Positions 1 through 64,000 of a DNA stretch of 64,000 bases are shown in pieces (within the stretch, counting starts at the first letter, position 1; the number at the start of each line of letters is the position of its first letter). The notes below the pieces were generated by a model. It searched no databases. It was not told the origin of the DNA and was given only the letters and a program-made list of their open reading frames with translations. This DNA is from an uncultured Planctomycetota bacterium (lineage in GTDB: Bacteria; Planctomycetota; SKW154; DAOVDS01). The position numbers and the translations under genes were made by a program. The stretch spans positions 65-64,064 of the forward strand of contig CAZXNM010000010.1 of assembly GCA_964641955.1 (NCBI GenBank), in the 5' to 3' direction.

Positions 1-139
1 TCTCAAGTATCTCGCAGGCCCGACTCTGACTGAGCGGGACAGGGATTTCATGGCAGTGCTGGGGTTCGAGAAGCGCAACGGAACCGGCGGTCCTGCCGCC
101 CCGGCGCAGCAGGAGGCCTGCGCCAACTGCGGGCCCTGA
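1..139 (+). CDS. 3' end of an unidentified CDS entering from upstream of the window (partial)
   Basis: Frame 2 is open from the window edge to TGA at 137-139 (..GFEKRNGTGGPAAPAQQEACANCGP*). No start inside the window and no family recognised. Confidence 0.25.
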   Translation, partial: LKYLAGPTLTERDRDFMAVLGFEKRNGTGGPAAPAQQEACANCGP

Positions 140-156
140 AGCCGCTGCAATAATCA

Positions 157-175
157 GGAGCCAGTGTCTGGCTCC
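157..175 (+). terminator. Stem-loop after the partial CDS (GGAGCCA-gtgtc-TGGCTCC) followed by a C/T-rich tract
   Basis: 7-bp perfect stem seen directly in sequence. There is no clean U-run, so it is only terminator-like. Confidence 0.25.
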
Positions 176-244
176 CCTCTCTTGACCCCCGAAAGGTGGC
201 TGTGTAACTGATTGAGATTTACATTTTGAGAAGGATGGAGTGCG

Positions 245-553
245 ATGGGGGATACTATGTCTGTAGAGAGAGATGAGATTGCCACGTCGGGCTTCGCCCT
301 CCTCGCAATGACGGAGATGGCGCCGGTGGAATCATTTGTAAAAATCTTTCGTAACCTGTTGGCGGATAAGGGAGTCGATGTACAACGACATCACCACGTC
401 TGCGACGTGGTGTTTCCGGTATTATCCCTGGGTACTCGCTACTGGTTACTGGATACTATCATCAGCCGCTACTTGACATTGCAGGCTGCGAATGGGCAGA
501 ATAGCATGAAGCTCGATGACAAAAGGAGGAAGCGACGATGCCGCAGGGGTTGA
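245..553 (+). CDS. Small hypothetical protein (102 aa), possibly co-transcribed with the downstream hydrolase
   Basis: ORF in a locally lower-GC stretch, overlapping the next gene by 16 nt. I recognise no domain, and it could be spurious. Confidence 0.25.
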   Translation: MGDTMSVERDEIATSGFALLAMTEMAPVESFVKIFRNLLADKGVDVQRHHHVCDVVFPVLSLGTRYWLLDTIISRYLTLQAANGQNSMKLDDKRRKRRCRRG

Positions 554-1095
554 TAAAGAAGGATGACTGCATTCTGCTGGTGCTCGATATCCAGGGGACG
601 CTCTTCAAGACGATGGTGGAGAAGGAGCGCATGCTGGAGAAGTCGCTCAAGATGATAGACTTCGCCCGGCGAGTGGAAATTCCCATCGTGGTCACGGAGC
701 AGTACCCGAAGGGACTCGGCCCCAGCCTGCCGGAGATACTCGAAGCGCTGCCCGACGGCATCGAGGTCATCCCCAAGACGTCGTTCTCCTGCTTCGGCGA
801 GCCGAAGTTCGACGCGACTATCCGCTCGCTCGACCGAAAGACGATTATCGTCGTCGGCATGGAGACGCATATCTGCGTGAACCAGACCACGCTGGAGGGG
901 CTGGAAAAGGGCTACGACATGTACCTGGTCGCCGACGCGATTTCCTCTTACTCGGAGTTCGACACTCGAATCGCGTTCGAGCGGCTGCGCGCCGCCGGCG
1001 CGACGATAGCCACGTCCGAGATGGCGATGTTCGAGATACTGCGGGTGGCGAAGACCGGCAGTTTCAAGAAGTGCTTCGACCTTCTCAAGCGTTAG
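538..1095 (+). CDS. Isochorismatase-family cysteine hydrolase
   Basis: 185-aa product with the typical isochorismatase/CSHase fold signature (VLDIQ..., catalytic Cys region MCHICV-like ETHICV). ATG is preceded by AAAAGGAGGA (spacing 8), and the ORF ends at TAG. Confidence 0.75.
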   Translation: MPQGLIKKDDCILLVLDIQGTLFKTMVEKERMLEKSLKMIDFARRVEIPIVVTEQYPKGLGPSLPEILEALPDGIEVIPKTSFSCFGEPKFDATIRSLDRKTIIVVGMETHICVNQTTLEGLEKGYDMYLVADAISSYSEFDTRIAFERLRAAGATIATSEMAMFEILRVAKTGSFKKCFDLLKR

Positions 1096-1999
1096 CCCGA
1101 CGCCACTCGTTGTCGGCCTTCACGCGGCGGCAGAGCTCGACGTGGATATCGACGACGTCCTGCGTGTCCGTCGAGTAGCCGCCTGCCAGCACGGCCGCGA
1201 CCGGAAGGCCATGCTTTTGTGCTGTGCCCAACACCAGTTCATCGCGCCGCCCGAGGCCTTCCTTGGTGAGTTCGAGGTCGCCGAGCTGGTCGCGCATGAA
1301 GGGGTCTGCGCCCGCGACGTAGAAGAGTAAATCGTAAGTGTGGCCTTCGAGCGCGGTGCCTATTCCCTCTTCGAGACGGGCGAGATACTCGTCGTCGCCC
1401 GTGTGGTTGTCGAGGCCGATGTCGAGACTGCTTCGCTCCTTGACGGGGTAGAGGCGCTCCTGGTGAATGGAAAGGGTGAAGACGGAGTCGTCGTTCTCGA
1501 AGATTTTTGCGGTGCCGTTGCCCTGGTGCAGGTCGCAGTCCACGACGAGGACGTCCCCGGCGAGGCCTGCCTTCTGCACCGCGCGGATGGAGACGCCTAT
1601 GTCGTTTATGAAGCAGAAGCCCTCGCCGTGGGCGGGGTAGGCGTGGTGGAATCCGCCGCCCAGGTTGACCCAGGCCTCTTGCCTCCTTATCGCCTCGGTG
1701 GCGGCGATTATGGAGCCGCCGGCGGCGGCGATTACCGCGTCGAGCGTGCGGCGCTCGAGCGGCGCCTCGAACCGCGCCACGGCGAGCATGGGCGATGCGG
1801 TGAGGGCGTCGAGCTCGTCGAGGTACCCGCCGTCGTGGACGAGCAGAAGCTCCTCGCGCGTGGCCGGGCGCGGCGGGGCGAAGTCTTCGCCGCCGGCGAT
1901 GCCCTGCTCTTTCAGCGCGTCGCGGACGCGGCGGTACTTGTCGGTCGGGAAGACATGTGTGGCCCAGCCCAGGTCGTACTCGTCGCCGTAGATGAACAT
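1085..1999 (-). CDS. Histone deacetylase-family protein (AcuC/acetoin-utilisation-like deacetylase)
   Basis: The ORF track extends to 2347, but the first ATG is at 1999 (MFIYGDEYDLG...). The HDAC core is present: GGGFHHA, CFINDIG, DCDLHQGNG and the YxxGGY end motif (LAGGYS). Confidence 0.85.
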   Translation of the reverse strand: MFIYGDEYDLGWATHVFPTDKYRRVRDALKEQGIAGGEDFAPPRPATREELLLVHDGGYLDELDALTASPMLAVARFEAPLERRTLDAVIAAAGGSIIAATEAIRRQEAWVNLGGGFHHAYPAHGEGFCFINDIGVSIRAVQKAGLAGDVLVVDCDLHQGNGTAKIFENDDSVFTLSIHQERLYPVKERSSLDIGLDNHTGDDEYLARLEEGIGTALEGHTYDLLFYVAGADPFMRDQLGDLELTKEGLGRRDELVLGTAQKHGLPVAAVLAGGYSTDTQDVVDIHVELCRRVKADNEWRRANA

Positions 2000-2051
2000 G
2001 CTTGCTCCGTCACAGTTAGGAGAAGGATTGTATTGGGGACGCGGCCCTCTG

Positions 2052-4301
2052 TCAAGCGCGCCGCCTGCGGCGGGCGGCAAGCACGAGAAGCAGCAGTGCC
2101 AGGGGCCAGAACGCCGCTGGGCTCCCGGCCGGGACGATGGCGCAGGCGCCGCCCTTCCAGCGGTTCTCGGCGCAGAAGACGAGTTCGCGGCTGTTGGTCG
2201 CGCCGGTCGCGTCGGTGACCCGCACGGTGAAGCGCCAGGTCCCGCGTCCCGCCGGCACGCCACCGAGGATGCCGTTGGCGGCGAGTTGCAGGCCGCCGGG
2301 CAGCTTACCCGCGGCGAGGCTCCACGCGTACGGCTCCCTGCCGCCATCTGCGCACAGCGGAACCGAGTAGGCCCGCCCTTCCCTGCCGGGGGGCAGAGCG
2401 CGGGTCCTGATGCGCAGGATGCCCAGCCCGCAGGTTGGCTCGCCGTAGAGGTTGAAGGTCATGAGGTTGGCGCCGTGGTAACCCTGGCCGCGGGACGACA
2501 TGAAGCAGTAGGTGTTGCGCGCGTTCTGAAGGACCTCGCCCAGCGGGCGGCGCTTGATGAACAGCTCGCGCGCCATGAGATAGCCGAGGTCCTGCATGCC
2601 GCCCTGGTTGGGGCGCTCCCAGCCGTTCAGGTACCAGGTGCTGCGCGTGGCGCAGACCGTGCCGACCACGTGGTTCCTGAGAAGCTCGCAGCCGAGGTTG
2701 AGCGGTGTCTCGGGGTAGCCGCTGAGGCAGCAGACCTGCAGCACGATGGGAGGCGCGTCGTCAGGAATCTGCCAGGCCTGGTCATCGCGGAACACATCCT
2801 CCGCTTCGCGCTGCAGGCCGTGGCAGAGCCACAGGACGACGCCGTATCGGTTCTGCCATTCGGTCGCGATGTCGTTCGTGGTGTAGCCGGTCATGTCGGG
2901 CGGCGGGTCGGCGCCGTAGTCCTCGTCGTGCGCGACGAAGGTCGAGAAGCCGCCGGGGTCGGTCAGGTTCAGGCGCAGGTACCGGCTGAACTGGTACGAG
3001 GGGGTCTGTTCGTCGAGCCTGTGGGTGATGCAGAAGACCTTGCTGCGGTAGTCGAGCGCGCCGGGCTGGCTCCAGTCGTAGCCGTCGCCGGCCGTCTCGT
3101 AGGCAATTATGTTGTTCAGACAATCTCTTGCGTCGGAGGAGTCGTAGAAGGGTATGCGGCCCACGATTATCTCGGGCGCGAAGTCGATGCCGCCGGGCAC
3201 GAGGTCGCCCGTGAAGCCCCACAGCTCGGAGTAGGCCTCGCCGTAGTAGCCGTCCCCGTCGGCGTCCCAGTCGCCGGTCAGGTCGGCGAAGTAGTAGTCG
3301 GTCGCGGCCTCTATCTGGTCGGACGGCTTGTCGGTCCAGTAGCTCTGCGGGTAGCAGAGCTTCATGGGGACGGTGCCAACGGTATCGCCGCCGTGGTCCG
3401 GTATATCAGGGTCGGGTGTGCCGACAAGGAGCAGGTACTTCAGGCTCCAGTCGGCGTAGTTGGCCTGGAGGTAACTTCTTATCTGGTCGGCGAGCTCGGG
3501 ACCGGGCACCAGGGCGAAGTCCTCGATGGGAGTGACCTGCACGGTGAAACCCTGCGATTCCTTGAGGGCCACGAAGTCGGCCATGACGCCGCTGGCGGCC
3601 AGCGAGCCGGTGGTGATTATCAGGTAGTCCACGTGCCCCTGAGCCGCGAGAACGGGGTTATCGGGCGGGTGGTACTCGTCCTCGAACTGCTTCGCGTTGG
3701 CGAAGTCCGGGAGAGCGCCGGGCAGCCAGTCGTCGCGAAGCAGGCTCGAAGGGACCGCTGTGGCCGCGTCACGGTCGAACGTGAGCGTGAACGGGACGCG
3801 GCTTGCCGAGATGAGCCGCCCCGTCGCAAGCTCGCACCTGAAGGGGAAGACATCAACAAGAGCATAGCGGTACTTGCGAAACTGGCCCGCCGCCGCGACC
3901 CGGACCCACGAGCCGGGCCACAGTTCGCCCGGTGCGCCAGTCGCCGCGGGGACCTCGCTGCCGGGAAGCTGTGTAACCTCAACCGGCTTGTCCGGGATAA
4001 ATTCCACGGTCCGGCTGGGCGCTCCCGTGACGGAGACGCTTCCAAGCACGGCATCGGGCGGCAGGAGGACACGCACCCTCTTCACCGGGAGGCGCGGGCA
4101 GCCCGGCTCCCAGGTGAAGCCCCAGCCGTCGTCCTGCGGTATCTCAAACGCGCAGTCGCTCTCTCGCTGCAGCAGTCGCGGTGCGTCCGTCCTGACGGCG
4201 AGCGAGACCGTATTCGCGGGACCGTCCGCATCAATGACGCGGGACCCGGCCAGGAAGCACAGTCCCAACAGAACGAGGATGGACAAAGGTCGCACAAGCA
4301 T
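2052..4301 (-). CDS. Secreted peptidase C25 (gingipain-like) family protein with a C-terminal sorting-signal-like tail
   Basis: ATG at 4301 gives a signal peptide (MLVRPLSILVLLGLCFLAGS). The product contains a large Gly/Asp/Trp-rich C25-type catalytic region with an HG motif (WLCHGLQ) and Cys motif (QVCCLSGYP). The C-terminus ends ...PAAFWPLALLLLVLAARRRRRA (hydrophobic helix plus poly-Arg). Confidence 0.65.
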   Translation of the reverse strand: MLVRPLSILVLLGLCFLAGSRVIDADGPANTVSLAVRTDAPRLLQRESDCAFEIPQDDGWGFTWEPGCPRLPVKRVRVLLPPDAVLGSVSVTGAPSRTVEFIPDKPVEVTQLPGSEVPAATGAPGELWPGSWVRVAAAGQFRKYRYALVDVFPFRCELATGRLISASRVPFTLTFDRDAATAVPSSLLRDDWLPGALPDFANAKQFEDEYHPPDNPVLAAQGHVDYLIITTGSLAASGVMADFVALKESQGFTVQVTPIEDFALVPGPELADQIRSYLQANYADWSLKYLLLVGTPDPDIPDHGGDTVGTVPMKLCYPQSYWTDKPSDQIEAATDYYFADLTGDWDADGDGYYGEAYSELWGFTGDLVPGGIDFAPEIIVGRIPFYDSSDARDCLNNIIAYETAGDGYDWSQPGALDYRSKVFCITHRLDEQTPSYQFSRYLRLNLTDPGGFSTFVAHDEDYGADPPPDMTGYTTNDIATEWQNRYGVVLWLCHGLQREAEDVFRDDQAWQIPDDAPPIVLQVCCLSGYPETPLNLGCELLRNHVVGTVCATRSTWYLNGWERPNQGGMQDLGYLMARELFIKRRPLGEVLQNARNTYCFMSSRGQGYHGANLMTFNLYGEPTCGLGILRIRTRALPPGREGRAYSVPLCADGGREPYAWSLAAGKLPGGLQLAANGILGGVPAGRGTWRFTVRVTDATGATNSRELVFCAENRWKGGACAIVPAGSPAAFWPLALLLLVLAARRRRRA

Positions 4302-4409
4302 TCTCCCCGGCGAGCAGGCAGCATGGGCTCGCGTGCGCTCACCTGTTCCAAGTATACGACAATCCATGGCAAGCGCAACCTGAATTGGATAAAACCAATA
4401 CCGACGGGG

Positions 4410-6593
4410 TCACGCGTTCCCGGGGTCTATTTCGACCATTTCGCTCGATGCGAACCCGGCAGCCAGCTCGTCGAAGAAGAGGGAGTCTTCCACGGCAGTG
4501 GTGAGATACAGGTTCTCTTTGGCCCGGGTGAGCGCCACGTAGAATATCCGCCGCTCCTCCTGGTCATGCCGCTCCCGGGCTCGGAGCCGTTCGAGCATCT
4601 CCTCGTAGTCCGGCGTCGCTTTCTTCGCGCCCGGCAAGTGCTTGGCTATGACCCTTCCGGCTGCTGGTTTCTCGCCGGCAGTCGGCAGGTCGAGGAGGAA
4701 CGGTGCAGCCTTCCTGTATCTGGCCGGGCGGACGTCCGCGGCGAAGACGCTGTGGAATTCGAGGCCCTTGGCCTTGAAGGTGGTCAGGATTTTAACGGCA
4801 TCGCCCTCTTCCTGCGGGTCCGCCTCGGCCTCGCGCAACTCGCCTCTCCTGACCAGCCTGTGCAGGTAGTGGACGAATTCGGGCAGTCCGTTGAGCGGCG
4901 AGCGCGACTCGAAATCGACCGCGAGGTCGATTATCTTCGATATGTTGCTTACGCTCCGGAGCGCCGCCGGGGAGTCATCGCCCGAAAGGATGGAAAGCAG
5001 CCCGCTCTCGCAGAACGCGCGCTCCGCCAGCACGGGGAGCGGCTCGAGCATGCGAAGCGAATGCAGTCTCTCGATGCACGCGAGTGCATCGCCGACTCTT
5101 TCCCGCGCGGGCGGTTCGAGCTTCCCGATAGCTCCACCTTCTCGGAGCGCATCGAACAGCGAGACTTCCTCCCCGGACTGGTCACGCAGCCGACCGCGCT
5201 CAGCCGCTACCATCGCAAGCTGCGCCTGAGAAAGGGAAACGGGCGCGCGGGACAGGAGCCTCACTGCGGCCTGGTCGGCCGCGAGGTTCGAGGCGAGTTC
5301 GAGGCAGGCAAGCAGGTCGCGGACCTCTTCTCTCTCGAAGAAACCCGCCCCGAGGGCCGTGTACGGTATGCCCAGCCCCCGGAACTCGTCTTCGAGGCTC
5401 TTCGTGTGGGTCGTGGACCTGTAGAGCACGGCGATGTCGCCTGGATTTACGCCGGAGCTGATAAGGCACTGCGTCTCCTGCGCTATATATACCGCCTCCT
5501 CTTTTCTGGCGTCGAACCGCGCCATGCGGACGCGCCCGCCGCCGCTGTAGCCCTTGACGGGATTGGCGAGTTTAATCTCCCCCGCCCGCCCGGCGAAGTA
5601 GCTGTCACGTGTGATGGAATAATTCGCCAAGTCGAGCACGTCGTTGTACGAGCGGTAGTTGTCCGCGAGGAAGCGCTCATCGGCCGCGAACTCGCGGAGG
5701 TTCTCGATTCTCGCGCCGCGCCATTCGTAGATTGCCTGCTTGTCATCGCCCACGACGGTGACGTTGGAGAATCCGTCACGGGCGAGGAGTCGCAGCAGCT
5801 CGAGCTGCGCGAGGCTCGTGTCCTGGAACTCATCCACTATGATGTAGTCGAAGCGGGCGCACAGCCTCTTCCTCACTTCGTTGCTTCTGCACAGGAGATG
5901 ATACAGACCGTTGATAAGGTCCGTGTAATCCACTACTCCCGCGGCGCGCTTCGCACTCTCGAACTCGCGGAAGAGCCTTGCCGCAACACAGGCGACCTGA
6001 TGCTCGTATGCCGCCTGTTCCGTACCGCCGGGCGTGCCGCCGCACAGGGCTGCCTCGAACGAATCGGTCGTGTGAAGCTTCTCCCTCGCGGAATCGATAA
6101 TGCCCCAGCCGGCCTCGAGAATCGAGCCGAGCGAGCCGGGAGGAATCCGGGAGCGCTCTTCTCGGGACAGCGCCCCTCGCGCGAGGATGGAGGCTGCCAG
6201 GTCGTCTTTCAGCAGCATTATCTCGGCTTCGCCGGCCACGCGGTAAGGGACCGGCAGGCCCGCCAGCACAGGATATTCTCCGAGAACGCGCGCACAGAAC
6301 GAGTGGAAAGTATGGACCCAGAGCTGCTCCAGCTGCACGCCGCCCGCGAGCGCCTCGACGATGCGGTCACGCATCGAACCGGCTGCGCGGTCAGTGAAGG
6401 TGAGACAGAGCATGGATGAAGGCGAAGCACCGGGAATGTTCCTGAGCGCTTCGAGAAAGCGGAACGTGACGACGGTCGTCTTGCCCGTACCGGCGCCGGC
6501 CGTAACCTTGAGCGCGCGGTCGAACGGGAATCGGACCGCCTCGCGCTGCGCTTCGTTGAGGTCATCGAAAGTAAGCATGGCGTCACTCCGCAT
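4410..6593 (-). CDS. UvrD/PcrA-family ATP-dependent DNA helicase
   Basis: Carries helicase motif I (AGAGTGKTTV), motif II (VDEFQDTS) and the remaining UvrD-like motifs; length 727 aa. ATG at 6593, or alternatively at 6578. Confidence 0.85.
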   Translation of the reverse strand: MRSDAMLTFDDLNEAQREAVRFPFDRALKVTAGAGTGKTTVVTFRFLEALRNIPGASPSSMLCLTFTDRAAGSMRDRIVEALAGGVQLEQLWVHTFHSFCARVLGEYPVLAGLPVPYRVAGEAEIMLLKDDLAASILARGALSREERSRIPPGSLGSILEAGWGIIDSAREKLHTTDSFEAALCGGTPGGTEQAAYEHQVACVAARLFREFESAKRAAGVVDYTDLINGLYHLLCRSNEVRKRLCARFDYIIVDEFQDTSLAQLELLRLLARDGFSNVTVVGDDKQAIYEWRGARIENLREFAADERFLADNYRSYNDVLDLANYSITRDSYFAGRAGEIKLANPVKGYSGGGRVRMARFDARKEEAVYIAQETQCLISSGVNPGDIAVLYRSTTHTKSLEDEFRGLGIPYTALGAGFFEREEVRDLLACLELASNLAADQAAVRLLSRAPVSLSQAQLAMVAAERGRLRDQSGEEVSLFDALREGGAIGKLEPPARERVGDALACIERLHSLRMLEPLPVLAERAFCESGLLSILSGDDSPAALRSVSNISKIIDLAVDFESRSPLNGLPEFVHYLHRLVRRGELREAEADPQEEGDAVKILTTFKAKGLEFHSVFAADVRPARYRKAAPFLLDLPTAGEKPAAGRVIAKHLPGAKKATPDYEEMLERLRARERHDQEERRIFYVALTRAKENLYLTTAVEDSLFFDELAAGFASSEMVEIDPGNA

Positions 6594-6697
6594 GTAGGCT
6601 AATTGTATGGCGGCTCGCGTGTCAAGAGAAAAGACTTTTGACCCCGTTGGGCCGGTCTGTTAGTATTCCGACTGGCACGTACTGAAGGAGCCGACGA

Positions 6698-7612
6698 TTG
6701 AGCGAGAACCTGACCGCGAGGATTGCGGAACTTAAGCAACAGCGCAATGCAATCATCCTGGCGCACAACTACCAGCGCGGCGAAATACAGGACATTGCGG
6801 ACTTCACCGGCGACTCGCTCGGCCTCGCACGAAAGGCGGCAGGCACGGACGCCGACGTGATTATCTTCTGCGGCGTCCATTTCATGGCGGAGATGGCGGC
6901 GATAATCAACCCGGACCGCATCGTCCTCATACCCGACACGAACGCGGGCTGCCCCATGGCCGACATGATAAACGCGCGCCAGCTCAGGAAACTGAAATCG
7001 CAGCACCCGGATGCAGCAGTCGTGTGCTACGTGAACTCCACGGCGGCAATCAAGGCCGAAAGCGACGTCTGCTGCACTTCGGCGAACGCGCCGGATATAA
7101 TGGCATCGATTCCGCCGGAGCGGCCCGTCATTTTCGTGCCGGACAAGAGCCTCGGAAGCTGGGCCGCGAAGAAGCTGGGCCGGGACAATGTCATACTCTG
7201 GGATGGCTACTGCCCCACGCATCACAGAATACTTGCCCGCGACATAATGGAGAGGAAAGCAGAGCACCCCGGCGCAAAGGTCGCGGTGCATCCCGAGTGC
7301 ACTGAGGACGTCATCGAGCTTGCCGACGAGGTGGGTTCGACGTCCGGGATTCTGCGCTTCGCCTGCGAAAGCGGGGCGAAGGAAGTGATAATGGGCACGG
7401 AAATCGGGATGCTGCACAGGATACGCAAGGAGTGCCCCGGGGTCGAAATCTACCCGGCGAGCCCGTTGGCAGACTGTCCCAATATGAAACTCAACACGCT
7501 CGAAAAAGTCATCTGGTCGCTCGAAGACATGGAATACAGGGTCACGGTGGACCCGGCGGTCGCGGACGGCGCGAAGCGTGCGATAGAGAAGATGCTCGAG
7601 ATAACGCCTTGA
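6698..7612 (+). CDS. nadA: Quinolinate synthase NadA
   Basis: TTG start with GAAGGAG at spacing 7. The product MSENLTARIAELKQQRNAIILAHNYQ...CPTHHR...HPEC shows canonical NadA motifs over its full 304-aa length. Ends at TGA. Confidence 0.9.
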   Translation: MSENLTARIAELKQQRNAIILAHNYQRGEIQDIADFTGDSLGLARKAAGTDADVIIFCGVHFMAEMAAIINPDRIVLIPDTNAGCPMADMINARQLRKLKSQHPDAAVVCYVNSTAAIKAESDVCCTSANAPDIMASIPPERPVIFVPDKSLGSWAAKKLGRDNVILWDGYCPTHHRILARDIMERKAEHPGAKVAVHPECTEDVIELADEVGSTSGILRFACESGAKEVIMGTEIGMLHRIRKECPGVEIYPASPLADCPNMKLNTLEKVIWSLEDMEYRVTVDPAVADGAKRAIEKMLEITP

Positions 7613-7832
7613 ACAGGCGGGCCGGATTAGCTGCTTGAATTGCGGACGCGGATGTCTACAATAAGCTGACCCGGCATTCCCGCCGGTAAGCCCTCGGAGG
7701 TGGCAGATAGCACGGGAAGCAGGGCTTGAAGCCTATTTCAGAGAGATAAACAAGTACAAGCTCCTCACGTCCGAGGAAGAGAAGTCGCTTTCCCGGACGG
7801 CGCGCAAGGGCGACAAGGAGGCGCGCGACAAG

Positions 7833-8564
7833 ATGGTTCGCGCCAACCTCCGCCTCGTCGTCTCGATAGCCAAGCACTACATGCGCCGCGGCCTGCCGCT
7901 CCTGGACCTGATAGAAGAGGGCAATCTCGGGCTTCTGAAGGCGGTCGAGAAGTTCGACCCGGCGGCCAACTGCCGGTTTTCCACTTACGCCTCCTGGTGG
8001 ATTAAGCAGGCCATCAAGCGGGCGCTGATTGACACCGTGCGCACGGTGCGCATACCGGGCTACATGGTGGAGCTTATCGCGCGCTGGAAGGAAGCCAAGA
8101 CCCATCTCACGCTCGAGAAGGACCGGCAGCCGACGCTTTCGGAAATCGCGGGCGAAATGGACATACCGTCCGGCACCCTCGAAGTCATCTACGGCGCGCT
8201 CATGGCTTCCAAGACTTCCGTCCCGCCGCCGGACGCGGAAGGCGGCTGGACCCTGACCGAGATGCTCGAGGATGAAGAAGCCAAGAAGCCCGACGAGCTG
8301 CTCGTGCAGATGCACGAGATTGAGATGATAAGGGAGCTTCTCGGGGCGATCGATGAGCGCGAGGCGAAGGTGCTGCGGATGCGCTTCGGACTCGACGACC
8401 GCGAGCCCAGAACGCTCAAGGAGATTGGGCAGGTGCTCAAGCTCTCGCGCGAGAGGGTGCGCCAGATAGAGCAGGAGGCGCTGCGCAAGCTCAACCTCAT
8501 CGTGACGCGCCGCGGCGACCTCTACAGGAGACTCGATGAAAAGCTTAAGAGAAAAAATCCGTGA
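7833..8564 (+). CDS. RpoD/RpoS-family sigma-70 factor; annotated from the first ATG, but region 1.2 is encoded upstream of it
   Basis: Regions 2.1-4.2 are clear ([65 protein letters not shown]). The same frame translated upstream of 7833 encodes region 1.2 ([36 protein letters not shown]). No ATG, GTG or TTG occurs between the upstream stop at 7662 and 7833. Confidence 0.8.
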
Positions 8565-9054
8565 CATCCCTGACTTCCCCAAGCAGGGCATCGTATTCAA
8601 GGACATCACGCCCCTCCTGATAGACCCCGAGTGCCTGAAGCTTGCAGTCACTTCGATTGCCGGGGAGTTCCGGGACGAAGAGATTACGAAGGTCTGCGCC
8701 GTCGAGGCGCGGGGCTTCATCCTCGGTGCAGCGGTCGCCTGCGAGCTGGGCGCCGGATTCGTGCCCATCCGCAAGCCGGGAAAGCTCCCGGCACAGACGC
8801 GCTGCTGCACCTACGATCTCGAATACGGAACCGACACGATAGAGATTCACGCGGATGCCATCTCGCAGGGCGACAGGATTCTCATGGTGGACGACCTTCT
8901 CGCCACGGGCGGCACCATGGCGGCCGCATGCAAGCTCGTCAGGGAGCTGGGCGGCGAGATTGTCGGCGTCGCTTTCCTCGTGGAGCTGGCTTTCCTGAAC
9001 GGCGCCGAGAAGCTCAAGGACTGCCGGACCGTCTCGCTGATAACATACGAGTGA
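8536..9054 (+). CDS. apt: Adenine phosphoribosyltransferase
   Basis: 172-aa product with the PRPP-binding motif [10 protein letters not shown] and an Apt-like N-terminus ([18 protein letters not shown]). Overlaps the sigma-factor 3' end by 29 nt and ends at TGA. Confidence 0.9.
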
Positions 9055-9179
9055 ACCGCAGGTATTTACCGTTTTATTTTGCACTCTCCCGCTTCGCCCT
9101 GCTATAGTCGACACGTGCGCTTAAAGGAGGGAGGCACCTGGACACGCGCCTCGCCAAGACCACAATCGGCATAAAGGGC

Positions 9180-11573
9180 ATGTTCTGCGCGACGTGCGTG
9201 CGCGCCATCGAGAAATCGCTCCTCAAACTGGAAGGAGTGTCCGAGGCGAGCGTGAACCTCGCGGCGGGCAGCGTCACTGTTACCCACGATGCCGCCACGA
9301 CCGGGCATTCGGACATGGAAGATGCCATCAGGGAAGCAGGTTACGAGCCGGTAAGCATGCTGCATAAGACCGTAATCGGAATCAAGGGCATGACCTGCGC
9401 GGCCTGCGTGCGAGCCGTGGAGAAGGCGCTTGCCGGGCTCGAAGGCGTGGAAAGCGCCTCCGTCAACCTGGCTGCAAACAATGCCGTGGTCACATACGAC
9501 CCGGCAAGAGTATCTTTCGCCCAGTTCGAGAAGGTCGTAGCGGATGCAGGATACAAAGCCATACCGCCTCTGGAAACGGGCGCCGTTTCCGCGCCGCAAG
9601 ACTACGGCGAGGTTCGCCGGCTGAAGGTGCAGTTCATCGTAGCGGCCGTCTTCGCCGCGCCCCTTGCATACGTCGCAATGGGATCTCACTTCGGCGGTCC
9701 AATCCCGGCGTTCGTCGAGCGCAACATGGCGCTCGTGCAGCTTCTCCTGACCCTGCCGATAATTATTGTAGGCTACCGGTTTTATACTCGCGGTCTTGTT
9801 TCGCTCGCCAGGACGCGCGTGGCGAATATGGACACGCTTGTCGCGCTCGGCACGGGAACTGCGTTCGTTTACAGCCTCGTCGCATCCATCGGCATCTGGA
9901 CCGGGTCGCGCACCTTCACCGCCCATCAACTTTATTACGAGACTGCGGGGATACTTATAACCTTCATCCTGCTGGGCAACATGCTCGAGGCCGTGGCCAA
10001 GGGCCGCACGGGCGAGGCAATCCGGAAGCTCGCGGGGCTGCAGGCGAGGACGGCGCTGATCGAGCGCGACGGCTCCGAGACCGACATTCCCGTCGAACAG
10101 GTACGCGCCGGCGACATCGTCATCGTGAGGCCGGGCGAGAAGATTCCCGTGGACGGCGAGGTGACTGACGGCGCCTCGACCGTAGATGAATCCATGCTCA
10201 CGGGAGAGCCCGTCCCCGCGACGAAGAAGCCGGGCGACGCCGTCACTGGCGCAACTATCAACAGGTCCGGCTCGTTCAAGTTCCGGGCGACCCGCGTCGG
10301 CGCAGACACGGTGCTCGCGCAGATAATCAGGCTGGTCCAGGAAGCGCAGGGCTCGAAAGCGCCGGTGCAGAGGCTTGCCGACACGATAGCCGCCTTTTTC
10401 GTGCCGGTCGTAGTGAGCATTGCCATCGCGGCGTTCATCGTATGGCTGCTGACTGGCCATGATTTCTCGTTCGCCCTGAAAGCCGGGATAGCCGTGCTCA
10501 TTATCTCGTGCCCCTGCGCGCTCGGGCTCGCGACGCCCACGGCGATAATGGTCGGAACCGGCCTCGGCGCGAGCAAGGGGATACTGGTCAAGAACGCACA
10601 GGCGCTGCAGGCCATGAACTCGGTCACGACAGTCGTTTTCGACAAGACGGGCACACTAACCCGGGGAGAAATCCGGCTAACCGACACGGTGCCCCTCGGC
10701 GGCATGTCGAAGGACGAGATACTCAGGCTCGCGGGGATTGCCGAGAAGCGCTCCGAACATCCGCTCGGCGAGGCGATAGCGCTGGCGGCGGGCGAAACGC
10801 CCGACCCGGATGAATTCGAAACGGTGGAAGGCAAAGGGGTTCGAGTGAAATCCGAAGGCAAGACCGTGCTGGTCGGGTCGCGGAAACTTCTGTCAGATGC
10901 CGGAATCGATTCAGGCCCCGCCGAGGACAGGCTTGCCGCTCTGGAGCGGGACGGCAAGACGGCGGTCCTCGTCGCGGTGGATGGCGGGCTGGCGGCGGTC
11001 ATTGCAGTGGCCGACACTCTCAAGGAAAACGCCGCCGGGGCGGTGCGCCGGCTCAGGGAGATGGGCAAGTCGGCCATCATGCTGACCGGCGACAACGAGC
11101 GCACGGCCAGGGCAATCGCCGCCCGGGCCGGCATAGACGAGGTAATCGCCGATGTGCTGCCCGCCGAAAAGGCACAGCAGGTGAAAAACCTGCAGCAGGC
11201 CGGCAGGAAGGTCGCAATGGTTGGGGATGGCGTAAACGACGCCCCCGCCCTCGCACAGGCGGACGTGGGCATAGCCATCGGCTCCGGCACGGACGTGGCA
11301 ATCGAGTCGGCTCAGATTGTGCTCGTGCGCGACGACGTAATGGATGTCGCAAGGGCGGCCGCGTTGAGCGCTTACACCATGCGCAAGATTCGGCAGAACC
11401 TGTTCTGGGCGTTTTTCTACAACTCAGTGGGGATACCTGTGGCGGCAGGCGCGCTCTACCCCGTGTTCAAGACGCTCCTGCACCCGATAATCGCGGGGCT
11501 GGCCATGTCGTTCTCCTCGGTCAGCGTGGTCACCAACTCGCTGCTCATGAAACGCTTCGGCAGAAAAATATAA
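9180..11573 (+). CDS. copA: Copper-translocating P-type ATPase with two N-terminal heavy-metal-associated domains
   Basis: Carries GMxCxxC twice, TGE, the CPC transmembrane motif (SCPCALG), [15 protein letters not shown] and an HP motif. The first ATG at 9180 lies inside the first HMA domain. The in-frame upstream sequence encodes the missing beta1 strand ([14 protein letters not shown]), with GGAGG plus a CTG at 9138. Confidence 0.85.
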
Positions 11574-11677
11574 TCCCGGCCACACGTTCGCATAGTTTGC
11601 AAAATGGTTGCCATCTGCAACCGAATATGTCACAATTCTCATGCGGAACCCGACTGTCGAGGTCACGGAGGAGTCCG

Positions 11678-12034
11678 GTGCAGGACAGGCGGAAATTCAA
11701 ACGGCTCAGGTACGGTGTGCGGGTGGAAATTTCGTACTACCGGAACAAGCCCGGCGACACGGACGTCATAAGGAAGCTCACCACAAAGGACATCAGCACC
11801 GGCGGGATACGTGTCGTCCTCAAGGATAAGCTGGAGGAAGGCACCCTCGTTTCCCTAAGGCTGGTCCTGCCGGATACGGGCAGGGATGTCACATGCTTCG
11901 CCCAGGTTGCCTGGACCGCGCCCGCCGGGGCGGACGAATTCGAGACGGGTTTCGCGTTCATGGACATTTCCAACCAGGAAACGAACATCCTGCAGGAATT
12001 CATAGACATGGAACTCGACAAGGGAATCGAATAA
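11678..12034 (+). CDS. PilZ-domain protein (c-di-GMP receptor)
   Basis: RRKFKRLRY and DISTGGIRV match the two PilZ motifs RxxxR and D/NxSxxG. The ORF track starts at 11597, but GTG at 11678 is preceded by GGAGG (spacing 6) and gives a typical 119-aa PilZ protein. Confidence 0.65.
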   Translation: MQDRRKFKRLRYGVRVEISYYRNKPGDTDVIRKLTTKDISTGGIRVVLKDKLEEGTLVSLRLVLPDTGRDVTCFAQVAWTAPAGADEFETGFAFMDISNQETNILQEFIDMELDKGIE

Positions 12035-12059
12035 ACCGAAGCAGGCGAACATATAAGCA

Positions 12060-12089
12060 AAGCCCCGGAAGAAAAATCCTCCGGGGCTT
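12060..12089. terminator. 10-bp perfect hairpin (AAGCCCCGGA-N10-TCCGGGGCTT) between convergent genes
   Basis: Seen directly in sequence between the PilZ gene (+) and the 12112..13638 gene (-). No strong U-tract on either side. Confidence 0.3.
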
Positions 12090-12111
12090 CTGCCTGGGTA
12101 AAGGCAATACG

Positions 12112-13638
12112 TCAATGTAATGTCAGGATATAGGTCCTCCATTCCTGGTCGAGCTTCTCTTCCTCCCAGGGGAATATCTTGTTGAACTGCGCGACCGGTT
12201 CCACGCCCTCTTTCTTGAACTCCTTGAAGTATTTCTTGAACTTGTCGCGCATCTTCGACGAATGGTGAATCAGGAAGTAGCACAGCCCCCAGCCGTGGGC
12301 GTAATGGAACGCGGAGTAGCCGCGCTGCGTCATCCTAATGAGGTCCGAGAGCTTGGTGTAGCGATTTCTCGCCATTGCCCCGCGCAGCGTGCCGAGCCGG
12401 CCCTTGTTGACCTGGCCTGTGGCAAGCTGCCCGCTGCCTGTCACCTGCGCGCACTCGAAGTAGGTCGCCAGCCCTTCCACCATCCAGATACCGCCCTGCA
12501 CCTGCGTCAGGCGCCCCATGTCGGGCCAGATAAGCCCCTGGAACTGGTGCGTCCCCTCGTGGAAGAGCACAGTCTGGGTGTTCAGGTTCCCGGCGCGGCC
12601 CAGGAAGCAGACAATCTTAGAGCCGTCGTAGTACCCGCCTACGCCGGGACCCTTGTGGTCTTTCGCCATGAATTCCCTCTGGTCCGCGTACATGTGGACA
12701 AGGAACGGCTGCTCCTGCTTCTCCTTGTAGGCGAATATCCGGCAGTACTCCTTGTACATCTTGTCCATGAGCTGGGCGTAGTATTTAGTCTTGTCGGAAG
12801 GGCCGTTGGACATGAAGATGTAACTCTTCGACTCGTAGTGATTTTTCCAGCCGAGCTTCTGCTTGTATGATTCAATCCATTTATTGCGCTCGTCCTTGCC
12901 CTTGGGGATGGGATTCTTCCGGCCGAACGCGCCTTTCTTACGGCGTATGGCCGCAGCTGCATCGCCGGACTCATCCTCGCCGGGGTCTTCCTCGACTTTC
13001 TCGCCTTTTGCCTTCTTTTCCTCGCGCTCCTGCTCTTTTTGCTTCAGGTACGCGGCGCGGCGCTTCTTTTCCTCCTCGTCCCATATCTTCTTGGAAATCC
13101 ACTTGCCGTCGTCCGTCTTGACGAGGCCGGCCATGTACTTGTCCTTGTCGGCCGGCGGCATCCATACTCCGCCGTACTCGACCCAGCCCCGCGCTTTCTG
13201 GTATTCCGCTTCGCTCTCGTACCACGTGCCCTTGTGCTTCATGTGCCCGAGCTTCGTGCGGGCCTCCATGTGCTCGGGATTGGCCTCTATGACTTTCCGG
13301 AAGCATTCCCTGGCCTTGTCCTCGCGCTGGTACTCCTCGCACCACAGCCCGAGCTTGTACCAGCCGGTCGGGTCGCTCTTGGACAGCTTCTCTGCGCGCC
13401 GCTTGAACTCCGTGTCGAAGTCGAACCCGCGCTCCATGGAGGATATCTCGTCGCGCGCTATGCGCTGGTCGCCGTATTTGCCGCGAAGGACTATGTGCTC
13501 ATCGCCCTCTTCAATGATTTTACCGCGCAACTCCTTCCCGTCCGTCAGTCGCACAATGTCTTCCGCGTGGACTGCGCTGCAGACGAGAAACAGCAGTAAC
13601 ATGGTCAGTGCGGCAGGCAGCAGTTGCTTCGCTCTCAT
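12112..13638 (-). CDS. Secreted HExxH metallopeptidase-like protein (DUF1570-like) with an N-terminal beta-module and TPR-like region
   Basis: ATG at 13638 gives a signal peptide (MRAKQLLPAALTMLLLFLVCSAVHA). A VLFHEGTHQFQ zinc-binding motif lies in the C-terminal domain. It has a Lys/Glu-rich linker, and its N-terminal region is paralogous to the 18485..19747 protein. Confidence 0.55.
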   Translation of the reverse strand: MRAKQLLPAALTMLLLFLVCSAVHAEDIVRLTDGKELRGKIIEEGDEHIVLRGKYGDQRIARDEISSMERGFDFDTEFKRRAEKLSKSDPTGWYKLGLWCEEYQREDKARECFRKVIEANPEHMEARTKLGHMKHKGTWYESEAEYQKARGWVEYGGVWMPPADKDKYMAGLVKTDDGKWISKKIWDEEEKKRRAAYLKQKEQEREEKKAKGEKVEEDPGEDESGDAAAAIRRKKGAFGRKNPIPKGKDERNKWIESYKQKLGWKNHYESKSYIFMSNGPSDKTKYYAQLMDKMYKEYCRIFAYKEKQEQPFLVHMYADQREFMAKDHKGPGVGGYYDGSKIVCFLGRAGNLNTQTVLFHEGTHQFQGLIWPDMGRLTQVQGGIWMVEGLATYFECAQVTGSGQLATGQVNKGRLGTLRGAMARNRYTKLSDLIRMTQRGYSAFHYAHGWGLCYFLIHHSSKMRDKFKKYFKEFKKEGVEPVAQFNKIFPWEEEKLDQEWRTYILTLH

Positions 13639-13666
13639 TTCTCGTTCCTCTCGGCAATACGGCATT

Positions 13667-13708
13667 CAGGGACAGGCGTATTGACATTGTCCCTGCCCAT
13701 CATAAATA
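13667..13708 (+). promoter_or_regulatory. Candidate sigma70 promoter of aroA (TTGACA-N16-TAAATA) with an 8-bp inverted repeat (CAGGGACA/TGTCCCTG) bracketing the -35
   Basis: Hexamers and the inverted repeat are read directly from sequence. The predicted start site lies about 2 nt before the aroA ATG at 13717, so the mRNA would be near-leaderless. Confidence 0.35.
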
Positions 13709-13716
13709 ATGGGGGC

Positions 13717-14985
13717 ATGGAGGTTTCCGTTAGCACGGTCAAGAAGATTGACATTAGCTTTACATTGCCCGGCTCGAAGTCCATCGGCGCCCGCGCGGCG
13801 CTCCTTTCGGCCCTCGCGCACGGCCGGACGAAGCTCGCGAACATTCCCACCTGCCGCGATTTCCACGTAGTCGTCGAAGCCCTCGGCGCGCTCGGCTTTG
13901 AGTGCCGGCTCGACAGGCAGGCCGGCACGCTCGAAGTCAATGGCACCGGAGGAGTGCTGCCCACACCGGGAGGCAGTATTTTCATCGAGGACAACGGCAC
14001 TGCCCTGCGGTTGCTGACGGCGTTCTGCACGCTCGGTAAAGGCATGTTCACCTTGGACGGCAGCCCGCGCCTGCGCGAGCGTCCCGTCAGGCCGCTTGCC
14101 GACGCTCTCAACAGCCTTGGTACCAGCGTAGCCTGCACGGGCGAAGGCGCGCCCGTCACAGTGGAAGCCGCCGGCCTGCCTGGCGGCGAGACTGAAATCG
14201 ACTGTTCCGCCTCGTCGCAGTTCCTCTCCGGGCTGCTAATTGCAGGCCCGTTTTCCGAATCCGGCGTGAAGGTCAGGGCACTCAACCTCGTGTCCCGGCC
14301 CTACGTCGATATAACACTCGCCCTCATGCAGCACTTCGGCCTCGACGTGAGTGCCGGCCCCGACGATAACTACCAGACGCCGGGCCGTCAGACAGCCCGG
14401 GCGAAAGACCTCGTCATCGAGTCGGACGCCTCCAGCGCGGCCTACTTCTTCGCCGCTGCGGCAGTCTGCGGCGGCAGGGTCCGCATACTCAACCTGAAGC
14501 CCGGCTCCATGCAGGCTGACATGCTCTTCGTCTCGCTCCTCGGTGGCATGGGCGCGGACCTCGCATACGGCGACGACTGGGTCGAAGTTCGCGGCACAGG
14601 CCGCCTGACAGGCATAGAGACAGACATGAGCGACTATCCCGACTCCGTCCCGCTGCTGGCCGCAATAGCCCCGTTCTGCACTTCGCCCACCACTATTCGT
14701 AATATCCCCCACCTGCGCCACAAGGAGTCCGACCGCATAGCCGCCATACAGCAGGAGCTGGAGCGCTGCGGCGTCACTGTCGAGTCCGGCCCCGACTGGC
14801 TCACGGTCCACCCGTCCGAAGTCAGGGGCGCAGCCGTCCAGTCGCACAACGACCACAGGATAGCCATGTCCATGTCGGTGCTGGGCCTGCGCGCGGGCGG
14901 TGTCACGATTACCGGCGCCGAGTGCGTCGAAAAATCCTTCCCCGAGTTCTTCGACTACCTCAGTAGAGTATCGAGTAACCCGTAG
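13717..14985 (+). CDS. aroA: 3-phosphoshikimate 1-carboxyvinyltransferase (EPSP synthase)
   Basis: LPGSKSIGARAALLSALA..., the conserved D-x-S-S-AAYF and R-x-KESDR motifs, and a 423-aa length from the ATG at 13717. The ORF track begins earlier at an alternative start. Confidence 0.9.
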   Translation: MEVSVSTVKKIDISFTLPGSKSIGARAALLSALAHGRTKLANIPTCRDFHVVVEALGALGFECRLDRQAGTLEVNGTGGVLPTPGGSIFIEDNGTALRLLTAFCTLGKGMFTLDGSPRLRERPVRPLADALNSLGTSVACTGEGAPVTVEAAGLPGGETEIDCSASSQFLSGLLIAGPFSESGVKVRALNLVSRPYVDITLALMQHFGLDVSAGPDDNYQTPGRQTARAKDLVIESDASSAAYFFAAAAVCGGRVRILNLKPGSMQADMLFVSLLGGMGADLAYGDDWVEVRGTGRLTGIETDMSDYPDSVPLLAAIAPFCTSPTTIRNIPHLRHKESDRIAAIQQELERCGVTVESGPDWLTVHPSEVRGAAVQSHNDHRIAMSMSVLGLRAGGVTITGAECVEKSFPEFFDYLSRVSSNP

Positions 14986-15017
14986 CGGGTAACGAAGAAG
15001 AAGCGACGCTACAGTCG

Positions 15018-15521
15018 TTATTTTCTGCGGCTGAAGTGCATGATAACGCCGCCGTATACTACTGGATTGGAGAGCAGTCCGCCGGGCGCCTTCGCCTTCA
15101 GCACCAGACAGACAGGCGTGAAGTAGGTGTGCTTCGTCTTCAGGTCCAGAGGCTCGCGCATGCCCTTCGATTCGCGGATAACCGCTTCTTCAGCACTTAC
15201 CGAGACCGAAACCTCCGTTGACGGCTCGGTGGTCACTTTGTCTCCATCTTCCACATCCCAGTACAGCACGCCGGTACAGACAAAGATACCTTTCCAATAG
15301 TTGAAGCAGATGGCCCCCGGCTTGCCCTCTACGAACGTGAATGATGCCGCTTCTTCGCAATAAGATTCTGAACTGGCATCAGTCTTCAGCAGACTCAACT
15401 TGACGTGAACATCCACATTCCACGTTCCCGGTTTCGAGTGCTGCGTCTCGGATACCGACGCTGTCGTTGCTATGCAGCCGGCAAGGACCGTAATGACCAC
15501 AATTGCTATCCACTTCGCCAT
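15018..15521 (-). CDS. Hypothetical lipoprotein
   Basis: MAKWIAIVVITVLAGC is a signal peptide plus lipobox. It sits in a locally lower-GC islet, with no recognised domain. Confidence 0.45.
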   Translation of the reverse strand: MAKWIAIVVITVLAGCIATTASVSETQHSKPGTWNVDVHVKLSLLKTDASSESYCEEAASFTFVEGKPGAICFNYWKGIFVCTGVLYWDVEDGDKVTTEPSTEVSVSVSAEEAVIRESKGMREPLDLKTKHTYFTPVCLVLKAKAPGGLLSNPVVYGGVIMHFSRRK

Positions 15522-15545
15522 ACCATCGTCCCGGATAGTGTGATA

Positions 15546-16106
15546 TCAGTATTGCTTGAGCTTGTTATCCATTCGCTTCAGGTGCTTCTCGATAATCGTG
15601 TTCATTGCTGCGACAAAATGCTTCCCTTCCTCAGTCTCATCGCCTCCTGCTACATGAAAATGCATGTAACAACCCTCGTTTTTCAACTTGACCAGGGGTG
15701 CGCGCTTACCGAGTCGATGGAAGTCTTCGGGGTGCTTCGCGTAGTCCATCTGAACCCAAATTACCCAGACAAGCTTTCTGGCTCTTGGGATTCCGTCATC
15801 TCCGCGAGATGACTCAGGACCGAAGTAGTTCAAGCTGTAGGAACCGAACTCATGACCAGACCCGCCTGAGTCATTGAGTGCTTCCACTATCTTTACTTCG
15901 TCTATGCGTGCAAGCTGAGGGATTTTTGGCTTCGTCTCTATCATCTCGGCCTGGATGTCCTTCAAGGTGTTTACCATCATGGCGCGGATTGTCTCCCAGC
16001 CGCCAGTATCTGCGCTCGCGGGCTCTGATTCCCTCCCGCTTTTTTGGCCGTTGCACGCCGCCAACACAATCAGCGCCAGCAGTGCAACAGCTACCCATTT
16101 CCCCAT
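15546..16106 (-). CDS. Hypothetical lipoprotein (signal peptide similar to the neighbouring lipoprotein)
   Basis: MGKWVAVALLALIVLAAC lipobox in the lower-GC islet. Confidence 0.45.
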   Translation of the reverse strand: MGKWVAVALLALIVLAACNGQKSGRESEPASADTGGWETIRAMMVNTLKDIQAEMIETKPKIPQLARIDEVKIVEALNDSGGSGHEFGSYSLNYFGPESSRGDDGIPRARKLVWVIWVQMDYAKHPEDFHRLGKRAPLVKLKNEGCYMHFHVAGGDETEEGKHFVAAMNTIIEKHLKRMDNKLKQY

Positions 16107-16220
16107 CTCGTCGCTCCATATTGTGTGAATTCATCAGGAATAATACCATCGCGCCGAGGGCGGAGGCAAATTGGGCTATGCATGCCCCATCTTAACCACT
16201 GATTTGCAACTCAGGACGCG

Positions 16221-18227
16221 TCAGTACGGGATTTCGGGCGGGTTGATGTATACTGTGTTTATTCCGGCTTTTGCACATGCCTGGAGCACGTAGGCCACGT
16301 GGAAAGACGGCACGAAGGCGTCCAGCTCCAGCTCGATGCAGTCTGTTTTAGACTTCTCCCTCTGCTCCTTGAGATGGTACATCAGCTTCAGGTAGTCCGG
16401 CAGTCTCTCGCCCATTTTATTCACGACAAACGGCAGATACTGCCCGCCCGCCTTCAACTGAGTACGCCCGTCGTTCGGGTTCTTTGTTCTTCTGCGGCTG
16501 TCCATTCTGCACCACCACAGCTTCACAGGCACCCTTCCGCTGTTTTCCTGAGTCGCGGGCAGAATAACGACCTTGACCTCCTGCGGGAGTACAAGCCTCT
16601 CATCCTGGATGAACCTGTACCCTCTTATCTCCTTCCCGACACGGAATTCCGATACTCCCGCCTGTACGCAGGCACCCATCACCCGCTGGAGAGTTTCGAC
16701 ACACGCGCTGCTTCCAAGAAGTATCTGCAGAATCCTGCCGCCTGCCTGCGCGTTGCGGGCCATACTTGCGCAAAGCATTTCGCACACTTTCCCCGCCCTG
16801 AAAGACCTCTTCTCATCAACTACGTAATGCAACTGCTCGCCTACAATCTCGGCAGCTGCGGGGCTTTTCTCGCTGCAGAGCGTCTCCAGCAGCACATCGC
16901 CCGTCCCGGCGTTTTCGCTCTCCTCGAGCAGGAACCACGTGGCGAAAAGGTGCCAGTAGTACTCGCGAGGATTAAGCATGAGCGACCTGAGAAATTCCAT
17001 TCCCCCGTCGGTTTCCAGCCGGGCGATATCGCTGCCCGCCGATTTTCTTGCAGCCTTGTATTCTTCGGGGTTGCGCCTCTCCCTGAGCGCGACCGATACT
17101 CTTCTGAGCGAGGCGCGGTATCCGCTTTCGTACAGCCCGGCAAACGCGGCAATAACAAGCGCCGCAAGCACCGCCACCCGCGCCCGCAGGAAGACGGGCG
17201 ACCTGCCCTGCTCTTCCGCAGCAGGCATTTCCTCCTGTTCCTCGCGGGGACGGAGCGCAAAGGCGCACAGAATCGGTACTAAAATCGAGGAAAAGAGCAT
17301 GATGACGGCCAGTAAATAGCCCGAAGTTATCGGCGCGAACACGAACCGGCCGATTTCCTCGGCCGACTGGAATCTCTCGAAACCTGCCGATGAACTCCGG
17401 AGCACTCCCAGGGTCCAGCCCCAGAAAAGGGCGCACAGCAGCCCGGCTACGACCGGCAGTACGACTGCAAGCATGGAAGCTTTTCCGGGCCTGGTTTTGC
17501 GGACAGTGAGCGCCCAAATGAAGATTGCTACAGCCGCAATTGGGAAGAGAGCCGCCAGAAAAGTGAAGACACTACCGTGAAACGGCAGACTGCCATAGCT
17601 TACTCCCAGCTCTTCCGGCCTCAGCCTCGAATGCGCAAGCAGCACGAAAGCAGGCGCAGCAGAGGCGGCCGGCAGCGACCATCCGCGTCCCTTGCGGTAA
17701 ACGTAGATTGCTCCTGCAAGCAGGAAAAACCCCGCGGTCAGGAGAATTGCACTGCTAATGGCTGACAGGCCCTCGGAGAATACGGCGCTTCTCAATGCCT
17801 CCAGGCCCGGCCCTTCGGAGATATTGTATACCGGGGAGGCTACCGTCTTGAGCGTCCACGTCACAATCCCCGTCGCGGGCGATGAGACTGCCGCGAAAGC
17901 GAAGCAGGCGGCGGAACCGGCGCCCAGCATCGCCGCATGGGCGGCAATCCGCGGACGTTCCCGGTTCTCCTCCGAAACGCGGCGCAGGAACAGGAAAAAC
18001 AGTATGCCGAGCCCCGCAAGCTTCAGGACCAGCCCGACTCGCGATACACCGTGGGCCCAGTCGTAGTAGCCGATGTTGATGTCATCCCAGCCGGGCCATC
18101 CGGCCGACTGCGAGATAATGGATGCGGCCTCTACTCCTCCGAAGGAAAGCCGTAGATCTTGATACCAGGTGCCGATTGCCAGAACGGCGATTCCCGCGAC
18201 GAGGAGGACCAGGTTGCGTCGGTTCAT
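16221..18227 (-). CDS. Large multi-pass membrane protein with a C-terminal ExbD/TolR-like domain
   Basis: At least 10 predicted hydrophobic helices. The C-terminal ...ELELDAFVPSFHVAYVLQACAKAGINTVYINPPE resembles the ExbD/TolR periplasmic domain. Confidence 0.5.
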   Translation of the reverse strand: MNRRNLVLLVAGIAVLAIGTWYQDLRLSFGGVEAASIISQSAGWPGWDDINIGYYDWAHGVSRVGLVLKLAGLGILFFLFLRRVSEENRERPRIAAHAAMLGAGSAACFAFAAVSSPATGIVTWTLKTVASPVYNISEGPGLEALRSAVFSEGLSAISSAILLTAGFFLLAGAIYVYRKGRGWSLPAASAAPAFVLLAHSRLRPEELGVSYGSLPFHGSVFTFLAALFPIAAVAIFIWALTVRKTRPGKASMLAVVLPVVAGLLCALFWGWTLGVLRSSSAGFERFQSAEEIGRFVFAPITSGYLLAVIMLFSSILVPILCAFALRPREEQEEMPAAEEQGRSPVFLRARVAVLAALVIAAFAGLYESGYRASLRRVSVALRERRNPEEYKAARKSAGSDIARLETDGGMEFLRSLMLNPREYYWHLFATWFLLEESENAGTGDVLLETLCSEKSPAAAEIVGEQLHYVVDEKRSFRAGKVCEMLCASMARNAQAGGRILQILLGSSACVETLQRVMGACVQAGVSEFRVGKEIRGYRFIQDERLVLPQEVKVVILPATQENSGRVPVKLWWCRMDSRRRTKNPNDGRTQLKAGGQYLPFVVNKMGERLPDYLKLMYHLKEQREKSKTDCIELELDAFVPSFHVAYVLQACAKAGINTVYINPPEIPY

Positions 18228-18484
18228 CCCCTGCTCCCCTCAAACCGTGCGCGTGATAAATGTATAATAACCCCGGTTTCGACAGAAACAAGAGCGCATC
18301 AATAAATTTTTATGATGCCTCGATTGCAGGCTGGATTTCCCGAATGAAACGCCGATATGCTCGTCCAATTGGCCTGGCGGGGGAGTTTGGGGAGTGTTTT
18401 TGAACAAATTTGGGTCAATAAAGCATGTTGTGTCGTGTTAAAATAGTGTACCGGGCGAAGCTAAATACCGCAGGAGGTTTACTC

Positions 18485-19747
18485 ATGCGTTCCCTGTTAG
18501 TATTGCCGCTGTGCCTGCTGCTTGCAGCGCCCGTCCTGGCTGACACGGTCGTCATGAAGGACGGCGGGAAAATAGTCGGGAAGGTCACCGTGACCCGGAC
18601 CGACGTGGTGGTGGATATCAGGCCCGGCATGAGGGTCGCCTTCCCCAAGGAGCAGGTCAAGCAGATAATCTTCGAGGATACTCCGCGCGAGGTCTTCCAG
18701 CAGAAGTTCGCCGCGCTCGGCGACAAGGATGCGCCTGGGTTCTACAGCCTCGGCATGTGGGCGAAAAATAAGGGCCTCAAGGAGGAGGCGAAGCTCTGCT
18801 TCGAGAAGGTCATCGGCATAGAGCCGGACCACACCGCCGCCCGCAAGGAACTGGGCTATGTCCGGCACGAAGGCAAGTGGCTGCCCTACGACGAGGCGAT
18901 GAAGGCGAAGGGGCTTATCGAGTACGACGGGCGCTGGGTCACACCCGAACAGAAGGAGAAGCTCGAAAAGAGGGATAAAATCGAGGCTCTCAAGAAGCAG
19001 GTGAAGCGCCTGCTCAATCGCCTTGCAAGCACCGACAAGAAGGTGGTTGACAAGGCGGTCGAGGAATACATGAAGATAAGGGACCCGCTCGCCGTGCCCG
19101 CCCTGGACGAAGGGGCAAAACACAGAAAGGGATTTATCCGCTTCCTCACGGTGAACCTCTACGCCGAGTTCGCTCCCGAACTCGTAACCGACTCGCTCGT
19201 ATCGCGCGCCGTGGCCGATTCCGACGAGCGCATAAGGACGAAAGCCGTCGAGGTGCTGCGCAAGATAAAAAGCAAGACGGCCTATATCGGCGTGCTCAAG
19301 AACTTCTACTACAACCCGAACGGCGACGTGCGGCTGTGGGCGATGGAGGCGCTCGGCGCGCTCAAGGACAAGAACTCCATCGAGCCGCTCATCGAATCGG
19401 TCGCCTACAACGTCCGCAGGGTCGTAACAATTCCCGACTCCACGCCCGACACGTTCATCGGCACCCAGGCAAGGAAAGTCATTGGCGTACGGAGGATGGC
19501 GGACGCTTTCGGACGGGTCGTGGAGGTGCCGATAATCGGCGATGTTACGTCCGGCTTCGGCGGCGGGGCGAAGCAGGCGGTCGTCGATGATGTGATTTTC
19601 AACCTCGGGGCGAGGCTTGCGCTGCGAGCGATTACGGACCAGGACCACAACTACGACAAGAACGCATGGCGCAAGTGGTGGAAGGAAAACAAGGACAAGT
19701 ACGGCCCGTTCATGGAAAAAAAGAAGAAGGATGACGACGACGAATAA
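18485..19747 (+). CDS. Secreted HEAT-repeat (PBS-lyase-like) protein with an N-terminal beta-module and TPR-like region
   Basis: ATG at 18485 with AGGAGG at spacing 7. Signal peptide MRSLLVLPLCLLLAAPVLA. Repeats such as ERIRTKAVEVLRKIKS and DVRLWAMEALGALKD. Acidic/basic tail KKKKDDDDE. Confidence 0.6.
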   Translation: MRSLLVLPLCLLLAAPVLADTVVMKDGGKIVGKVTVTRTDVVVDIRPGMRVAFPKEQVKQIIFEDTPREVFQQKFAALGDKDAPGFYSLGMWAKNKGLKEEAKLCFEKVIGIEPDHTAARKELGYVRHEGKWLPYDEAMKAKGLIEYDGRWVTPEQKEKLEKRDKIEALKKQVKRLLNRLASTDKKVVDKAVEEYMKIRDPLAVPALDEGAKHRKGFIRFLTVNLYAEFAPELVTDSLVSRAVADSDERIRTKAVEVLRKIKSKTAYIGVLKNFYYNPNGDVRLWAMEALGALKDKNSIEPLIESVAYNVRRVVTIPDSTPDTFIGTQARKVIGVRRMADAFGRVVEVPIIGDVTSGFGGGAKQAVVDDVIFNLGARLALRAITDQDHNYDKNAWRKWWKENKDKYGPFMEKKKKDDDDE

Positions 19748-19765
19748 CGTTCCCGGAGGCCCGGC

Positions 19766-20764
19766 ATGAGAAGAATCCTCCCGTTAGGCGCCGCCGTCGC
19801 GGTCGCCGCGCTGCTGTCGCTCACCGTCCTTGCGCAGGAAAAGCCCGACAGGGAACCCGCTGACAAGCCCGCGGAAAAGCCGTTCACCCTGCCGGAGCAG
19901 CAAGACAAAATGATCGAGATGGAGAAGCTGCTCTCGAAACTCTACCAGCATCTCGCCAACGGCGACGACGAGAATGCACTCGCAACGCACGAGAAGATGA
20001 AAAAGCTCCATGAGACGCTCGAACAGGGCAGAATCACCAAGCCGGAATACAAGGAGCGGATGGCCAAGAGCTGGGCGCTCGCGCTCGAGAAGATGGGCGA
20101 CAAGCTCAAGCAGGCGAAGCCGGAAGAGAAACAGCCCTCGGAGCCCGAGAAGAAACCGGAAGACAAGCCTGCTGAGGAGCCGAAGAAGGCCGAGAAGAAA
20201 AAGCCGGAAGGGTCTGAGTATTTCCCGCTGGAGCCGGGCACGTCGTGGACGTACCGCTCGCCGGGCGGAGCAGAGGCGCTCGTCAACGTCAGCAGGACGG
20301 AAAAATACAAGGACAAGGAATGTGTCGTGACGGAGACTGTCTCGGCGCTGAAGATAGTGCAGCGCCAGTGGCTCCACGTCAGCGACGACGGTATCTACAT
20401 CATGAAGAACTGGAACCCAAGAGCGGTCGAGGAGTACGCCAAGCCGTTCCCGAGGGCAAAGTTCCCGTTCAAGAAGGGGCAGAACTGGAGCTGGACCGGC
20501 AGGATGTCGGGCCGGGACGTGTCGTACTCTTTCCGGGTCGAGGGCGAGAAGACGGTGCAGGTGCCCGCGGGCAAATTCACGGGTCTCGAAATCATAACTA
20601 TAATCAAGGTAAACCGGGAACTCACCACGATAAAGGAGGTGTTCGCGCCGGGGGTCGGGCTTGTCTGCCTGGAGCGCGAGCTTCCCAACCGCAGGCAGAA
20701 GCAGAAGATAGAACTCGTCAAATATTCCACTCCCGACGGCAAGAAGGAAGACAAGAAGAAGTAA
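19766..20764 (+). CDS. Secreted hypothetical protein, distant paralog of the 45687..49452 tandem family
   Basis: Signal peptide and a Lys/Glu/Pro-rich linker. Segments EYFPLEPGTSWTYR, VPAGKFTG and FAPGVGLVCL parallel FLQLAKGNYWKY, TPAGTFKGC and WWAKGVGLVKL of the tandem paralogs. Confidence 0.5.
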   Translation: MRRILPLGAAVAVAALLSLTVLAQEKPDREPADKPAEKPFTLPEQQDKMIEMEKLLSKLYQHLANGDDENALATHEKMKKLHETLEQGRITKPEYKERMAKSWALALEKMGDKLKQAKPEEKQPSEPEKKPEDKPAEEPKKAEKKKPEGSEYFPLEPGTSWTYRSPGGAEALVNVSRTEKYKDKECVVTETVSALKIVQRQWLHVSDDGIYIMKNWNPRAVEEYAKPFPRAKFPFKKGQNWSWTGRMSGRDVSYSFRVEGEKTVQVPAGKFTGLEIITIIKVNRELTTIKEVFAPGVGLVCLERELPNRRQKQKIELVKYSTPDGKKEDKKK

Positions 20765-20887
20765 TCGCAGCCCACTCAAGTGGTTCCCCAGCGCTTCATC
20801 GAAATGTCTTGACAATCGCCACTCTCATCGCTTGAATTACGCATCCTAATTGACCTTGCAGGTTTTTTTACCGATGGAGGTGCTGCC

Positions 20888-22003
20888 GTGATAATAGGTG
20901 TTCCGAAGGAGATCAAGAACAACGAGTACCGCGTCGGCATGACGCCGGCGGGCGTGGATGTGCTCGTGAGCGAAGGGCACGAGCTGTACGTCGAAACCAG
21001 CGCGGGAGCGGGCACCGGCTTCGACGACGCGGACTACGAGAAGGCCGGCGCGAAGATACTCAAGACCGCGGACGAGGTCTTCAAGAAGGCCGACATGATT
21101 ATCAAAATCAAGGAGCCTCTCGACCCCGAGTTCCCGAGACTCCGCAAGGGCCAGATACTCTTCACGTACCTGCACCTCGCGGGCGACAGGGCGCTTACGG
21201 AGAAGACGCTCGAAACAGGCTGCATAGGCATCGCATACGAGACTATGGAGCTGAAGAACGGCTCTCTGCCGCTGCTTGTGCCGATGAGCGAGGTGGCGGG
21301 CAGGCTCGCTACGGTCGAAGGCGCGAAGTACATGCAACGCACGTTCGGCGGACGCGGGATCTTCCTGGGCGGCGTTCCCGGGACGCAGCCGGCGCAGGTG
21401 CTGGTCCTGGGCGCGGGAATCGTCGGCAGGCACTCGATGCAGATGGCCGTCGGGCTGGGCGCGGACGTGACGATAATGACACGCAACGTGAACAGGCTGC
21501 GCGAAATCGACGCGACATACCAAGGCCGCGTCAAGACCCTGAAGATGACACCGTATTCCGTCAGGGAAGCGGTGACCCAGGCGGACCTGATTGTCGGCAG
21601 CGTTCTCGTGACAGGCGACAAGGCCCCATGGATTATCACCAGGGACATGCTCAAAACGATGCGAAAGGGCGCGGTCATCGTGGACGTGTCAATCGACCAG
21701 GGCGGCTGCTGCGAGACTTCGAAGCCGACGACCCACAGCGAGCCGATTTACGAGGTTGATGGCGTGATTCACTACTGCGTGGCAAACATGCCGGGCTGCG
21801 TGCCGCGGACATCGACTTTCGCGCTCACGAACGAAACCCTGCCCTACGCGGTCGAGATAGCCAACAAGGGCTGGAAGCAGGCCTGCAAGGACAACTACAC
21901 CATAAAGACAGGCCTTAACACGTTCGAGGGCAAGCTTACGTGCAAACCGGTAGCGGATGTGTTCGACATGCCCTTCACGCCGCCGGAGGAAGTCCTGGGA
22001 TAG
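20888..22003 (+). CDS. ald: Alanine dehydrogenase
   Basis: GTG start with GGAGG at spacing 8. [23 protein letters not shown]..., a Rossmann GAGIVG motif, and a 371-aa length typical of Ald. Ends at TAG. Confidence 0.9.
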
Positions 22004-22027
22004 AGCGGCGTTTCTCTTAAAGAAGAA

Positions 22028-22057
22028 GGCGGCAGGCTGAAGCCTGCCGCCTTTTCA
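22028..22057. terminator. Bidirectional intrinsic terminator (GGCGGCAGGC-tgaa-GCCTGCCGCC with T-rich flanks on both strands)
   Basis: 10-bp perfect GC-rich stem with a 4-nt loop, between convergent ald (+) and the GltB-like gene (-). TTTTCAT follows on the plus strand and TCTTCTTTAAG on the minus strand. Confidence 0.6.
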
Positions 22058-22078
22058 TACCTCTGGTGCCGCCTCGAA

Positions 22079-23656
22079 CTAACCCAGAATCTTCTCCACT
22101 TCTTCCCTGTCGAGGTCGCTCACCATCGGTATACCGCTGATTTTCGACGCCTCGGGCGTCAGGGCCGCGAGGTCGTCGCGTGAGATGTGCTCGAGTGCGA
22201 ACTTGCGCGAGCCGCACATGAGCTGGCGCATGCCTTGCGCAAGCCGCTCGTAATAAGTGTAGACACCCAGCGCGGCGGTCGGGATATCCTTGTAGTCGGC
22301 GCCGAACTCGCGCTTGAGGTGTTCGGCGGTGACGAAGATGGATTCCCTGTCCCTGCCGAAGCGCTCGAGGAATATGGGGAGCTGTCCGCTGTCGAGCGCC
22401 TTGCCGATAGTCTTGCCGACCATTGCGGCCGCGAGCGGAGCCCTGGCCATGCCGATTGCCTTGACGTACGGCGCGCCGAGGGCGAAGCACTTGAATATCT
22501 GGTCTTCGAGCACAATGCCGCTGGCGAAGACAATATCGGGCACGTACTCGCCCTTCGCGGCGAGCCTTTCGCAGTACTGGCGCGTGAGCGACCAGAGTTC
22601 GATGGGCGGCACGCCCCACTCGTTCATCATGCGCCACGGGCTCATGCCCGTGCCGCCGCCGGCCGCATCGACCGTCAGGTAGTCTATCTTGCCGAGGGAC
22701 GAGAACTTGACGGCGCGGGCGAGGTCGGCGGGCCTGTAGGCGCCCGTCTTGAGCGTGATGTACTTCGCGCCCGCGTTGCGGAGTTCCTCGACGCGGGCGA
22801 GGAAGCTCTCCTCGGTGACCATGCCTACGCGCGAGTGGCGCTCGAACTCGGTGAATACGCCTTTCTTGAACTCCTCGACGACGTTCGGGTCGAGCGGGTC
22901 GGGCAGTACGACGTAGCCGCGCTTCTTGAGAAGCTGGGCCTTTTCGAGGTTCTTTATCTTTACCTCGCCGCCTATGTCCTTGGCGCCCTGGCCCCACTTG
23001 AGCTCGACGGTGCGAATGCCGAGCTTCTCCAGAGCGTATTCCTGCGCGCCCAGCCGCGTGTCCTCGATGTTCGCCTGCAGGATTATCTCGCCGAAGCCGT
23101 CGCGCTGCCACTTCTGGAAGAGCTTGATGCGCCACTCGAGGTCGGGCGAATGCTGGACGCGACCGTTCTCGATTTTCGACTCGACATCCATGCCGCAGAC
23201 GTTCTCGCCTATCGTGAGCGCTCCTCCCGCAAGAGCGGAGCCGACCGCGAGGCCGTCCCAGTTTATCTTCGCGACGTTAGTGGAACCCAGACCCGGAATG
23301 ATAATGGGGAGACGCAGCTTGATGCCCTTGTCGTGCCCGAGCCTCGCCTCGAGGTTCACATTCGGGAAAATGGCCTTGTCCGAATCGGCCTCGATTCCGA
23401 TTGCTCCGACCGCCGTCCCCATTACGTTGAAGTGCGACAGGTCAACCGGGTAGTCCTTCTGCGAGGCGGTCGTGATAATGCCGAACGGCTGCGGGTAGAT
23501 GACCTCGTGGCCGCGGTAGGCGCTCTTGCCTATCTCGCACATGCCTATGCAGCCATCGACGCAGGTGACGCACATGCCGCTGCCCGGCGACCAGTCACCG
23601 CCCGTCCTGTTCTTCGTCAGCGTTGCCGCCGTCGCGTTGTACCTTGTCAACGTCAT
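22079..23656 (-). CDS. Standalone glutamate-synthase central-domain (FMN/Fe-S, Glu_synthase-family) protein, paralog 1; last gene of the sigma54-controlled operon
   Basis: N-terminal 4-Cys cluster (CVTCVDGCIGMCEIG), then the FMN-binding GltB domain-2 core (MSPWRMMNEWGVP, GG(T)GxSP-like motifs). AAGGAG lies 7 nt before the ATG at 23656. No amidotransferase or GXGXG domains. Confidence 0.8.
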   Translation of the reverse strand: MTLTRYNATAATLTKNRTGGDWSPGSGMCVTCVDGCIGMCEIGKSAYRGHEVIYPQPFGIITTASQKDYPVDLSHFNVMGTAVGAIGIEADSDKAIFPNVNLEARLGHDKGIKLRLPIIIPGLGSTNVAKINWDGLAVGSALAGGALTIGENVCGMDVESKIENGRVQHSPDLEWRIKLFQKWQRDGFGEIILQANIEDTRLGAQEYALEKLGIRTVELKWGQGAKDIGGEVKIKNLEKAQLLKKRGYVVLPDPLDPNVVEEFKKGVFTEFERHSRVGMVTEESFLARVEELRNAGAKYITLKTGAYRPADLARAVKFSSLGKIDYLTVDAAGGGTGMSPWRMMNEWGVPPIELWSLTRQYCERLAAKGEYVPDIVFASGIVLEDQIFKCFALGAPYVKAIGMARAPLAAAMVGKTIGKALDSGQLPIFLERFGRDRESIFVTAEHLKREFGADYKDIPTAALGVYTYYERLAQGMRQLMCGSRKFALEHISRDDLAALTPEASKISGIPMVSDLDREEVEKILG

Positions 23657-23716
23657 GCCCTGACTCCTTTCAAACCTTGCTAGCTATCCTTTGCCTTGAT
23701 TTCTCCTGGTCCCACT

Positions 23717-24382
23717 TTAATAGACTTTGTGGCCCGCGGCTCCCACGCTTTCCGAGCATCCTATGCATATTGGGCACGTCTCTACGGGTTCAAGATTTTG
23801 ACACCCGCCGCAGAGGCCATTGCTGAGACGGCCCGCAAGGCAGGCATTCTCACAAGCGGGGCATACCCACTCGCAGCCCCCGCAGTTGCGGCACTCCTCC
23901 GGCGTCACACCGAATGCAGTAGCCACCCTGCGCTGGTTACCGCGGCCCACAAAGCCTATTCCACCTGATTGCATCTGTTCCTTGCAATACCTGACACAGA
24001 GGCCGCAGAGGATGCAGCCCTTGTCCTTGATTTTGAAGCGTATCTCATTCAGCCCCATGTTAGAGGCCATGTCCTGAAGCGTCTTGGAGTTGGGGCATGA
24101 TGCAATGAGAAGCTCCAATATGACCTTCCGGGCCTTCTTTACGCGCTCTGTGCTCGTCAGAATCACCTGGCCCTGCGCCACCGGCAGGGTGCAGGAGGTC
24201 TCGAGCTTCGATTTCTTGCCCCTCACCACCTCCACAAGGCACATCCTGCACGCGCCGTACGTGCTCAGGCCCGGGTCGTAGCAGAGAGTGGGAATGATTA
24301 TCCCCATCTGCCTTGCAGCTTCGAGGACGGTGGTCCCTTCCTCGGCTCTTACGGGCATCCCGTCGATAGTAAGCTCAACCAT
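23717..24382 (-). CDS. NuoG-N-terminal/HndD-like ferredoxin ([2Fe-2S] plus two [4Fe-4S] motifs)
   Basis: MVELTIDGMPVRAEEGTTVLEAARQMGIIIPTLCY...CRMCLVEV is the 2Fe-2S region. CILCGLCVRYC and CRNCGGCEWVCP are the 4Fe-4S motifs. 221 aa. Confidence 0.7.
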   Translation of the reverse strand: MVELTIDGMPVRAEEGTTVLEAARQMGIIIPTLCYDPGLSTYGACRMCLVEVVRGKKSKLETSCTLPVAQGQVILTSTERVKKARKVILELLIASCPNSKTLQDMASNMGLNEIRFKIKDKGCILCGLCVRYCKEQMQSGGIGFVGRGNQRRVATAFGVTPEECRNCGGCEWVCPACENACLAGRLSNGLCGGCQNLEPVETCPICIGCSESVGAAGHKVY

Positions 24383-24398
24383 GTCAGCTCCATCCCGG

Positions 24399-26258
24399 TT
24401 AAGTTACGATAATAGCCTCGAACTTGCAGCTGTCGCGGCACAGGCCGCATCTTATGCACTTATCCGAATCGATGCTGTGCGGCTTCTTCTTTTCTCCCAA
24501 TATCGCCTCCTGGGGGCACGCCTTCGCGCACCTGCCGCATCCCGTGCATTTCTCCTCGTCAATGGAGAATGTGATAAGCGCCTTGCACGCGCCAGCCGGG
24601 CATCTTTTGTCCCTGATGTGGGCCTCGTACTCGTCGCGGAAGTAGCGAATCGTAGAGAGGACAGGATTCGGTGCCGTCCCGCCCAGAGCGCACAACGCCG
24701 CATCCTTGATGACGCCTCCGAGTTCCTCGAGCAGCTCGATGTCGCCTTCCTTCCCGCGGCCCTCGGTTATATCGGTGAGGATGTCGAGAATCCTATCGAG
24801 GCCCTCGCGGCAGGGAACGCACTTGCCGCAGGACTCTTCGGTCAGGAATTTCGTAAAGTAGCGGGCGAGGTCCACCATGCAGGTGGTCTCGTCCATAACA
24901 ATCATGCCGCCGGAGCCCATCATGGACCCGACCTTCGTAAGCTCGTCGAAGTCCACCGGCGAGTCTATAAGGCTCTCGGGAATGCATCCGCCGGATGGGC
25001 CTCCGGTCTGGACCGCCTTGAACTTCCTCCCGCCCGGGATTCCTCCGCCAATCTCGTATATTATTTCCCGCAGGGTGATGCCCATGGGCACTTCCACGAG
25101 GCCCGTGTTGTTAATCTTTCCCACGAGCGAGAATATCTTGGTGCCCTTGCTGCCCTCGGTGCCAATGCTCGAATACCAGTCGGCCCCCTTGCCGATTATC
25201 AGCGGTATGTTCGCCCAGGTCTCGACGTTGTTGAGGTTGGTTGGCCTGTTGTGCAGGCCGCTGACCACGGTGTGTATGTGTTTCGGCCTGGGCTCGCCAA
25301 TCTTGCCCTCGAGCGAGGCCATGAGCGCAGTTGACTCGCCGCAGACGAACGCGCCGCCGCCGCGCGAGACCTTGATGTCGAAGTTGAACTTCGAGCCCAG
25401 TATCTTCTTTCCCAGCAGCCCGTACTTCTTCGCCTGCTTGAGCGCCTTCTCCAGGTTTTCGACCGCGAGGGGATACTCGTGCCTGACGTAGACGTATCCC
25501 TCGCTGCTGCCTATCGCGTACGCACCTATAATCATGCCCTCGATGACGCTGTGGGGGTTGCCTTCGAGCAGGCTGCGGTCCATGTATGCGCCCGGGTCGC
25601 CCTCGTCCGCATTGCAGATTACGTAGCGGATGCCGTCGTGGGCAGGCGCGTTTCGCGCCGTCTCCCATTTCCTTCCGGTCGGAAATCCGCCGCCCCCGCG
25701 TCCGCGAAGCCCCGACTTCTTCACTTCCTCGATCACTTCCTCGGGCTTCATCTCGAAGAGGACCTTCGACAGCGCGGAATACCCGCCGATTGCCATGTAA
25801 TCTTCAATGCTGGTGGGGTCGATAAAACCGTTGCTGCCGAATACGAGCCTTTTCTGCTTCGCGTAGAATGGCACTTCTTCTTCGAGCTTGATTTTTTCCT
25901 TCGAGACTGGATCCCTGTACAGTAACCTCTCCACAATCCTGCCGTTCGCGAGCGTCTCTGTCACTATCTCGGGCATGTCATTCGGCTCGACCCGCTCGTA
26001 CATTATCTTTTCCGGATGTACCACGACAAGCGGACCGCGCTCGCAGAACCCGTGGCAGCCGGTGAGTTTCATCTCGATGCTGCCGTCGAGTCCCTGCTTC
26101 TTGATTTCCTTCTTGAGCCTGTTCGCGACCTTGACGCAGCCGTAAGCGCGGCATCCCGTGCCGCCGCAGACCGTGACAAGCCTCTTCTGCCTGCCTTTGT
26201 CGCCCTGGAGTCCCGCCCTGAATTCTTCCAGCTCAGTCGCCGACCGCAACTTTTTCAT
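24399..26258 (-). CDS. NuoF/HndC-like NAD(P)H-binding flavoprotein (51-kDa-subunit homolog) with extra ferredoxin domains
   Basis: NAD(H)/FMN motifs (GRGGGGFPTGRKWE, CNADEGDPGA), the SLBB region, the 4Fe-4S motif CGKCVPCREG, and C-terminal 2x[4Fe-4S] (CTGCGRCAKACP, CIRCGLCRDSC). 619 aa. Confidence 0.85.
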   Translation of the reverse strand: MKKLRSATELEEFRAGLQGDKGRQKRLVTVCGGTGCRAYGCVKVANRLKKEIKKQGLDGSIEMKLTGCHGFCERGPLVVVHPEKIMYERVEPNDMPEIVTETLANGRIVERLLYRDPVSKEKIKLEEEVPFYAKQKRLVFGSNGFIDPTSIEDYMAIGGYSALSKVLFEMKPEEVIEEVKKSGLRGRGGGGFPTGRKWETARNAPAHDGIRYVICNADEGDPGAYMDRSLLEGNPHSVIEGMIIGAYAIGSSEGYVYVRHEYPLAVENLEKALKQAKKYGLLGKKILGSKFNFDIKVSRGGGAFVCGESTALMASLEGKIGEPRPKHIHTVVSGLHNRPTNLNNVETWANIPLIIGKGADWYSSIGTEGSKGTKIFSLVGKINNTGLVEVPMGITLREIIYEIGGGIPGGRKFKAVQTGGPSGGCIPESLIDSPVDFDELTKVGSMMGSGGMIVMDETTCMVDLARYFTKFLTEESCGKCVPCREGLDRILDILTDITEGRGKEGDIELLEELGGVIKDAALCALGGTAPNPVLSTIRYFRDEYEAHIRDKRCPAGACKALITFSIDEEKCTGCGRCAKACPQEAILGEKKKPHSIDSDKCIRCGLCRDSCKFEAIIVT

Positions 26259-26748
26259 GCTTCTCGCCCTTCGGTGCTTTCCTGTATTTCTTGAGAATAT
26301 CCTTAACCTTCCCAGGAGTCATCTGGCCGTGGTATGTGCCATCTACGACCACGATGGGGCCGAGCGCACACGCACCGAGGCAGTTGACCGTCTCGAGCGT
26401 AAATTTCATGTCCCCGGACGTCTCGCCGGCCTTGATGCCCAACTCGCGCTGCAGCTCGTCGAGAACAGCCGGCGCTCCGCGAACGTGGCAGGCCGTCCCG
26501 AGGCAGACGCTGACAAGGTGTTCTCCCCTGGGCTTCAGGCTGAACGCCCGGAAGAACGTAGCGACCCCGTAGACCTGGATGTGGGGCAGGTTCAAGCTGT
26601 CGGCAACGCGCCTGAGAGCCTCTTCGGGCAGGTAATGATATTCGGATTGAATATCCTGCAGAATGGAGATAAGCGAGTCGCGGTTCCTGCCGTTTCTGTC
26701 GATTATCTTATCCACCCTTCGGGCAATACCCTCTACTCTCCGTATCAT
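26233..26748 (-). CDS. NuoE/HndA-like thioredoxin-fold [2Fe-2S] protein (24-kDa-subunit homolog)
   Basis: The four Cys of the NuoE cluster are present (CLGTACHVRG...CLGACALGP). Overlaps the nuoF-like start by 26 nt. Confidence 0.8.
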   Translation of the reverse strand: MIRRVEGIARRVDKIIDRNGRNRDSLISILQDIQSEYHYLPEEALRRVADSLNLPHIQVYGVATFFRAFSLKPRGEHLVSVCLGTACHVRGAPAVLDELQRELGIKAGETSGDMKFTLETVNCLGACALGPIVVVDGTYHGQMTPGKVKDILKKYRKAPKGEKHEKVAVGD

Positions 26749-26751
26749 TGT

Positions 26752-27060
26752 CTATGACCTTCCTTCGCTGAGTTTTCTGGCATAGCTTAGGTAGTGCCTG
26801 AGCAGCCACATCTTCTCCATATACTCGCTCCAGCCACACTCGGGCTTGAAGCCCTTTTCCGCCCTCGGAAGCACCATGCATCCTTCGGTCACGCAGCCTT
26901 TCATCTCTTCCCACATGTCAGACCAGACCTTCAGCGCATCCCGCAAAACAGAGGCGGTGACATTCCTGAGATGTCTGAGCTTCTTTTCGGGCGTGCAGAG
27001 TTCTGACAGGAGTTCGCCGTCTTTGCCAACGCCTATCGGTACGTCAAACTTCCCGCGCAT
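26752..27060 (-). CDS. Small conserved hypothetical protein (102 aa), paralog of the upstream gene
   Basis: ATG at 27060 with GAGGAGG at spacing 8; the ORF track extends to 27138. The C-terminal half (ALKVWSDMWEEMKG...LRHYLSYARKLSEG) matches the upstream paralog (ALEIWMEISRACN...LGHYLDYTRRLCDG). Stop lies 3 nt before the nuoE-like start. Confidence 0.45.
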   Translation of the reverse strand: MRGKFDVPIGVGKDGELLSELCTPEKKLRHLRNVTASVLRDALKVWSDMWEEMKGCVTEGCMVLPRAEKGFKPECGWSEYMEKMWLLRHYLSYARKLSEGRS

Positions 27061-27436
27061 CCGTTGTTCCTCCTCTTTTTTCTCGAGCGGCAATTGAGCC
27101 GTCACAGAGCCTTCGTGTATAATCGAGGTAATGCCCAAGCAGGTCGAGCTTCCTCCTCAAATCATCCCAGCCATGCAAAGGAAGCCGACTGGCGGGTTGT
27201 TCATCACCCTCAAGAATTTGCTCAACAGAGCGCACGTCATTACAGGCTCTGGAAATCTCCATCCAGATCTCAAGAGCCTTATTGATGATTGTGGCAGAGA
27301 TTCCCATGAAGTGCCTCATCTGGGCATTTACGCGTTCCATTTCTTTACGGAGATGCTCGTCATGACTGCTCACTGGAGAATCATGCGCATCCTTCAGGTT
27401 GTTACTTCTTCTTACCACCAGAAATAATCCTCTCAC
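27044..27436 (-). CDS. Small conserved hypothetical protein, first gene of the sigma54-controlled operon (start uncertain)
   Basis: GTG at 27436. Internal ATGs at 27340 and at 27307 (the latter with GAGG at spacing 6) are alternative starts. Paralogous to the 26752..27060 product. Confidence 0.4.
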   Translation of the reverse strand: MRGLFLVVRRSNNLKDAHDSPVSSHDEHLRKEMERVNAQMRHFMGISATIINKALEIWMEISRACNDVRSVEQILEGDEQPASRLPLHGWDDLRRKLDLLGHYLDYTRRLCDGSIAAREKRGGTTDAREV

Positions 27437-27693
27437 TTCAGATAATCACTGCCTCTCGCAGGTCCGGGATTTCAACTTCACTGCTGTTGAGGTTTATCTT
27501 CCGAATTGTTTCGTTCCTTCTCCGACAGCGTCGCGGACGGCTTCACCTGCGTATCTTCTTCAAACTCATCGCACTCAAGCACCCAGCCTTCAGGCTTTAT
27601 GTATGTACATGTTCCTCTCTTCTTGCAGCGTTCACAAATGCCCCGGGTCACAGGCAGTTACCTTCTAAAAATTCACAGAAACAGCGCCGAATT

Positions 27694-27712
27694 AAGCAAC
27701 CTGCGTGCCACT
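27694..27712 (-). promoter_or_regulatory. Sigma54 (-24/-12) promoter: minus-strand TGGCACG-cagg-TTGCT driving the operon below
   Basis: Minus-strand read of 27712..27696 is TGGCACGCAGGTTGCTT, matching the consensus TGGCACG-N4-TTGCW with GG-N10-GC spacing exact. Predicted start site near 27684, about 250 nt upstream of the first operon gene and next to an NtrC-family activator gene. Confidence 0.6.
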
Positions 27713-27737
27713 TGTGGTTAACTAAAGGAGTTGAATC

Positions 27738-27923
27738 GCAACCTCTTGCCATAAAAGGACTTGAGGTTGCACAAAGCCTTTGCCTGTCGGAGAAAGCGGG
27801 ACGACCTCTGCTGCTAGTGCAACAGCAATGCTGTCTTGCGCTGCACTAAGGCATCTAACATATTGTCAGACAAGGGCTTATGGATGTGTGCAAGGATTGA
27901 ACACTACTGATGGATTTCCATCA
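27738..27923. promoter_or_regulatory. Three palindromes upstream of the sigma54 promoter (candidate enhancer/UAS sites)
   Basis: GCAACCTC-N17-GAGGTTGC at 27738-27770, TAGTGCA-N20-TGCACTA at 27815-27848, and TGATGGA-tt-TCCATCA at 27908-27923, all 25-215 bp upstream of the -24 element. Confidence 0.4.
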
Positions 27924-27931
27924 CGCATCAG

Positions 27932-29374
27932 CTATTCGGGGCTGCTGGTCACGATACCGTATTTCTTGATTCTGTGCCGCAGAGTGTTTCTGCTGACACC
28001 CAGCATTCTGGCGGCTTTGACCTGGTTGTTGCCGCATTCCCCGAGAGACCTTCTGACAAGCATTTCTTCAACCAAGTCTATGAGATTCGCATGTATCCCC
28101 TGACTGGAAATCTGGAGTACGTCGGATATCGCATCTTCAATTCTGGCTTTGACGTTAGCGAGGAGTTTCTCTTGGATTCCAGTGCGAGAAATGTCTTTCT
28201 CGTCTTCAAGTTCTATATGCTCATCAGCAACAACATCGCTCTTGCAGATTAGAATCGCCCGCTTTATACAGTTCTCAAGCTCCCTTACGTTGCCCGGCCA
28301 TGAGTACGACTGGAGCTTTCTTATCGCCGTATCGGCAACGAATCGCACCGGTTTGTCGAGTTCCTTGCCGAAACGTCCGACAAAGTAATCTACAAGAGCA
28401 GGGATGTCTTCCAGGCGTCTCCGTAGAGGAGGAAGGTCGATGGAGATCACCTTGAGGCGCCAGTACAAGTCTTCTCTGAACTTCCCTTCCTCGACCTCCT
28501 TTTCCAGATTCTTGTTAGTGGCCGCTATCATGCGCACGTTTATCTTGACAGTCTCCGAACCTCCAAGCCTTTCAAACTCTCCTTCCTGCAGTACTCTCAA
28601 CACCTTGGACTGAGTGGATAGCGACATATCTCCTATCTCATCGAAGAACAGCGTGCCGTTGTTGCATCTCTCAAACTTGCCGATGAAACTGCGATCGGCA
28701 CCGGTAAAAGCACCGCGCTCGTATCCAAACAGCTCACTTTCAAAGAGGTTGTCGGGTATAGCCGCGCAGTTTATCGCTAAAAAGGGCTTGTCTTTCCTGT
28801 GACTGTGGTGGTATATCGCCCTCGCGACAAGCTCCTTTCCCGTCCCGCTCTCCCCTGTTATCAGGACACTAACGTCCTTACCCGCGACCTGTCCAATGAG
28901 CTTGAATACTTCCTGCATTCTCTGGTGGCTGCCGACAATCTTGACGACGCCCTTGCCCGCCGGAGAGACCTTACTCACGTCGTGAGGGAAGCTAACAACC
29001 TCTTTCATTAAACGGTTCACTTCGAGTGCATCTGCAGCTATCCTTTTAAGCTGCTCCATGTCGAAAGGCTTGAGCAGGTAATCGTACGCACCCAGCTTCA
29101 TAGCTTCGATGGCGGTTTCCGTCGTTCCGTATGCAGTCATAATTATCACGGGCGTCTTGAGTTGCGCTTTCCTGATTTCCTTGAGCGTCTCAAGCCCGCT
29201 CAATCCCGGCATCTTGTAGTCAAGCAAGACCAAGTCGAATTGTTCCTCCGACAATCGCTTGAGCGCTGAGGTGCCGTCGGTGCATGTGCTCACATTATAT
29301 TTCTGCTTCGTGAACAGCCGCTTCAGGAAATGCAGCAGACTCTCATCATTGTCAACCAGCAGTATCTTATCCAT
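27932..29374 (-). CDS. Sigma54-dependent response regulator (NtrC/Fis family; receiver, AAA+ and HTH domains)
   Basis: From the ATG: MDKILLVDNDESLL...D54-like LLDYKMPG, a sigma54-interaction domain (GESGTGKELVARAIH, GAFTGA, ESELFGYERGAFTGA) and a C-terminal Fis-type HTH (VKAARMLGVSRNTLRHRIKKYGI). The ORF track begins at an upstream TTG (29464). Confidence 0.85.
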   Translation of the reverse strand: MDKILLVDNDESLLHFLKRLFTKQKYNVSTCTDGTSALKRLSEEQFDLVLLDYKMPGLSGLETLKEIRKAQLKTPVIIMTAYGTTETAIEAMKLGAYDYLLKPFDMEQLKRIAADALEVNRLMKEVVSFPHDVSKVSPAGKGVVKIVGSHQRMQEVFKLIGQVAGKDVSVLITGESGTGKELVARAIYHHSHRKDKPFLAINCAAIPDNLFESELFGYERGAFTGADRSFIGKFERCNNGTLFFDEIGDMSLSTQSKVLRVLQEGEFERLGGSETVKINVRMIAATNKNLEKEVEEGKFREDLYWRLKVISIDLPPLRRRLEDIPALVDYFVGRFGKELDKPVRFVADTAIRKLQSYSWPGNVRELENCIKRAILICKSDVVADEHIELEDEKDISRTGIQEKLLANVKARIEDAISDVLQISSQGIHANLIDLVEEMLVRRSLGECGNNQVKAARMLGVSRNTLRHRIKKYGIVTSSPE

Positions 29375-29429
29375 GTGCTCTGTCACCTTCCGAGGTCTTG
29401 AGGCGGGAAGCTGTTCTCTGCTGCCGGCC

Positions 29430-31274
29430 CTAGTCGCCTCGCTCGTGTACCACGGGAAGAACAATCGAGAAACTCGACCCCTTTCCCTGTTTACTCTCTA
29501 CATGGATTTCTCCTCCATGCGCCCGTATGGTGGTTTGGGCAATTGAGAGTCCCAGCCCCGTTCCCGACGCCTTTGTAGTGAAGAACGGGTCAAACAATTT
29601 CAGGATGGATTCTGATTCTATCCCAGGGCCCGTATCACCCACCTCGATTCGCACACAATTTTGCAACCTGCCATCAAGCTCCTCGCGGCCAGAAGTCGCC
29701 CTTATGGTCAAGACGCCCTTCACGGTCATGGCCTCAAGTGCATTCACCAGAAGATTCAGGAGAGCTTCGCCGAGTTGCTTCTTGTCACCTCTTATATCCG
29801 GGAGGCCATTGGCGATGTCCTTTCTGACGATGGTCTCCTGCTGGTAGGCTTTCGGCTGGACGACGAGAAATGAGTCATCAATCAGCTGCGCGATATTCAC
29901 GGTCGAGAAGACAGGTTCCTGGGGTTTGGCGAAATCGAGGAACCGGTTTATCGTCGCCTCTATCCGCTTTACCTGCAACATGGCAAGCTCGAAATCCTTT
30001 GTGTATTCTGGCGAGATTTCTATCTCGCTTTTCACCGACTGCAGAAAGAGCTTCAATGACGAAAGCGGCGTTCTTATCTCATGCGTGACACCGGCTGCCA
30101 GCTGCCCAAGTGCGGCAAGCCGCTGCGACCTGGCTGCCGCTTCCTCGGTTCTGCGCAGCTTCACGTCGGTTTCTTTCAATTCCGTCTGTGTTGACTCTAC
30201 TTTTTCCTCGAGGCTGTTGTGTTTGGCCTGAAGCTGACTCGCCATGTTGCCAAACGCAGTGTAGAGAACGCCTATCTCGTCGCCGCGGTCCGTCTTCAAC
30301 TGCGTACCCGTAAAATCGCCTCTCGCCAACATGTCCGCCGCGCTGCTCAGTCGTTCTACTGGCCTGGCGATGTAGTACCCGAGGAGCCAAGCAACTGCGA
30401 TGGCGGCGAGGATTGACAGGATAAATACTGTAAGCACGTAGCGCTTCAGTCGATCCGAGCTTTCAAATGCTTCATCCCTGTCCTGCTCGACCACGAGATG
30501 CCAATCCGTGCCAGAAACACCACGTGTTGCTCCAAGAACTTCGATACCCCTGTAGTCCGTGTAGGCACTCTTCCGGTTTCTCTTGCCAAAGATGTTCTTG
30601 AAGCTCCCCGACTGGGCTATGCTCTCAGAAAGAATCCGTTGGGGCTCCTTGTGCGCAAGGAAGGTTCCCTCCTTGTCCACAAGATAGCATTCGCCTGTCC
30701 GGCCAAGAGAAACCTTGAGCACTATGGAAGAAATCGCCTCCGTGCCCACCACTTCGCAGATAACACCACGGATTGCGCCTTTCTCGCCGTATATCGGCGC
30801 TGAAATCCGAAAGACAGATTCGTTCCAGTGCGGCTCGATACTGATTTCGGACAGATACAGCTCGCCAGCCCGGGCCCGTTTGAACCATTCCTCGCCTGAA
30901 TGGTCTCCCTTTTCCGGGGAGTTATTGAAAAGAGTGTCCCCATCCTTGTTGACAATCATAAATCCCCTGTAAACCCCGTATTCTTTCCCGACAAGCTCGA
31001 TATACGGGCGCATCAGGGACGGGTCCATCGCTTTCACCACAGACGAACCGGCTATTACCCGAGCATCCGCCTTGCGTTCCAAGAGCCACCTTTCAACCAG
31101 GTCCCTCTTGTCGTTGGCAACATTTTCCAGGCGGCTGGTTACCATGTTCGTGATAAGCTCATCCGCAGTGTGCACTGAGAAGACACTTACTACTCCCAAA
31201 GGCACGATTGATACTATCATGAAGAGTAGCATTACTCTGACGTGAAGCCTGTTGAGGAATCCGACAGCTGCCAA
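29430..31274 (-). CDS. Sensor histidine kinase (extracytoplasmic Cache/PDC-like sensor, HAMP, HisKA, HATPase_c)
   Basis: N-terminal transmembrane helix, a sensor domain of about 250 aa, a second helix, HAMP, an H-box (LAAGVTHEIRTPLSSL), and N/G1/G2 boxes (LLNLLVNALEAM, DTGPGI, GTGLGLSI). Its 3' end overlaps the regulator gene. Confidence 0.8.
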   Translation of the reverse strand: MAAVGFLNRLHVRVMLLFMIVSIVPLGVVSVFSVHTADELITNMVTSRLENVANDKRDLVERWLLERKADARVIAGSSVVKAMDPSLMRPYIELVGKEYGVYRGFMIVNKDGDTLFNNSPEKGDHSGEEWFKRARAGELYLSEISIEPHWNESVFRISAPIYGEKGAIRGVICEVVGTEAISSIVLKVSLGRTGECYLVDKEGTFLAHKEPQRILSESIAQSGSFKNIFGKRNRKSAYTDYRGIEVLGATRGVSGTDWHLVVEQDRDEAFESSDRLKRYVLTVFILSILAAIAVAWLLGYYIARPVERLSSAADMLARGDFTGTQLKTDRGDEIGVLYTAFGNMASQLQAKHNSLEEKVESTQTELKETDVKLRRTEEAAARSQRLAALGQLAAGVTHEIRTPLSSLKLFLQSVKSEIEISPEYTKDFELAMLQVKRIEATINRFLDFAKPQEPVFSTVNIAQLIDDSFLVVQPKAYQQETIVRKDIANGLPDIRGDKKQLGEALLNLLVNALEAMTVKGVLTIRATSGREELDGRLQNCVRIEVGDTGPGIESESILKLFDPFFTTKASGTGLGLSIAQTTIRAHGGEIHVESKQGKGSSFSIVLPVVHERGD

Positions 31275-31356
31275 GAGAACTTCCTTCCCTGTTGTAGCTT
31301 ATGGCCTCACTGACATTCTACCAGTTGTTTCGCCAGCGTCAACCTTGCCTGCGAGG

Positions 31357-31392
31357 GAAATGGCGGCAGGTTGTCAAACCTGCCGCCATTTC
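31357..31392. terminator. 14-bp perfect hairpin (GAAATGGCGGCAGG-ttgtcaaa-CCTGCCGCCATTTC) between the GltB-like paralog 2 and the kinase gene
   Basis: Seen directly in sequence. A T-run follows on the plus strand only. It may act as a terminator or processing element separating the gdh-gltB2 unit from the two-component genes. Confidence 0.35.
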
Positions 31393-31420
31393 TTTATCCT
31401 TCGCTCGAAGCAGTGCCCGC

Positions 31421-33010
31421 TCACGAATTTAGGATTTCTTCCGCCTGAGACCTATAAGCATCCATGACGTATGGAATGCCCGTAATATCGGTGCATTCCC
31501 TCGAAAGGCTCATGAGGTCATCGCGGGAAATCTTGTCGAGAGTGAAGTGCCGGGCTCCAGCCATCAGCTGCTGAAGTCCGACCGACATCTTCTGGGCGTA
31601 CGAGTATATTCCAATCGCGCCCAGCGGTATGTTCTTCATCTCGTCCTTGCCGACTATGTCTGCCACTTCCTCCCAGCAGACGAAAAGCTCTTCCGGCTTC
31701 GCGCCGTAGCCTTCAAGTGACTTGGGCAGATTGTTGTCCTTGATCCACTCGGCTGCGTTCTTGCCGACCATACCGGGTATCATAAGCGCGCGTCCCATGC
31801 AGATTGCCTTCACGTAAGGAGCGCCAAGCGCGATAGCCTTGAAGGCATGGTCTTCTGCGCTGAATCCGCCTGCAAACGCCAGGTCGGGAACCCTCTCGCC
31901 ATTCTTGGTCAGCTTATCGGCAAACTGGACTGCCGCAGCGTGCAGGTGCAGAGTCGGCACGCCCCACTCGTTCATCATGCGCCACGGGCTCATGCCGGTA
32001 CCGCCACCAGCGCCGTCTATCGTGAGAAGGTCAACTTCGCCCTTGCTGCCCCATTTGAGGGCCATGGCGAGTTCGCGAAGACCGTAGGCCCCAGTCTTGA
32101 GAGTGATTCTCTCGAATCCGATCTTACGCAAACGGTCACATTCCGCGAGGAACGACTCCTCGCTTATGAAGCCCAGCCTGCTGTGACGCTCGAATTCCTT
32201 TATCGCTCCGTCCTTGAATGCGGCCTGAACGACAGGATCCTCGGGGTCGGGTGTCACGATGTAGCCCCGGCCCTTCAACTGCAGTGCTCTTTCCAGTGAG
32301 CCTATCTTTATCTCGCCGCCGATGCATTTCGCGCCCTGGCCCCACTTGAGTTCTATCGTGTTCAGGCCGTGCTTCTCGTGAACGTACTCCCCAACACCAA
32401 GCCGGGTGTCTTCTACGTTCATCTGAACGAGAATCTCACCGTAACCTCTGTGGTAGCGCTTGTAGACCTCCATGCGGCGGTCCATGTCGGGCGCTTTGAC
32501 GACCTTGCCGTTCTTGAGCTCAAGCTTGGGGTCAATACCGCAGACATTCTCGCCACATACGATGGTGCATCCGGCCAGTGCCGCGCCGATTGCGAAGTGC
32601 TCCCAGTTCGCCCGTGCTATTTCCGTTGAACCCAGCGCACCTGTAAAGAACGGGGCGAGCATCTTGACTTTCTTCTCCCAGCCGTACTCGGTTTCAACAC
32701 TTACAGCGGGAAAAGTACATGTGTCAGGGTTTGCATCTACGCCCTCAGGGAGCCCATCGCCGCCAAGTGCGTAACCCTGGATGTTAAGGTGCGTGTAGTC
32801 AACGGGATAGTCCTTGTCGGCACCTGCGGTTACCTTGCCGAACGGTCCCGGGTAGATAAGTTCCCTGCCCCGGAAAGTTGCCAGCCAGACTTCGCAAGTA
32901 CCGCGACAACCATCAACGCACCGTGAACATAAACCTGAAAGCGGCGCCACGCTCCGCGACCTGTTTGAGGTCTTGGTGGCATCATCTGCATTTGGCCTCT
33001 GCAGCGTCAT
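31421..33010 (-). CDS. Standalone glutamate-synthase central-domain (FMN/Fe-S) protein, paralog 2
   Basis: Colinear with the 22079..23656 product (CSRCVDGCRGTCEV ... MSPWRMMNEWGVP ... same C-terminal region) at about 40% identity. AAGGAAGG RBS. Confidence 0.8.
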   Translation of the reverse strand: MTLQRPNADDATKTSNRSRSVAPLSGLCSRCVDGCRGTCEVWLATFRGRELIYPGPFGKVTAGADKDYPVDYTHLNIQGYALGGDGLPEGVDANPDTCTFPAVSVETEYGWEKKVKMLAPFFTGALGSTEIARANWEHFAIGAALAGCTIVCGENVCGIDPKLELKNGKVVKAPDMDRRMEVYKRYHRGYGEILVQMNVEDTRLGVGEYVHEKHGLNTIELKWGQGAKCIGGEIKIGSLERALQLKGRGYIVTPDPEDPVVQAAFKDGAIKEFERHSRLGFISEESFLAECDRLRKIGFERITLKTGAYGLRELAMALKWGSKGEVDLLTIDGAGGGTGMSPWRMMNEWGVPTLHLHAAAVQFADKLTKNGERVPDLAFAGGFSAEDHAFKAIALGAPYVKAICMGRALMIPGMVGKNAAEWIKDNNLPKSLEGYGAKPEELFVCWEEVADIVGKDEMKNIPLGAIGIYSYAQKMSVGLQQLMAGARHFTLDKISRDDLMSLSRECTDITGIPYVMDAYRSQAEEILNS

Positions 33011-33507
33011 CTCGACCTTCCTTTCTCTATAAAACCCTGTCTAAACCGAATCCCAAACACGTGTGCCTATTTTCACCCCCTTCTTGCTATCGGTCTGAAG
33101 ACTCGTTCGAAAAGACCAATGACAGCCAACCTTGTCTATGCAAACCCCGAATCACCGGGGACAGCAACATACTGGCGAGGCAGATGTGTCCGGACTGGAT
33201 TTCGTGACGAAGCAGGGCGGGTGGGTTGTGCAAAACCTCTTCTGCGGCAACCATACAGCGCGTTTCTGGCAAAATATAACCTCCTGGCCCTTTGCTTGTC
33301 ATGCTCCCACTCCTTTTGCATGCATGACACGGCCGAGGAGGTACCTTGGTAACCACCAAATCTTGCCAAAAGCAGCCCAAGTCATAGTATGACTTGAGCT
33401 GCATTCAGCCCTGAGGAGGGCAGTCCCCCCACGGGTAGCACAGCCGTTGCTGTCTCAGCTGCTGGTGGTTCCTCGGCACCTCAAAACCCTTAATTAACCC
33501 GGTTGTC

Positions 33508-34629
33508 TTACAGATTGTGCTTGCGGAACCCCATGGCCGCCTTCACCCTCTCCTTGGCCATGTTGATTGCCGCGTCCCTGGGCAGGTCGCCGCCCTTGAC
33601 CCTGTCGAGAAGTTCCTTCACGTTCTGCTCGATTCTGAATTTGATGAACGGGAAGACCTCGTTTTCGCTCTTGTCGTGATACTCAAGGGCACCACAGATG
33701 ACTCCGCCGGCATTGGCGATGAAGTCCGGTATGACCAGGACGCCCCTTTTGTGAAGCTCGGCCTCCGCCTCGACTGTCGCGGGAATGTTTGCGCCCTGAA
33801 CAATCAGCCTGGCCTTGACGCCCGCGACGTTGTCCATGGTGATGCAGTCCGGCCTTGCTGAAGGATAGAGAATGTCGCACTCGGCCGTGACGACATCCTC
33901 TTTCTTCGAGAGCTTCTCGGCTTTCTTGTAATCCGTGACCTTGCCGGTCTTGGCCTTGACCTTGACGAGTTCATCGACGTCGATGCCGTCGGGGTTGTAG
34001 ATGGCGCCCTTGCTGTCGCTGGCGCCGACGAGAATCGCGCCCCTCTCGTCCATGAATTGCGCCGTGGGCCGGCCCACGTTGCCGAACCCCTCGATGACGT
34101 ACTTGGAGCCTTTGATGTCTATCTTCGCCGTCGGGGCGGCCACTTCGGTCGCAATTACGCAGCCGTACGCGGTCGCGCCGATTTCATCAAGCGGAATGCC
34201 GCCGAGGCTCCTCGGCAGGCCGACGCAGCGCCCTATCTCGTCGAAGACGTACGCCATGCTGCCTTCGTCGGTGCCCATGTCCGGGCCGGGGATGTACTCG
34301 GTGACGTTGCGAATCATCCGGGCGAAGGTGCGAATCAGTTCTTCGCGCTTCTCCTCGGGCTGGGTCGGGTCGGCGATAATGCCGGATTTCCCGCCGCCGT
34401 GCTTCAGGCCAGCCGCAGCGTTCTTAAAGGTCATGCCCCTGGCGAGCCTGAAAACCTCGGTTGTCGTGACATCGGGCACCATCCTGACGCCGCCTATCGC
34501 GGGGCCCCTCGCCACGTTGTCAACGCATACTATAGCTCTCAGCCCCACTTTCGGCTCATAGAGATGCATTACTCTCATGGGACCAATATCATCCTGCAGA
34601 TTTTCGCAGATGAAATCGCAAGGTTCCAT
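33508..34629 (-). CDS. Glu/Leu/Phe/Val-family amino-acid dehydrogenase (glutamate dehydrogenase-like)
   Basis: A GGxK active-site region (KHGGGKSGI) and an NAD(P) Rossmann motif (GFGNVG), 373 aa. GGAGGTG RBS 5 nt before the ATG at 34629. Confidence 0.85.
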   Translation of the reverse strand: MEPCDFICENLQDDIGPMRVMHLYEPKVGLRAIVCVDNVARGPAIGGVRMVPDVTTTEVFRLARGMTFKNAAAGLKHGGGKSGIIADPTQPEEKREELIRTFARMIRNVTEYIPGPDMGTDEGSMAYVFDEIGRCVGLPRSLGGIPLDEIGATAYGCVIATEVAAPTAKIDIKGSKYVIEGFGNVGRPTAQFMDERGAILVGASDSKGAIYNPDGIDVDELVKVKAKTGKVTDYKKAEKLSKKEDVVTAECDILYPSARPDCITMDNVAGVKARLIVQGANIPATVEAEAELHKRGVLVIPDFIANAGGVICGALEYHDKSENEVFPFIKFRIEQNVKELLDRVKGGDLPRDAAINMAKERVKAAMGFRKHNL

Positions 34630-34674
34630 AATTCACCTCCTCTACGCGCTGTTGAAACAATCGTTTACCGAAGA

Positions 34675-34693
34675 GCGCCATTGTAAATGGCGC
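34675..34693. promoter_or_regulatory. Perfect palindrome GCGCCATT-gta-AATGGCGC about 45 nt upstream of the GDH start
   Basis: 8-bp arms seen directly in sequence. Candidate operator in the GDH promoter region. Confidence 0.3.
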
Positions 34694-34828
34694 GCCACGC
34701 GAGTCAACCCCAAATGAAGACTATTTGCTAAAAAAACCTTCCGCTGCGGTCTGTGACAAAACCGTGACAGTAACCGGTAGTATTAATCGTACTGGAATGA
34801 ATGCGCCACAGCGTAACCGCGGGGAAGC

Positions 34829-35734
34829 ATGGGACCTGAACGCGAAAGCGCCGATGCAGAGCTGCAGGAGCTTCGCGGAAAGCTCGCCTCGAAGCTTGAC
34901 GACGCCGTCAGGCGCCAGCGGGGAAAGCTCAAGAAGCTGTCCGAGGCGCTCGCCGAGTGCGATTCTGAGGAGAAGTACTGGCGGTTCGGCGAGCTGCTCA
35001 AGGCGAACCTCTCGAAACTCAGGCGCGGACAGGAAAAAGTGAAAGTTCCGGACTACTACGCCGAGGGCCAGCCCGAAATCGAAATCGAGCTTATGCCCGA
35101 GAAGACGCCGCTCGAGAACATGGAGCGGTATTTCAGGCGCGCCAGGAAGCTCAAACGCGGCAGGCCCCGCATAGAGAGGGAGATGGAGGCGGCACAGGAC
35201 GCGGCCGGCCAGCTCGAAGGCTTGGCCGCCTCGGTCGCGAACATCTCCGATTACGAGAAGCTCGTGGAAGTCGCCGGAAAGGTCGAAGAGGCGCTGGCGC
35301 CCAAAAGGCCTAAAAAGCCCAAGGGCACGCCGCTGGCGAAGCTCGGGCCCAAGCGGTTCGTCAGCTCAGAAGGATTCGAGATTCTCGTGGGCCGCAACCA
35401 GAAACAGAACGACAGGCTGACCCTGACTATCGCGCGCGGGTCGGACCTGTTCATGCACGCGGGCGGCGCTCCCGGCTCGCACGTCATAATCCGCGCAGGA
35501 AGCGCCAACGACTTCCCGAAACAGACCATGCTGGAGGCGGCCAACCTCGCCGCGTACTATTCTAAAGCCCGCAACAGCCGCTTCGTCGAGGTCTCCTGGA
35601 CCCGCGTGAAAAACGTCCGCAAGCCCCGTGGCGCGAAACCCGGCCTGGTCTATCTTGCCCGGCACAAAATACTCGCTATTGAACCCGACGAGGACATGGT
35701 TAGGATACTGCATGAGAATGCCAAGGAGTTATAG
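34829..35734 (+). CDS. NFACT-R (DUF814) domain protein resembling the C-terminal half of RqcH/FbpA
   Basis: A coiled-coil region followed by a DUF814 core (FEILVGRNQKQNDRLT...MHAGGAPGSHVIIR). No NFACT-N domain is encoded upstream; 34630-34828 is non-coding. Confidence 0.55.
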   Translation: MGPERESADAELQELRGKLASKLDDAVRRQRGKLKKLSEALAECDSEEKYWRFGELLKANLSKLRRGQEKVKVPDYYAEGQPEIEIELMPEKTPLENMERYFRRARKLKRGRPRIEREMEAAQDAAGQLEGLAASVANISDYEKLVEVAGKVEEALAPKRPKKPKGTPLAKLGPKRFVSSEGFEILVGRNQKQNDRLTLTIARGSDLFMHAGGAPGSHVIIRAGSANDFPKQTMLEAANLAAYYSKARNSRFVEVSWTRVKNVRKPRGAKPGLVYLARHKILAIEPDEDMVRILHENAKEL

Positions 35735-35743
35735 GAGGTAGAC

Positions 35744-36406
35744 ATGAAGCTTCTGACTGGCATGATGCTGTTCTGCCTGATAGCCGCCGGCTGCGCATCG
35801 ACGCAGAGCGATGCGTATGAGAACGCCGTGAAGGCGTTCAACGAGATTAAGAAAGGCGACGAGGCGCTCAAGAAGAATGACCTGGACACGGCCATTAAGC
35901 ATTACGAGCAATCACTTGCAATCGCGCCCGAAGCGCCCAAGCACAGGTTCGCCTACGCGCAGCTCCTTTACTGGAAAGGGCTCACGTACGCCCAGGCGAG
36001 CCACAGGGAATGGGCCAGAACCGAGGGCTGGACGCTGGATGACAAGATAAACGAATGGCAGAAGACGCAGGATGCTCTCTCCGAAGCGGAAAAGCAGCTC
36101 AAGCTCAAGAAGAGCGCCGAATGGAGGCGCGAGGGGCTGATATACTTCACGAAAGCCATCAGGGAACTCGAACTCTGCGACGCCGCCTGGGGCTACGCCG
36201 TCGAGGCCGTGCCTTACGCGAAAGGCATCGTCTTCGTGTTCATGGACAGGTTCGATGATGCCGTCAAGGAGTTCAACAGGGTGCTCGAAAGCCAGCGCGT
36301 CAGGGATGATATCCGGCAGAAAATCCAGAACGTCATCAAGCACATAAGAAAGTACCAGCAGGACCTCGCAAACCAGGGCCGCAGCATGGACACGTCCGAG
36401 CCATAG
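35744..36406 (+). CDS. Hypothetical TPR-like lipoprotein
   Basis: MKLLTGMMLFCLIAAGC lipobox, then an alpha-helical repeat-like sequence. Confidence 0.45.
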   Translation: MKLLTGMMLFCLIAAGCASTQSDAYENAVKAFNEIKKGDEALKKNDLDTAIKHYEQSLAIAPEAPKHRFAYAQLLYWKGLTYAQASHREWARTEGWTLDDKINEWQKTQDALSEAEKQLKLKKSAEWRREGLIYFTKAIRELELCDAAWGYAVEAVPYAKGIVFVFMDRFDDAVKEFNRVLESQRVRDDIRQKIQNVIKHIRKYQQDLANQGRSMDTSEP

Positions 36407-36420
36407 GAGGGAAGCGGCGG

Positions 36421-36834
36421 GTGGCTCTGCTCGGCAAAGGCGCGAAAGCAAGCGGGGCGATGGCTGTCATCGTCGTTCTCTCGATAATCATCATAACTAC
36501 CGACCTTGCCTCTTACGACCGGAAGGGATTTGTAAAGGTCTTCGGTATCGGCGCTGCAGCGGGCTTCTGCGCAAGTATGTTCGCAACGATGCTTATGAAG
36601 CGCAGGGCCGCAAACCTCAGGCTCAAGAACCTCGTCGTTACCGTCGGGGCGCTCCTGGGAGGTGCCGCCATCCTGTCCGCCGATTCTGTTGCGCTGTACC
36701 TTGCCGGGCAGCCCGGTATTGACCAGAAGGGCGTCTATTTGCTCAACTATGCCATAGGCTACTTTGCGGTCGGCGTGTCCATGGACACAATAAGAGTAAT
36801 AAGAGCAATGCACAGGCAGAACGCCAAGAAATGA
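36421..36834 (+). CDS. Small membrane protein (about 4 transmembrane helices)
   Basis: Hydrophobic segments only, with no recognised family. The start could be the internal ATG. Confidence 0.35.
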   Translation: MALLGKGAKASGAMAVIVVLSIIIITTDLASYDRKGFVKVFGIGAAAGFCASMFATMLMKRRAANLRLKNLVVTVGALLGGAAILSADSVALYLAGQPGIDQKGVYLLNYAIGYFAVGVSMDTIRVIRAMHRQNAKK

Positions 36835-36843
36835 GGTGATAAT

Positions 36844-37464
36844 TTGGAAGAAAAGATTCTCGTCATCCCGAGGGCGAAGCTGTTCGCGGGAATGGAGACC
36901 CCCCAAGGCTTCGGCACGGAAAGCCTCGCGCAGCTTGTCGAGCGCATTCGAGACTTCCACGAGTTCGCCGACCGCAGGGCCGCGGAGGAAGACCCCTCGC
37001 TAAAGCAGATAATCCCCTACATGGTGCTCGTCAGCGACCGGAAGGTCTTCCTGATGCGCCGGTTCGACAACCAGGATGAGGAAAGGCTCAGGAACCTCTA
37101 CTCGCTCGGTGTGGGAGGCCACATAAATCCCGCCGAGGATGCGGGCGAATCGGACATCCTGATGGCGGGGCTCCGGCGCGAGCTTGGCGAAGAGGTACAA
37201 ATCGCGGGCAGCTTCGAGCTTGAACCCGCCGGCTACATTAACGACGAAACCAACGCCGTCGGGCAGGTTCATTTCGGCCTCGCCTACAAGGTTGCAGTTC
37301 AGGGCGAAGCAGCCGAAGTGCGCGAGAAGGACATCATGTCCGGCAGCTTCGTCAGCGTCGAGGAGCTTCAGTCGGCATACCCCGAGATGGAGACCTGGTC
37401 GCAGATTATTTTTAGGAATATCGATGCGTTCGTCCCGGAAGCCTCTCAACCGCAGGGAGAATAG
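36844..37464 (+). CDS. NUDIX-like hydrolase (degenerate Nudix box)
   Basis: GVGGHINPAEDAGESDILMAGLRRELGEEV approximates the Nudix box Gx5Ex7REUxEExGU. Confidence 0.4.
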   Translation: MEEKILVIPRAKLFAGMETPQGFGTESLAQLVERIRDFHEFADRRAAEEDPSLKQIIPYMVLVSDRKVFLMRRFDNQDEERLRNLYSLGVGGHINPAEDAGESDILMAGLRRELGEEVQIAGSFELEPAGYINDETNAVGQVHFGLAYKVAVQGEAAEVREKDIMSGSFVSVEELQSAYPEMETWSQIIFRNIDAFVPEASQPQGE

Positions 37465-37581
37465 CTTATCCGGCGGCTGACCGCATCCTGCGCACCGCCA
37501 GCAGCAGTCCCGCTTGATGTTGCCCTGCACGGCGATGCCGTGTTAATATCTAAGCAAGAACCCACGTAAAGGTATTATGCC

Positions 37582-39351
37582 GTGAGTCTGCTGCGTTATA
37601 TTTCGAGAATCATACTCCTAATTGTCCTGTCGTCTGTCTTGCTGGCGACAGGGCACAGTGTCAATGCACAGGAAAAGGCCTCTGCGCCTGAGATACGCCG
37701 GCAAATCACAGACCTGCTCAAGAGAAGAGATGATGTCAGATTCAGCGATTCCACCATTGACAGTTTCGCAAAGCTGGGCGAGCCGACTGTCGAGAATCTT
37801 GTCAGCGTGTTGAAAAACAACAAAAATCCCATGTTCAGGCTCTATGCCGCAATCGTACTCGGTGCACTCGGTGACAGCCGGGCGGTTGAGCCGCTGATCG
37901 GCGTCCTCGACGACGTCGACGAGAATAGTCGGAGGTATGCAGCTGCATCGCTCGGCATGATAGGCAACCCGAAAGCGGTCAAGGCCCTGGCTGGAGTTCT
38001 TGAAGACAAGGATTCCGGCGTTCGGGTATCTGCCGTGGACGCGCTCGGCAGGATCGGCACTAAGGAAACTTTGAAACCCCTTATCGGCGCCCTGCAGGAT
38101 AAGGACCGGTATGTGCGAATGAGTGCAGCGGAAATGCTGGGCAGGATAGGACGCAGGAGCGCCGCCGCGCCTCTTATACAAGTTCTCAATGACCAAAACG
38201 CGGATGTCCGCGACAAAGCTGCCCGAGCACTTGGCAGGATAAAGGATGCCGCGTGCATCAAGCCGCTGGTCAAGCTGCTGAAGAACGACCTCGAAACTTC
38301 GCAGTATGCAGTAAAGAAAGCTCTGGCTGATGTTGGCGCCACAGCGGTTCCGGCAGTCTTAGAATTCCTTGACTCCCAGAACCCCAAACTGAGAGAGTGC
38401 GCCGCAGAGATACTCGGTCGCATTGGGAATGCCGAATCGGTATCCCGTCTCGTGAAGATACTGAGAGATACCGAGCCTGGTGTATATAAAGCCGCAGCCG
38501 AGGCGCTGGGAAAAATCGGCGACCGGAAGGCTGTCGCACCTCTGATTGACATGCTGAGCGGTCAATATGACAGCCGGCGCCTCGCTGCCGCGCGTGCGCT
38601 TGGAAAGCTGCGCGACAAGTCGGCTGTGAGGCAGCTCGGCCGCATGCTCCTTGACACCAACCCCGAGCTGCGTTCTGCTGCGGCCACGGCCCTCGCGGAA
38701 ATCGGTGACAAGTCGGCAGAGCAATCGCTGAAGGATGCTTTGGGGCGGGAAAAGAAGGCAAGAGAGCCGGACGCCCTGTGTGATATTGCGGCTGCACTCG
38801 TGAAAATCAGCGGCAGCAGCAAAGCGCTCGAATACATCAAGAAACAGCTCAAGACCGGCGGCGTGAAGGAGCGCCGCAGAGCGCTCCACGCCCTGGCGCG
38901 AACGGGAAAGACGGAGGCGGTCACCCCGATACTGGAAATAGCCAAATCGGGCAAAGGGTTAGACAAGTTGGAAGCTGTTTATACCCTCGGTAATGTGCGT
39001 GACAAAAGGGCAGTCGAGACATTGATAGAGGTGCTTAACGACAAATCCTCGTCCTCTCACTGCAGAGATGGTGCAGCATTCGCCCTGGGCAAGGTTGGCG
39101 ACAGGGCGGCAGTCGAACCTCTTATCCGGACCATTGACAGCGAGAGTTCATTTCCTCTAGCAGATAATATCACAGCACTCGGGAAACTGGGCGACAAGAA
39201 GGCAGTAGAGCCGCTTATCGAGGCGCTGAGGCATTCGGACGATCACGTCTACTCCGCGGCGGCTGAGGCGCTCAGGAAGCTCACAAGCGAGAATCACGGC
39301 GAAAGTTACTACAGATGGAAACAATGGTTCAAGAATCGTAAGGACAAGTAG
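37582..39351 (+). CDS. Secreted HEAT-repeat (PBS-lyase type) protein, about 16 repeats
   Basis: GTG start, signal peptide (LLIVLSSVLLATGHSVNA). Repeated xxVRxxAAxALGxIGDxxAVxPLIxxLxD units throughout the 589-aa product. Confidence 0.7.
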   Translation: MSLLRYISRIILLIVLSSVLLATGHSVNAQEKASAPEIRRQITDLLKRRDDVRFSDSTIDSFAKLGEPTVENLVSVLKNNKNPMFRLYAAIVLGALGDSRAVEPLIGVLDDVDENSRRYAAASLGMIGNPKAVKALAGVLEDKDSGVRVSAVDALGRIGTKETLKPLIGALQDKDRYVRMSAAEMLGRIGRRSAAAPLIQVLNDQNADVRDKAARALGRIKDAACIKPLVKLLKNDLETSQYAVKKALADVGATAVPAVLEFLDSQNPKLRECAAEILGRIGNAESVSRLVKILRDTEPGVYKAAAEALGKIGDRKAVAPLIDMLSGQYDSRRLAAARALGKLRDKSAVRQLGRMLLDTNPELRSAAATALAEIGDKSAEQSLKDALGREKKAREPDALCDIAAALVKISGSSKALEYIKKQLKTGGVKERRRALHALARTGKTEAVTPILEIAKSGKGLDKLEAVYTLGNVRDKRAVETLIEVLNDKSSSSHCRDGAAFALGKVGDRAAVEPLIRTIDSESSFPLADNITALGKLGDKKAVEPLIEALRHSDDHVYSAAAEALRKLTSENHGESYYRWKQWFKNRKDK

Positions 39352-39356
39352 CCCGG

Positions 39357-40217
39357 CTACAGCACTGCCGCCGTCTTTCTTCGCGACACAAGCAGCAGAC
39401 CGAAAGCGCCGGCAAGGAAAACGACACTCGACCATCCGGAAGGAGCCTCGGGAGACAGCGCGCAGCCGCTCTTCTTGCTCCTCGGCAGGAGCGCAGCCTT
39501 CGCCGCAGCCCAGGCATTGTACTCGTCGCGCAGCGTGTCAATCGGGTCTTCGCTGCCAGCGGCCTCCGGGGTCGAGGGAACATCTATATCCAGGTACGGA
39601 CTTGCGCCATCGCCCGGTTTCAGCACCGTGATGAACGCCGACAGGGCCGTCTTACCGTAGGAAGTGCAACGCGCATCCCCGCCGGCATCATCGCCAGCCT
39701 CCAGCACCGCCATGAGCCGTTTGGCAAGGCTGCCGCTCGTGCCCCTGAACGCAGTCTCCATATCGTCGAGCACGGTCTGGTCTACCAGGATGTTGCCTTG
39801 CACGGAGTACACGAAGTCGCCGATTGTCCCGGTGCGATGGCCTTTCTCGGCGTCGGCGTTGCTCCCTGTGAACGCATCCACCCTGCCCTCCAGGTCAACT
39901 ATCCCATACTGGCGCCACTGGTGATTGGCATCCTCTATCGCGAGCTGTGCTATAATCTCAGCAGGTGTGTAGCCGAGCTGCATGAGTTCCCGGGCTCTAT
40001 CGCGGTATGTCGGGCTGAGGTATGCCTGCGCCGCGATTGCACCCACGCCCTCGACCAGGGCGCGAAGCATCGAGCAGTTGTCAATTCACGATGCGCCCGC
40101 AATCCCGACCTCGCCGGTCCGCAGATTCACTCCAACAACCGAATAAGTCGCGTACGCGGGCGCACACATCGCTATCACAAGCACGACCGCACCGCCGATT
40201 AATGTAATCCGCCTCAT
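39357..40217 (-). pseudogene. DUF1028-family (Ntn-hydrolase-like) gene interrupted by an in-frame TGA at 40086-40088; signal peptide plus PEP-CTERM-like tail
   Basis: ATG at 40217 (GGAGG at spacing 6) gives MRRITLIGGAVVLVIAMCAPAYA|TYSVVGVNLRTGEVGIAGAS, then TGA. The same frame continues IDNCSMLRALVEGVGAIAAQAYLSP... to 39357 and is colinear with DUF1028 (TFSIVA..TGE.GVAVASK..AVG...AGVGAIATQ). C-terminus: ...SPEAPSGWSSVVFLAGAFGLLLVSRRK.... Confidence 0.5.
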
Positions 40218-40315
40218 GAAACACCTCCCATCCCTTGTACACATCCCAAGCGGTTTTGTTCCATATCAGGCAGGCTGCACTGGACAAGCGCAGTTCCATC
40301 GAGTAGCCTGAGTAC

Positions 40316-40831
40316 ATGGCTGACTCCAAGACTATTTTCATTGTTGGGCCGAGGTTTTCGGGGAAGAGCCGGTTTGTCGAGAATCTCCTGCCGGAGATGC
40401 GCGACAGCGGCCTGAAGCTCACAGGCTTCCTGCAGCGTGGAATCTTCGACGAGGTTGGCGTGAAGGTCGGATATGACCTTGTAAGCGTTGAAGATGGGTC
40501 TACCATCCCTCTTGCCCGGCGTGCCGCGCCGGACAGCCTGTGGGAGTTCCGCAACGAAGCGTTCGATAAAGCCGCCGGACTCGTGCGTGAAGACGCCGAT
40601 GTCTGCATCCTCGATGAAATCGGCCCGCTCGAACTCTCGGGCGGCGGACACGCCGAGACTATGCGCCGGGCGCTTTCGACAGGTGCCGCAGTGATTATCG
40701 TGGTGCGCGAAGAACTCGAAGAGCATCTTCTCAAGCTCATCCCGGACACGCGGGACGTTCACGTCGTACACTTCTCGCCGGGAACCGAAGATGAGTCAAG
40801 TCGGCGGATTCTCTCTCTTCTTCTGGCTTGA
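40316..40831 (+). CDS. THEP1/DUF2478-like P-loop NTPase
   Basis: Walker A variant IFIVGPRFSGKS and the Walker B/THEP1 motif ILDEIGPLEL. 171 aa. Confidence 0.55.
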   Translation: MADSKTIFIVGPRFSGKSRFVENLLPEMRDSGLKLTGFLQRGIFDEVGVKVGYDLVSVEDGSTIPLARRAAPDSLWEFRNEAFDKAAGLVREDADVCILDEIGPLELSGGGHAETMRRALSTGAAVIIVVREELEEHLLKLIPDTRDVHVVHFSPGTEDESSRRILSLLLA

Positions 40832-40889
40832 CGCTGCAGCGTAACGCTATATAATGCATATCTTCACATCCAGCTTAAAGGAGCGGAAC

Positions 40890-41600
40890 ATGAGGAAACT
40901 TGCCCTGATTTCTGTTGTACTTGTGCTTTCGACTGCGGTGCTGGGATGCTCGAAGAGGGAATTTTATTCCGACGCTTCGGACCGCTACTACTCTGCAATG
41001 CTCGGGCCAGTCGCGGACTGCGAGTATCCGGTGCTGACCTTCAGGATGCCGGACGGCTCGCTCAAAGAGCTTGACATAAACGGCATTCCGACGCGCAGCT
41101 TCTGGGGCGCGCAGCTTATATGCCAGTCCTGTAACGACCCGGCAAACTGGAAAGTCCTGAGGCGGCAGGGCGTCAGCCTCGCTGTGATTTTCGAAGCCGC
41201 CGGAATCGACCTCCCTGATTCGACGCCCGTTAACTTCATTGGTCGCGACGGCTGGGACCCGTGGCGTACGGTGCTGGGCTGCAACCCCGACAAGCTCATG
41301 ACCTTCGGCTACCTGCGTGAGAACACTTACATCTACGTCGGCAGCCCGGGCTTGAAAGACCCGTCGCTTCCGGTTGACGCTCCCGGCAACTACGCCAAGG
41401 ACCCGCTCTACCCCGCGATGGAGGGGAAGAGTCTCTGCCTCGGCTTCGATTTCGAGACAGTAGAGGGCGCCCAGGCGGAAGCTTACATCTGGGGCATGGA
41501 ATGTCCCGCGGAAGGGTGCTTCGGGCAATACCGATACAGCATGCTCGAGAAATACTCCGGGTCGATGCGCGGCATTATCGAGATTGACCCGCAGCCGTAG
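40890..41600 (+). CDS. Hypothetical Cys-rich lipoprotein
   Basis: ATG at 40890 with AAGGAG at spacing 6. MRKLALISVVLVLSTAVLGC lipobox. Confidence 0.45.
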   Translation: MRKLALISVVLVLSTAVLGCSKREFYSDASDRYYSAMLGPVADCEYPVLTFRMPDGSLKELDINGIPTRSFWGAQLICQSCNDPANWKVLRRQGVSLAVIFEAAGIDLPDSTPVNFIGRDGWDPWRTVLGCNPDKLMTFGYLRENTYIYVGSPGLKDPSLPVDAPGNYAKDPLYPAMEGKSLCLGFDFETVEGAQAEAYIWGMECPAEGCFGQYRYSMLEKYSGSMRGIIEIDPQP

Positions 41601-41606
41601 CAGGTT

Positions 41607-42431
41607 TTAAGAAGGATACCTGCCCGCCATCATTATCATGGCCCGGACTATGCGGTAAGCCTCCCGGTAGTTGGGCGCTGTGTACGACACGGTCGCAGCC
41701 GACTTCCTTTCCGTTCCCGGAATCATAGCAGCGCAGTCAGCCATGCCGGTGCGCACGAAATCGACTTCTACAGCGACCTTACCCTCGATAACCACCGGTG
41801 CGACAAAGACCCTCTCACTGAGGGCTTTCCTGGCGGTTTCTGCAATTTGCCGGCATGCCTCGGTCGGGTGCAGGCTCTCGGCCGCCACGCTCCCGATACC
41901 ACGCTTGGTCTGTGCAGTCAGAATCTCCGGGAAGAGTTCCTTTGCCTCTCTACAGACTGCCTCATCGCCTGCCACCATGACGACCGGGACGCCGAAGCTG
42001 CCGGCGAGCGCGGCGTTCAGGCCTGTCTCGCCAGTGGGCTTGCCGTTAATTGTTATGCCGTGGACGTGGCGGCCGCTTATGGTGTGGTTCAGCACACCGT
42101 CAGCCGTGCCGCGCATCGAGTGGTAGCCTGCGAACATCGCAGCGTTGAAGGAGTCATCCAATCCCTGCATCATGCCCAGCGGCCGCAGGTCGCCCTGGAT
42201 TAACCTCACCATTTCCGGCAGTTCTTCGTGCAGCAGGTTGGTGCCCCCGCCGTGGGCATCGTTTACGACGATTTCTTTCGCACCGGCTTCGATGGCGCCG
42301 TTCGCAGCGGCGGCAACCTCGCCTGTCATGAGCTTCCGTGCGCGCTCGTAATCGAAACCTTCCCTCGTGGTCTGCTTCCCCAGCATGATGCCGCTCACAC
42401 CTTCAATATCCGCCGAGATATACACCTTCAT
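41607..42431 (-). CDS. dppA: D-aminopeptidase DppA (peptidase M55)
   Basis: MKVYISADIEGVSGI... with M55 family motifs. 274 aa. Confidence 0.75.
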   Translation of the reverse strand: MKVYISADIEGVSGIMLGKQTTREGFDYERARKLMTGEVAAAANGAIEAGAKEIVVNDAHGGGTNLLHEELPEMVRLIQGDLRPLGMMQGLDDSFNAAMFAGYHSMRGTADGVLNHTISGRHVHGITINGKPTGETGLNAALAGSFGVPVVMVAGDEAVCREAKELFPEILTAQTKRGIGSVAAESLHPTEACRQIAETARKALSERVFVAPVVIEGKVAVEVDFVRTGMADCAAMIPGTERKSAATVSYTAPNYREAYRIVRAMIMMAGRYPS

Positions 42432-43762
42432 TTCGATTTCTCCTCTTTTTCCTCATTTCCCGGAATGCCCCAGAGAATGATACAGTTTGTTTCGGAACCA
42501 GAGCCGTGATAGATTGCTGTCCGGCTTGTACTGCTGCCGATTCCTGCCGCAAGGAACCTGCCATCGCGACTGAAATCAAGAGAAAGGACAAAAGGCGGGT
42601 TCTCATTATCCGCACATGGAACAAGTGTCCGCAGGCATTCGCCTGTAACCGTATCCCACATGCGAATATTCTTGCCCTGACAACCTGCGGCAAGTATCCG
42701 GCCCTTGGGATAGAATGCCAGAGATGGCGATCCTGCGTCTATTGGATGGTACTCGCCAAGCTTGTGACAGCGTTTACCGGTACGCCAGTTCCAGAGCAGC
42801 ACAAGGCCGTCCTCGCACGCCGCGCCAAGCAGACTGCCATCCGGGCTGAATCTGATGTTGTAGATGGTTGCCTCCCGGTGAGAAATTGCCTCGCCTTCAA
42901 GTGTCCGGATGCATCTCCCGGTTTCGACATCCCATATCTTTACCTGGTCGTAGTCATCCGAAGAAGCAACAGCCTTGCCGTCAGGGCTGAATACGACACA
43001 GCATGCCGCCTCCTCGTGGCCGGTTAGAGTCTTGACATGGTCCCATGTACTCGTGTTCCATATATGTACGACTCCCTCATCAAACCCACCGCAGGAAGCT
43101 AGCAGTTTTCCATCCGGACTGAAAGCTACGGACCTCATTTTATTCTTACATTTCAGAATCTGAAGGCATCTTCCGGTATCGGCATTCCAGACGTTCACTG
43201 CTTTGTCCGCCCCAGCGGATGCAATTAGCCTTCCGTCGGGGCTGAAAACAGCGGAGTACGCTCCTCCTTTGTGTGCACTCATCAAGCGGGTACATCTGCC
43301 AGTCGCAATATCCCATACCCTTACAGTCTCATCTTCGCTTGCACTTACAAGCAGCTTCCCATCCGGGCTGAAGGCAACCGAATAGACCGGCTTGCAGTGC
43401 TCACGAAGTGTTTGCAGCTTCTGCAGATATTTCCAGGGGTATAAATACTGGTCAAGCACTGCTTTAATACGATAGCGGACTTCAGCATCATGTAATTCAT
43501 CAGAGCGCTTTTGAAGGAATGCTACAAGTTCTTTGCGAATTTCAAATGCTTCTTTCAGAAGAACGCATAAAGCTTTTGTCGCCTCTTCGCGGGTTTTATA
43601 GTCCTCCGAAGCCATTTCCATGAGCAGTTTGTCGGCCTGGGATTTTAGTTCGTTGAGGGTTATTTTCCGCGGGGATGAGTCCTGCGGTTCTGGAATGTTC
43701 GGTGACTGGGTGCAGGCACCAAGTATGAATGCACAGACGGTAATTTCCAGGAACTGTCTCAA
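42428..43762 (-). CDS. WD40-repeat lipoprotein (7 WD repeats) with an N-terminal helical region
   Basis: Repeated SVAFSPDGKLLAS.G.D..V.IW units. The ORF track extends to 43891. An in-frame TTG at 43762 preceded by AGAGG gives M-RQFLEITVCAFILGAC (signal plus lipobox). The 3' end overlaps the dppA start by 4 nt. Confidence 0.65.
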   Translation of the reverse strand: MRQFLEITVCAFILGACTQSPNIPEPQDSSPRKITLNELKSQADKLLMEMASEDYKTREEATKALCVLLKEAFEIRKELVAFLQKRSDELHDAEVRYRIKAVLDQYLYPWKYLQKLQTLREHCKPVYSVAFSPDGKLLVSASEDETVRVWDIATGRCTRLMSAHKGGAYSAVFSPDGRLIASAGADKAVNVWNADTGRCLQILKCKNKMRSVAFSPDGKLLASCGGFDEGVVHIWNTSTWDHVKTLTGHEEAACCVVFSPDGKAVASSDDYDQVKIWDVETGRCIRTLEGEAISHREATIYNIRFSPDGSLLGAACEDGLVLLWNWRTGKRCHKLGEYHPIDAGSPSLAFYPKGRILAAGCQGKNIRMWDTVTGECLRTLVPCADNENPPFVLSLDFSRDGRFLAAGIGSSTSRTAIYHGSGSETNCIILWGIPGNEEKEEKSK

Positions 43763-43777
43763 CGCAACCTCTATTCG

Positions 43778-44877
43778 TTGAGCAAACGGTCGTATTTGGC
43801 GGCTTCCCTGATTTTTTCCATGACGTCGATGCCCTGTGTGCATTTCTCCACGCACTCGCCGCACTGCGAGCATTCGGCGGCCGGCTTCCACTTCTCGTTC
43901 TTCCTGATAAACGGCACGAGATCGCGGAAGTACTCCTTAGCCGCCTCCTCGCCCGCAACGCGCTCGCGGTCGAGAGTTCTGACATAGAAGAAGATGGGCA
44001 CGCCGGAAGGACACGGCATGCAGTAGCCGCAGGAGGTGCAGAATTTCTCTCCGAGCGCCTCGAACTGCGCGCGAATCTTCTGAACTGTCTCCTCGTCGGG
44101 CTCGACATCGACCTCGGCTGCCGCGACATTCTCCTCGACCTCGGCAATCCTGCCCATGCCGGATAGCGCGACAGTCAGGCCGGGAGTCGCGAAATTGTGG
44201 CGAAGTGCGGTCGCTATGAGCGACTCGCCCTCCCCTGCGGCGTCGGAGAAGAACTCCCTGCCTTGCGGCACGAGGCCGCCGGCGAGCGAATTCATGGAGA
44301 CCGCGCCTATGCCCGCCTCGCGTGCGGCATCAATCCCCTCGCGCCGGAAGGGTGCGTTAATCACGTTGTAGCCCATTGTCACGCCTTCGAAAAGGCCCGT
44401 TTCTATAATGCGGCGGATGACATCGCCGGGCGCGTGGGTCGTGAAGCAGATATGGCGAATCAGCCCTTCCTCTTTCGCCTTGACCGCTCCTTCATAAGGC
44501 CCGCCGGGTGCGGTCACCTTCTCGAACTGTTCCCACGAGGCGATGTTCCACATCTGGTAGAACTCGATGCGGTCGGTCCGGAACTGTTCGAGCGATTCCT
44601 CGAGCCGCTTGCGCATTTCCCCGGCGGTCGCATCGCGCCCGATATGCGACTTCGTGGACAAGTAAGTCCTATCCCGGATTCCTTCGAGAGCTTGCCCGAT
44701 AAGCCCTTCGCTGCGGTCGTCGCAGTAGCCGGGCGCGGTGTCTATGTAGTTTATACCCAGCTCGACCGCCCGCCTGACGACGGCGATCGCTTCATCATCA
44801 TCGTCGGTGAAACGCATCCCGCCGAAACCAAGCACCGAGACTTCCTTGCCTGTTTTACCGAATGCCTTGTACCTCAT
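43778..44877 (-). CDS. Aldo/keto reductase fused to a C-terminal Fe-S (ferredoxin-like) domain
   Basis: AKR core (GFGGMRF, YIDTAPGY) plus a C-terminal Cys-rich tail (CTSCGYCMPCP ... CSQCGECVEKC). Confidence 0.75.
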
Positions 44878-45001
44878 CGCTAACCCGCCCTGCCAAGAAT
44901 TATTGAGTAATCCAGTGTATCTAACGGTTCGCGGCAGCAGGATGCAAGCGTCTTTATGGAGCTATTGAGAGAATGGCTGGCAGTATGAGGAGTTCGGAGT
45001 T

Positions 45002-45547
45002 CTATTTGTGCCGTCGGGGTATCTCGCCCGAGTCCCTAGTCTGAATGGTAAGCGCTTTCCGGAGCTGCTCGCGCGTAAGCTTGCCGACGGCAAGCAGGAG
45101 TTCGCCGAGGCGCGGGCTTATGCCTGTCTCTCGCAGGATTTCCTGGCGCTGCAGCGCATGCTTGAGCGTCGCCTCGTCTATGTAGGCACATTCCACGAGA
45201 ATTTCGCCCAAAAGCCTTCTTCCCGTGCTTTCGGAGGCCTGTTTACTGGTGAAGTCGCCCATCTTCTCCTGAATTGACAGAACCTCGGAGACCTGCTCTT
45301 CTGTCATCTTGCCGCGCTCCAGCATAATGTCGCCGAGCTGGCGCGGCTTCTTGGATTCCTGCTGTGCTTCGAGGCAATCGTCAAGCTGTTCCTTGCTTAT
45401 CATGCCCATGCTCAGCGCAATCATGCCGAAGAGCCTTCTGCTGGGTGACTTGCCGCTGGCCAAAGCTGCCTCCATTACACTCGGATACCGTACTAGTCGC
45501 CGAATACTATATGCTGAAAAAACCGGAATGTCAAGATTCTCGGCCAT
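45002..45547 (-). CDS. Protein built of four tandem MshEN/T2SSE_N-like motifs (predicted c-di-GMP binding)
   Basis: RLFGMIALSMGMISKEQLDDCLEAQ, RQLGDIMLERGKMTEEQVSEVLSIQ, RRLLGEILVECAYIDEATLKHALQRQ and PRLGELLLAVGKLTREQLRKALTIQ each match RLGxxLLxxGLIxxxxLxxxLxxQ. ATG at 45547; the track's upstream extension is antisense to the neighbouring gene. Confidence 0.5.
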   Translation of the reverse strand: MAENLDIPVFSAYSIRRLVRYPSVMEAALASGKSPSRRLFGMIALSMGMISKEQLDDCLEAQQESKKPRQLGDIMLERGKMTEEQVSEVLSIQEKMGDFTSKQASESTGRRLLGEILVECAYIDEATLKHALQRQEILRETGISPRLGELLLAVGKLTREQLRKALTIQTRDSGEIPRRHK

Positions 45548-45603
45548 ATTAGAGGATGGCTGCAGCCTTGCACAAACGCCGGCGCAGTCTTCCCGGTTTG
45601 TGC

Positions 45604-45632
45604 TTGCATCATCCGGTGGAGAATTGTAATCT
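45604..45632 (+). promoter_or_regulatory. Candidate sigma70 promoter (TTGCAT-N17-TAATCT) for the tandem paralog operon
   Basis: Hexamers read from sequence. About 50 nt upstream of the ATG at 45687, which has GGAGAGGAG at spacing 6. Confidence 0.4.
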
Positions 45633-45686
45633 CGGTGCAAATTTGTCACCAAGAACGGTAATAAACAAACCGGAGAGGAGAATTCC

Positions 45687-46907
45687 ATGAGAAGGCCGAT
45701 TTTTCTAATGCTCGCATTGTCGCTTGTGGCCATTTTCGCGCTGGCCGAGGGCAAGGAAGAACCGTTCCTGCAGTTCGCCAAGGGCAATTACTGGGAATAC
45801 GAGGTCGCCGGTCCATTCGACGAGACGAAGAATGGCAAGATGGAAATAGTGGAAATTGGTGCTGACGGCGCTTTCAAGATGACTCTCAAGGACTTCGGTC
45901 CAATCGGAAGAGAGATGAAAGGCAAACTCACCAAGGAATACCTCACCTGGAACTGGGGAGGAGAGTTCGACTGGAAGGTCCTGAAGTTCGGGGTTAAGAA
46001 GGGCGACAGTTGGGTATCAAAGATAAGCCGCGGAACGCGAGAGATGACTCTCAAGTCAAAGGTGATAGCTGTCGAAGACCTCAAGACACCGGCCGGGACT
46101 TTTAAAAACTGCCTGAAGATTGAGAATTACCCGGAGGAGGAGCCTCAAGAGGTTGTACACACGTGGTGGGCCAACGGAGTAGGGCTGCTGAAGCTCGCCG
46201 TCGCGGAAGCAGGCAGGTCGGAGATGAGCTGGACGCTCAAGTCCTACAAGGTCGGTCCGGACATTAGCGACAAGCAGCTCAAGGAGATGGTCGGGAAAGC
46301 GGACATCATAGCCCTGGTCTCGATTCCGAAAGATGCCGAGAAGTCCGATAAGGCGGAGGTAACTGTTACCGGCATATACAAGGGCAAAGTCGAGACGAAA
46401 GATGGCAAGATGGAAATCACCCAGCCCGGTAAGGACTCGAAGCTTAAAAGACTCAAGGAAGGTGATTACCTCGCCTTCCTGAAGAAGGACGGCGACAAGC
46501 TTGTACTCGCATGCGACACTTTGAAATCTCAAGAGACGCTGACGAAACAGCTTGTCAAGCTTCTCAAACCGGAGGATAAGGGCGACGAACTCCTCAAGAG
46601 CCTGTGCGACAAAGCCGAAACCGTGGCGGCAGTCGAAGTCGTGAAACTCGAAGACAGGGGCGAGTTCAAGTATTACGTTGTGAAAGTGCTCTCAGCAGTG
46701 AAGAATGCCGAGGAAGGCAAGCACCTCGATGTTCTCGTGCCTGCGGGCGTAACATTGAAAGAAAACGCAAAACACATTCTGTTTCTCGTTGCGACCAAAG
46801 AACATGGGCGCAGAATGATGCAGCTTGTGGATGTGGTCAAGGGAGTCCTCGACCACAAGGAAGAAACCCTCAAGAAGATCGAGGAGATTGTCAAGAGTTC
46901 CAAGTAA
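45687..46907 (+). CDS. Secreted protein, tandem paralog family member 1
   Basis: Signal peptide MRRPIFLMLALSLVAIFALA, then the conserved EGKEEPFLQFAKGNYWEYEV ... TPAGTFKNCLKIENYP ... WWANGVGLLKL ... VEVVKLEDRGEFKYYVVKVLSAVK ... EGKHLDVL. Confidence 0.6.
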   Translation: MRRPIFLMLALSLVAIFALAEGKEEPFLQFAKGNYWEYEVAGPFDETKNGKMEIVEIGADGAFKMTLKDFGPIGREMKGKLTKEYLTWNWGGEFDWKVLKFGVKKGDSWVSKISRGTREMTLKSKVIAVEDLKTPAGTFKNCLKIENYPEEEPQEVVHTWWANGVGLLKLAVAEAGRSEMSWTLKSYKVGPDISDKQLKEMVGKADIIALVSIPKDAEKSDKAEVTVTGIYKGKVETKDGKMEITQPGKDSKLKRLKEGDYLAFLKKDGDKLVLACDTLKSQETLTKQLVKLLKPEDKGDELLKSLCDKAETVAAVEVVKLEDRGEFKYYVVKVLSAVKNAEEGKHLDVLVPAGVTLKENAKHILFLVATKEHGRRMMQLVDVVKGVLDHKEETLKKIEEIVKSSK

Positions 46908-46937
46908 CCGTCCAGATCAAACAGGAGACGAAGAATC

Positions 46938-48170
46938 GTGAAAAAACTGGCCGTTGTGTTGATACTGGCCGCCGGCGCCTGCGGCATTGCGCTGGCGGAA
47001 GGCAAGGAAGAGCCGTTCCTGCAGCTCGCCAAGGGCAACTACTGGAAGTTCGACGTGGAGAAGCGCGGCAACAAGACTTCCGGCAAGATGGAAGTGACGG
47101 AGATGGGCAAGGAGGGCAAGATAAAGGTCAAGCTCACCGACATGAGCGGCCCCATGGGCAATGAGATGGTCATGGAGATGTCAGGCGGACATCTCATCTG
47201 GGAAATGGATGAGCGCAGGGCCAAGTTCCGCTGGAAAGTACTCAAGCTAAACGCGAAGAAGGATGACTCCTGGGAGTCGGATGTAGCTGAATTTGACGAG
47301 AAGATGGTGCTGACGTCCAAGGTCACGGCAGTCGAGGATGTCAAGACGCCGGCCGGGACGATAAAGGGCTGCCTCAAGGTGGAGAACTACCCTTCCGGAG
47401 AGCCCGACAGGAAAGTCATCATGTGGTGGGCGAAAGGCGTTGGGCTCGTCAAGCTCGAAGTAACCAGGCGCGCAGAAGTGAGCGAGAGCTGGACGCTCAC
47501 TGCCTACAAGGTCGGGCCGGACATAAGCGACGAGAAGCTCAAGGAGATGGTCGATAAGTCGGATGTCATTGCGCTCGTCTCGGTACCGAAAGAAACCGCC
47601 AAGTCCGACAAGGTGCAGGTAAAATTGACCGGCAGCTACAAGGGCGAGCCGGAAACGCAGGACGGCAAGATGGAAATCGCCCGGCCCGGAAAAGACTCGA
47701 AGCTCAAGGCGCTTAATGAAGGCGATTTTATCGTGTTCCTGAAGAAGGACGGCGACAAGCTCTCTCTCCTCTACGACGCCGTCAGGTCGCAGAAGGAGCT
47801 TACCGACCGGCTGACCAAGCTCCTGAAGCCCGGCGATGAGGCCGAGGATGCGCTTGGCAAACTTTGCGGCAAAGCGGAAGTCATCGCCGCGGCGGAAATT
47901 GTGAAGCTCGAAGACAGGGGAACGTTCAAGTACTACGTCGTCAAGGTCTTATCTGCTCTTAAAGGCAGCGCAAAGGAAGGGAAGCATCTGGATGTATTGA
48001 GCCCGCAGGGTCTCGACCTGAAAGAAGGCGGGAAGCACATCCTGTTCCTCGAAGCGACGGAGCAGTCAGGCCGGAAGATGTGGCGGCTGGCCGACCTTGT
48101 CAGCGGCGCGGCCGAGTTGAAGGATGACCTGCTCAAGAAAGTCAAAGAATTTGTGAAAGGCTCGAAGTAA
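46938..48170 (+). CDS. Secreted protein, tandem paralog family member 2
   Basis: GTG start 30 nt after member 1. Colinear with members 1 and 3 at about 50% identity. Confidence 0.6.
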   Translation: MKKLAVVLILAAGACGIALAEGKEEPFLQLAKGNYWKFDVEKRGNKTSGKMEVTEMGKEGKIKVKLTDMSGPMGNEMVMEMSGGHLIWEMDERRAKFRWKVLKLNAKKDDSWESDVAEFDEKMVLTSKVTAVEDVKTPAGTIKGCLKVENYPSGEPDRKVIMWWAKGVGLVKLEVTRRAEVSESWTLTAYKVGPDISDEKLKEMVDKSDVIALVSVPKETAKSDKVQVKLTGSYKGEPETQDGKMEIARPGKDSKLKALNEGDFIVFLKKDGDKLSLLYDAVRSQKELTDRLTKLLKPGDEAEDALGKLCGKAEVIAAAEIVKLEDRGTFKYYVVKVLSALKGSAKEGKHLDVLSPQGLDLKEGGKHILFLEATEQSGRKMWRLADLVSGAAELKDDLLKKVKEFVKGSK

Positions 48171-48195
48171 CAAGCCCCGCAAGGAAGGAGAGACC

Positions 48196-49452
48196 ATGAA
48201 GAAAGCGGTTGTGACGCTATTCGCGCTTCTGTCGCTGTGCGCGGTCGCGCTGGCGGAAGGCAAGGAAGAGCCGTTCCTGCAGCTCGCAAAGGGCAATTTC
48301 TGGAAATATGACGTCGTGGAGCACGGGGACAAGTCGTCCGGAAAACTCGAAGTAGAAGAAGTCAAGGCAGATGGGACGGCCAAAATCAAGGTCACTGAAA
48401 TGGCCGACTTCCCCGCCTCTATCAACTGGAAGATGACCAAAGAGTATCTTGTCTGGGAACTGTCGGAGGCGGGAATTTCCTTCAAGTGGAACATGCTTAA
48501 GTTCGGTGCGAAAAAGAACGACTCCTGGACAACCGATATGATGCCAGAGGGAATCGAGGTGCCCGATGGCGTACCGCCCGAACAGCTCAAGCTCACCATC
48601 AAATCGACAGTTGTAGCAGTAGAGGATGTCACCACGCCTGCCGGGACCTTCAAGGGATGCCTGAAAGTCAAGCACGTGACTCCCGGACCGAACGAGGGAG
48701 TATATATGTGGTGGGCAAAGGACATCGGCCTTGTCAAACTGCTGGTGGAAAAGGCAAACAACGATGTGGACACAAGCTGGACTCTCACCGGCTACAAGGC
48801 CGGGCCGGATATCACCGATAAGCAGCTAAAGGAGATGGTCCAGAAGGCCGAAATGGTCGTAATCATCCACGTTGACAAGGAAGCGCTCGGCGAGGAAGAC
48901 GTGCAGGTAAGTCTCAGGGGCGCGTACAAGGGCGACCCGAAGGCAAAGGACGGGAAGATAGTCATCACCCAGCCGGAGAAAGGCTCAAAGATAAAGGCGC
49001 TCGAAGAGGGCGATTACGTCGTGTTCCTGAAGAAGGACGGCGAGAAGCTGGTGCTTTCAGGCGCTGCTGTCAAGTCCCAGAAGGACTTAATCGCCCGGCT
49101 CGACAAGCTCTTCAAGCCGGAGTCCGGCGATGAGAAGCTCAAGCAGCTCTGCGAGAAGGCGGAAATCGTCATCGTGGCCGAGGCCGTCAAGCTCGAAGAC
49201 AGGGGCAGCTACAAGTACTATGTCGTGAAAATCGTATCGGGCCTGAAGGGAGCCGACGAGGGCAAGCACATGGATGTCCTTTGCCCGCAGGGCGTGACGC
49301 TCAAGGAAGGCGCGAAGTATATCATGTTCCTTGCCAGGACGGAGGAGACGGGCCGTAAGATGGCGCGTCCCGTGGATGTCGTCCGCGGCATTATCGAGCA
49401 CGACGAAGACGTCGTCAAGAAGCTGAAAGAGACCGTAGGAGGCTCCAAGTAG
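48196..49452 (+). CDS. Secreted protein, tandem paralog family member 3
   Basis: ATG with AGGAGAG RBS, 25 nt after member 2. Colinear with members 1 and 2. Confidence 0.6.
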   Translation: MKKAVVTLFALLSLCAVALAEGKEEPFLQLAKGNFWKYDVVEHGDKSSGKLEVEEVKADGTAKIKVTEMADFPASINWKMTKEYLVWELSEAGISFKWNMLKFGAKKNDSWTTDMMPEGIEVPDGVPPEQLKLTIKSTVVAVEDVTTPAGTFKGCLKVKHVTPGPNEGVYMWWAKDIGLVKLLVEKANNDVDTSWTLTGYKAGPDITDKQLKEMVQKAEMVVIIHVDKEALGEEDVQVSLRGAYKGDPKAKDGKIVITQPEKGSKIKALEEGDYVVFLKKDGEKLVLSGAAVKSQKDLIARLDKLFKPESGDEKLKQLCEKAEIVIVAEAVKLEDRGSYKYYVVKIVSGLKGADEGKHMDVLCPQGVTLKEGAKYIMFLARTEETGRKMARPVDVVRGIIEHDEDVVKKLKETVGGSK

Positions 49453-49465
49453 CGGGTTGCCGGGT

Positions 49466-50407
49466 TCAGGACGGCGCCTGTTCCAGCCGCTCGCGCGCGA
49501 GCTTAACGATTGTCCTTGCCGTGTCGCAGGACAGAGCCCCGTCGAAGGCTTCCCATCTCGGCGCGCGGTTTGCCTCGATGATTCTCAGTCCGTCTGAGGC
49601 CGTCTCCCCGATATCGACGCCGAAGATGCCTATTTTGCTCACGTTGCTGCATGCGTAATCGACTATGTCGGGCCGGTCCACGGCGACGAAAGTGCCGCCC
49701 TGCGCCGCATTAGCCGCCACCGAGCCCTCGGCCGCTATCTTGCGCGCAATCCCCAGCGACCGCCCGAAAAACAGGATGACCCGGAACTCGTTCACGAACT
49801 CCTCGAACGGTTGCAGCATGAGCGGCGTCTTCCTTTTCTTGCTGTAAAAGCTCCTCACATACTGCAGCAATCCCTGTTTGTCGTCCAGCTTCACAACACC
49901 CTTGCCGCCGCTGCCGCCTATCGGCTTGGCTATCAGGGGAAAGCGCCCCGCCCTCTCAAGCCTCTTCGCCAGGTCTTCCGCTGCGGCGCGGCCGAACGCG
50001 AGGTACGTGGTCGAGCCGACTCCCTCGCTGAATCTCTTAATGCTGGTCCCGAGCTTGCCGCTCCTCCTACCGCCTTGAAGTCCGATGCGGTCGAGAATGT
50101 CGCAGCCCCGCAACGCGAGGCAGCGCAGCGTCGCATTGAGCCCGCCGCCGAGCCGGTATGTGGACCTGACTATCAGGGAATCGATTTCCGGCATTGGCCG
50201 GCCTTCCTGATAAAGGCTCGGAGCTTCTTCCCCGCGCGGCAGCTCGACGGACACGAGGTTGGTATTTATCAGGAACACCTCCCCGTATATCTCGCGTCCC
50301 ACCTCCAACAGCCTGCGCGTTTCGTAGGTCAGCGCGCTTTCGCCCCGGCCCCAGTTGTTGGCGATAAGGCTGCTGACAAGTCCCAGCGTTTTTCCGCCTC
50401 GCGCCAT
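49466..50407 (-). CDS. RimK-like ATP-grasp ligase
   Basis: ATP-grasp motifs (PLIAKPIGGSGGKGV; GVDIGETASDGLRIIEANRAP). 313 aa. Confidence 0.65.
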   Translation of the reverse strand: MARGGKTLGLVSSLIANNWGRGESALTYETRRLLEVGREIYGEVFLINTNLVSVELPRGEEAPSLYQEGRPMPEIDSLIVRSTYRLGGGLNATLRCLALRGCDILDRIGLQGGRRSGKLGTSIKRFSEGVGSTTYLAFGRAAAEDLAKRLERAGRFPLIAKPIGGSGGKGVVKLDDKQGLLQYVRSFYSKKRKTPLMLQPFEEFVNEFRVILFFGRSLGIARKIAAEGSVAANAAQGGTFVAVDRPDIVDYACSNVSKIGIFGVDIGETASDGLRIIEANRAPRWEAFDGALSCDTARTIVKLARERLEQAPS

Positions 50408-50678
50408 CTCAATACTCCGCGACTATCCAGGTTCCCGGCAGGAATAGTAAACGCGCCGGGGGCGGATTGCAAGCAGTGACACGCCCCTTTGAAAAAGCCA
50501 AACCCGCGGCGCCGAAAAAGTGTATCAATATATGGGCCGGATTTCATCGAGTATTCCGGCCCTTTGGGCGCAACTAAGACATTAGCGGAGACGTTTGACT
50601 GAATAGGGGAAAGCTTCCTTCGTTGACAACTAAGCAGATTGAAGTACAATCTATCGGAAGCTTGCCCGGAGAGAGAGA

Positions 50679-52877
50679 ATGTCACAGGTCCTTACATGTC
50701 CGAACTGTGGTGCCACCGCCGAGATAGGCGAAGGCATAGAGAGCGGGCAGTTCGTCTGCGCGAAGTGCAGGAGCACCGTGGGATTCGGGCCCGGGGCGAC
50801 AATGGTTCTCGAAAGGACAGAAGTCAACGACGACATGGTCGGCAAAACTCTCGCCGGTTACGAAGTTAAAAGCCTGCTGGGCGCGGGCGGAATGGGCAAG
50901 GTCTACCTCGCCAGGCAGATTTCCATAGACAGGCCGGTAGCGCTCAAGATACTGGCTGCCCGCCTTGCGGAGAACGACAACTTCACAAAGCGCTTCATCA
51001 GGGAAGCTCAGGCCGCGGGCAGGCTCCTGCACCCCAATCTCGTAACAGTCTTCGACGCGGGAAAGGAAGGCAACACCTACTTCTTCTCGATGGAATACGT
51101 CAAGGGCGAGCCGGCATCGAAGCTTATATTCGAGACGGGAAAGGTTGCGCCGGTCGAGGCACTCAGGATAGTCAGGCAGGTCGCCGAAGCGCTGCGCTGC
51201 GCCTTCGAGCAGGGCATAATCCACCGCGACATTAAGCCCGACAACATAATGATAACCCCCTCCGGGCTGGTGAAGCTGGCCGACCTCGGGCTGGCCAAGC
51301 ACATAGAGGGCGAGGCGGGCGAGTCGGGGCTGACCGTGGCCGGCGCGGTCATGGGCACGCCGCACTACCTCGCGCCCGAGCAGGCCCGCAACTCGAAGGA
51401 CGTAGACCAGAGGGCGGACATATACTCGCTGGGCTGCACGCTTTACCATATGCTTACAGGCTGCGTGCCCTTCTCCGGAAGCTCGACGTACGAAATTCTC
51501 AGAAAGCACGAAATAGAAGAGCCGGAATTTCCCGAGGATTCCGGAATACCGGAGCAGGTTTGCCGGCTCGTGTGCTCAATGATGGCAAAGGACCCCGAAG
51601 ATAGACCCCAGACGCCAAGCGAGGTTCTCTCCGCCATAGACCAGATACTGGGCACCCCCAGCACGGCAGCCGGCGGCACCGCGCCGCTGACAGCGGGCGG
51701 CCTGCAGACGCCAACCGGGGCGATGCGGACTCCCACACCTGTGGAGCCGGGGTCAGGCGCCGCGACGCAGCCGGCGGAACCAGCGCGCAAGAAGAAGCGC
51801 CTCAGGTGGATACTCGCGGCAGTTATAGTCGTGCTAATCCTCTTTATGATTGCCTCGTCCGCAAAAGACAGGGAATCGGCGCGCAGGTTCGACGAAGCCC
51901 GGCAGTACGCGGAGAACAATCCCGCAGACATCCAAGGCACTCTGCGCCAGTACTACGATTTCGCCGGCGATTACAAGGGAACGAAATGGGCGAACAAGGC
52001 CCACGAGGCGATTTTCGCGGCTGTACAGGCCTACGCCGGGGAACACCCGGAAGACACGGAGAACACGCTGGCCATGTACAACGACGTTGTCACAAGGCTG
52101 GAGGGAACAACCTGGGCCACCAAGGCGAAGCAGGCGATACTCGATATCGGCTACTCCCAGCTCGAAGAAGCCCTTGAGAAGGGGCCGGGCAAGCTCGACA
52201 AGCTGCTGGAGCAGCTCAAGGAAATCAAGGAAGCCACGCCGGACGAGGAGTTCGCCGGCAGCGTGGACACGTGGATAGAGAGGCTCAAGGACGCCCGCGA
52301 CAAGGGCGTGGAACTCGAATTCAGGCGCTTCAAGGAAGATGTCGAGAAGCTCTTCCGCGAGGGCAAGTGGGGCGAGGCACTGGTGCGAGTCGAGAAGTAT
52401 CCCGGCGAGAAGGGTTTAGTCAGGATTCCGGCGCCTATACAGAAGTTCATGGAAAGAACGCTGGCTATGGCCGAAATCGAGAGAACCGCAAAAGGCTTCT
52501 ACAATGCTGCATTCAAGAAGGACTGGCTCGCCGTGGCCAAATTCATCGACCCCGAACAGGTCAAGCAAGATGACAAACTCCAGGGACTGCAGTTGGCGGG
52601 AAACATCGCGCTCGCGTGGACGCGCGCCAGGGACTACCGCGTAGACCGCATAGAAGTGTCCCTGCCGGATAACAAGGCTCAAATACACGGGACCGTCAAG
52701 CGCAGAGGAATCGGAGGCCGGACGGAAGATACAGACATGCCGGTCAGCAACAATGCGATAAGGCGCAACGGTAAATGGTACATTCGCCTCGACCCGAAGC
52801 CGGAAAGAGAGCACAGGGACCCCGAGAATACGACTCCCCGCCATCCCCGAAGACCGCGGCGCACTGACTCCAAGTAG
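50679..52877 (+). CDS. Ser/Thr protein kinase with an N-terminal zinc ribbon, Pro/Ala-rich linker, transmembrane helix and extracytoplasmic C-terminal domain
   Basis: CPNCG...CAKC; kinase subdomains (GAGGMGKVY, ALKIL, HRDIKPDNIM, DLGLAK, GTPHYLAPE); transmembrane helix ILAAVIVVLILFMIA. Confidence 0.85.
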   Translation: MSQVLTCPNCGATAEIGEGIESGQFVCAKCRSTVGFGPGATMVLERTEVNDDMVGKTLAGYEVKSLLGAGGMGKVYLARQISIDRPVALKILAARLAENDNFTKRFIREAQAAGRLLHPNLVTVFDAGKEGNTYFFSMEYVKGEPASKLIFETGKVAPVEALRIVRQVAEALRCAFEQGIIHRDIKPDNIMITPSGLVKLADLGLAKHIEGEAGESGLTVAGAVMGTPHYLAPEQARNSKDVDQRADIYSLGCTLYHMLTGCVPFSGSSTYEILRKHEIEEPEFPEDSGIPEQVCRLVCSMMAKDPEDRPQTPSEVLSAIDQILGTPSTAAGGTAPLTAGGLQTPTGAMRTPTPVEPGSGAATQPAEPARKKKRLRWILAAVIVVLILFMIASSAKDRESARRFDEARQYAENNPADIQGTLRQYYDFAGDYKGTKWANKAHEAIFAAVQAYAGEHPEDTENTLAMYNDVVTRLEGTTWATKAKQAILDIGYSQLEEALEKGPGKLDKLLEQLKEIKEATPDEEFAGSVDTWIERLKDARDKGVELEFRRFKEDVEKLFREGKWGEALVRVEKYPGEKGLVRIPAPIQKFMERTLAMAEIERTAKGFYNAAFKKDWLAVAKFIDPEQVKQDDKLQGLQLAGNIALAWTRARDYRVDRIEVSLPDNKAQIHGTVKRRGIGGRTEDTDMPVSNNAIRRNGKWYIRLDPKPEREHRDPENTTPRHPRRPRRTDSK

Positions 52878-52985
52878 CGCGACATGCCGCCGGCACACCG
52901 GTTGCATCTCAGTAATCGATTGACACGGAAGAGGTTGTGAATTAAAATCCGGCTCTGCTCGTTCCTTTGAATCACGGGATAAGAA

Positions 52986-54431
52986 GTGGAAGAATACTAC
53001 GAAGAAAGACTGAAGAAGGCTGAAGAACTCCGGGAAAAGGGCATTGACCCTTACGGCCACAGGTTCGACGGCACCGCGCCCATAGAAGACGTTGTCGCAA
53101 ACTTCACGGAGGGCAGCGAGGAGAAAATCCGCATCGCCGGCAGGATTATGGCCATGCGAAGCCACGGCAAGGCCGCCTTCTTCGACGTGCACGACAGGAC
53201 CGGCAAGGTACAGGCATACGTCAAGAGGAACGCGATTGGCGACGAGGCTTTCGAGGTCTTCAGGATGCTCGACATCGGGGACATTATCGGCCTCGAGGGG
53301 CCGGTCGCGAAGACGCGCACGGGAGAAATTACCGTCTTCGTCGAGAAGTTCGAGCTTCTCTCCAAGGCGCTCATGCCCATGCCGGAAAAGTGGCACGGCC
53401 TGAAGGATGTCGAGCTGAGGTACCGCAGGCGATACGTTGACCTGGTCGCCAACCCGCAGTCAAAAGAAACCTTCATGCGCAGAATAAAGGCCATTGCGCG
53501 CATAAGGGAAATCCTGCACGCACGCGGGTTCATCGAGGTGGAAACCCCGGTAATGCACTCGATACCCGGCGGGGCGGCGGCGAGGCCTTTCGTTACGCAC
53601 CACAACGCGCTGGATATCGACCTGTACCTGCGCATAGCCCTCGAACTACACCTGAAGCGCCTGCTCGTCGGCGGACTCGAGCGCGTCTTCGAAATCAGCC
53701 GCGTGTTCCGCAACGAGGGCATCTCCACGAGGCATTCGCCCGAGTTCACCATGCTGGAACTCTACCAGGCTTACGGCAACTACGAAACCATGATGGAGAT
53801 AACCGAAGAGGTTTTCTCTACGCTCGCCGTCGAGGTATGCGGCAGCCACGAAGTCACTTACGGAGGCAAGACTTTCGACCTCAAGCCCCCCTACCCTAAG
53901 CGCACTTACGCCGAGCTGTTCGAAGAGCACGCGGGTTTCTCCATGAACGACGAGGCGGCAGTGAGGAAGAACGTGGCCGAACTCGAGCAGACTGTTGACG
54001 GCGGCCTCAGCGTATGGGCCATGGTTGATGTGCTCTTCGAGCACTACGTTGAGCCGAAGCTCGACGGGCCGGTCTTCGTGATTGACTATCCTGTCGCCAT
54101 CTGCCCGCTGGCGAAGCAGAAGACGGGCAGTCCCGAAATCGCCGAGCGCTTCGAGCTTTACATAGGCTCCGTCGAAGTGGCCAATGCATTCACCGAGCTT
54201 AACGACCCAGTAGAACAGAGAAAGCGCTTCGAGGAGCAGGCGCAGCACCTGGCGGACGTGACCGGCAAAATCGACGAGGACTACGTTCTCGCCCTGAGCT
54301 ACGGGATGCCGCCTGCGGGCGGGCTCGGGATAGGAATCGACCGGTTGGTCATGCTTCTCACGGACAGTCATTCGATACGCGACGTAATCCTGTTCCCGCT
54401 CCTCAAACCTCCTGACAAGGCGAAACAGTAA
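52986..54431 (+). CDS. lysS: Lysine--tRNA ligase (class II)
   Basis: N-terminal anticodon-binding OB fold (RIMAMRSHGKAAFFDVHDRTGKVQ) and class II motifs 1-3 (the last being GGLGIGIDRLVMLLT). 481 aa, ends at TAA. Confidence 0.9.
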   Translation: MEEYYEERLKKAEELREKGIDPYGHRFDGTAPIEDVVANFTEGSEEKIRIAGRIMAMRSHGKAAFFDVHDRTGKVQAYVKRNAIGDEAFEVFRMLDIGDIIGLEGPVAKTRTGEITVFVEKFELLSKALMPMPEKWHGLKDVELRYRRRYVDLVANPQSKETFMRRIKAIARIREILHARGFIEVETPVMHSIPGGAAARPFVTHHNALDIDLYLRIALELHLKRLLVGGLERVFEISRVFRNEGISTRHSPEFTMLELYQAYGNYETMMEITEEVFSTLAVEVCGSHEVTYGGKTFDLKPPYPKRTYAELFEEHAGFSMNDEAAVRKNVAELEQTVDGGLSVWAMVDVLFEHYVEPKLDGPVFVIDYPVAICPLAKQKTGSPEIAERFELYIGSVEVANAFTELNDPVEQRKRFEEQAQHLADVTGKIDEDYVLALSYGMPPAGGLGIGIDRLVMLLTDSHSIRDVILFPLLKPPDKAKQ

Positions 54432-55877
54432 GTGTACAAGCTTTTCATAGCACTCAGGTACCTCAAGCGCAGAATAATCACCTACATCGCCATTGCCGGC
54501 GTCAGCGTGGGCGTCATGGTCCTGGTAATCGTGCTGTCGGTCATGGGCGGGTTCCAGCGGGAATTCCACGAGAAAATCCGCGGCACCATGGCCGATATCA
54601 TAATCACCCAAGAAGGCTTCGCAATGAAGAACCATGACGAGATAATGAAGAAGGTGGTGAAGATACCCGGCGTCAAAGGTGTCGCGCCCTTTGTCCAGAA
54701 CATTATCCTTATCAAGGGTCTTCACATCGACTTCGGGTTCATCAAGGGCATCGACCCGCTCGAAGAGCCGAAAGTGAGTCAAATCAGGGAATACCTTCTC
54801 CGCCGGGAAGAAACGGAGATTATCGCCCGCCACGACCAGTTGGATATCTGGATTGAAGATGCCGAAAGCACCGAGAAATTGGCAAAACAGAGGGGCATTG
54901 ACCTGTCGCAAAACCCGCTATACAAATCATATTTGCAGAGGCTCGATTCCTGGCGCGTTGAGTTCGATGAGGTCAGCGACAAGCATGACAAGCTCAACGA
55001 CCGCAAGCCCATGACTGATGAGGAAATCCTGCTGCTTTTCAGCGAAAGAAGCACGGACCTCCCGGGCATAATAGTCGGCATCGAGATGTTCAAGTACTAC
55101 CAGATGGAGGTAGGAAGCGAAGTCACGCTCCTGACGGCCGCAAGCCTCGACGTCGAGGAGGCGAGCCAGCAGCGGTTCGAGGTACTCGGCGCGTTCCGGA
55201 CCGGGATGTTCGAGAACGACTTCCGCTACGTCTACGCGCAGCTATGGGAAGCCCAGCAGTTCGTCGGCGTGCCGGACTGCGTCTCCGGCGTCAGCGTGAA
55301 GCTTGACGACTACCGCAGGGCGGACGAAATCAAGCCGGTCATCGAGCGCGCCATTAACGCCGACCCATACCTCGGCCTTGCCGTGCGCACGTGGAAGGAG
55401 CAGAACAAGACGCTCCTGCAGGCCGTTCAGATGGAGAAGTGGCTGCTGGCGTTCATAATCTTTTTCATCGTGATAGTCGCCGGCTTCACCATCGTATCCA
55501 TACTGGCCATGATGGTAATCGAGAAGACCAAGGACCTCGGGATTATCAAGTCGCTCGGCGGCACCATGACCGGCATCATGAGCATATTCCTCGTCGCCGG
55601 CTCCTTCATAGGAATCGTCGGCAGCGCAATCGGCACTTTCCTCGGACTCATGTTCGTCTACAACATTAACGAGATTGCGGACCTGATAGAGGACGTTACC
55701 GGCTACCACCCCTTCCCGCCGAACGTCTATTACCTGACCGAAATCCCGACGATAGTTGACTACGGCGAGATAGCACAGGTCGTTGTTCCCACTATCGTCG
55801 TTTCCTTTATTTTCGCGCTCTACCCGGCGCTGAAGGCATCGAGGCTTAATCCCGTCGAGGCGCTGCGTTATGAGTAA
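54432..55877 (+). CDS. FtsX-family ABC-transporter permease (LolC/LolE-like)
   Basis: GTG start directly after the lysS stop. N-terminal helix, a large periplasmic MacB-like domain, then three C-terminal helices (FtsX). 481 aa. Confidence 0.7.
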   Translation: MYKLFIALRYLKRRIITYIAIAGVSVGVMVLVIVLSVMGGFQREFHEKIRGTMADIIITQEGFAMKNHDEIMKKVVKIPGVKGVAPFVQNIILIKGLHIDFGFIKGIDPLEEPKVSQIREYLLRREETEIIARHDQLDIWIEDAESTEKLAKQRGIDLSQNPLYKSYLQRLDSWRVEFDEVSDKHDKLNDRKPMTDEEILLLFSERSTDLPGIIVGIEMFKYYQMEVGSEVTLLTAASLDVEEASQQRFEVLGAFRTGMFENDFRYVYAQLWEAQQFVGVPDCVSGVSVKLDDYRRADEIKPVIERAINADPYLGLAVRTWKEQNKTLLQAVQMEKWLLAFIIFFIVIVAGFTIVSILAMMVIEKTKDLGIIKSLGGTMTGIMSIFLVAGSFIGIVGSAIGTFLGLMFVYNINEIADLIEDVTGYHPFPPNVYYLTEIPTIVDYGEIAQVVVPTIVVSFIFALYPALKASRLNPVEALRYE

Positions 55878-56622
55878 GTCGGATGCCCCATCGCAGGCGA
55901 AAGGCGAGGAGCTGGTTCGGGCCACAGGCCTGAAGAAAAGCTACTTCGCCGGCAAGCGCGAGCTGCCGGTCGTGAAGGGCGTCAATATGAATATATCGCG
56001 CGGCGAAGTGCTCATGATATGCGGCCCGAGCGGCGCCGGCAAGAGCACTCTGCTGCATATGCTGGGCCTTCTGGACCCGCCGTCGGCGGGCGATGTCTTC
56101 TACGAGGGGGAAAACCTCACGTCGGCTCCACCCCGGCGCCAGTCTTCCGTTCGCAACCGCCGGATAGGCTTCGTGTTCCAATTCTATCACCTTCTGCCCG
56201 ACCTCGACGTCGTCGAGAATACGCTGCTTCCGCTCATGATAAGGGAGTCTACCTTCTCCTGGTTCGGGGCAAGGCGCCGCTACCGAGAGAAGGTCGAGAA
56301 GGTGCTCGCAAGCATGGGGCTGGGCGAGCGCCTCAAGCACAGGCCTTCTCAGCTTTCCGGCGGCGAGAGGCAGCGCGTGGCTATAGCGCGGGCGCTTATT
56401 AACGACCCGGAAGTCCTCTTCTGCGACGAGCCCACGGGCAATCTCGACACCAGAACTGCCGAGGAGATTCTCAAGGTGCTCTGGCGAATCAGGGAAGAGT
56501 TCAGCCAGACGCTCGTGGTCGTAACCCACAATCGCACCTTGGCCGAGCAGGGCTCGCGGCGCCTGAACATGATTGACGGCAAACTCTACCGCCCCTCAGA
56601 GCGCGACCTGCCATCCAGTTGA
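55870..56622 (+). CDS. lolD: ABC-transporter ATP-binding protein (LolD-like)
   Basis: Walker A GPSGAGKST, signature LSGGERQRVAIARAL, Walker B LFCDEPTGNLD. Overlaps the permease gene by 8 nt. Confidence 0.8.
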   Translation: MSKSDAPSQAKGEELVRATGLKKSYFAGKRELPVVKGVNMNISRGEVLMICGPSGAGKSTLLHMLGLLDPPSAGDVFYEGENLTSAPPRRQSSVRNRRIGFVFQFYHLLPDLDVVENTLLPLMIRESTFSWFGARRRYREKVEKVLASMGLGERLKHRPSQLSGGERQRVAIARALINDPEVLFCDEPTGNLDTRTAEEILKVLWRIREEFSQTLVVVTHNRTLAEQGSRRLNMIDGKLYRPSERDLPSS

Positions 56623-56779
56623 GACAACTGGGTTCTTGACTTTCCGCCTTTCTTTCTATAGACTCAATCTGTTTTACGGGCCCGTTTTCGCGCAAAACTG
56701 ATATTGTCTTGCCTGCCACGTCCAGCGGGAAAGGCCCGGCGGAAGCGTCCTTTCAGTCTGTGTCGTTTGGAGGTGCGCT

Positions 56780-57205
56780 GTGAAAAAGCTGTTGGCAGCC
56801 GTCGCGCTAATCGTCATCCCCGTGCTGGTGCATGCCGATGTCGTGGAACTGACTACGGGCGAGAAATTCGAAGGCAAGATAATTTCCAGGGATGAGTCGG
56901 GCGTTACGCTCAAAGTGCCGTTCGGCAAGATAATAATCGAAAACAAGTTCATCAAGTCCGTCCAGGAAGAAAAGACCGGCGGCGACAAGAAAGAAGATGC
57001 CGCGGAAAAAAAAGGCAACGACCAGGACTCGAAAGAGACGGAACTCGAGGAGAGGAAGCTCAAGACGCGCGTATCGCGCTGGATGAACAGCCGGAACAAG
57101 CTCATCTGCAGCAAGTGCGGCGGCGATGGCAAGAAAAAGTGCACGGCGTGCGGAGGGACCGGCCAGCAGTACGCAGACCCGTATAACAAGACGACGCGCG
57201 GGTGA
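56780..57205 (+). CDS. Secreted protein: N-terminal beta-module plus two DnaJ-type CxxCxGxG zinc-finger motifs; apparently the 5' fragment of a gene split by in-frame TGA codons
   Basis: GTG start with GGAGG at spacing 7. Signal peptide MKKLLAAVALIVIPVLVHA, then DVVELTTGEKFEGKII..., then CSKCGGDGKKKCTACGGTG. TGA at 57203-57205 and again at 57212-57214, with the same frame continuing afterwards. Confidence 0.4.
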   Translation: MKKLLAAVALIVIPVLVHADVVELTTGEKFEGKIISRDESGVTLKVPFGKIIIENKFIKSVQEEKTGGDKKEDAAEKKGNDQDSKETELEERKLKTRVSRWMNSRNKLICSKCGGDGKKKCTACGGTGQQYADPYNKTTRG

Positions 57206-57268
57206 ATTCCCTGAGGCGCCAAGGGAATCCTTGGCCCCTGCAAGTCTTGCGGGGGAACCGGCTTCAAC

Positions 57269-57595
57269 ATGAAGTACCTGAAGGTGTGTTTCTGGGAAAT
57301 GAAAACCAAGAAGTTCCGCGACGAGAAGACCGCATCCGCCGGAAAGGTTGACAAGTACCTGGACACACTGGCCCAGGAACTGCGCGGCGGCTCGAACGAG
57401 CACTCCTCGCATACGAAGCCTTTCCAGACCTATAAGATAGACGAGGTGACAGTCAAGGGTGATCGGGGCGTATCCAAGGTGACCGTAACCTACGAAGCCG
57501 CAGCGGGTTCCACAACCACGGAAGAAATCAAGTGGAAGAAAGTGGGAAGCCAGTGGTATCTGGCTTCTCCCTGCGACGAAGAGGACGACGAGTAG
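57269..57595 (+). CDS. Probable 3' continuation (C-terminal beta-rich domain) of the 56780 gene
   Basis: Same reading frame as 56780..57205. The intervening in-frame codons encode a third CKSCGGTG motif before the ATG at 57269. The product ends with the acidic tail DEEDDE. Confidence 0.35.
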   Translation: MKYLKVCFWEMKTKKFRDEKTASAGKVDKYLDTLAQELRGGSNEHSSHTKPFQTYKIDEVTVKGDRGVSKVTVTYEAAAGSTTTEEIKWKKVGSQWYLASPCDEEDDE

Positions 57596-57658
57596 CCGAA
57601 AGCAATTGCTGCGCCGTGGCAGCTCCGGTGGAATGAGACAAACGGAGGATGAGACCGG

Positions 57659-59170
57659 ATGGTCTGTCTGAAGGTCAAAGACGGTCCACATAAGGGCGTA
57701 ATCTACTCGCTCGAGGGGCACATCGTTACGATAGGCCGCGACAACGAGGCCCAGATACAGATTATGGACCAGGGCGTCAGCCGCCGCCATGCCGAGATTT
57801 TCGCCGTCGGCGAGATGTACTTCATACGCGACCTCGGCTCCCGAAACGGCACCTACGTCAACGAAGAGCGCATATCGGAAGAGTTGCTAAGGGAAGGAGA
57901 CCGGGTCAGAATAGGCCAGACGACTCTCGTTTTCGAAGGCAGGGCCCCGACCACGGGGGACCTGTCTCCGCAGATAGAGTTCTCCCACATCGACGCCGAG
58001 CCGAGCGCGACCATGGAGTTCCGTTTCGGCGTCATGGACTTCGCCGATATCGAAGAGCCCGACGAGACGAGGCGCACGGCGGTCACCGAATCCCAGAAAT
58101 CCAAGCAGCTCTCCGTGCTGTATCAGGTTTCGCGCGCCGTTTCGAACGAAACGGACTCCAAGAAGATGCTTTCCAGGATTGTAGTCCTCTCTTCGGAGGC
58201 AATCAACGCCGACCACGGATTCATATTCGTGAAAGACGACGAGTCATCCAAGCCCGAACTCAACCTCGAAGCAAGCTTCGAGAAGGAAGGCAGCTCCACG
58301 CCCGCCGTATCGACGAGCATAATTAAGCGCGTCGTCAAGTACGGCCGCGCCGTGCTCACTTCCGACGCGGGCACCGACGAGCGCTTCGGGGATAAGAGTT
58401 CCGTCATTATTCAGGGTGTCAAGTCGGTTATCTGCGCTCCGCTCGCGGCAATGGACAAGATAATCGGCGTGGTCTATCTCTCGAGCTCCGACGCCAGAGT
58501 GCAGTTCTCAACGGGCGACCTCGAACTTATCACGGCAATCGGCATACAGACCGGCATGGCCTTGAACGGCATTAGCATCGCCACGGAACAGCGCAAGATG
58601 TTTACCTCCATAATATCGACTCTTGTCAACGCTGTCGAGATGCGCGACCCCGCGCTGAAAGGGCGTTCGGCCCGCGTGTCGCGATTCGCCAGGGCAATGG
58701 CAAGAGCGCTCGACTTGCCTGCAACCGATGCGAACTCGGTCGCGCTCGCCGCTCTGCTCCATAATATCGGACGGCTGTCCATCTCGGAAGCCGACATCAT
58801 CCAGTCGCAGTCCGCCGCGACGCGAGAGGAGACTCTTGAATACAAGCAGGCCATGCGCTCGCAGGAACTGCTGCTGAACATCACGGGCCTTCGGGAGATT
58901 CTGCCCGCGGTCAAGCATTCTTTCGAGAAATTCGACGGCAGCGGATACCCGGACGGACTGGCCGGCGAAGAGATACCACTTCACGCCAGAATCATTGCCG
59001 CAGCCCACGCCTTCGACGAGATACTGCAGGGTTCCCCCGGCGAAAAACTCTCTCCGAAAGAAGCACTGTTCCAGTTGAACACCCTCTCGCAGCAGGGACA
59101 AATCGACCCCGACCTTGTGAAAGCTCTGGCAATAGCTTACCGGATGGGCCTGCTGGACATCGGCGAATGA
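57659..59170 (+). CDS. FHA-GAF-HD-GYP multidomain signalling protein with a degenerate HD-GYP domain
   Basis: FHA (TIGRDNEAQIQIMDQGVSRRHAEI...RDLGSRNGTYVN); GAF (residues ~170-300); HD-GYP with GYP intact (FDGSGYPDGL) but GHSxRV changed to GRSARV and HD changed to HN (LLHNIGRL). Confidence 0.75.
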   Translation: MVCLKVKDGPHKGVIYSLEGHIVTIGRDNEAQIQIMDQGVSRRHAEIFAVGEMYFIRDLGSRNGTYVNEERISEELLREGDRVRIGQTTLVFEGRAPTTGDLSPQIEFSHIDAEPSATMEFRFGVMDFADIEEPDETRRTAVTESQKSKQLSVLYQVSRAVSNETDSKKMLSRIVVLSSEAINADHGFIFVKDDESSKPELNLEASFEKEGSSTPAVSTSIIKRVVKYGRAVLTSDAGTDERFGDKSSVIIQGVKSVICAPLAAMDKIIGVVYLSSSDARVQFSTGDLELITAIGIQTGMALNGISIATEQRKMFTSIISTLVNAVEMRDPALKGRSARVSRFARAMARALDLPATDANSVALAALLHNIGRLSISEADIIQSQSAATREETLEYKQAMRSQELLLNITGLREILPAVKHSFEKFDGSGYPDGLAGEEIPLHARIIAAAHAFDEILQGSPGEKLSPKEALFQLNTLSQQGQIDPDLVKALAIAYRMGLLDIGE

Positions 59171-59261
59171 CAGAGAACCCCCGGCGGCAAGGACTTCGGA
59201 CGGTAATCCAGCGCACAGGGAGAGAATCCTGAAAAAATCGAGTAAAAGCGCTTCTGCCAGA

Positions 59262-61769
59262 TTGATTACAGGTTTCGGCGGCGCATCGCTTGCGCAGGCC
59301 ATTACCGATATCGTGCGTGTCTCCCCGGATGCCGAATACACTATAATAACCGCGCGTCCCCGTAGAGAACACGCCCTGCGTAAAATCCTCGAAGCCGAAG
59401 GTCTTGGAGACACACGGACGACAACTTTTACAGGATTTGCCGAGGAACTTATCCGGCAGTTCGGGTCCGGCGCAATCCCGGAAGCGGCAAAGATGCTGCT
59501 TTTCCTGAGAGCATTAAAAGACGCAGACCTGCCCGGCGAGTGGCGCGCATACACAGGCACAGCCCAAGGCGCGCAAACCCTCTTCGACATCCTAGACAGC
59601 CTTCGGTCCGCATCTCTACGGAGCGCGGACCTCGCGAAGCTGAAGGGCAAGCCGCCGGCGGCCAACTCTTTGGCGAAGCTCCTGAAAAACTATGAACAGC
59701 TTCTTCGTGAAGGGAAATTTTTCGACAATCATGACCTTATTGAGAAAGCGGCAGACGCAGTCCAGGCCGGGCAGGCGGTACTCACCCGCCGTTACCTGTT
59801 CGATTGCATCCACGATGCAGCCCCGGACGAGTTCAGGCTGGCGGTGGCCATCGCGCAGGCCGACATCGACTGCGTTTTCCTCTGCGACCCGTCGGCACCG
59901 CCGCCCCCGGCCCGCGCAGTCATTATCCGGACAGACAGGGAACTCGCGGCAAATCTGCCGGACCTGAAGTCCAAGACCGCACCCCGGCCACCGGGATACG
60001 AACTCGGCAGAAGTATCGCCGAAGGCTCTTTGGAAGGAAAGTCTGAGTTGCTTCAGTTCAATGATTTTGCCTCAGAATGCCGCGGTCTGGCCAGACGCGC
60101 GCGAGACATCGAGCTGGAAGAGGGCCTTTCCGAAAAAGATATCGCCTTCTTCTTTCAGGATTGGTCGGTGCAGGCCGACCTTCTGCGCTACGAACTGCAA
60201 AGAGCAGACTTATTGACAGAAGACATGCCGGCGCATCCGGCCCGTACAGCGCTCCTGCGCGAAATGAGGTTGATTACAGACCTGCTGGCCGAGCCGGACA
60301 GGATGGACCCGAGAGCCAGGATTGTCTCAGCCGGGCTGGCTGCAGATGAGTCACAGCTTGAGGGATTGCTTGCATCCATCCTGCCGCGCCGCGAGACTGA
60401 TTCCCTGCCTGAGCTTATAGCAAACGCCATTGAATCCTTACTTCCCGCCACTTCGGCTGCACAGAAAGAAGCGCTCGACAGATACATAGAGACAGCGCGG
60501 CTATTTAATGATTTTTTCGCGCCGGGAGCAGGCCCGGCGGCTCTGCGCGATTTTGCCTCAGCCGTTGATTTGCTCCAGACAAAGGCATGGCCCGGTGACT
60601 TGCTTCCTCGGGCCTTTCTTTCGCCTGACGCTCCTCCTGCTCGCTTTTACGATACCGTGTTCCTTCCGTGCCTTCTTTCCGAGACCCGGACAGGCGCGCC
60701 GCTCCCGCCCGGCATCCGGGAGCTAATGCCCGGATTTTCGCACCTGCTGCCGGGGCCCGTGCAACTGCCGGACGTGGCAAGCGCACAACTCCGCGAGCGC
60801 TGGGAGGCTGGCAGCGCCGCTGCAAGCGCCGCGAGGGTCATAATGTCTTTTCACCGGCAGTCGAGCGGCAGGCATATCGAGCCTGCTATCTGGCTCAGGG
60901 ACAAAGCCGGCTCAGCCCGACCAGGTCCGGAGGCGGCATGCAGCGGACCTCGCCGACCGCTTCCAGCGAAGCCCGTCGCAGACAGAGTCCCTGTGCCGCA
61001 AGTGCTCAGCGTCACGAGCATAAAGCAGTATTCGACGTGTCCGCACCGGTTTTTCCTCAACCGGATATTGCAAATAGCGCCGCCGCCCAGCGAACGCATG
61101 AAACTGGGCTCGCTCATTCACAGGGTCCTGGCGAGATTTCACTCTCCCGGAGAAACCGACTTCTCGCCAGAACGGCTCGCCCATCTTCTTGCCGAAGAGA
61201 CAGAAAGAGAAACCCTTCTTCCCGCGTCGCAGGAAGAGGCGCAAACTCTCCTGAGCGCCTACGCCGCGGATGCTACAACCGGCTCCAGACGAACGCTCAA
61301 GACCGAACACTCCTTCAGGATGGACTTCGCCGGCACGCGCGTATCAGGTCGGATAGACCGGATAGTTGCCGCGCCGGGAGGCATCAGGATAATCGACTAC
61401 AAGATATCCGGGTCCGGCAAGGTCAGGAAACACAGGAACGCGGTAATGGACAGGCTCGACGACGTGCAGTTGCCCCTGTATGTGCTTGCTGCCCGCGAGG
61501 CGGGCATGAAAGTGGCCTGCTTTTCCTATCTCTATCTCAACTACGAGGGCACCGGTCGGCCGGCCGAAGTCACGCTGCGCCTGGACGAAAGCGATGCTCA
61601 GGACTCGATAGGAGAGGCTGCGCTCCAGCAGTCCCTCGAACGAATCGAAAACGTGGTCGCCGAGATACTCGCGGGAAAGGAAACGTACGAGAGAGGCGAG
61701 AATGCGCCGTGCCGCGAGTCGCCCGCACGCTGCGACTACGCCGCCATGTGCCCCCTGATGACGAGTTGA
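59262..61769 (+). CDS. AddB-like protein: C-terminal PD-(D/E)XK nuclease with an Fe-S staple and a helicase-like N-terminal region lacking a Walker A motif
   Basis: C-terminal CPHRFFLNRIL ... GRIDRI ... IIDYK ... CRESPARCDYAAMCP follows the AddB/Cas4-type iron-staple nuclease layout. No GKT/S P-loop in the N-terminal 500 aa. Confidence 0.5.
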   Translation: MITGFGGASLAQAITDIVRVSPDAEYTIITARPRREHALRKILEAEGLGDTRTTTFTGFAEELIRQFGSGAIPEAAKMLLFLRALKDADLPGEWRAYTGTAQGAQTLFDILDSLRSASLRSADLAKLKGKPPAANSLAKLLKNYEQLLREGKFFDNHDLIEKAADAVQAGQAVLTRRYLFDCIHDAAPDEFRLAVAIAQADIDCVFLCDPSAPPPPARAVIIRTDRELAANLPDLKSKTAPRPPGYELGRSIAEGSLEGKSELLQFNDFASECRGLARRARDIELEEGLSEKDIAFFFQDWSVQADLLRYELQRADLLTEDMPAHPARTALLREMRLITDLLAEPDRMDPRARIVSAGLAADESQLEGLLASILPRRETDSLPELIANAIESLLPATSAAQKEALDRYIETARLFNDFFAPGAGPAALRDFASAVDLLQTKAWPGDLLPRAFLSPDAPPARFYDTVFLPCLLSETRTGAPLPPGIRELMPGFSHLLPGPVQLPDVASAQLRERWEAGSAAASAARVIMSFHRQSSGRHIEPAIWLRDKAGSARPGPEAACSGPRRPLPAKPVADRVPVPQVLSVTSIKQYSTCPHRFFLNRILQIAPPPSERMKLGSLIHRVLARFHSPGETDFSPERLAHLLAEETERETLLPASQEEAQTLLSAYAADATTGSRRTLKTEHSFRMDFAGTRVSGRIDRIVAAPGGIRIIDYKISGSGKVRKHRNAVMDRLDDVQLPLYVLAAREAGMKVACFSYLYLNYEGTGRPAEVTLRLDESDAQDSIGEAALQQSLERIENVVAEILAGKETYERGENAPCRESPARCDYAAMCPLMTS

Positions 61770-61775
61770 CCGAGT

Positions 61776-63353
61776 CTATTCCTGCCGCAGCGCGATTTGA
61801 AGTCCCTTGACCGAGTAACTTTCCCTGACTTCGATCATCTCGGCCGCCGCGTTGATGTAGGTTCTGGGCCGTTCCTCGAGCGTCAGCGCCCTGACTTCCA
61901 CCGAATACGTGCCAGCGGGGATGTCGTCAATCTTGAAAATCCCCCTCGAATCCCTGGATATTTTCTGTTTTATAAGTTTCGGCTTCCTGCCCGGTTCGGT
62001 CGGATTGTCATAAAGAATGACGTTGAATTCCTTTATCGGCACGTCTGCGAGCACGCGTCCCTCCACGGAGCCGCCCTTGCTCAATTCGAGCCGAAGGTCC
62101 ACGCTGTTTGCGGGCACCTGCCGCTTGATAAGCAGTATGTACCCCGGCGCCCTGACGCTCATGTTGACCACATCTTCGGTAAAGCCGCTTATCGAAAACT
62201 CGCCGTTCTTGTCGGTGCGGGTAGTCTCATAGCTGCCCTTGCCGCTCACCGTGACCGTGGCACCGACGACCGGCTCGTCCACGTAGTTGACAACGATGCC
62301 CGAAATGACGTTGCCGCGCTCGAGCCTGAAATCGATGCCTTCCGTCAGGCGGCTCTCTACAATCGAGACGTTGGTTTTTGTGGAGTCCACGTAGCCGCGG
62401 GCTATAACCCTGATATTCACGAGGCCGCCTTTCAGCCCGTTGAGTTCGTACCTGCCGTCCTTGTCGGTATTCGTGCCCTTGTTAAAGAAGACCGTGCTGT
62501 CAGCCGAAGAGAGGAATATCTGTATGCCTGCAAGCGGCTGGTCGTTTTCGTCAGTAACAATTCCGTTGACTGACCCGCCGAGTTCGAGCACCAGCTTGCG
62601 CGTCGTCTGCTCGCCGGCCTCTATGTTCACCGCAATCCGCTCGCCGGGCAGGTAGTCGGCATGCGTGGCGGTGGCGCGGTACTCGCCGGGCGGGGCGCCG
62701 TCAATCTCGAAGCGTCCATCCTCGTCAGTCGTCACCCGGAAGACGCGTTCCAGCCCGCTGCCGCTTTCGACCGGTCCCGAAGCGTAGAGGATAACCTTGG
62801 CCCCGGCTACTGGCTTCTCGTCCCTGGCTTCCACGACAAAGCCGAAAAAGGTTCCTGCAGGCACAAGCTCGAAGTCCACTCCGGTCAGCGTTACAAGCTT
62901 CTCGACCGTAAGGTCCTGCCTTACGACCGATGCATAGCCTTTCTTGTCGGCCTGGACAGCGTAGCGACCGGGAGGCAGTTTCTTCAGAAGATACTTGCCA
63001 TCCTCCATGGTGAAGGTGGATTTCACCGCATCGCGCGAGTATATCGCCGTAACCATGACATCCGGGAGAGGTTTGCCGTTTTCATCCACCACCATGCCTT
63101 CGATGGCCCCTCCGTCCTGAACGTCGCGAAGAAGCTTGATTTCCGGCGCTTCTATCTGTATGGGGACGTGGTCCGGCGGACCCGGCACCGGCGGCTCATT
63201 CGGCTTCTTCGGGGGGTCAATCTCCGGTCCCGGCGGGGGTGCAACCACATTCGCCTCCGAAGAAGGAACGTGCAGGAGCCAGATTCCGAGCACGACGAGC
63301 GCGGTTACGCCCGTAGAGATGACAACAACGAGAATTCTCTCTTTCCTCGTCAT
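61776..63353 (-). CDS. Membrane-anchored protein with four carboxypeptidase-regulatory-like (CarboxypepD_reg) beta-sandwich repeats
   Basis: N-terminal transmembrane helix (ILVVVISTGVTALVVLGIWLL), a Pro-rich linker, and repeats of the form G.V.DENG.PL..V.V......T.TD.DG.Y.L..L..G.Y. Confidence 0.6.
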   Translation of the reverse strand: MTRKERILVVVISTGVTALVVLGIWLLHVPSSEANVVAPPPGPEIDPPKKPNEPPVPGPPDHVPIQIEAPEIKLLRDVQDGGAIEGMVVDENGKPLPDVMVTAIYSRDAVKSTFTMEDGKYLLKKLPPGRYAVQADKKGYASVVRQDLTVEKLVTLTGVDFELVPAGTFFGFVVEARDEKPVAGAKVILYASGPVESGSGLERVFRVTTDEDGRFEIDGAPPGEYRATATHADYLPGERIAVNIEAGEQTTRKLVLELGGSVNGIVTDENDQPLAGIQIFLSSADSTVFFNKGTNTDKDGRYELNGLKGGLVNIRVIARGYVDSTKTNVSIVESRLTEGIDFRLERGNVISGIVVNYVDEPVVGATVTVSGKGSYETTRTDKNGEFSISGFTEDVVNMSVRAPGYILLIKRQVPANSVDLRLELSKGGSVEGRVLADVPIKEFNVILYDNPTEPGRKPKLIKQKISRDSRGIFKIDDIPAGTYSVEVRALTLEERPRTYINAAAEMIEVRESYSVKGLQIALRQE

Positions 63354-63437
63354 GCTAAAGAGACCTCCGGGGAGACAGATACTCCCCGCAGTTTATACTT
63401 CATGAAGCATACGCGGGTTCACCGCGCCCGGGAAAAA

Positions 63438-64000
63438 TCAGCCGGAAAGAACATCCCTGTTTTTGTGTGCATTTTCTGCCCCGCCTTTCCTCGGCCACAG
63501 CACGGCGGATAAAGCGGCCAGCAGCAGTCCAAGCAGCGCAACCGCCGCAAGGACCAGGCCCCGCGGCCTGCGCATTATCTCAGCCTGCGATAAAGGACGA
63601 GGCCCGGATACGGTCAGCCGGAAAAGCTCGCTCGGACCCTCCCGGCTCGAACGGGAATCGGCATGGGATACTCTCAGATAGAACTGGCCGCCTTCCGGCC
63701 GCTTGAGCATGAACGTTCCCGGCTTTTCGCCGGGGCTCAGTCTCTGCCACCCCGAGATGTACCGGATGCTGCCGTTTGCGGAACTCAGGCTGAAATCGTC
63801 CATGTAGAATCCCTCGCGGGGAACCTTTCGATACTGGTCGTTCGTGACGTACCGGAATCGCAGATATGCCGGTCCCTCTCCCACGGAGAAACTAACGGAT
63901 TCCATCGTCCAATGCGGGTTGTGCATGTCGAACAGGGGGTTCTTGCTGCTTGCTCCGGTGTGGACTCTCAGTGGTTCCCAGAGCCTGCCATCCTGCGATT
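63438..64000 (-). CDS. Hypothetical protein with a transmembrane helix near its C-terminus (partial; 5' end beyond the window or ATG at 63926)
   Basis: The reading frame stays open from 63926 to the window edge. The C-terminal region carries LVLAAVALLGLLLAALSAVLWPRKGG. Lies upstream of the CarboxypepD_reg gene on the same strand. Confidence 0.35.
   Translation of the reverse strand, partial: SQDGRLWEPLRVHTGASSKNPLFDMHNPHWTMESVSFSVGEGPAYLRFRYVTNDQYRKVPREGFYMDDFSLSSANGSIRYISGWQRLSPGEKPGTFMLKRPEGGQFYLRVSHADSRSSREGPSELFRLTVSGPRPLSQAEIMRRPRGLVLAAVALLGLLLAALSAVLWPRKGGAENAHKNRDVLSG

What the first reader, a model, noticed from the sequence alone, without database searches (positions are those of the whole stretch)
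22079..27712. Sigma54-driven operon coupling a NuoE/NuoF/NuoG-N-like NAD(P)H module to a standalone GltB central-domain protein: candidate undescribed glutamate-synthase-type complex
Six tightly packed minus-strand genes follow a near-consensus sigma54 promoter, with gaps or overlaps of -26 to +60 nt. In order they encode: two paralogous small unknown proteins, a NuoE-like [2Fe-2S] protein, a NuoF-like NAD(P)H/FMN protein with extra ferredoxin domains, a NuoG-N-terminal-like 2Fe-2S/4Fe-4S ferredoxin, and a roughly 525-aa protein that is only the FMN/Fe-S central domain of the glutamate-synthase large subunit. The last carries an extra N-terminal 4-Cys motif and has no amidotransferase domain, no GXGXG domain and no GltD partner. 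Canonical GOGAT takes electrons from NAD(P)H through GltD. Here a complex-I-type NuoEF(G) diaphorase module appears to replace GltD. That suggests an NAD(P)H-linked, possibly ammonia-dependent or electron-bifurcating, 2-oxoglutarate amination system. The flanking genes are alanine dehydrogenase, a Glu/Leu/Phe/Val-type dehydrogenase, a second GltB-central-domain paralog and an NtrC-type two-component pair, so the whole block looks like one nitrogen-assimilation unit.
Basis: partly seen in the sequence, partly recalled or inferred. Interest (0 to 1): 0.85.

Follow-up and report, generated by a model that had tools for sequence, protein, structure and literature searches.

The report
Bifurcating-type NADH module plus glutamate-synthase-like flavoprotein
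A tightly packed, sigma-54-controlled operon joins the NADH/ferredoxin electron module known from bifurcating hydrogenases to a stand-alone, divergent glutamate-synthase-type flavoprotein; the same gene set is kept in hundreds of anaerobic species but I found no description of it, and it may be an unrecognised route for making glutamate from ammonia.

Summary
Window 22026-27710 (minus strand) is one compact unit. It runs from an exact sigma-54 -24/-12 site to a strong hairpin terminator.

It holds seven ORFs, not six. A conserved 57-aa four-Cys ORF directly after the promoter was missed.

The NuoE/NuoF/NuoG-N-like genes are a complete BfuC/BfuB/minimal-BfuA module of the HydABC ("Bfu") family. 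This includes the His/Cys B2-site ligands.

The 525-aa protein is a divergent PF01645 (glutamate-synthase FMN domain) member. It carries an invariant N-terminal four-Cys motif. It lacks the GltB 3Fe-4S motif, the amidotransferase domain and the GXGXG domain.

The order NuoE, NuoF, BfuA-like, GltB-like is kept in 67 of 67 informative loci from many phyla. In about half of all loci, NuoF is fused to a full GltD.

Recurrent neighbours are ELFV dehydrogenase, glutamine synthetase, NrpR and sigma-54 two-component pairs. Alanine dehydrogenase is not recurrent.

Most likely function: NADH (plus ferredoxin or NADPH)-driven, ammonia-dependent reduction of 2-iminoglutarate to glutamate. This is inferred, not shown.

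I rate it a new variant of known kinds; ten literature searches found no description.

The parts
27696..27710 (-). Sigma-54 -24/-12 promoter, TGGCACGCAGGTTGC
   Evidence: This is the only exact TGGCAC-N5-TTGC match in the window. Matches with at most one mismatch lie upstream of the NuoE gene in 13 of 62 relatives, against about 2.5 expected. Most of these relatives have an adjacent sigma-54 activator.
27738..27893 (.). Candidate activator-binding region with repeated TTGCAC/GTGCAA half-sites
   Evidence: Inverted repeats I1-I3 lie 30-190 nt upstream of the promoter. That these are binding sites is inference only.
27481..27651 (-). Small 57-aa four-Cys protein (G-I-C-x2-C-x5-C-x11-C-D-E-F).
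   Evidence: Homologous ORFs, usually about 99 aa with two such repeats, sit just upstream of the NuoE gene in at least 19 loci. In L046 one repeat is fused to NuoE. The family has at least 1575 database clusters, all unnamed and without a Pfam domain.
27044..27436 (-). Small paralogue 1 (about 98-130 aa; start uncertain: GTG 27436, GTG 27418 or ATG 27340)
   Evidence: The ORF is listed. It is paralogous to the next ORF. It was found only in the window, L005 and L007, so it is a lineage-specific accessory.
26752..27060 (-). Small paralogue 2 (102 aa; ATG preceded by AGGAGG)
   Evidence: Sequence read. This exact 102-aa product is on record for the source contig. It has no Pfam or NCBIfam family.
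26233..26748 (-). BfuC / NuoE / HoxE-like thioredoxin-like [2Fe-2S] subunit
   Evidence: PF01257 at 177 bits over the full length; the NCBIfam HoxE and NuoE models also match.
24399..26258 (-). BfuB / HydB / NuoF-like NADH-FMN subunit. It has an N-terminal 2Fe-2S domain, the N3-type 4Fe-4S cluster, the B2-site ligands C460/T498/H547/C553/C558, and two C-terminal 4Fe-4S motifs (C571-C581 and C601-C611).
   Evidence: Pfam domains. It scores 800-815 bits over the full length to solved bifurcating BfuB chains 7q4v_B, 7t2r_B, 9mqx_B and 8a6t_B. The B2 ligands were mapped on the 7t2r_B alignment using the residue numbers given in PMC9304861. They are conserved in 69 of the 70 aligned homologues.
23717..24382 (-). 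Minimal BfuA (NuoG-N / HoxU / WorA-like). It has 2Fe-2S (A1), two CxxCxxCxxxC 4Fe-4S motifs and a Cys-rich tail. The His-ligated cluster motif is absent.
   Evidence: Fer2_4 plus Fer4 domains. The best solved match is 9mqx_A, the 247-aa WorA of the A. mobile WorABCSL complex, at E 6e-34. WorA likewise lacks cluster A3 and uses its C-terminus to dock the catalytic module (PMC12318220).
22079..23656 (-). Stand-alone GltB-like FMN TIM-barrel protein. It has an invariant N-terminal motif C29-x2-C32-x3-C36-x3-C40, a QGAK motif at residues 223-226, and GGGTGMSP at residues 333-340.
   Evidence: PF01645 at 37 bits is the only Pfam hit. The AlphaFold model is a TIM barrel. It is 31% identical over the full length to the synthase half of an FrhB fusion protein. 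Invariant residues were taken from alignments A1 and A2.
22026..22053 (-). Intrinsic terminator hairpin (12-bp stem, 9 G-C pairs, T-rich tail), lying between the operon and the convergent alanine dehydrogenase gene
27932..29464 (-). Sigma-54-dependent response regulator (receiver + AAA+ + HTH_8)
   Evidence: Domains. A homologous regulator lies upstream on the same strand in 22 of 80 relatives.
29430..31274 (-). Sensor histidine kinase (dCache_1, HAMP, HisKA, HATPase_c)
31421..33010 (-). Second GltB-like paralogue (529 aa, 50% identical to the first; same Cys and QGAK motifs)
   Evidence: It belongs to its own large, conserved family. In L086 this type also follows NuoE, NuoF and BfuA-like genes.
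33508..34629 (-). ELFV-family amino-acid dehydrogenase (373 aa), closest to hexameric glutamate dehydrogenases
   Evidence: ELFV genes lie in 17 of 80 relatives' loci, mostly directly flanking the operon.

Best explanation
The unit encodes one soluble iron-sulfur flavoprotein complex.

Proposed parts:
- A Bfu-family electron module, made of BfuC (NuoE-like), BfuB (HydB/NuoF-like: NADH site on FMN, presumed ferredoxin site in the C-terminal 2x[4Fe-4S] domain) and a minimal WorA-like BfuA.
- A stand-alone, divergent, archaeal-type glutamate-synthase FMN subunit. Its N-terminal four-Cys motif takes the place of the GltB 3Fe-4S cluster.

Proposed electron path: BfuB FMN and clusters, then BfuA clusters A1/A2/A4, then the N-terminal cluster of the GltB-like subunit, then its FMN.

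Proposed chemistry at that FMN: 2-iminoglutarate, formed from 2-oxoglutarate and free ammonia because no glutaminase domain is present, is reduced to L-glutamate.

Using NADH together with reduced ferredoxin would make ATP-independent ammonia assimilation strongly exergonic. In the GltD-fused relatives the second donor would be NADPH.

Expression depends on sigma-54 and an adjacent dCache sensor kinase / AAA+ activator pair.

The small four-Cys protein is probably an extra metal-binding subunit attached to BfuC.

Shown here: gene content, motifs, synteny and context.
Inferred: complex formation, electron path, substrate, direction, and any bifurcation or confurcation.
For: Architecture
- The unit is compact, with an exact sigma-54 site and a terminator.

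Bfu membership
- BfuB scores 800+ bits over the full length to solved bifurcating enzymes.
- It has every B2-site ligand, including the His said to be diagnostic of bifurcating members.
- The BfuA-like protein is most similar to WorA of a characterised bifurcating complex.

Coupling to the GltB-like subunit
- The order NuoE, NuoF, BfuA-like, GltB-like on one strand is kept in 67 of 67 loci with enough upstream sequence. These come from Planctomycetota, Chloroflexota, Zixibacteria, Aminicenantes, Bacillota, ANME-1 archaea and others.
- The GltB-like subunit is the most conserved part, at 68-82% identity across phyla.

Glutamate-synthase link
- PF01645 is the only Pfam family hit.
- The QGAK and GGTGxSP motifs match the E. 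coli GltB motifs QGAKPGEGG and DGGTGASP.
- Full-length homology, including the Cys motif, exists to the synthase half of an FrhB fusion. That fusion matches the published 'putative F420-dependent glutamate synthase' architecture (PMC3448663).
- In 39 relatives a full GltD (about 35% identical to E. coli GltD) is fused to NuoF.

Nitrogen context
- Glutamine synthetase lies nearby in 7 loci and the NrpR nitrogen repressor in 5 loci plus L086.
- ELFV/GDH-like dehydrogenase lies in 17 loci.
- Sigma-54 activators lie upstream in 22 loci.

Ammonia dependence
- No amidotransferase or GXGXG homologue was found in the window or within +/-10 kb in any of 86 loci.
Against: - No biochemical or expression data exist for any member.
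- Similarity to canonical GltB is remote. phmmer and a family profile find no GltB chain in the PDB. hhalign to E. coli GltB gives only 42% probability over 83 columns.
- The active-site loops of the model have low confidence.
- My hand alignment of R246 with the GltB 2-oxoglutarate-binding Arg is not robust, because the FrhB-fused relative has Lys there.
- The 2-oxoglutarate + NH4+/glutamate couple is, from general knowledge, well above NADH in potential. It is therefore not the mid-potential 'third substrate' typical of Bfu enzymes (Table 1 of PMC9304861).
- Glutaminase and GXGXG subunits could be encoded elsewhere in the genome.
- A co-encoded GDH-like enzyme would seem redundant with an ammonia-dependent glutamate synthase.
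- dCache kinases are generic sensors, not nitrogen-specific.
Confidence: 0.5

Rival explanations
1. Same complex, opposite physiological direction. It would be an electron-confurcating amino-acid (glutamate) dehydrogenase, analogous to the Ldh/Etf lactate dehydrogenase. Glutamate oxidation, which is uphill with NAD+, would be pulled by co-oxidation of reduced ferredoxin: Glu + Fd(red) + 2 NAD+ gives 2-oxoglutarate + NH4+ + Fd(ox) + 2 NADH.
For: - Many hosts are peptide- or amino-acid-fermenting lineages such as Aminicenantes, Zixibacteria and Dehalococcoidia.
- ELFV dehydrogenases are frequent operon neighbours.
- The kinase has a dCache domain of the kind that often senses amino acids or organic acids (the ligand class is general knowledge).
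- From general thermodynamic knowledge, the midpoint between glutamate/2-oxoglutarate and ferredoxin is close to NADH.
Against: - Glutamine synthetase and the NrpR nitrogen repressor as neighbours point to assimilation.
- In the Bfu mechanism as described, the third substrate supplies mid-potential electrons and NAD is the high-potential partner. This does not fit a high-potential amino-acid donor.
- No 2-oxoglutarate:ferredoxin oxidoreductase genes recur in the loci.
Confidence: 0.13
2. The FMN subunit acts on a different substrate, such as another 2-oxo or imino acid, an N-alkyl-glutamate-type reaction as in MgsC, or an unrelated enoate or hydroxy-acid. The glutamate-synthase label would then reflect fold ancestry only.
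For: - The Pfam match is partial, and canonical GltB is barely detectable.
- The structural neighbours are hydroxy-acid oxidases, IPP isomerase II and IMPDH.
- Two paralogues, 50% identical, coexist in the window, and a second GltB-like copy lies in the locus in L008 and L035. This suggests substrate diversification.
- ELFV enzymes of unclear specificity are neighbours.
- MttB-family methyltransferases lie near L001.
Against: - The QGAK and GGTGxSP motifs are of GltB type.
- GltD fusions occur in half of the family.
- Glutamine synthetase and NrpR are neighbours.
- Identity of 68-82% across phyla argues for a single central-metabolic substrate.
Confidence: 0.2
3. It is a conventional glutamine-dependent, archaeal-type split glutamate synthase. 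Its amidotransferase and GXGXG subunits would be encoded elsewhere in the genome, and the Bfu module would simply act as its NADH diaphorase without ferredoxin coupling.
For: - Split three-gene archaeal-type enzymes and modular electron-input subunits have been proposed for methanogens (PMC3448663).
- Glutamine synthetase is adjacent in 7 loci.
Against: - No amidotransferase or GXGXG homologue lies within +/-10 kb in any of 86 loci or in the 64 kb window.
- The BfuB keeps every feature of the ferredoxin-linked, bifurcating members rather than the simpler NuoF/HoxF type.
Confidence: 0.12
4. The genes are neighbours by chance or by shared regulation only. The Bfu-like module would serve another partner such as a hydrogenase or formate dehydrogenase.
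For: An [FeFe]-hydrogenase-like gene lies in three loci (L017, L024, L062), upstream of the NuoF-like gene, and was annotated from the L017 copy.
Against: - Synteny is 67 of 67 across phyla, with matching strand and order.
- The genes have overlapping or short-gap junctions.
- No hydrogenase or Fdh catalytic subunit lies in the window unit.
Confidence: 0.03

Closest known systems
Bfu (HydABC) family of electron-bifurcating enzymes, Type 2, e.g. WorABCSL of Acetomicrobium mobile (PDB 9mqx; PMC9304861, PMC12318220)
   Same: - A BfuC + BfuB + small BfuA core.
- The BfuB has an N-terminal 2Fe-2S domain, FMN, B1, the B2-site ligands (Cys/Thr/His/Cys/Cys) and a C-terminal 2x[4Fe-4S] domain.
- The BfuA lacks the His-ligated A3 cluster and has a Cys-rich C-terminus, as WorA does.
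- The catalytic site for the third substrate sits on a separate subunit.
   Different: - The third-substrate subunit is a GltB-like FMN protein. This is not among the third reactions listed for the family (H2, formate, NADPH, F420, CO, pyruvate, aldehydes, menaquinone, H2O2, benzoyl-CoA).
- Its presumed couple is high-potential.
- A small four-Cys protein accompanies the core.
- In half of the relatives the presumed ferredoxin-binding C-terminal domain of BfuB is replaced by GltD.
Bacterial NADPH-glutamate synthase GltBD (e.g. E. coli, Azospirillum)
   Same: - A PF01645 FMN barrel with QGAK and GGTGxSP motifs.
- An Fe-S cluster presumably next to the FMN.
- In relatives, a full GltD homologue supplies a pyridine-nucleotide site and two 4Fe-4S clusters.
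   Different: - No Ntn amidotransferase domain, no 'central' domain and no GXGXG domain.
- No CX5CX4C 3Fe-4S motif; an N-terminal CX2CX3CX3C motif is present instead.
- No GltD in this window.
- Sequence similarity is so low that HMMER does not connect the two.
[quoted passage not shown]
   Same: - A stand-alone, roughly 500-aa FMN-domain subunit with N-terminal Cys ligands.
- The electron-input module is exchangeable. An FrhB fusion (P0378) is 31% identical over the whole GltB-like length.
   Different: - The input module here is BfuABC (NADH/ferredoxin) rather than FrhB (F420) or ferredoxin domains.
- No adjacent glutaminase or GXGXG genes.
- FGltS itself is only a prediction.
NfnABC / Stn transhydrogenase (Bfu enzyme with a GltD-like domain)
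   Same: It combines a BfuBC core with a GltD-type FAD/NADPH module, as the NuoF-GltD relatives of this operon do.
   Different: - In Nfn/Stn the GltD-like domain is on BfuA and is itself the catalytic end-point.
- Here it is fused to BfuB, and a further FMN subunit follows.
- The window variant has no GltD at all.

Membership tests
Bfu (HydABC-type) bifurcating family | BfuB is a NuoF-like FMN/NADH domain plus the N3-type 4Fe-4S (B1), with an N-terminal thioredoxin-like 2Fe-2S domain and a C-terminal 2x[4Fe-4S] domain that non-bifurcating NuoF/HoxF lack | tested here: met
   Pfam finds 2Fe-2S_thioredx (residues 24-101), Complex1_51K, SLBB, NADH_4Fe-4S and Fer4 x2 (residues 565-615). The protein scores 800-815 bits over the full length to 7q4v_B, 7t2r_B, 9mqx_B and 8a6t_B, against about 390 bits for the core only of Thermus Nqo1.
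Bfu (HydABC-type) bifurcating family | B2-site ligands (Cys, Cys/Thr, His, Cys, Cys). The His is reported as conserved in nearly all BfuB and absent from non-bifurcating homologues (PMC9304861). | tested here: met
   C460, T498, H547, C553 and C558 align with C438, C476, H525, C531 and C536 of 7t2r_B. They are conserved in 69 of the 70 aligned homologues from the loci.
Bfu (HydABC-type) bifurcating family | BfuC is a NuoE-like protein with one 2Fe-2S cluster | tested here: met
   PF01257 at 177 bits over the full length.
Bfu (HydABC-type) bifurcating family | BfuA has the A1 (2Fe-2S) and A2 clusters, and in Type 2 members A4 without A3 or A5 | tested here: met
   Fer2_4 plus two CxxCxxCxxxC motifs are present, and there is no HxxxCxxCx5C motif. 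The best solved relative is WorA, 9mqx_A. Assignment of individual clusters is by motif only.
Bfu (HydABC-type) bifurcating family | Tightly coupled three-substrate (NAD, ferredoxin, third substrate) bifurcation or confurcation activity | not testable with these tools
   This needs an enzyme assay.
Glutamate synthase large subunit, FMN/synthase domain (PF01645) | Match to the family profile above its curated cut-off | tested here: met
   The 525-aa protein scores 37.0 bits and the paralogue 54.3 bits, against a cut-off of 20.4. Only profile positions of about 186-308 of 369 are covered. No other Pfam family reaches E <= 0.01.
Glutamate synthase large subunit, FMN/synthase domain (PF01645) | Detectable similarity to canonical GltB, by sequence to solved and E. 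coli GltB and by fold to solved GltB structures | tested here: inconclusive
Glutamate synthase large subunit (complete GltB) | 3Fe-4S cluster motif CX5CX4C after the FMN barrel | tested here: not met
   The Cys residues are at positions 29, 32, 36, 40, 154, 362, 390 and 481, so no such motif exists. An invariant N-terminal four-Cys motif is present instead.
Glutamate synthase large subunit (complete GltB) | N-terminal class-II (Ntn) glutamine amidotransferase domain and C-terminal GXGXG beta-helix domain | tested here: not met
   tblastn with the E. coli GltB domains finds neither in the window nor in 86 loci. No Pfam GATase_2 or GXGXG hit was found.
NADPH-GOGAT holoenzyme (GltBD) | GltD small-subunit partner | tested here: not met
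   GltD is absent from the 64 kb window. It is present as a NuoF-GltD fusion in 39 related loci.
Archaeal-type / FGltS-type stand-alone GltS FMN subunit | A roughly 500-aa FMN domain with an N-terminal Cys cluster, homologous over the full length to the synthase part of modular (e.g. FrhB-linked) enzymes | tested here: met
   The profile hit to P0378 covers query positions 26-403 at E 3.5e-50. BLASTP gives 31% identity at E 2e-45 and includes the Cys motif. P0378 consists of Fer4 + FrhB_FdhB + Glu_synthase, the last at 64 bits.
Glutamate synthase (any type) | Catalyses reductive synthesis of L-glutamate from 2-oxoglutarate | not testable with these tools
   Context only: glutamine synthetase, NrpR and ELFV dehydrogenase are neighbours.

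The most novel reading that the evidence does not exclude
This would be the founding example of a 'Glt-Bfu' enzyme: an ATP-independent, ammonia-dependent glutamate synthase. It would draw on NADH together with reduced ferredoxin, or in reverse conserve energy by reducing ferredoxin while making glutamate. It would serve as a main nitrogen-assimilation route in hundreds of mostly uncultured anaerobic lineages, and it would include a previously unrecognised small four-Cys subunit.
Probability: 0.3. Interest if true: 0.85.

Novelty: new variant of a known kind. Interest (0 to 1): 0.72.

Why it matters
Glutamate formation is the entry point of nitrogen into biomass. Textbooks list GDH and the ATP-costly GS/GOGAT cycle, with NAD(P)H or ferredoxin as donors.

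A complex that wires the bifurcating BfuBC core to a glutaminase-less glutamate-synthase-type flavoprotein would add two things:
- a new 'third reaction' to the Bfu family;
- a new energetic solution for ammonia assimilation, or for amino-acid oxidation, under energy limitation.

The operon occurs in at least 587 species representatives and many thousands of metagenomic proteins, at 68-82% identity for the catalytic subunit. Its function therefore affects metabolic reconstructions of Planctomycetota, Dehalococcoidia, Zixibacteria, Aminicenantes, ANME-1 and others. In those reconstructions it is currently annotated piecemeal as 'NADH dehydrogenase subunits' plus 'FMN-binding glutamate synthase family protein'.

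Tried and rejected
1. Direct sequence links to solved GltB. phmmer and a 17-sequence profile found no GltB chain. hhalign to E. coli GltB aligned only the FMN-phosphate motif region.

3. Hand alignment of R246 to the 2-oxoglutarate-binding Arg of GltB. I abandoned this as evidence because the FrhB-fused relative has Lys there and the loop length differs.

4. AlphaFold of the 57-aa four-Cys ORF gave pLDDT 54, which is uninformative.

5. Pfam on the small proteins found nothing.

6. Rfam on 20-35 kb gave no family above threshold. The weak CsrC hit at 22024-22055 coincides with the terminator-like hairpin.

7. Ten full-text literature searches found no paper describing this operon. The terms covered Bfu/HydABC, NuoEF, gltB, 'FMN-binding glutamate synthase' and FGltS. 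The Bfu survey and its one held supplement do not mention glutamate synthase.

9. 'Alanine dehydrogenase is part of the unit' is rejected. The gene is convergent, lies beyond a terminator, and is a neighbour in 1 of 80 relatives.

Full report
OBSERVATION

The minus strand of window 22026-27710 carries a compact gene series:
- GltB-like protein, 22079-23656, 525 aa
- 2Fe-2S/4Fe-4S protein, 23717-24382, 221 aa
- NuoF-like protein, 24399-26258, 619 aa
- NuoE-like protein, 26233-26748, 171 aa
- two small ORFs, 26752-27060 and 27044-27436

Junctions between successive genes are -17, +3, -26, +16 and +60 nt.

Pfam and NCBIfam confirm the domain calls:
- NuoE-like: PF01257, full length.
- NuoF-like: N-terminal thioredoxin-like 2Fe-2S, Complex1_51K, SLBB, NADH_4Fe-4S and two C-terminal Fer4 motifs.
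- 221-aa protein: Fer2_4 plus a 4Fe-4S dicluster.
- 525-aa protein: one hit only, PF01645 Glu_synthase, at 37 bits (cut-off 20.4) over profile positions 186-308 of 369.

The two small proteins are paralogues. BLASTP gives E 2e-10 and jackhmmer gives reciprocal hits.

TGGCACGCAGGTTGC at 27696-27710 is the only exact sigma-54 consensus match in the 64 kb window. A hairpin with a 12-bp stem and a T-rich tail at 22026-22053 follows the last stop codon. It separates the unit from the convergent alanine dehydrogenase gene.

A SEVENTH ORF

The 'leader' between the promoter and the first small gene is coding.
- A GTG at 27651, preceded by GAAGG, opens a 57-aa ORF: MTRGICERCKKRGTCTYIKPEGWVLECDEF...
- tblastn and a motif scan find the same four-Cys module just upstream of the NuoE-like gene in at least 19 related loci. 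There it is usually a protein of about 99 aa with two repeats.
- In L046 one repeat is fused to the N-terminus of NuoE.
- A profile search returns at least 1575 protein clusters. All are 'hypothetical' and none has a Pfam domain.
- The structure prediction was uninformative.

By contrast, the two paralogous small proteins occur only in the window and its two closest relatives, L005 and L007. They are a lineage-specific addition.

THE ELECTRON MODULE IS A BFU CORE, NOT A GENERIC DIAPHORASE

The NuoF-like protein aligns end to end, at 800-815 bits, with BfuB/HydB chains of structurally characterised bifurcating enzymes. These are 7q4v, 7t2r, 9mqx, 8a6t, and NfnB 9n5u. Complex-I NuoF matches only its core, at about 390 bits.

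I used the residue numbers given for the A. mobile NiFe enzyme in PMC9304861. All five B2-site ligands are present: C460, T498, H547, C553 and C558. They are conserved in 69 of the 70 aligned homologues from related loci. The paper states that this His is present in virtually all BfuB and absent from non-bifurcating homologues.

The best solved relative of the 221-aa protein is WorA (9mqx_A, E 6e-34), the small BfuA of the bifurcating aldehyde oxidoreductase WorABCSL. WorA also lacks cluster A3. It uses a Cys-rich C-terminal part and an adaptor helix to dock the catalytic module (PMC12318220).

By the published scheme this is a Type 2 Bfu arrangement: BfuA with A1/A2/A4, and the catalytic site on an extra subunit.

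THE 525-AA PROTEIN

It belongs to a very large and unusually conserved family.
The best 120 hits are all 525-526 aa and at least 77% identical, and they come from Planctomycetota, Chloroflexota and others.
- At least 587 GTDB species representatives encode a relative.
- The 80 best loci (68-82% identity) include Zixibacteria, Aminicenantes, KSB1, Bacillota, Chlorobiaceae, Scalindua and ANME-1 archaea.
- In the 50%-clustered library the family is compact: 1462 clusters at E <= 1e-3, and only about 15 full-length clusters among the top 150. It is therefore well separated from canonical GltB.

Invariant features:
- C29-x2-C32-x3-C36-x3-C40
- GENV
- ELKWGQGAK-x-IGGE
- FERHSR
- LKTGAY
- D-x-A-x-GGTGMSPW

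The QGAK and GGTGxSP motifs correspond to E. coli GltB QGAKPGEGG and DGGTGASP. The GltB 3Fe-4S motif (C-x5-C-x4-C) is absent.

Links to canonical GltB are otherwise weak.
- There are no PDB hits by phmmer or by profile.
- hhalign gives 42% probability.

A bridging relative exists. P0378 (800 aa) is Fer4 + FrhB/FdhB fused to a GltB-like domain. That domain matches PF01645 better (64 bits, positions 57-305). It is 31% identical to the window protein over the full length, including the Cys motif. This architecture is what Susanti and Mukhopadhyay called a putative F420-dependent glutamate synthase (PMC3448663).

I therefore file the protein as a divergent, stand-alone, archaeal-type GltS FMN subunit. 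I do not file it as a fragment of canonical GltB.

CONSERVATION OF THE CLUSTER

In all 67 loci that hold at least 3.3 kb upstream of the GltB-like gene, NuoF-like and BfuA-like genes precede it on the same strand. A NuoE-like gene lies upstream wherever sequence allows. The same four-gene cluster, with identical lengths, occurs in a JGI/NCBI contig.

Two variants exist:
- Variant 1: a HydB-like BfuB of about 616-625 aa. This occurs in the window, Dehalococcoidia, ANME-1, Dethiobacter and Scalindua.
- Variant 2: a protein of about 1050-1090 aa in which the C-terminal ferredoxin domain is replaced by Fer4_20 + Pyr_redox_2. This is a full GltD, about 35% identical to E. coli GltD, and it occurs in 39 loci.

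The second paralogue type (529 aa) is also found behind a NuoE, NuoF, BfuA module in L086, but it is solitary in L084.

CONTEXT

Recurrent neighbours are:
- ELFV dehydrogenase in 17 of 80 loci. Fifteen are on the same strand, often directly after the GltB-like gene or directly before NuoE.
- A sensor kinase plus a sigma-54 activator upstream in 22 of 80 loci.
- Sigma-54-like -24/-12 sites in 13 of 62 loci, against about 2.5 expected.
- Glutamine synthetase in 7 loci.
- The NrpR nitrogen repressor in 5 loci plus L086.

Alanine dehydrogenase is a neighbour only once.

No class-II amidotransferase or GXGXG homologue lies in the window or in any locus.

The window's ELFV enzyme is closest to hexameric glutamate dehydrogenases. 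The kinase is a dCache/HAMP sensor, not NtrB-like.

Sigma-70-like candidates precede the kinase gene, the second paralogue and the ELFV gene. The 'block' is therefore probably several transcription units.

The rest of the window (DUF1570, HEAT, WD40, Ser/Thr kinase) and the best hits suggest a Planctomycetota genome. This is an inference.

MECHANISM (INFERRED)

NADH is oxidised at the BfuB FMN. Electrons pass through BfuA A1/A2/A4 to a cluster on the N-terminal Cys motif of the GltB-like subunit, and then to its FMN. There 2-iminoglutarate, formed from 2-oxoglutarate and free ammonia, is reduced to glutamate.

The retention of every BfuB feature associated with ferredoxin coupling suggests that reduced ferredoxin is a co-donor, i.e. 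confurcation. This is what has been proposed for the high-potential Rub- and Nuo-Bfu members. It would make ammonia assimilation far more exergonic than with GDH, and it would cost no ATP. In the GltD-fused variant, NADPH would take the place of ferredoxin.

The reverse reaction (glutamate oxidation pulled by ferredoxin), another substrate, or a glutamine-dependent enzyme with distant partner genes all remain possible.

Only gene content, motifs, synteny and context are shown. Complex formation, substrate, direction and energy coupling are inferred.

NOVELTY

The published survey of Bfu enzymes lists H2, formate, NADPH, F420, CO, pyruvate, aldehyde, benzoyl-CoA, menaquinone and H2O2 as third reactions. 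It does not mention a glutamate-synthase-type partner. Ten full-text searches found no description of this operon. Absence from this library is not proof of absence.

The parts are all of known kinds, so I rate it a new variant of a known kind. It is widespread and functionally untested.

Interest is 0.72. The score is high because of breadth, conservation and the bearing on nitrogen assimilation energetics. It is tempered by the lack of any functional evidence.

Noticed in passing
window 27481-27651 (-); also e.g. L028 4916-5179, L078 4845-5099, L046 5153-6064: An unannotated small four-Cys protein family (G-L/I-C-x2-C-x5-C ... C-E-E-F/Y, usually two repeats in about 99 aa) always sits just upstream of the NuoE-like gene, and in L046 it is fused to NuoE. 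The family has at least 1575 database clusters, all 'hypothetical' and without a Pfam domain.
   Followed up: yes
L028 6123-9299 (and 38 other loci): The NuoF/BfuB-like protein is fused at its C-terminus to a full-length GltD (Fer4_20 + Pyr_redox_2). This fusion replaces the 2x[4Fe-4S] domain thought to reduce ferredoxin. The B2-site ligands are kept.
   Followed up: partly
L028 5237-6085 and many loci; L046 5153-6064: In many relatives the NuoE-like subunit is about 282-330 aa. In L046 the C-terminal extension visibly carries several CxxC pairs of zinc-ribbon type. The window protein (171 aa) lacks such an extension.
   Followed up: no
alignment of NuoF homologues: About half of the relatives have lost the first two Cys (positions 31 and 36) of the N-terminal thioredoxin-like 2Fe-2S domain of BfuB. 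The window protein keeps all four.
   Followed up: no
protein P0378 (800 aa, metagenomic): This is a fusion of Fer4 + FrhB/FdhB (an F420-binding module) with a GltB-like domain of this family. It shows that the FMN subunit is combined with different electron-input modules.
   Followed up: partly
L017 2294-3574; homologues in L024 and L062: An [FeFe]-hydrogenase-like gene (Fe_hyd_lg_C + Fer4 + 'FeS' domain, 427 aa) lies upstream of the NuoF-like gene in three loci (between the NuoE- and NuoF-like genes in L017 and L024).
   Followed up: no
L006, L010, L013, L014, L016, L081 (just upstream of NuoE); L011 (downstream of the GltB-like gene, opposite strand): In Dehalococcoidia, a HisF-like (His_biosynth) gene of 256 aa immediately precedes the NuoE-like gene in six loci. 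NrpR and glutamine synthetase genes lie close by.
   Followed up: no
window 20888-22003 (+): The alanine dehydrogenase gene (TIGR00518 at 512 bits) is convergent with the operon and shares the terminator hairpin. Its adjacency is not conserved (1 of 80 loci).
   Followed up: yes
window 1992-6419 (+): A 1475-aa ORF has no Pfam match at E <= 1e-5.
   Followed up: no
L086 5382-7231: In this long-read assembly the NuoF-like gene upstream of the second-type GltB-like paralogue is split into two ORFs of 292 and 332 aa. This is probably a frameshift or an assembly error.
   Followed up: no

What the first reader, a model, noticed from the sequence alone, without database searches (positions are those of the whole stretch)
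26752..27436. Two paralogous small proteins of unknown function leading the NuoEF/GltB-like operon
The two products (about 100 and 87-130 aa) share a C-terminal block: ALKVWSDMWEEMKG...LRHYLSYARKLSEG versus ALEIWMEISRACN...LGHYLDYTRRLCDG. They sit immediately upstream of the nuoE-like gene, with the stop 3 nt before its start. I cannot assign them to any family. Their position suggests a dedicated assembly, regulatory or scaffolding role for the flavin/Fe-S complex. The true start of the first gene is ambiguous among GTG 27436, ATG 27340 and ATG 27307.
Basis: seen in the sequence. Interest (0 to 1): 0.55.

Follow-up and report, generated by a model that had tools for sequence, protein, structure and literature searches.

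The report
Small hairpin proteins leading glutamate-enzyme operons
The two small genes are real and belong to an unnamed family of roughly 100-residue helical-hairpin proteins that, in several bacterial phyla, sits next to genes for glutamate-making enzymes (usually glutamate dehydrogenase), so they are probably small regulators of that metabolic node rather than helpers of the NuoEF iron-sulfur complex.

Summary
Two overlapping minus-strand genes, A (27418/27436..27044, 124-130 aa) and B (27060..26752, 102 aa), are paralogs (BLASTP E=2e-10). Both are under purifying selection, and each is predicted to fold as a two-helix hairpin.

They are the second and third genes of a seven-gene operon. 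It starts at a perfect sigma-54 promoter (27710..27695) and ends at a terminator (22053..22026): Cys4 mini-ORF, A, B, NuoE, NuoF, HoxU-like, GltB-like. A dCache histidine kinase and an NtrC-like activator lie directly upstream.

No Pfam, NCBIfam or PDB relative exists. An exhaustive profile search found about 120 clusters of relatives. In 81 related genome loci the gene directly downstream is:
- glutamate dehydrogenase (GDH) in 59 loci;
- NuoE/NuoF in only 10 loci;
- an MvhD-MetF-type glutamate synthase in a few loci.

Receiver-domain fusions occupy the same slot. A short subfamily lies directly downstream of GDH.

The family therefore tracks the glutamate node and often a sigma-54 two-component system, not the flavin/Fe-S complex. 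The most likely role is a protein-binding regulator, functionally comparable to GarA or IF7/IF17. That role is inferred, not shown. The likely start of A is GTG 27418, not ATG 27340 or 27307.

The parts
27695..27710 (-). sigma-54 (-24/-12) promoter TGGCACGCAGGTTGCT, 44 nt upstream of the first small ORF
   Evidence: It is the only perfect match in the 64-kb window. The element is conserved in L001 and L002. It is present with at most 1 mismatch upstream of the first family gene in 34 of 80 loci, against 0.011 expected per region.
27478..27651 (-). 57-aa Cys4 mini-protein (CxxC...C...C, motif QPGTWV/PEGWV), first gene of the operon
   Evidence: Homologs lie directly upstream of the family gene in 9 loci, 8 of them from Planctomycetota. 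pN/pS is 0.36 against L001. No Pfam or NCBIfam hit.
27044..27418 (-). gene A: A-type paralog, 124 aa from GTG 27418 (130 aa if from GTG 27436)
   Evidence: The AF2 model has pLDDT 81 with helices 18-59 and 83-106. A-type copies occur only in two-gene loci.
26752..27060 (-). gene B: B-type paralog, 102 aa, carrying the family's near-invariant GFxPxCGWxExxEK motif
   Evidence: The AF2 model has pLDDT 85 with helices 24-53 and 77-99. The motif is invariant in 82-83 of 83 B-type and single copies.
26233..26748 (-). NuoE/HoxE-like thioredoxin-like [2Fe-2S] protein
   Evidence: Pfam PF01257, E=1.9e-52. NCBIfam HoxE/NuoE models also match.
24399..26258 (-). NuoF-like FMN/NADH subunit with an N-terminal 2Fe-2S domain and a C-terminal 2x[4Fe-4S] domain
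23717..24382 (-). HoxU/NuoG-N-terminal-like 2Fe-2S + 4Fe-4S protein
22079..23656 (-). 525-aa divergent glutamate-synthase FMN-domain protein with an N-terminal CxxCxxxCxxxC motif
   Evidence: Pfam PF01645, E=2.9e-9. Sequence. No PDB relative by sequence.
22026..22053 (-). intrinsic terminator (12-bp stem, 9 GC pairs, T-rich tail) ending the operon
27932..29464 (-). NtrC-like sigma-54 activator (REC-AAA+-HTH_8), presumed regulator of the operon
   Evidence: An activator lies within 1.2 kb upstream in 29 of 29 evaluable A+B pair loci.
29430..31274 (-). dCache_1-HAMP-HisKA-HATPase sensor kinase
   Evidence: Conserved upstream in 32 of 81 loci.

Best explanation
A and B are two translationally coupled, cytoplasmic proteins of about 12-14 kDa. 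Each folds as an antiparallel two-helix hairpin.

They belong to an unnamed family that is genetically tied to enzymes interconverting 2-oxoglutarate, ammonia and glutamate. The partner is mostly GDH. Here it is a NuoE-NuoF-HoxU-fed GltB-like flavoenzyme. Elsewhere it is an MvhD/MetF-fed glutamate synthase.

In this window the two genes are made, together with the enzyme, from a sigma-54 promoter driven by the adjacent dCache kinase and NtrC-like activator.

The most likely mechanism (inferred) is a small protein-binding regulator or adaptor of the glutamate node:
- B-type carries the invariant GFxPxCGWxExxEK surface and is the effector.
- A-type is a degenerate paralog that probably pairs with B, hairpin plus hairpin forming a four-helix bundle.
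- The pair binds either the co-encoded enzyme or a shared nitrogen-network partner and tunes its activity. Dosage is set by the sigma-54 circuit, and in fused variants by receiver-domain phosphorylation.

Shown: the genes, the paralogy, selection on the coding sequence, the family, the gene contexts, the promoter and the predicted fold. Inferred: A-B dimerisation, the binding target and the regulatory effect.
For: - Real, conserved genes.
- Family of about 120 clusters at 50% identity, nearly all 80-130 aa, with no named domain.
- Hairpin fold at pLDDT 85 and 81.
- Context in 81 loci: GDH directly downstream in 59, activator upstream in 41, NuoE/NuoF in 10, NrpR in 10.
- Glutamate synthase operons downstream in L006, L052 and L065. 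A GAF-type activator lies upstream in L012, and archaeal-type GOGAT lies nearby in L019.
- The distant short subfamily lies directly downstream of GDH in unrelated flanks, next to NrpR, Glu_synthase and GS. The linkage to GDH therefore survives a change of gene order.
- REC-family fusions occupy the same slot: activator, REC-FAM, GDH in L083, and REC-FAM followed by a NuoE-like gene in L084. This argues for a signal-controlled protein-protein function.
- B-type motif invariant in 82-83 of 83 copies across phyla.
- A-B gene spacing is mostly +2, +3, -1, -4 or -17 nt.
- Precedent: GarA, a small phospho-controlled protein, binds three unrelated enzymes of the same node, KDH, GDH and GltS (PMC5448819).
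- Precedent: two homologous small proteins, IF7 and IF17, inactivate GS (PMC7760959).
Against: - No binding or activity data exist.
- The fold is a generic hairpin with no significant structural neighbour, so it says nothing about function.
- The partner enzymes (ELFV hexamer, FMN TIM barrel) are unrelated in structure. This makes one direct binding mode less likely and leaves the target open.
- Co-transcription with the enzyme fits a stoichiometric subunit equally well.
- The perfect association of A-type copies with the two-component system may only reflect shared ancestry of those lineages.
Confidence: 0.45

Rival explanations
1. Feedback modulators of the sigma-54 circuit. The hairpins bind the NtrC-like activator or the kinase and damp or sharpen their own operon's expression, as PspA does for PspF, HrpV for HrpS, or TraM for TraR.
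For: - They are the first genes after the sigma-54 promoter.
- An activator lies within 1.2 kb upstream in 29 of 29 evaluable pair loci and in 10 of 45 single loci.
- The activator type varies (REC-type, and GAF-type in L012) while the family gene stays in place.
- REC fusions exist.
- The anti-activator TraM and kinase DHp hairpins appear among the structural hits, although none is significant.
Against: - 35 of 45 evaluable single-copy loci have no activator within 1.2 kb.
- Many Phycisphaerae and Pirellulales loci have neither an activator within 10 kb nor a -24/-12 element. They have a divergent LuxR-type regulator instead, yet keep the family-GDH pair.
- The short subfamily lies behind GDH with no two-component system nearby.
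Confidence: 0.2
2. Plain structural subunit or docking piece of the co-encoded enzyme. It would stabilise an oligomer or tether the enzyme to a partner, with no regulatory role.
For: - Tight translational coupling to the next gene in this window: 3-nt gap, one transcript.
- Constant adjacency to the enzyme gene in different gene orders.
Against: - The same small protein would have to fit three unrelated enzyme architectures.
- Canonical GDHs need no such subunit (established knowledge of ELFV dehydrogenases).
- The REC fusions point to a switchable function.
- Gaps between the family gene and GDH are typically 60-110 nt, not overlaps.
Confidence: 0.15
3. One reading: a dedicated assembly, scaffolding or regulatory factor for the NuoEF/GltB-like flavin/Fe-S complex.
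For: Position immediately upstream of nuoE here and in about 10 other loci: L001, L004, L007, L008, L011, L013, L033, L039, L051.
Against: - Only 10 of 81 loci have NuoE/NuoF downstream, while 59 have GDH, which has no Fe-S cluster or flavin.
- No Cys or His pattern is conserved family-wide. A-type copies often lack the Cys, and H30 is Asn in 13 of 51 single copies.
- There is no similarity to known Fe-S or flavin assembly factors.
Confidence: 0.08
4. Not functional proteins: chance ORFs or a translated leader whose peptide sequence does not matter.
For: Small size and lack of annotation.
Against: - Protein-level conservation across phyla, with E down to 1e-35 in a search of 1.8 billion proteins.
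- pN/pS of 0.23-0.37 with saturated synonymous sites.
- Good Shine-Dalgarno sequences.
- Confident fold predictions.
Confidence: 0.02

Closest known systems
GarA / OdhI (actinobacterial FHA-domain regulator of KDH, GDH and glutamate synthase)
   Same: - A small cytoplasmic protein acting purely by protein binding on structurally unrelated enzymes of the 2-oxoglutarate/glutamate node.
- Its activity is switched by phosphorylation in response to amino acids (PMC5448819).
- It is confined to one lineage (PMC12321487).
- The family here is linked to GDH and GOGAT-type genes, to an amino-acid-type dCache sensor kinase, and has receiver-domain fusions.
   Different: - No homology: the fold is a helical hairpin, not an FHA beta-sandwich.
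- The phospho-input would come from a His-Asp system, not a Ser/Thr kinase.
- Binding to any enzyme is unproven here.
IF7 / IF17 glutamine synthetase inactivating factors (cyanobacteria)
   Same: - Two homologous small proteins.
- Their abundance is set by a nitrogen regulator.
- They control a central nitrogen-assimilation enzyme by direct binding (PMC7760959).
   Different: - No sequence similarity.
- IF genes are not co-transcribed with their target.
- Here the neighbours are GDH and GOGAT-like enzymes rather than GS. GS is adjacent only in L090-L092.
PspA-PspF, HrpV-HrpS and TraM-TraR type anti-activators (my own knowledge of these systems)
   Same: - Small, mostly helical proteins.
- They are encoded in the regulated operon and bind back to the activator.
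- TraM is a helical-hairpin dimer and appears among the structural hits, which are not significant.
   Different: - No significant sequence or structural similarity.
- Most single-copy family genes have no activator nearby.
CpxP / Spy / ZraP helical-hairpin accessory proteins of two-component systems (my own knowledge)
   Same: - Helical-hairpin proteins of about 100-140 aa.
- Their genes are targets of the two-component system that they modulate. ZraP belongs to a sigma-54 system.
   Different: - Those are periplasmic, with signal peptides and LTXXQ motifs.
- A and B have hydrophilic N-termini.
- No family member hits any Pfam model.

Membership tests
Unnamed hairpin family defined here (profile of alignment A3) | Helix 1 motif L-x-H-F-x-x-V-x-x-S-x-x-x-D-A-x-x-x-W and helix 2 motif L-L-x-H-Y-L-D-Y-x-x-R, at about 100 aa | tested here: met
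   Window ORFs score E=5e-42 (B) and 9e-26 (A) against the family profile, and there is no other copy in the window. A and B fall into the A-type and B-type subprofiles.
Unnamed hairpin family defined here | Adjacency to a glutamate-node enzyme gene (GDH, GltB-like or GOGAT) | tested here: met
   In the window, B is followed by NuoE-NuoF-HoxU-GltB-like genes. Across the family: GDH in 59 of 81 loci, NuoE/NuoF in 10 of 81, GOGAT operons in L006, L052 and L065.
NuoEF / Fe-S flavoenzyme-specific assembly factor or subunit | Co-occurrence restricted to NuoEF-type operons | tested here: not met
   Only 10 of 81 loci have NuoE/NuoF downstream.
NuoEF / Fe-S flavoenzyme-specific assembly factor or subunit | Conserved metal- or cofactor-binding residues | tested here: not met
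   Across the family as a whole only A42, W46, P73, G76, W77 and L87 reach 90% conservation. The Cys is kept in 13 of 32 A-type copies, and H30 is Asn in 13 of 51 single copies.
Hpt / Spo0B-like phosphotransfer hairpin | Invariant phospho-accepting His on helix 1 | tested here: not met
   H30 is replaced by N, D or S in 16 of 115 aligned members.
CpxP/Spy/ZraP | Signal peptide and LTXXQ motif (Pfam models) | tested here: not met
   No Pfam hit for the window proteins or for any of 72 family members. The N-termini are hydrophilic.
TraM-like anti-activator | Significant structural or sequence similarity to TraM | tested here: not met
   Foldseek E=4.2-5.7 and TM about 0.45, no better than the other generic helical hairpins on the same hit list.
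PspA/HrpV-type negative regulator of a sigma-54 activator | Obligate co-occurrence with an activator gene | tested here: not met
   35 of 45 evaluable single-copy loci lack an activator within 1.2 kb. Many lack one within 10 kb.
PspA/HrpV-type negative regulator of a sigma-54 activator | Physical binding to the AAA+ domain | not testable with these tools
   Needs two-hybrid or ATPase assays.
Sigma-54-dependent operon (for the transcription unit that contains A and B) | GG-N10-GC -24/-12 element plus a cognate activator | tested here: met
   Perfect TGGCAC-N5-TTGCT at 27710..27695. An NtrC-like activator lies directly upstream. Actual sigma-54 dependence was not tested experimentally.
GarA-like or IF7/IF17-like small-protein enzyme regulator (functional class, not homology) | Direct binding to, and modulation of, a nitrogen-assimilation enzyme | not testable with these tools
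   Only genomic association is available.

The most novel reading that the evidence does not exclude
The family is a previously unrecognised class of small-protein regulators of glutamate dehydrogenase and glutamate-synthase-type enzymes, spanning several phyla (Desulfobacterota, Planctomycetota, Abyssobacteria and others). It would be functionally analogous to actinobacterial GarA or cyanobacterial IF7/IF17 but built on a helical hairpin. Its inputs would be a dCache/NtrC-like sigma-54 system and, in fused variants, direct receiver-domain phosphorylation. That would be a new post-translational layer of nitrogen control in these anaerobes.
Probability: 0.3. Interest if true: 0.75.

Novelty: new variant of a known kind. 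Interest (0 to 1): 0.55.

Why it matters
Control of the glutamate node (GDH, GOGAT, GS) is textbook in Proteobacteria, Actinobacteria and cyanobacteria. It is almost unknown in Desulfobacterota, Planctomycetota and their uncultured relatives.

A conserved, unnamed small protein that follows the GDH and GOGAT-like genes through changes of gene order, regulator type and phylum, and that also occurs fused to a receiver domain, is a concrete and cheap experimental handle on that control.

It also flags two unusual enzyme sets that the family marks as glutamate-related:
- a NuoE-NuoF-HoxU-fed GltB-like flavoenzyme;
- an MvhD/MetF-fed glutamate synthase.

If the proteins turn out to be mere subunits, the result is still a new family definition that would replace about 120 clusters of 'hypothetical protein'.

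Tried and rejected
- Pfam and NCBIfam scans of A, B and the 57-aa ORF gave nothing relevant. A Pfam scan of 72 family members gave nothing.
- A profile search against PDB sequences found only chance coiled-coil hits, E>0.2.
- Word-index homolog searches with single sequences found only 6 and 3 relatives. The exhaustive profile search was needed to see the family.
- The phosphorelay (Hpt/Spo0B-like) idea was rejected because the helix-1 His is not invariant.
- The metal or Fe-S chaperone idea was rejected for lack of conserved ligands.
- An Rfam scan of the window found no RNA element.
- A search for activator-binding inverted repeats upstream of the promoter found an 8-nt repeat (27738-27770), but it is not conserved in L001. 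This was left inconclusive.
- Literature searches found no paper on the motif or on a small protein next to GDH in these phyla.
- The first dN/dS run for B used a wrong coordinate and was redone.

Full report
**1. What is in the sequence**

On the minus strand, gene B runs from ATG 27060 to TAG 26752 (102 aa). AGGAGG lies 8 nt upstream of its start. Three bases separate its stop from the ATG of the NuoE-like gene at 26748.

Gene A ends at TGA 27046..27044 and overlaps the start of B by 17 nt.

**2. The start of gene A**

- The ortholog in locus L001 begins MVTRKK... and shares VSSHD(A/E)HLRKE(I/M)ERVNA with the window protein.
- The 26 codons upstream of ATG 27340 show pN/pS 0.36, with most changes at third positions.
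- In the AF2 model, helix 1 starts at residue 18, which is nine residues before that Met.
- ATG 27340 and ATG 27307 are therefore unlikely starts.
- GTG 27418 has GAGAGGA 9 nt upstream and is the start used in the source annotation (124 aa). It is the best candidate. GTG 27436 cannot be excluded.

**3. The transcription unit**

The only perfect TGGCAC-N5-TTGCW match in the 64-kb window lies at 27710..27695 on the minus strand. It sits 44 nt upstream of a 57-aa Cys4 ORF (27651..27478).

Seven genes then follow with little or no spacing:

| Gene | Coordinates | Evidence |
|---|---|---|
| 57-aa ORF | 27651..27478 | |
| A | 27418..27044 | |
| B | 27060..26752 | |
| NuoE/HoxE-like | 26748..26233 | |
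| NuoF-like with extra Fe-S domains | 26258..24399 | |
| HoxU/NuoG-N-like | 24382..23717 | |
| 525-aa divergent glutamate-synthase FMN-domain protein with N-terminal CxxCxxxCxxxC | 23656..22079 | |

A 12-bp GC-rich terminator follows at 22053..22026.

Directly upstream are an NtrC-like REC-AAA+-HTH activator (29464..27932) and a dCache-HAMP histidine kinase (31274..29430). Further upstream lie a second GltB-like paralog and an ELFV-type amino-acid dehydrogenase. An alanine dehydrogenase converges on the operon's end.

**4. Are they genes?**

- Against L001, pN/pS is 0.23 for B, 0.37 for A and 0.36 for the 57-aa ORF. Synonymous sites are near saturation.
- The same gene order (kinase, activator, (57-aa ORF), A, B, NuoE, NuoF) is found in L001. 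The order kinase, activator, A, B, with a sigma-54 promoter, is found in L002.
- AF2 predicts both proteins with good confidence as antiparallel two-helix hairpins. B has pLDDT 85 with helices 24-53 and 77-99 and an ordered connecting loop. A has pLDDT 81 with helices 18-59 and 83-106.
- The leader-only or chance-ORF reading is rejected.

**5. The family**

No Pfam or NCBIfam model matches A, B or any of 72 relatives. No PDB sequence or structure is significantly similar. All database names are 'hypothetical protein'.

Word-index searches found only 6 and 3 close relatives. An exhaustive HMMER profile search of 1.84 billion representatives found 120 clusters at E<=1e-3, 87 of them at E<=1e-10. 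Nearly all are 80-130 aa.

The consensus is L-x-H-F-x-N-V-x-x-S-x-x-x-D-A-x-x-V-W-x-x-x-W in helix 1, and G-F-x-P-x-C-G-W-P-E-F-L-E-K-x-W-L-L-K-H-Y-L-D-Y-x-x-R in the loop and helix 2.

There are two subtypes:
- **B-type.** All 51 single-copy genes and every second gene of a pair are B-type. In these, F71, P73, C75, G76, W77, E79 and E82 are invariant in 82-83 of 83 sequences.
- **A-type.** This subtype is found only as the first gene of a pair. There the motif is degenerate: the Cys is kept in 13 of 32 copies and the Trp in 19 of 32.

**6. Genomic context, the decisive evidence**

A scan of one genome per GTDB species gave 108 loci, of which 80 were kept. They come from:
- Syntrophobacteraceae and other Desulfobacterota;
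- many Planctomycetota (Pirellulales, Thermoguttaceae, Phycisphaerae, Sedimentisphaerales);
- Abyssobacteria, Poribacteria and unclassified MAGs.

Clustering of all neighbours in 81 loci, with Pfam checks, gives:

| Neighbour | Loci (of 81) | Notes |
|---|---|---|
| ELFV glutamate dehydrogenase, directly downstream | 59 | median gap 82 nt |
| Sigma-54 activator, upstream | 41 | |
| dCache kinase | 32 | |
| About 870-aa PPDK_N-domain protein, after GDH | 22 | |
| NrpR-type regulator | 10 | |
| NuoE and NuoF | 10 | |
| Divergent LuxR-type regulator | 21 | Planctomycete loci that lack an activator |

Further contexts:
- In L006, L052 and L065 the family gene follows an activator and precedes MvhD, MetV/MetF-like, Glu_synthase FMN and GXGXG/GATase genes. 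That is a glutamate synthase with an unusual electron-input module.
- L012 has a GAF-type activator. L019 has an archaeal-type GOGAT nearby.
- A -24/-12 element with at most 1 mismatch lies upstream of the first family gene in 34 of 80 loci, against 0.011 expected per region.
- Pairs (A+B) have an activator within 1.2 kb in 29 of 29 evaluable loci. Single copies have one in 10 of 45.

**7. Two further contexts**

- **Receiver-domain fusions.** P0057 and P0084 (207-209 aa) occupy the same slot: activator, REC-FAM, GDH in L083, and REC-FAM followed by a NuoE-like gene in L084.
- **A short subfamily.** A distant subfamily of about 80 aa keeps both helix motifs (ELRHFKxV...DA and LLDHYLDYTRRLCE) but lacks the loop. 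It lies 35-40 nt downstream of GDH in contigs with otherwise unrelated flanks. In L090-L092 it sits beside NrpR, a Glu_synthase-domain gene and glutamine synthetase.

The linkage to GDH and the glutamate node therefore survives changes of gene order, regulator and phylum.

**8. Interpretation**

The family is not specific to the NuoEF flavin/Fe-S complex. It has no family-wide metal ligands, so a dedicated Fe-S or flavin assembly role is poorly supported.

It is not a phosphotransfer hairpin, because the helix-1 His is not invariant. It is not a CpxP/ZraP-type periplasmic protein, because it has no signal peptide and no LTXXQ model hit.

A pure feedback role on the sigma-54 activator fits the pair loci and the REC fusions. 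It does not fit the many activator-less, promoter-less Planctomycete loci, or the short subfamily.

What is common to all contexts is an enzyme that interconverts 2-oxoglutarate, ammonia and glutamate. I therefore favour a small protein-binding regulator or adaptor of that node:
- B-type is the conserved effector.
- A-type is a degenerate partner that probably forms a heterodimeric four-helix bundle with B. This rests on the hairpin folds and on the tight translational coupling seen (gaps mostly +2, +3, -1, -4 or -17 nt).

The objection that GDH and GltB-type enzymes are structurally unrelated is softened by GarA. GarA binds and regulates KDH, GDH and glutamate synthase, and is switched by phosphorylation in response to amino acids (PMC5448819). 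Two homologous small proteins regulating a nitrogen enzyme also have a precedent in IF7/IF17 (PMC7760959). Sigma-54 and two-component control of gdhA has a precedent in Geobacter (PMC2995071).

All of this is analogy. Binding, target and effect are inferred, not shown. I put about 0.45 on this reading, 0.2 on activator/kinase feedback, 0.15 on a plain structural subunit, under 0.1 on the NuoEF-specific reading, and about 0.02 on non-function.

**9. Novelty and interest**

The family is undescribed in Pfam, NCBIfam, PDB and the searchable literature. The kind of thing it most plausibly is, a small accessory protein of a central nitrogen enzyme, is known from other phyla. I therefore rate it a new variant of a known kind, of moderate interest (0.55).

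It is not surprising in principle. It is a well-defined, testable lead in phyla where control of the glutamate node is unexplored, and it also marks two unusual glutamate-related enzyme sets.

**10. Limits**

- Gene calls in the related loci are my own ORF heuristics.
- Context counts are on one genome per species and on the best 80 of 108 loci.
- The A-type/activator association is confounded by phylogeny.
- No complex could be modelled, and two structure libraries were unavailable.

Noticed in passing
window 27478-27651 (-): A 57-aa Cys4 mini-protein (GICxRCKKRxxCxYxxPEGWVLECxEFEE) is the first gene after the sigma-54 promoter. Homologs with CxxC..C..QPGTWV..C lie directly upstream of the family gene in 9 other loci, 8 of them Planctomycetota. 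It has no Pfam or NCBIfam hit.
   Followed up: partly
window 22079-26748 (-), paralog at 31421-33010 (-): NuoE-NuoF-HoxU-like electron-input genes are coupled to a 525-aa divergent glutamate-synthase FMN-domain protein with an N-terminal CxxCxxxCxxxC motif. It has no PDB relative by sequence and only a weak Pfam hit. A second paralog sits upstream of the kinase. The set recurs in about 10 loci, often followed by an NrpR-type regulator. It may be an NADH-linked, ammonia-dependent glutamate-forming enzyme.
   Followed up: partly
L006 10359-18076; L052 10565-17547; L065 10555-14915: Operons of MvhD (FlpD), MetV/MetF-like methylene-THF-reductase-type proteins, a Glu_synthase FMN domain and a GXGXG/GATase protein lie behind a sigma-54 activator and the small family gene. 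This is a glutamate synthase with an Hdr/MetFV-style electron-input module.
   Followed up: no
L014 11915-14536, L046 2861-5476 and 20 other loci: A protein of about 870 aa with a central PPDK_N (PEP/pyruvate-binding, ATP-grasp) domain is conserved directly downstream of the family-associated GDH in both Syntrophobacteraceae and Planctomycetota. Its role is unknown.
   Followed up: no
L013 15022-16029, L010 7330-8376, L069 11744-12805, L090 897-1892: Bacterial homologs of the archaeal 2-oxoglutarate-sensing nitrogen repressor NrpR (HTH_12 + NRD1_2) sit in these GDH/GltB-like neighbourhoods, in 10 of 81 loci.
   Followed up: no
L086-L092 (for example L087 1786-2049, L090 4048-4290): A loop-less subfamily of about 80 aa lies 35-40 nt downstream of GDH. 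In L090-L092 it converges on glutamine synthetase.
   Followed up: partly
L083 1624-2247; L084 160-789: Fusions of a receiver (REC) domain to the hairpin domain (P0057, P0084) replace the free small proteins between the sigma-54 activator and GDH or NuoE.
   Followed up: partly
window 27738-27770: A perfect 8-nt inverted repeat, GCAACCTC-N17-GAGGTTGC, lies about 30-75 nt upstream of the -24 element. It could be an activator-binding site, but it is not conserved in L001.
   Followed up: partly
L060 3803-4897 (-) and 20 other Planctomycete loci: A 364-aa LuxR/GerE-type regulator is divergently placed upstream of the family-GDH pair in loci that lack a sigma-54 activator and promoter.
   Followed up: no
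window 20888-22003 (+) and 33508-34629 (-): An alanine dehydrogenase converges on the operon end, and a short (373 aa) ELFV-type amino-acid dehydrogenase lies upstream of the second GltB-like gene. The whole 14-kb stretch looks like an amino-acid/ammonia island.
   Followed up: no

What the first reader, a model, noticed from the sequence alone, without database searches (positions are those of the whole stretch)
27694..27930. Near-perfect sigma54 promoter with three upstream palindromes next to a sigma54-dependent activator gene
The minus strand reads TGGCACGCAGGTTGCTT, matching TGGCACG-N4-TTGCW with GG-N10-GC spacing exact. It lies about 250 nt upstream of the operon. Three palindromes sit 25-215 bp further upstream: GCAACCTC-N17-GAGGTTGC, TAGTGCA-N20-TGCACTA and TGATGGA-tt-TCCATCA. 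These are where enhancer-binding-protein sites are expected. The adjacent genes encode a receiver-AAA+-HTH regulator carrying GAFTGA and a Cache/HAMP histidine kinase. This looks like a complete sensory circuit for the operon. The roughly 250-nt leader could also hold an RNA-level control element.
Basis: partly seen in the sequence, partly recalled or inferred. Interest (0 to 1): 0.6.

Follow-up and report, generated by a model that had tools for sequence, protein, structure and literature searches.

The report
Conserved sigma-54 promoter with upstream enhancer
This is a genuine sigma-54 promoter and activator-binding region, placed just after its own sensor-kinase and activator genes and conserved with fixed spacing in dozens of uncultured bacteria; it is an ordinary kind of switch, but this version has not been described before.

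Summary
The sequence features are real. The -24/-12 element TGGCACGCAGGTTGCT (27710-27695, minus strand) is the only exact consensus match in 64 kb.

Twenty-five orthologous loci from Desulfobacterota and Planctomycetota MAGs keep a -24/-12 element at the same place.

- **M1** is the strongest dyad, TGTTCA-N5-TGAACA (27903-27887). It lies about 196 bp upstream of TGGCAC in every locus.
- **M2a and M2b** are weaker dyads of the form TGNTG-N6-CANCA. M2b (27825-27808) overlaps one arm of palindrome 2.
- **An IHF-like block** (27751-27739) overlaps one arm of palindrome 1.

Palindromes 1 and 2 are not conserved as dyads.

The "250-nt leader" is not a leader. A conserved 57-aa four-cysteine ORF starts about 33 nt after the predicted start site. 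There is no Rfam match and no unusual RNA fold.

The operon encodes this mini-protein, two unnamed small proteins, NuoE-, NuoF- and HoxU-like subunits, and a glutamate-synthase-FMN-domain protein. Sister loci carry glutamate dehydrogenase instead.

Verdict: a new member of a known kind, of modest interest.

The parts
29430..31274 (-). Sensor histidine kinase with dCache_1, HAMP, HisKA and HATPase_c domains
   Evidence: Pfam. Orthologues of 45-65% identity lie directly upstream of the activator in L001-L031.
27932..29374 (-). NtrC-family sigma-54 activator (REC, AAA+ with GAFTGA, Fis-type HTH). The longest ORF reaches 29464; the likely start is the ATG at 29374.
   Evidence: Pfam and translation. 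NCBIfam ntrC and AtoC scores are below their cut-offs. The HTH stretch SRNTLRHR is invariant in all orthologues.
27908..27923 (.). Dyad M2a, TGATGGAAATCCATCA (TGNTG-N6-CANCA). It starts 9 nt after the activator stop codon and 20 bp upstream of M1.
   Evidence: The pattern is found at -20 relative to M1 in 17 of 25 loci, against a background of 0.2 per 20-bp bin. Only two places in the 64-kb window match CTGNTG-N6-CANCA (3 matches counting both strands, against 0.43 expected).
27887..27903 (.). Dyad M1, TGTTCAATCCTTGCACA (consensus TGTTCA-N5-TGAACA, one mismatch). It is the best-conserved element and the most likely primary activator site.
   Evidence: It lies 184-205 bp (median 196.5) upstream of TGGCAC in 25 of 26 loci. 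In about 0.9 Mb of fetched loci it occurs only after these activator genes.
27856..27868 (-). Weak IHF-like match TGACAATATGTTA between M1 and M2b
   Evidence: A match with at most 2 mismatches to WATCAANNNNTTR lies at M1+35/36 in 5 of 25 loci. Suggestive only.
27808..27825 (.). Dyad M2b, CTGTTGCACTAGCAGCAG.
   Evidence: The pattern is found at +79 to +85 relative to M1 in about 10 of 25 loci. It matches on both strands in the window and is conserved in L081.
27815..27848 (.). It is present but not conserved as a dyad.
   Evidence: One search confirms it. The left arm is absent in L081 and the other loci.
27738..27770 (.). It is present, but the dyad relation is seen only here and in L012.
27739..27751 (-). 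IHF-like block TGGCAAGAGGTTG (core CAA-N4-TTG), with a T-rich tract on its 5' side. It lies about -67 to -55 from the predicted start site.
   Evidence: Matches with at most 2 mismatches to WATCAANNNNTTR lie at -39 to -42 from TGGCAC in about 13 of 25 loci, against a background of 0.7 per 10-bp bin.
27695..27710 (-). Sigma-54 -24/-12 element TGGCACGCAGGTTGCT. The predicted start site is near 27684.
   Evidence: exact match, 0.02 expected. Conserved in 25 of 26 loci at a fixed distance from M1.
27478..27651 (-). 57-aa four-cysteine ORF (GIC-x-RC...C...EC), with a GTG start and GAAGG 9 nt upstream. It is the first gene of the transcript.
   Evidence: Homologues lie at the same position in L081, L008, L030, L098, L106, L118 and L119, plus P0002. 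Between the window and L081, 10 of the 20 differing codons among the first 32 are synonymous.
27044..27436 (-). Small protein smA, of no known family. Its start is uncertain; conservation begins near 27364.
   Evidence: tblastn hits right after the promoter in most orthologous loci. No Pfam or NCBIfam hit.
26752..27060 (-). Small protein smB, 102 aa, a paralogue of smA with motif CGW.E..EK.WLL.HYL.Y
   Evidence: The AF2 model shows two long helices at pLDDT 70.
22079..26748 (-). Structural genes: NuoE-like (26748-26233), NuoF-like with extra Fe-S domains (26258-24399), HoxU/NuoG-N-terminal-like (24382-23717), and a GltB FMN-domain protein (23656-22079)
   Evidence: Pfam and NCBIfam. The same gene order follows smB in L005 and L081.

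Best explanation
This is the regulatory region of a sigma-54-dependent operon controlled by the two-component system encoded immediately upstream. Inferred mechanism: the dCache kinase senses an external ligand, most likely an amino acid or a related acid given the gene content. It phosphorylates the NtrC-type activator. The activator assembles on an enhancer centred about 210-230 bp upstream of the start site. That enhancer consists of the tandem dyads M2a (27923-27908) and M1 (27903-27887), which start 20 bp apart, probably helped by a third, weaker dyad, M2b (27825-27808). A bend at the IHF-like block (27751-27739) brings the activator to RNA polymerase-sigma-54 bound at TGGCAC-N5-TTGC (27710-27695). 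ATP hydrolysis then opens the promoter, and transcription starts near 27684. The transcript has a short 5' UTR of about 33 nt. It encodes a 57-aa four-cysteine protein, two small helical proteins (smA and smB), NuoE-, NuoF- and HoxU-like electron-transfer subunits, and a glutamate-synthase FMN-domain protein. What is shown: the presence of all the elements, their conservation, their fixed spacing, and their exclusive association with this activator family. What is inferred: who binds which dyad, the IHF role, the ligand, and the start site.
For: The consensus match is exact and unique in the window. Twenty-five of 26 orthologous loci have a strong -24/-12 element 184-205 bp after M1 (median 196.5), against 0.06 expected. 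The M1-to-promoter distance stays fixed even where the distance from the activator stop codon varies from 15 to 207 bp, so the enhancer and the promoter form one unit. In about 0.9 Mb of fetched loci plus the 64-kb window, M1 with at most 1 mismatch occurs almost only just after these activator genes (one extra M1-like match lies inside the same L010 module); among the orthologous loci a promoter always follows on the same strand, never on the other. A metagenome scan by DNA pattern alone gave 40 contigs, and 18 of them carry the same cassette. More distant activator relatives (48-49% identity; L032 and L033) have two tandem M1-like dyads about 20 bp apart, followed by a sigma-54 promoter in front of different genes. 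This ties the dyad to the activator rather than to the target genes. The recognition-helix region of the HTH is invariant in the orthologues. M2 and IHF-like matches are positionally enriched 50- to 90-fold and about 18-fold respectively. The activator has REC, AAA+ with GAFTGA, and HTH_8 domains. No sigma-70-like promoter on the minus strand and no terminator-like site were found in 26700-28100, the stretch running from the end of the activator gene to the start of the NuoE-like gene.
Against: No binding, start-site or rpoN data exist for any of these uncultured organisms. M2 has a half-site spacing one base shorter than M1, and its central base varies, so it may be a weak site or a site for a different protein. 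In the window the IHF-like match has 2 mismatches, and only about half of the loci pass that threshold. rpoN and ihf genes were not looked for and cannot be assessed for the whole genome from one window. The enhancer lies further from the promoter than in most predicted Desulfovibrio cases, where most promoters are within 100 nt of the site (PMC4641369).
Confidence: 0.8

Rival explanations
1. One reading: the three perfect palindromes (27770-27738, 27848-27815, 27923-27908) are the activator sites, and a 250-nt untranslated leader carries an RNA-level control element.
For: The palindromes are real and more numerous than chance allows (P about 0.006). Palindrome 3 coincides with conserved dyad M2a.
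Against: Palindromes 1 and 2 are lost as dyads in the closest relative L081 and in nearly all other loci. The most conserved dyad, M1, is not among the three. The leader holds a conserved coding ORF. It has no Rfam match and a fold z-score of +0.5.
Confidence: 0.08
2. The roles are split. The M2 pair is the activator's enhancer, and M1 is bound by a different transcription factor, such as a repressor or a global regulator that gates the promoter.
For: M1 and M2 differ in half-site spacing and sequence. M2 occurs twice, as enhancer sites often do. M2 half-sites such as TGGTGC/GCACCA resemble NtrC half-sites in swapped order (my own knowledge of the NtrC consensus).
Against: Distant relatives of this activator, with other target genes, carry tandem M1-like dyads and no M2. 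M1 is far better conserved than M2, which matches the invariant HTH. No second regulator gene is conserved in the cassette.
Confidence: 0.15
3. The dyads just after the activator gene are RNA hairpins, meaning a terminator or stabiliser for the 3' end of the activator mRNA, and are not protein-binding sites.
For: M2a starts 9 nt after the stop codon in the window. The variable central base of M2 often changes on both arms together.
Against: There is no T-run and no terminator-like site. In L005, L008 and L009 the dyads lie 130-190 bp after the stop codon but keep their distance to the promoter. The M2a stem in the window would have a 2-nt loop.
Confidence: 0.03
4. The promoter match is a chance occurrence with no function.
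For: Single consensus matches do occur by chance. With one mismatch allowed, 0.64 matches are expected per window.
Against: An exact match has 0.02 expected. The element is conserved at a fixed position in 25 of 26 loci across two phyla.
Confidence: 0.02

Closest known systems
NtrB/NtrC at glnAp2 (E. coli), the textbook sigma-54 enhancer (my own knowledge; Reitzer and Magasanik 1986 is cited within PMC4641369)
   Same: A phosphorylated REC/AAA+/Fis-type-HTH activator. Tandem dyad sites upstream of a TGGCAC-N5-TTGC promoter. The activator acts by DNA looping.
   Different: The activator scores below the curated NtrC cut-off (474.5 against 558.6 bits). The kinase has a periplasmic dCache sensor, whereas NtrB is cytoplasmic. 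The dyads are TGTTCA-N5-TGAACA and TGNTG-N6-CANCA, not TGCACC-N5-GGTGCA. The enhancer is centred at about -210 to -230 rather than -110 to -140.
AtoS/AtoC at atoDAEB and DctB/DctD at dctA (my own knowledge)
   Same: A sensor kinase plus an NtrC-family activator encoded next to the catabolic operon they control. Paired upstream inverted repeats with an IHF-assisted loop. DctB also senses through a double-PDC (dCache-type) periplasmic domain. The kinase core here scores best to AtoS, and the activator's second-best score is to AtoC.
   Different: Both scores are far below the equivalog cut-offs (230 against 646 bits, and 451 against 714 bits). The site sequences and the target genes differ.
Predicted activator regulons of Desulfovibrio vulgaris Hildenborough (Kazakov et al. 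2015, PMC4641369)
   Same: The method and the logic are the same: a conserved sigma-54 promoter plus a palindromic site next to the activator gene. That work includes an activator for an amino-acid dehydrogenase (alanine dehydrogenase, DVU0569).
   Different: A different orthologous group and a different site. There, most promoters lie within 100 nt of the site. Here the main dyad lies a fixed 196 bp or so upstream.
BfuABC-type NAD(H)/ferredoxin enzymes (PMC12018979), as an analogue for the regulated operon
   Same: A NuoE-like protein, a NuoF-like protein with an N-terminal 2Fe-2S domain and C-terminal 2x[4Fe-4S] domains, and a NuoG-N-terminal-like subunit, joined to an extra catalytic subunit.
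   Different: The partner here is a GltB FMN-domain protein, and two unknown small proteins and a four-cysteine mini-protein precede the genes. Bifurcation-specific residues were not checked.

Membership tests
Sigma-54 (-24/-12) promoter | GG and GC doublets exactly 10 nt apart, within TGGCAC-N5-TTGCW | tested here: met
   TGGCACGCAGGTTGCT at 27710-27695. Exact match, 0.02 expected.
Sigma-54 (-24/-12) promoter | Placed upstream of a gene, on the same strand, at a plausible distance | tested here: met
   The conserved 57-aa ORF starts 43 nt after the -12 element. In sister loci the first gene starts 30-90 nt after it.
Sigma-54 (-24/-12) promoter | Conserved in orthologous loci | tested here: met
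   Twenty-five of 26 loci, against 0.06 expected.
Sigma-54 (-24/-12) promoter | Transcription start about 12 nt after the GC, dependent on rpoN | not testable with these tools
   No transcript or genetic data are available, and rpoN lies outside what can be assessed from one window.
Bacterial enhancer-binding protein, NtrC-type response regulator | REC domain, AAA+ sigma-54 interaction domain with a GAFTGA loop, and a C-terminal HTH_8 | tested here: met
   Pfam: PF00072 (3.7e-33), PF00158 (3.4e-72), PF02954 (1.3e-10). GAFTGA appears in the translation.
NtrC proper (TIGR01818) or AtoC (NF008469) | Score above the curated equivalog cut-off | tested here: not met
   474.5 against 558.6 bits, and 450.8 against 714 bits. 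It is an unnamed orthologous group.
Enhancer (UAS) of a sigma-54 activator | Conserved dyad-symmetric sites upstream of the promoter that co-occur with the activator gene | tested here: met
   M1 and M2 show strong positional enrichment and exclusive association.
Enhancer (UAS) of a sigma-54 activator | Direct binding by the activator | not testable with these tools
   Needs EMSA or footprinting.
IHF site | Match to WATCAANNNNTTR with a 5' A/T-rich tract, placed between the enhancer and the promoter | tested here: inconclusive
   The window has 2 mismatches (TGGCAAGAGGTTG). About 13 of 25 loci have at most 2 mismatches at -39 to -42, against 0.7 expected. Binding is not shown.
Cis-regulatory leader RNA (riboswitch or attenuator) | A conserved structured non-coding RNA between the start site and the first gene | tested here: not met
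   No Rfam match at gathering score or at E of 1 or less. Fold z = +0.51. The stretch is coding.

The most novel reading that the evidence does not exclude
The kinase, the activator, the enhancer, the IHF-like block and the promoter form one rigid cassette. Its geometry of about 196 bp (three dyads plus one or two bend sites) has been kept through horizontal transfer between Desulfobacterota and Planctomycetota. The cassette switches on an uncharacterised glutamate-linked module: glutamate dehydrogenase in most loci, or a Bfu-like NuoEF/HoxU/GltB-domain complex in others. In nearly every locus, small proteins of unknown function come first in that module: one or both of two small helical proteins, and in some loci a four-cysteine mini-protein. 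If so, the fixed spacing would be a requirement of the mechanism rather than an accident, and the small proteins would be new subunits or assembly factors of a new amino-acid-oxidising, possibly electron-bifurcating, enzyme.
Probability: 0.25. Interest if true: 0.55.

Novelty: new member of a known kind. Interest (0 to 1): 0.35.

Why it matters
The result gives a ready-made, testable regulatory map for a gene cluster that is widespread in uncultured anaerobes and has no characterised member. The map names the sensor, the activator, the likely operator sequence (TGTTCA-N5-TGAACA), the bend site, the promoter and the start of the transcript. It also corrects the gene model by placing a conserved 57-aa four-cysteine gene where a leader was assumed. 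It links two unnamed small-protein families to glutamate dehydrogenase and to a NuoEF/GltB-type redox complex. The near-invariant spacing of about 196 bp between enhancer and promoter, across two phyla, is a useful natural case for asking how much geometry matters to sigma-54 enhancers. None of this changes how sigma-54 regulation is understood.

Tried and rejected
- **RNA element in the leader:** Rfam at gathering score on the whole window and at E of 1 or less on 27000-28000 found nothing. The fold of 27684-27437 gave z = +0.51. Rejected.
- **Terminator after the activator gene:** none was found.
- **My first M1 pattern:** I used the wrong spacer (N6), which gave noise. N5 corrected it.
- **Palindromes 1 and 2 as conserved dyads:** the alignments did not show this.
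- **Other M1, M2 or strong sigma-54 sites in the window**, for example upstream of the second GltB-like gene or the ELFV dehydrogenase: none of weight were found.
- **A second IHF-like site between M1 and M2b:** only 5 of 25 loci have one. I kept it as a weak lead.
- **Pfam and NCBIfam for the three small proteins:** no family.
- **Structure of smB:** the AF2 model is a two-helix hairpin at pLDDT 70. I judged it too simple for a meaningful fold search, so I ran none.

Full report
**1. The observation**

On the minus strand the window reads TGGCACGCAGGTTGCTT at 27710-27694. This is the only exact match to TGGCACG-N4-TTGCW in 64 kb, against 0.02 expected from shuffles. With one mismatch allowed there are two matches against 0.64 expected.

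- GCAACCTC-N17-GAGGTTGC at 27770-27738
- TAGTGCA-N20-TGCACTA at 27848-27815
- TGATGGA-N2-TCCATCA at 27923-27908

Three such inverted repeats in 225 bp is unusual. Shuffles give a mean of 0.36 (P about 0.006), and only 0.9% of equal-sized windows across the 64 kb reach this number.

The two genes upstream on the same strand match the description. One is a dCache_1/HAMP/HisKA/HATPase_c kinase (31274-29430). The other is a REC/sigma-54-AAA+/HTH_8 activator (29374-27932) carrying GAFTGA.

**2. The neighbourhood**

Downstream of the promoter, on the minus strand, the genes are:
- a 57-aa ORF (27651-27478)
- two paralogous small ORFs without any family, smA (ending at 27044) and smB (27060-26752)
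- a NuoE/HoxE-like 2Fe-2S protein (26748-26233)
- a NuoF-like protein with an extra N-terminal 2Fe-2S domain and C-terminal 2x[4Fe-4S] domains (26258-24399)
- a HoxU/NuoG-N-terminal-like protein (24382-23717)
- a 525-aa protein with the glutamate-synthase FMN domain (23656-22079)

Upstream of the kinase lie a second GltB-domain paralogue (33010-31421) and a Glu/Leu/Phe/Val-type dehydrogenase (34629-33508).

**3. Related loci**

A genome-collection scan with the activator returned 31 loci with 59-72% identity. All are MAGs. They are labelled Syntrophobacteraceae, Desulfobacteraceae, Desulfatiglandaceae, Syntrophales and "Deltaproteobacteria" on one side, and Pirellulales, Thermoguttaceae and Planctomycetaceae on the other.

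Synteny is conserved: kinase, activator, an intergenic region, and then at least one smA/smB-family gene (both in the Desulfobacterota-type loci, a single one in the Planctomycetota-type loci). After these comes either a bona fide glutamate dehydrogenase (most loci; NCBIfam GdhA-type, 608 bits for L002) or the NuoE/NuoF/HoxU/GltB set, as in this window (L005). A still closer locus, L081, reached through an smB homologue, has exactly the window's gene order, including a called 57-aa gene.

**4. The promoter is conserved**

In 25 of 26 loci that have the small-protein genes downstream, a strong -24/-12 element is present. It usually lies 211-240 bp after the activator stop codon. At my scoring threshold the background rate of such sites is 1e-4 per position. 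That gives 0.06 sites expected in the relevant 22-bp window summed over 26 loci.

**5.

I anchored the intergenic regions on the promoter and aligned them. Four blocks stand out.

(a) **M1** has the consensus cTGtTCAA-N3-cTGaACAg, that is TGTTCA-N5-TGAACA. In the window it reads TGTTCAATCCTTGCACA (27903-27887, one mismatch). M1 lies 184-205 bp (median 196.5; 20 of 26 within 193-200) upstream of the T of TGGCAC. This holds even in loci where the distance from the activator stop codon is 68, 153, 161 or 207 bp instead of about 30. The enhancer and the promoter therefore move as one unit.

(b) **M2** has the form (C)TGNTG-N6-CANCA(G). It is found exactly 20 bp upstream of M1 in 17 of 25 loci, and at +79 to +85 in about 10 of 25. 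The background is 0.2 hits per 20-bp bin over 25 loci. In the window these two sites are:
- M2b, CTGTTGCACTAGCAGCAG (27825-27808), which overlaps only the right arm of palindrome 2

They are the only two places in 64 kb that match CTGNTG-N6-CANCA (3 matches counting both strands, against 0.43 expected).

(c) **An IHF-like block** consists of a T-rich tract followed by CAA-N4-TT(A/G). Matches with at most 2 mismatches to WATCAANNNNTTR start at -39 to -42 from TGGCAC in about 13 of 25 loci, against 0.7 expected per 10-bp bin. In the window this is TGGCAAGAGGTTG (27751-27739), which contains most of the right arm of palindrome 1. A second, weaker IHF-like position lies at M1+35/36 in 5 of 25 loci (window TGACAATATGTTA, 27868-27856).

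(d) **The promoter itself.**

In the closest relative, L081, the left arms of palindromes 1 and 2 are replaced by unrelated sequence, while M1, M2a, M2b, the CAA-N4-TTG block and the promoter are all kept. Palindrome 1 recurs as a dyad only in L012.

**6. Link between the dyads and the activator**

Across all 81 fetched loci (about 0.9 Mb) plus the window, M1 with at most one mismatch occurs almost only just after the activator genes of this family; the one extra match lies inside the same module in L010. In the orthologous loci a strong promoter follows 184-205 bp downstream on the same strand and never on the opposite strand.

Two more distant relatives, L032 and L033 (48-49% identity), carry two tandem M1-like dyads about 19-20 bp apart, directly after the activator gene. 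A sigma-54 promoter follows 60-90 bp further on. It sits in front of unrelated genes: a TtrB/DsrO-like 4Fe-4S protein in one case and an amino-acid ABC-transporter binding protein in the other. The dyad therefore travels with the activator and not with the target. M2a sits where those relatives have their second M1-type dyad.

The HTH region (NQV.AA..LGISRNTLRHR) is nearly invariant among the orthologues. This fits the invariance of M1.

As an independent check, I scanned metagenome contigs with a DNA pattern alone: M1, then 165-190 nt, then GGCAC-N5-TTGC. The scan returned 40 contigs. Eighteen of them have smA/smB (with or without GDH, NuoE or the four-cysteine ORF) downstream. Wherever the contig reaches far enough upstream, a related activator (47-71% identity) is present. 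Most of the rest look like chance matches inside coding sequence. A small AT-rich group (L082, L087, L088) has a 36%-identical activator, the same dyad, and a promoter 181 bp downstream.

**7. The "leader"**

With the GC of the -12 element at 27697-27696, the start site is expected near 27684. A GTG at 27651, preceded by GAAGG at a 9-nt spacing, opens a 57-aa ORF. Its N-terminal 30 residues (G-I-C-x-R-C-x5-C-x11-E-C-x2-F/Y-E) are conserved in ORFs at the same position in L081, L008 and L030, and in a metagenome protein, P0002. tblastn also finds it in L098, L106, L118 and L119.

Between the window and L081, the first 32 codons show 12 identical codons, 10 synonymous differences and 10 non-synonymous differences. 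The exact 57-aa sequence is on record as a predicted protein from an NCBI-sourced contig.

The stretch has no Rfam match, even at E of 1 or less. It folds no better than shuffles (z = +0.51). In the Desulfobacterota-type loci that lack this ORF, smA starts 30-90 nt after the -12 element. So the 5' UTR is short, and there is no support for an RNA control element.

**8. Most likely mechanism** (inferred from the anatomy and from established knowledge of NtrC-family activators)

- A ligand binds the periplasmic dCache domain.
- The kinase phosphorylates the receiver domain of the activator.
- The activator oligomerises on the M2a/M1 pair, whose sites start 20 bp apart and so sit on roughly the same face of the helix. 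M2b probably contributes.
- An IHF-like bend at about -60 loops the complex onto the closed RNA polymerase-sigma-54 complex.
- The GAFTGA loop drives opening of the promoter.

The gene content points to an amino-acid-related signal, probably connected to glutamate. That content includes glutamate dehydrogenase in most cassettes, GltB-domain proteins, an ELFV dehydrogenase, and an amino-acid binding protein as the target in L033. This is inference only.

The NuoE-like, NuoF-like (with extra clusters) and HoxU-like proteins, together with a separate catalytic subunit, resemble the BfuCBA-plus-partner layout described for Bfu enzymes (PMC12018979). I did not test bifurcation-specific residues.

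**9. Comparison with what is known**

This works like NtrBC at glnAp2, AtoSC at atoDAEB and DctBD at dctA (my own knowledge). It also resembles the computationally reconstructed activator regulons of Desulfovibrio vulgaris (PMC4641369).

It is not a member of the NtrC or AtoC equivalog families. The scores are 474.5 against 558.6 bits and 450.8 against 714 bits. The kinase core scores 230 bits against 646 for AtoS.

It differs from those systems in four ways: the dyad sequences, the dCache sensor, the enhancer position (centred at about -210 to -230, against mostly within 100 nt in D. vulgaris), and the target genes. I found no paper in the searched library that describes this cassette. Those were only two keyword searches, so this absence is weak evidence.

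**10. Verdict**

The core of the interpretation (a sigma-54 promoter governed by the adjacent two-component system) is strongly supported by comparative evidence. The assignment of the three palindromes is largely wrong in detail. The leader idea is not supported.

This is a new, unnamed member of a well-understood kind of regulatory system. The points of some interest are:
- the near-invariant spacing of about 196 bp between enhancer and promoter, kept across two phyla
- the cassette's apparent horizontal spread
- the three uncharacterised small proteins that head the regulated operon

Noticed in passing
window 27478-27651 (minus strand): A conserved 57-aa four-cysteine mini-protein (GIC-x-RC-x5-C-x11-EC-x2-F/YE) with no Pfam or NCBIfam family. 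It is the first gene after the promoter. Homologues lie at the same position in L081, L008, L030, L098, L106, L118 and L119.
   Followed up: partly
window 26752-27436 (minus strand): Two paralogous proteins of about 100 aa, smA and smB, with C-terminal motif CGW.EF.EK..LL.HYLDY and no known family. At least one of them follows the sigma-54 promoter in nearly every related cassette that extends far enough downstream, ahead of glutamate dehydrogenase or NuoE-like genes. The AF2 model of smB shows two long helices at pLDDT 70.
   Followed up: partly
window 22079-26748 and 31421-34629 (minus strand): A NuoE-like protein, a NuoF-like protein with extra Fe-S domains, a HoxU-like protein and a GltB FMN-domain protein look like a Bfu-type complex with a new partner subunit. 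A second GltB-domain paralogue and an ELFV-type amino-acid dehydrogenase lie upstream of the kinase, without their own M1 dyad or sigma-54 element.
   Followed up: partly
L032:7400-7500 and L033:3225-3335: Activator relatives at 48-49% identity have two tandem TGTTCA-N5-TGAACA-like dyads about 20 bp apart, directly after the gene. A sigma-54 promoter follows 60-90 bp downstream, in front of different targets: a TtrB/DsrO-like Fe-S protein and an amino-acid ABC binding protein.
   Followed up: partly
L082:2368-2564, L087:307-502, L088:4523-4718: AT-rich metagenome contigs with a 36%-identical activator in the two contigs that extend far enough upstream (L082, L088), a single perfect TGTTCA-N5-TGAACA dyad, and TGGCACCATTTTTGCA (TGGCACTATTTTTGCA in L088) 181-182 bp downstream. 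The promoter sits in front of a small Cys-containing secreted-looking protein. The same operator and similar spacing are reused by another activator group.
   Followed up: no
window 27696-27702, 27738-27744, 27764-27770: The heptamer AGGTTGC (GCAACCT on the plus strand) occurs three times: inside the -12 element, inside the IHF-like block, and inverted in the left arm of palindrome 1. In Planctomycetota-type loci the IHF-like block reads CTGGCAA-N4-TTGCGA, which resembles a -24/-12 element with a spacer one base too short.
   Followed up: no
window 40994-41009 (minus strand): A second near-consensus sigma-54 match, TGGCCCGAGCATTGCA (one mismatch). It lies about 245 nt upstream of a minus-strand ORF that starts at 40749 and inside a plus-strand ORF.
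   Followed up: no
L001-L031 (record titles): Orthologous cassettes at 59-72% activator identity occur both in Desulfobacterota and in Planctomycetota MAGs. The window's enhancer sequence resembles the Planctomycetota type in places (GGTTGCGATTC). This suggests horizontal transfer of the whole cassette, cis elements included.
   Followed up: no
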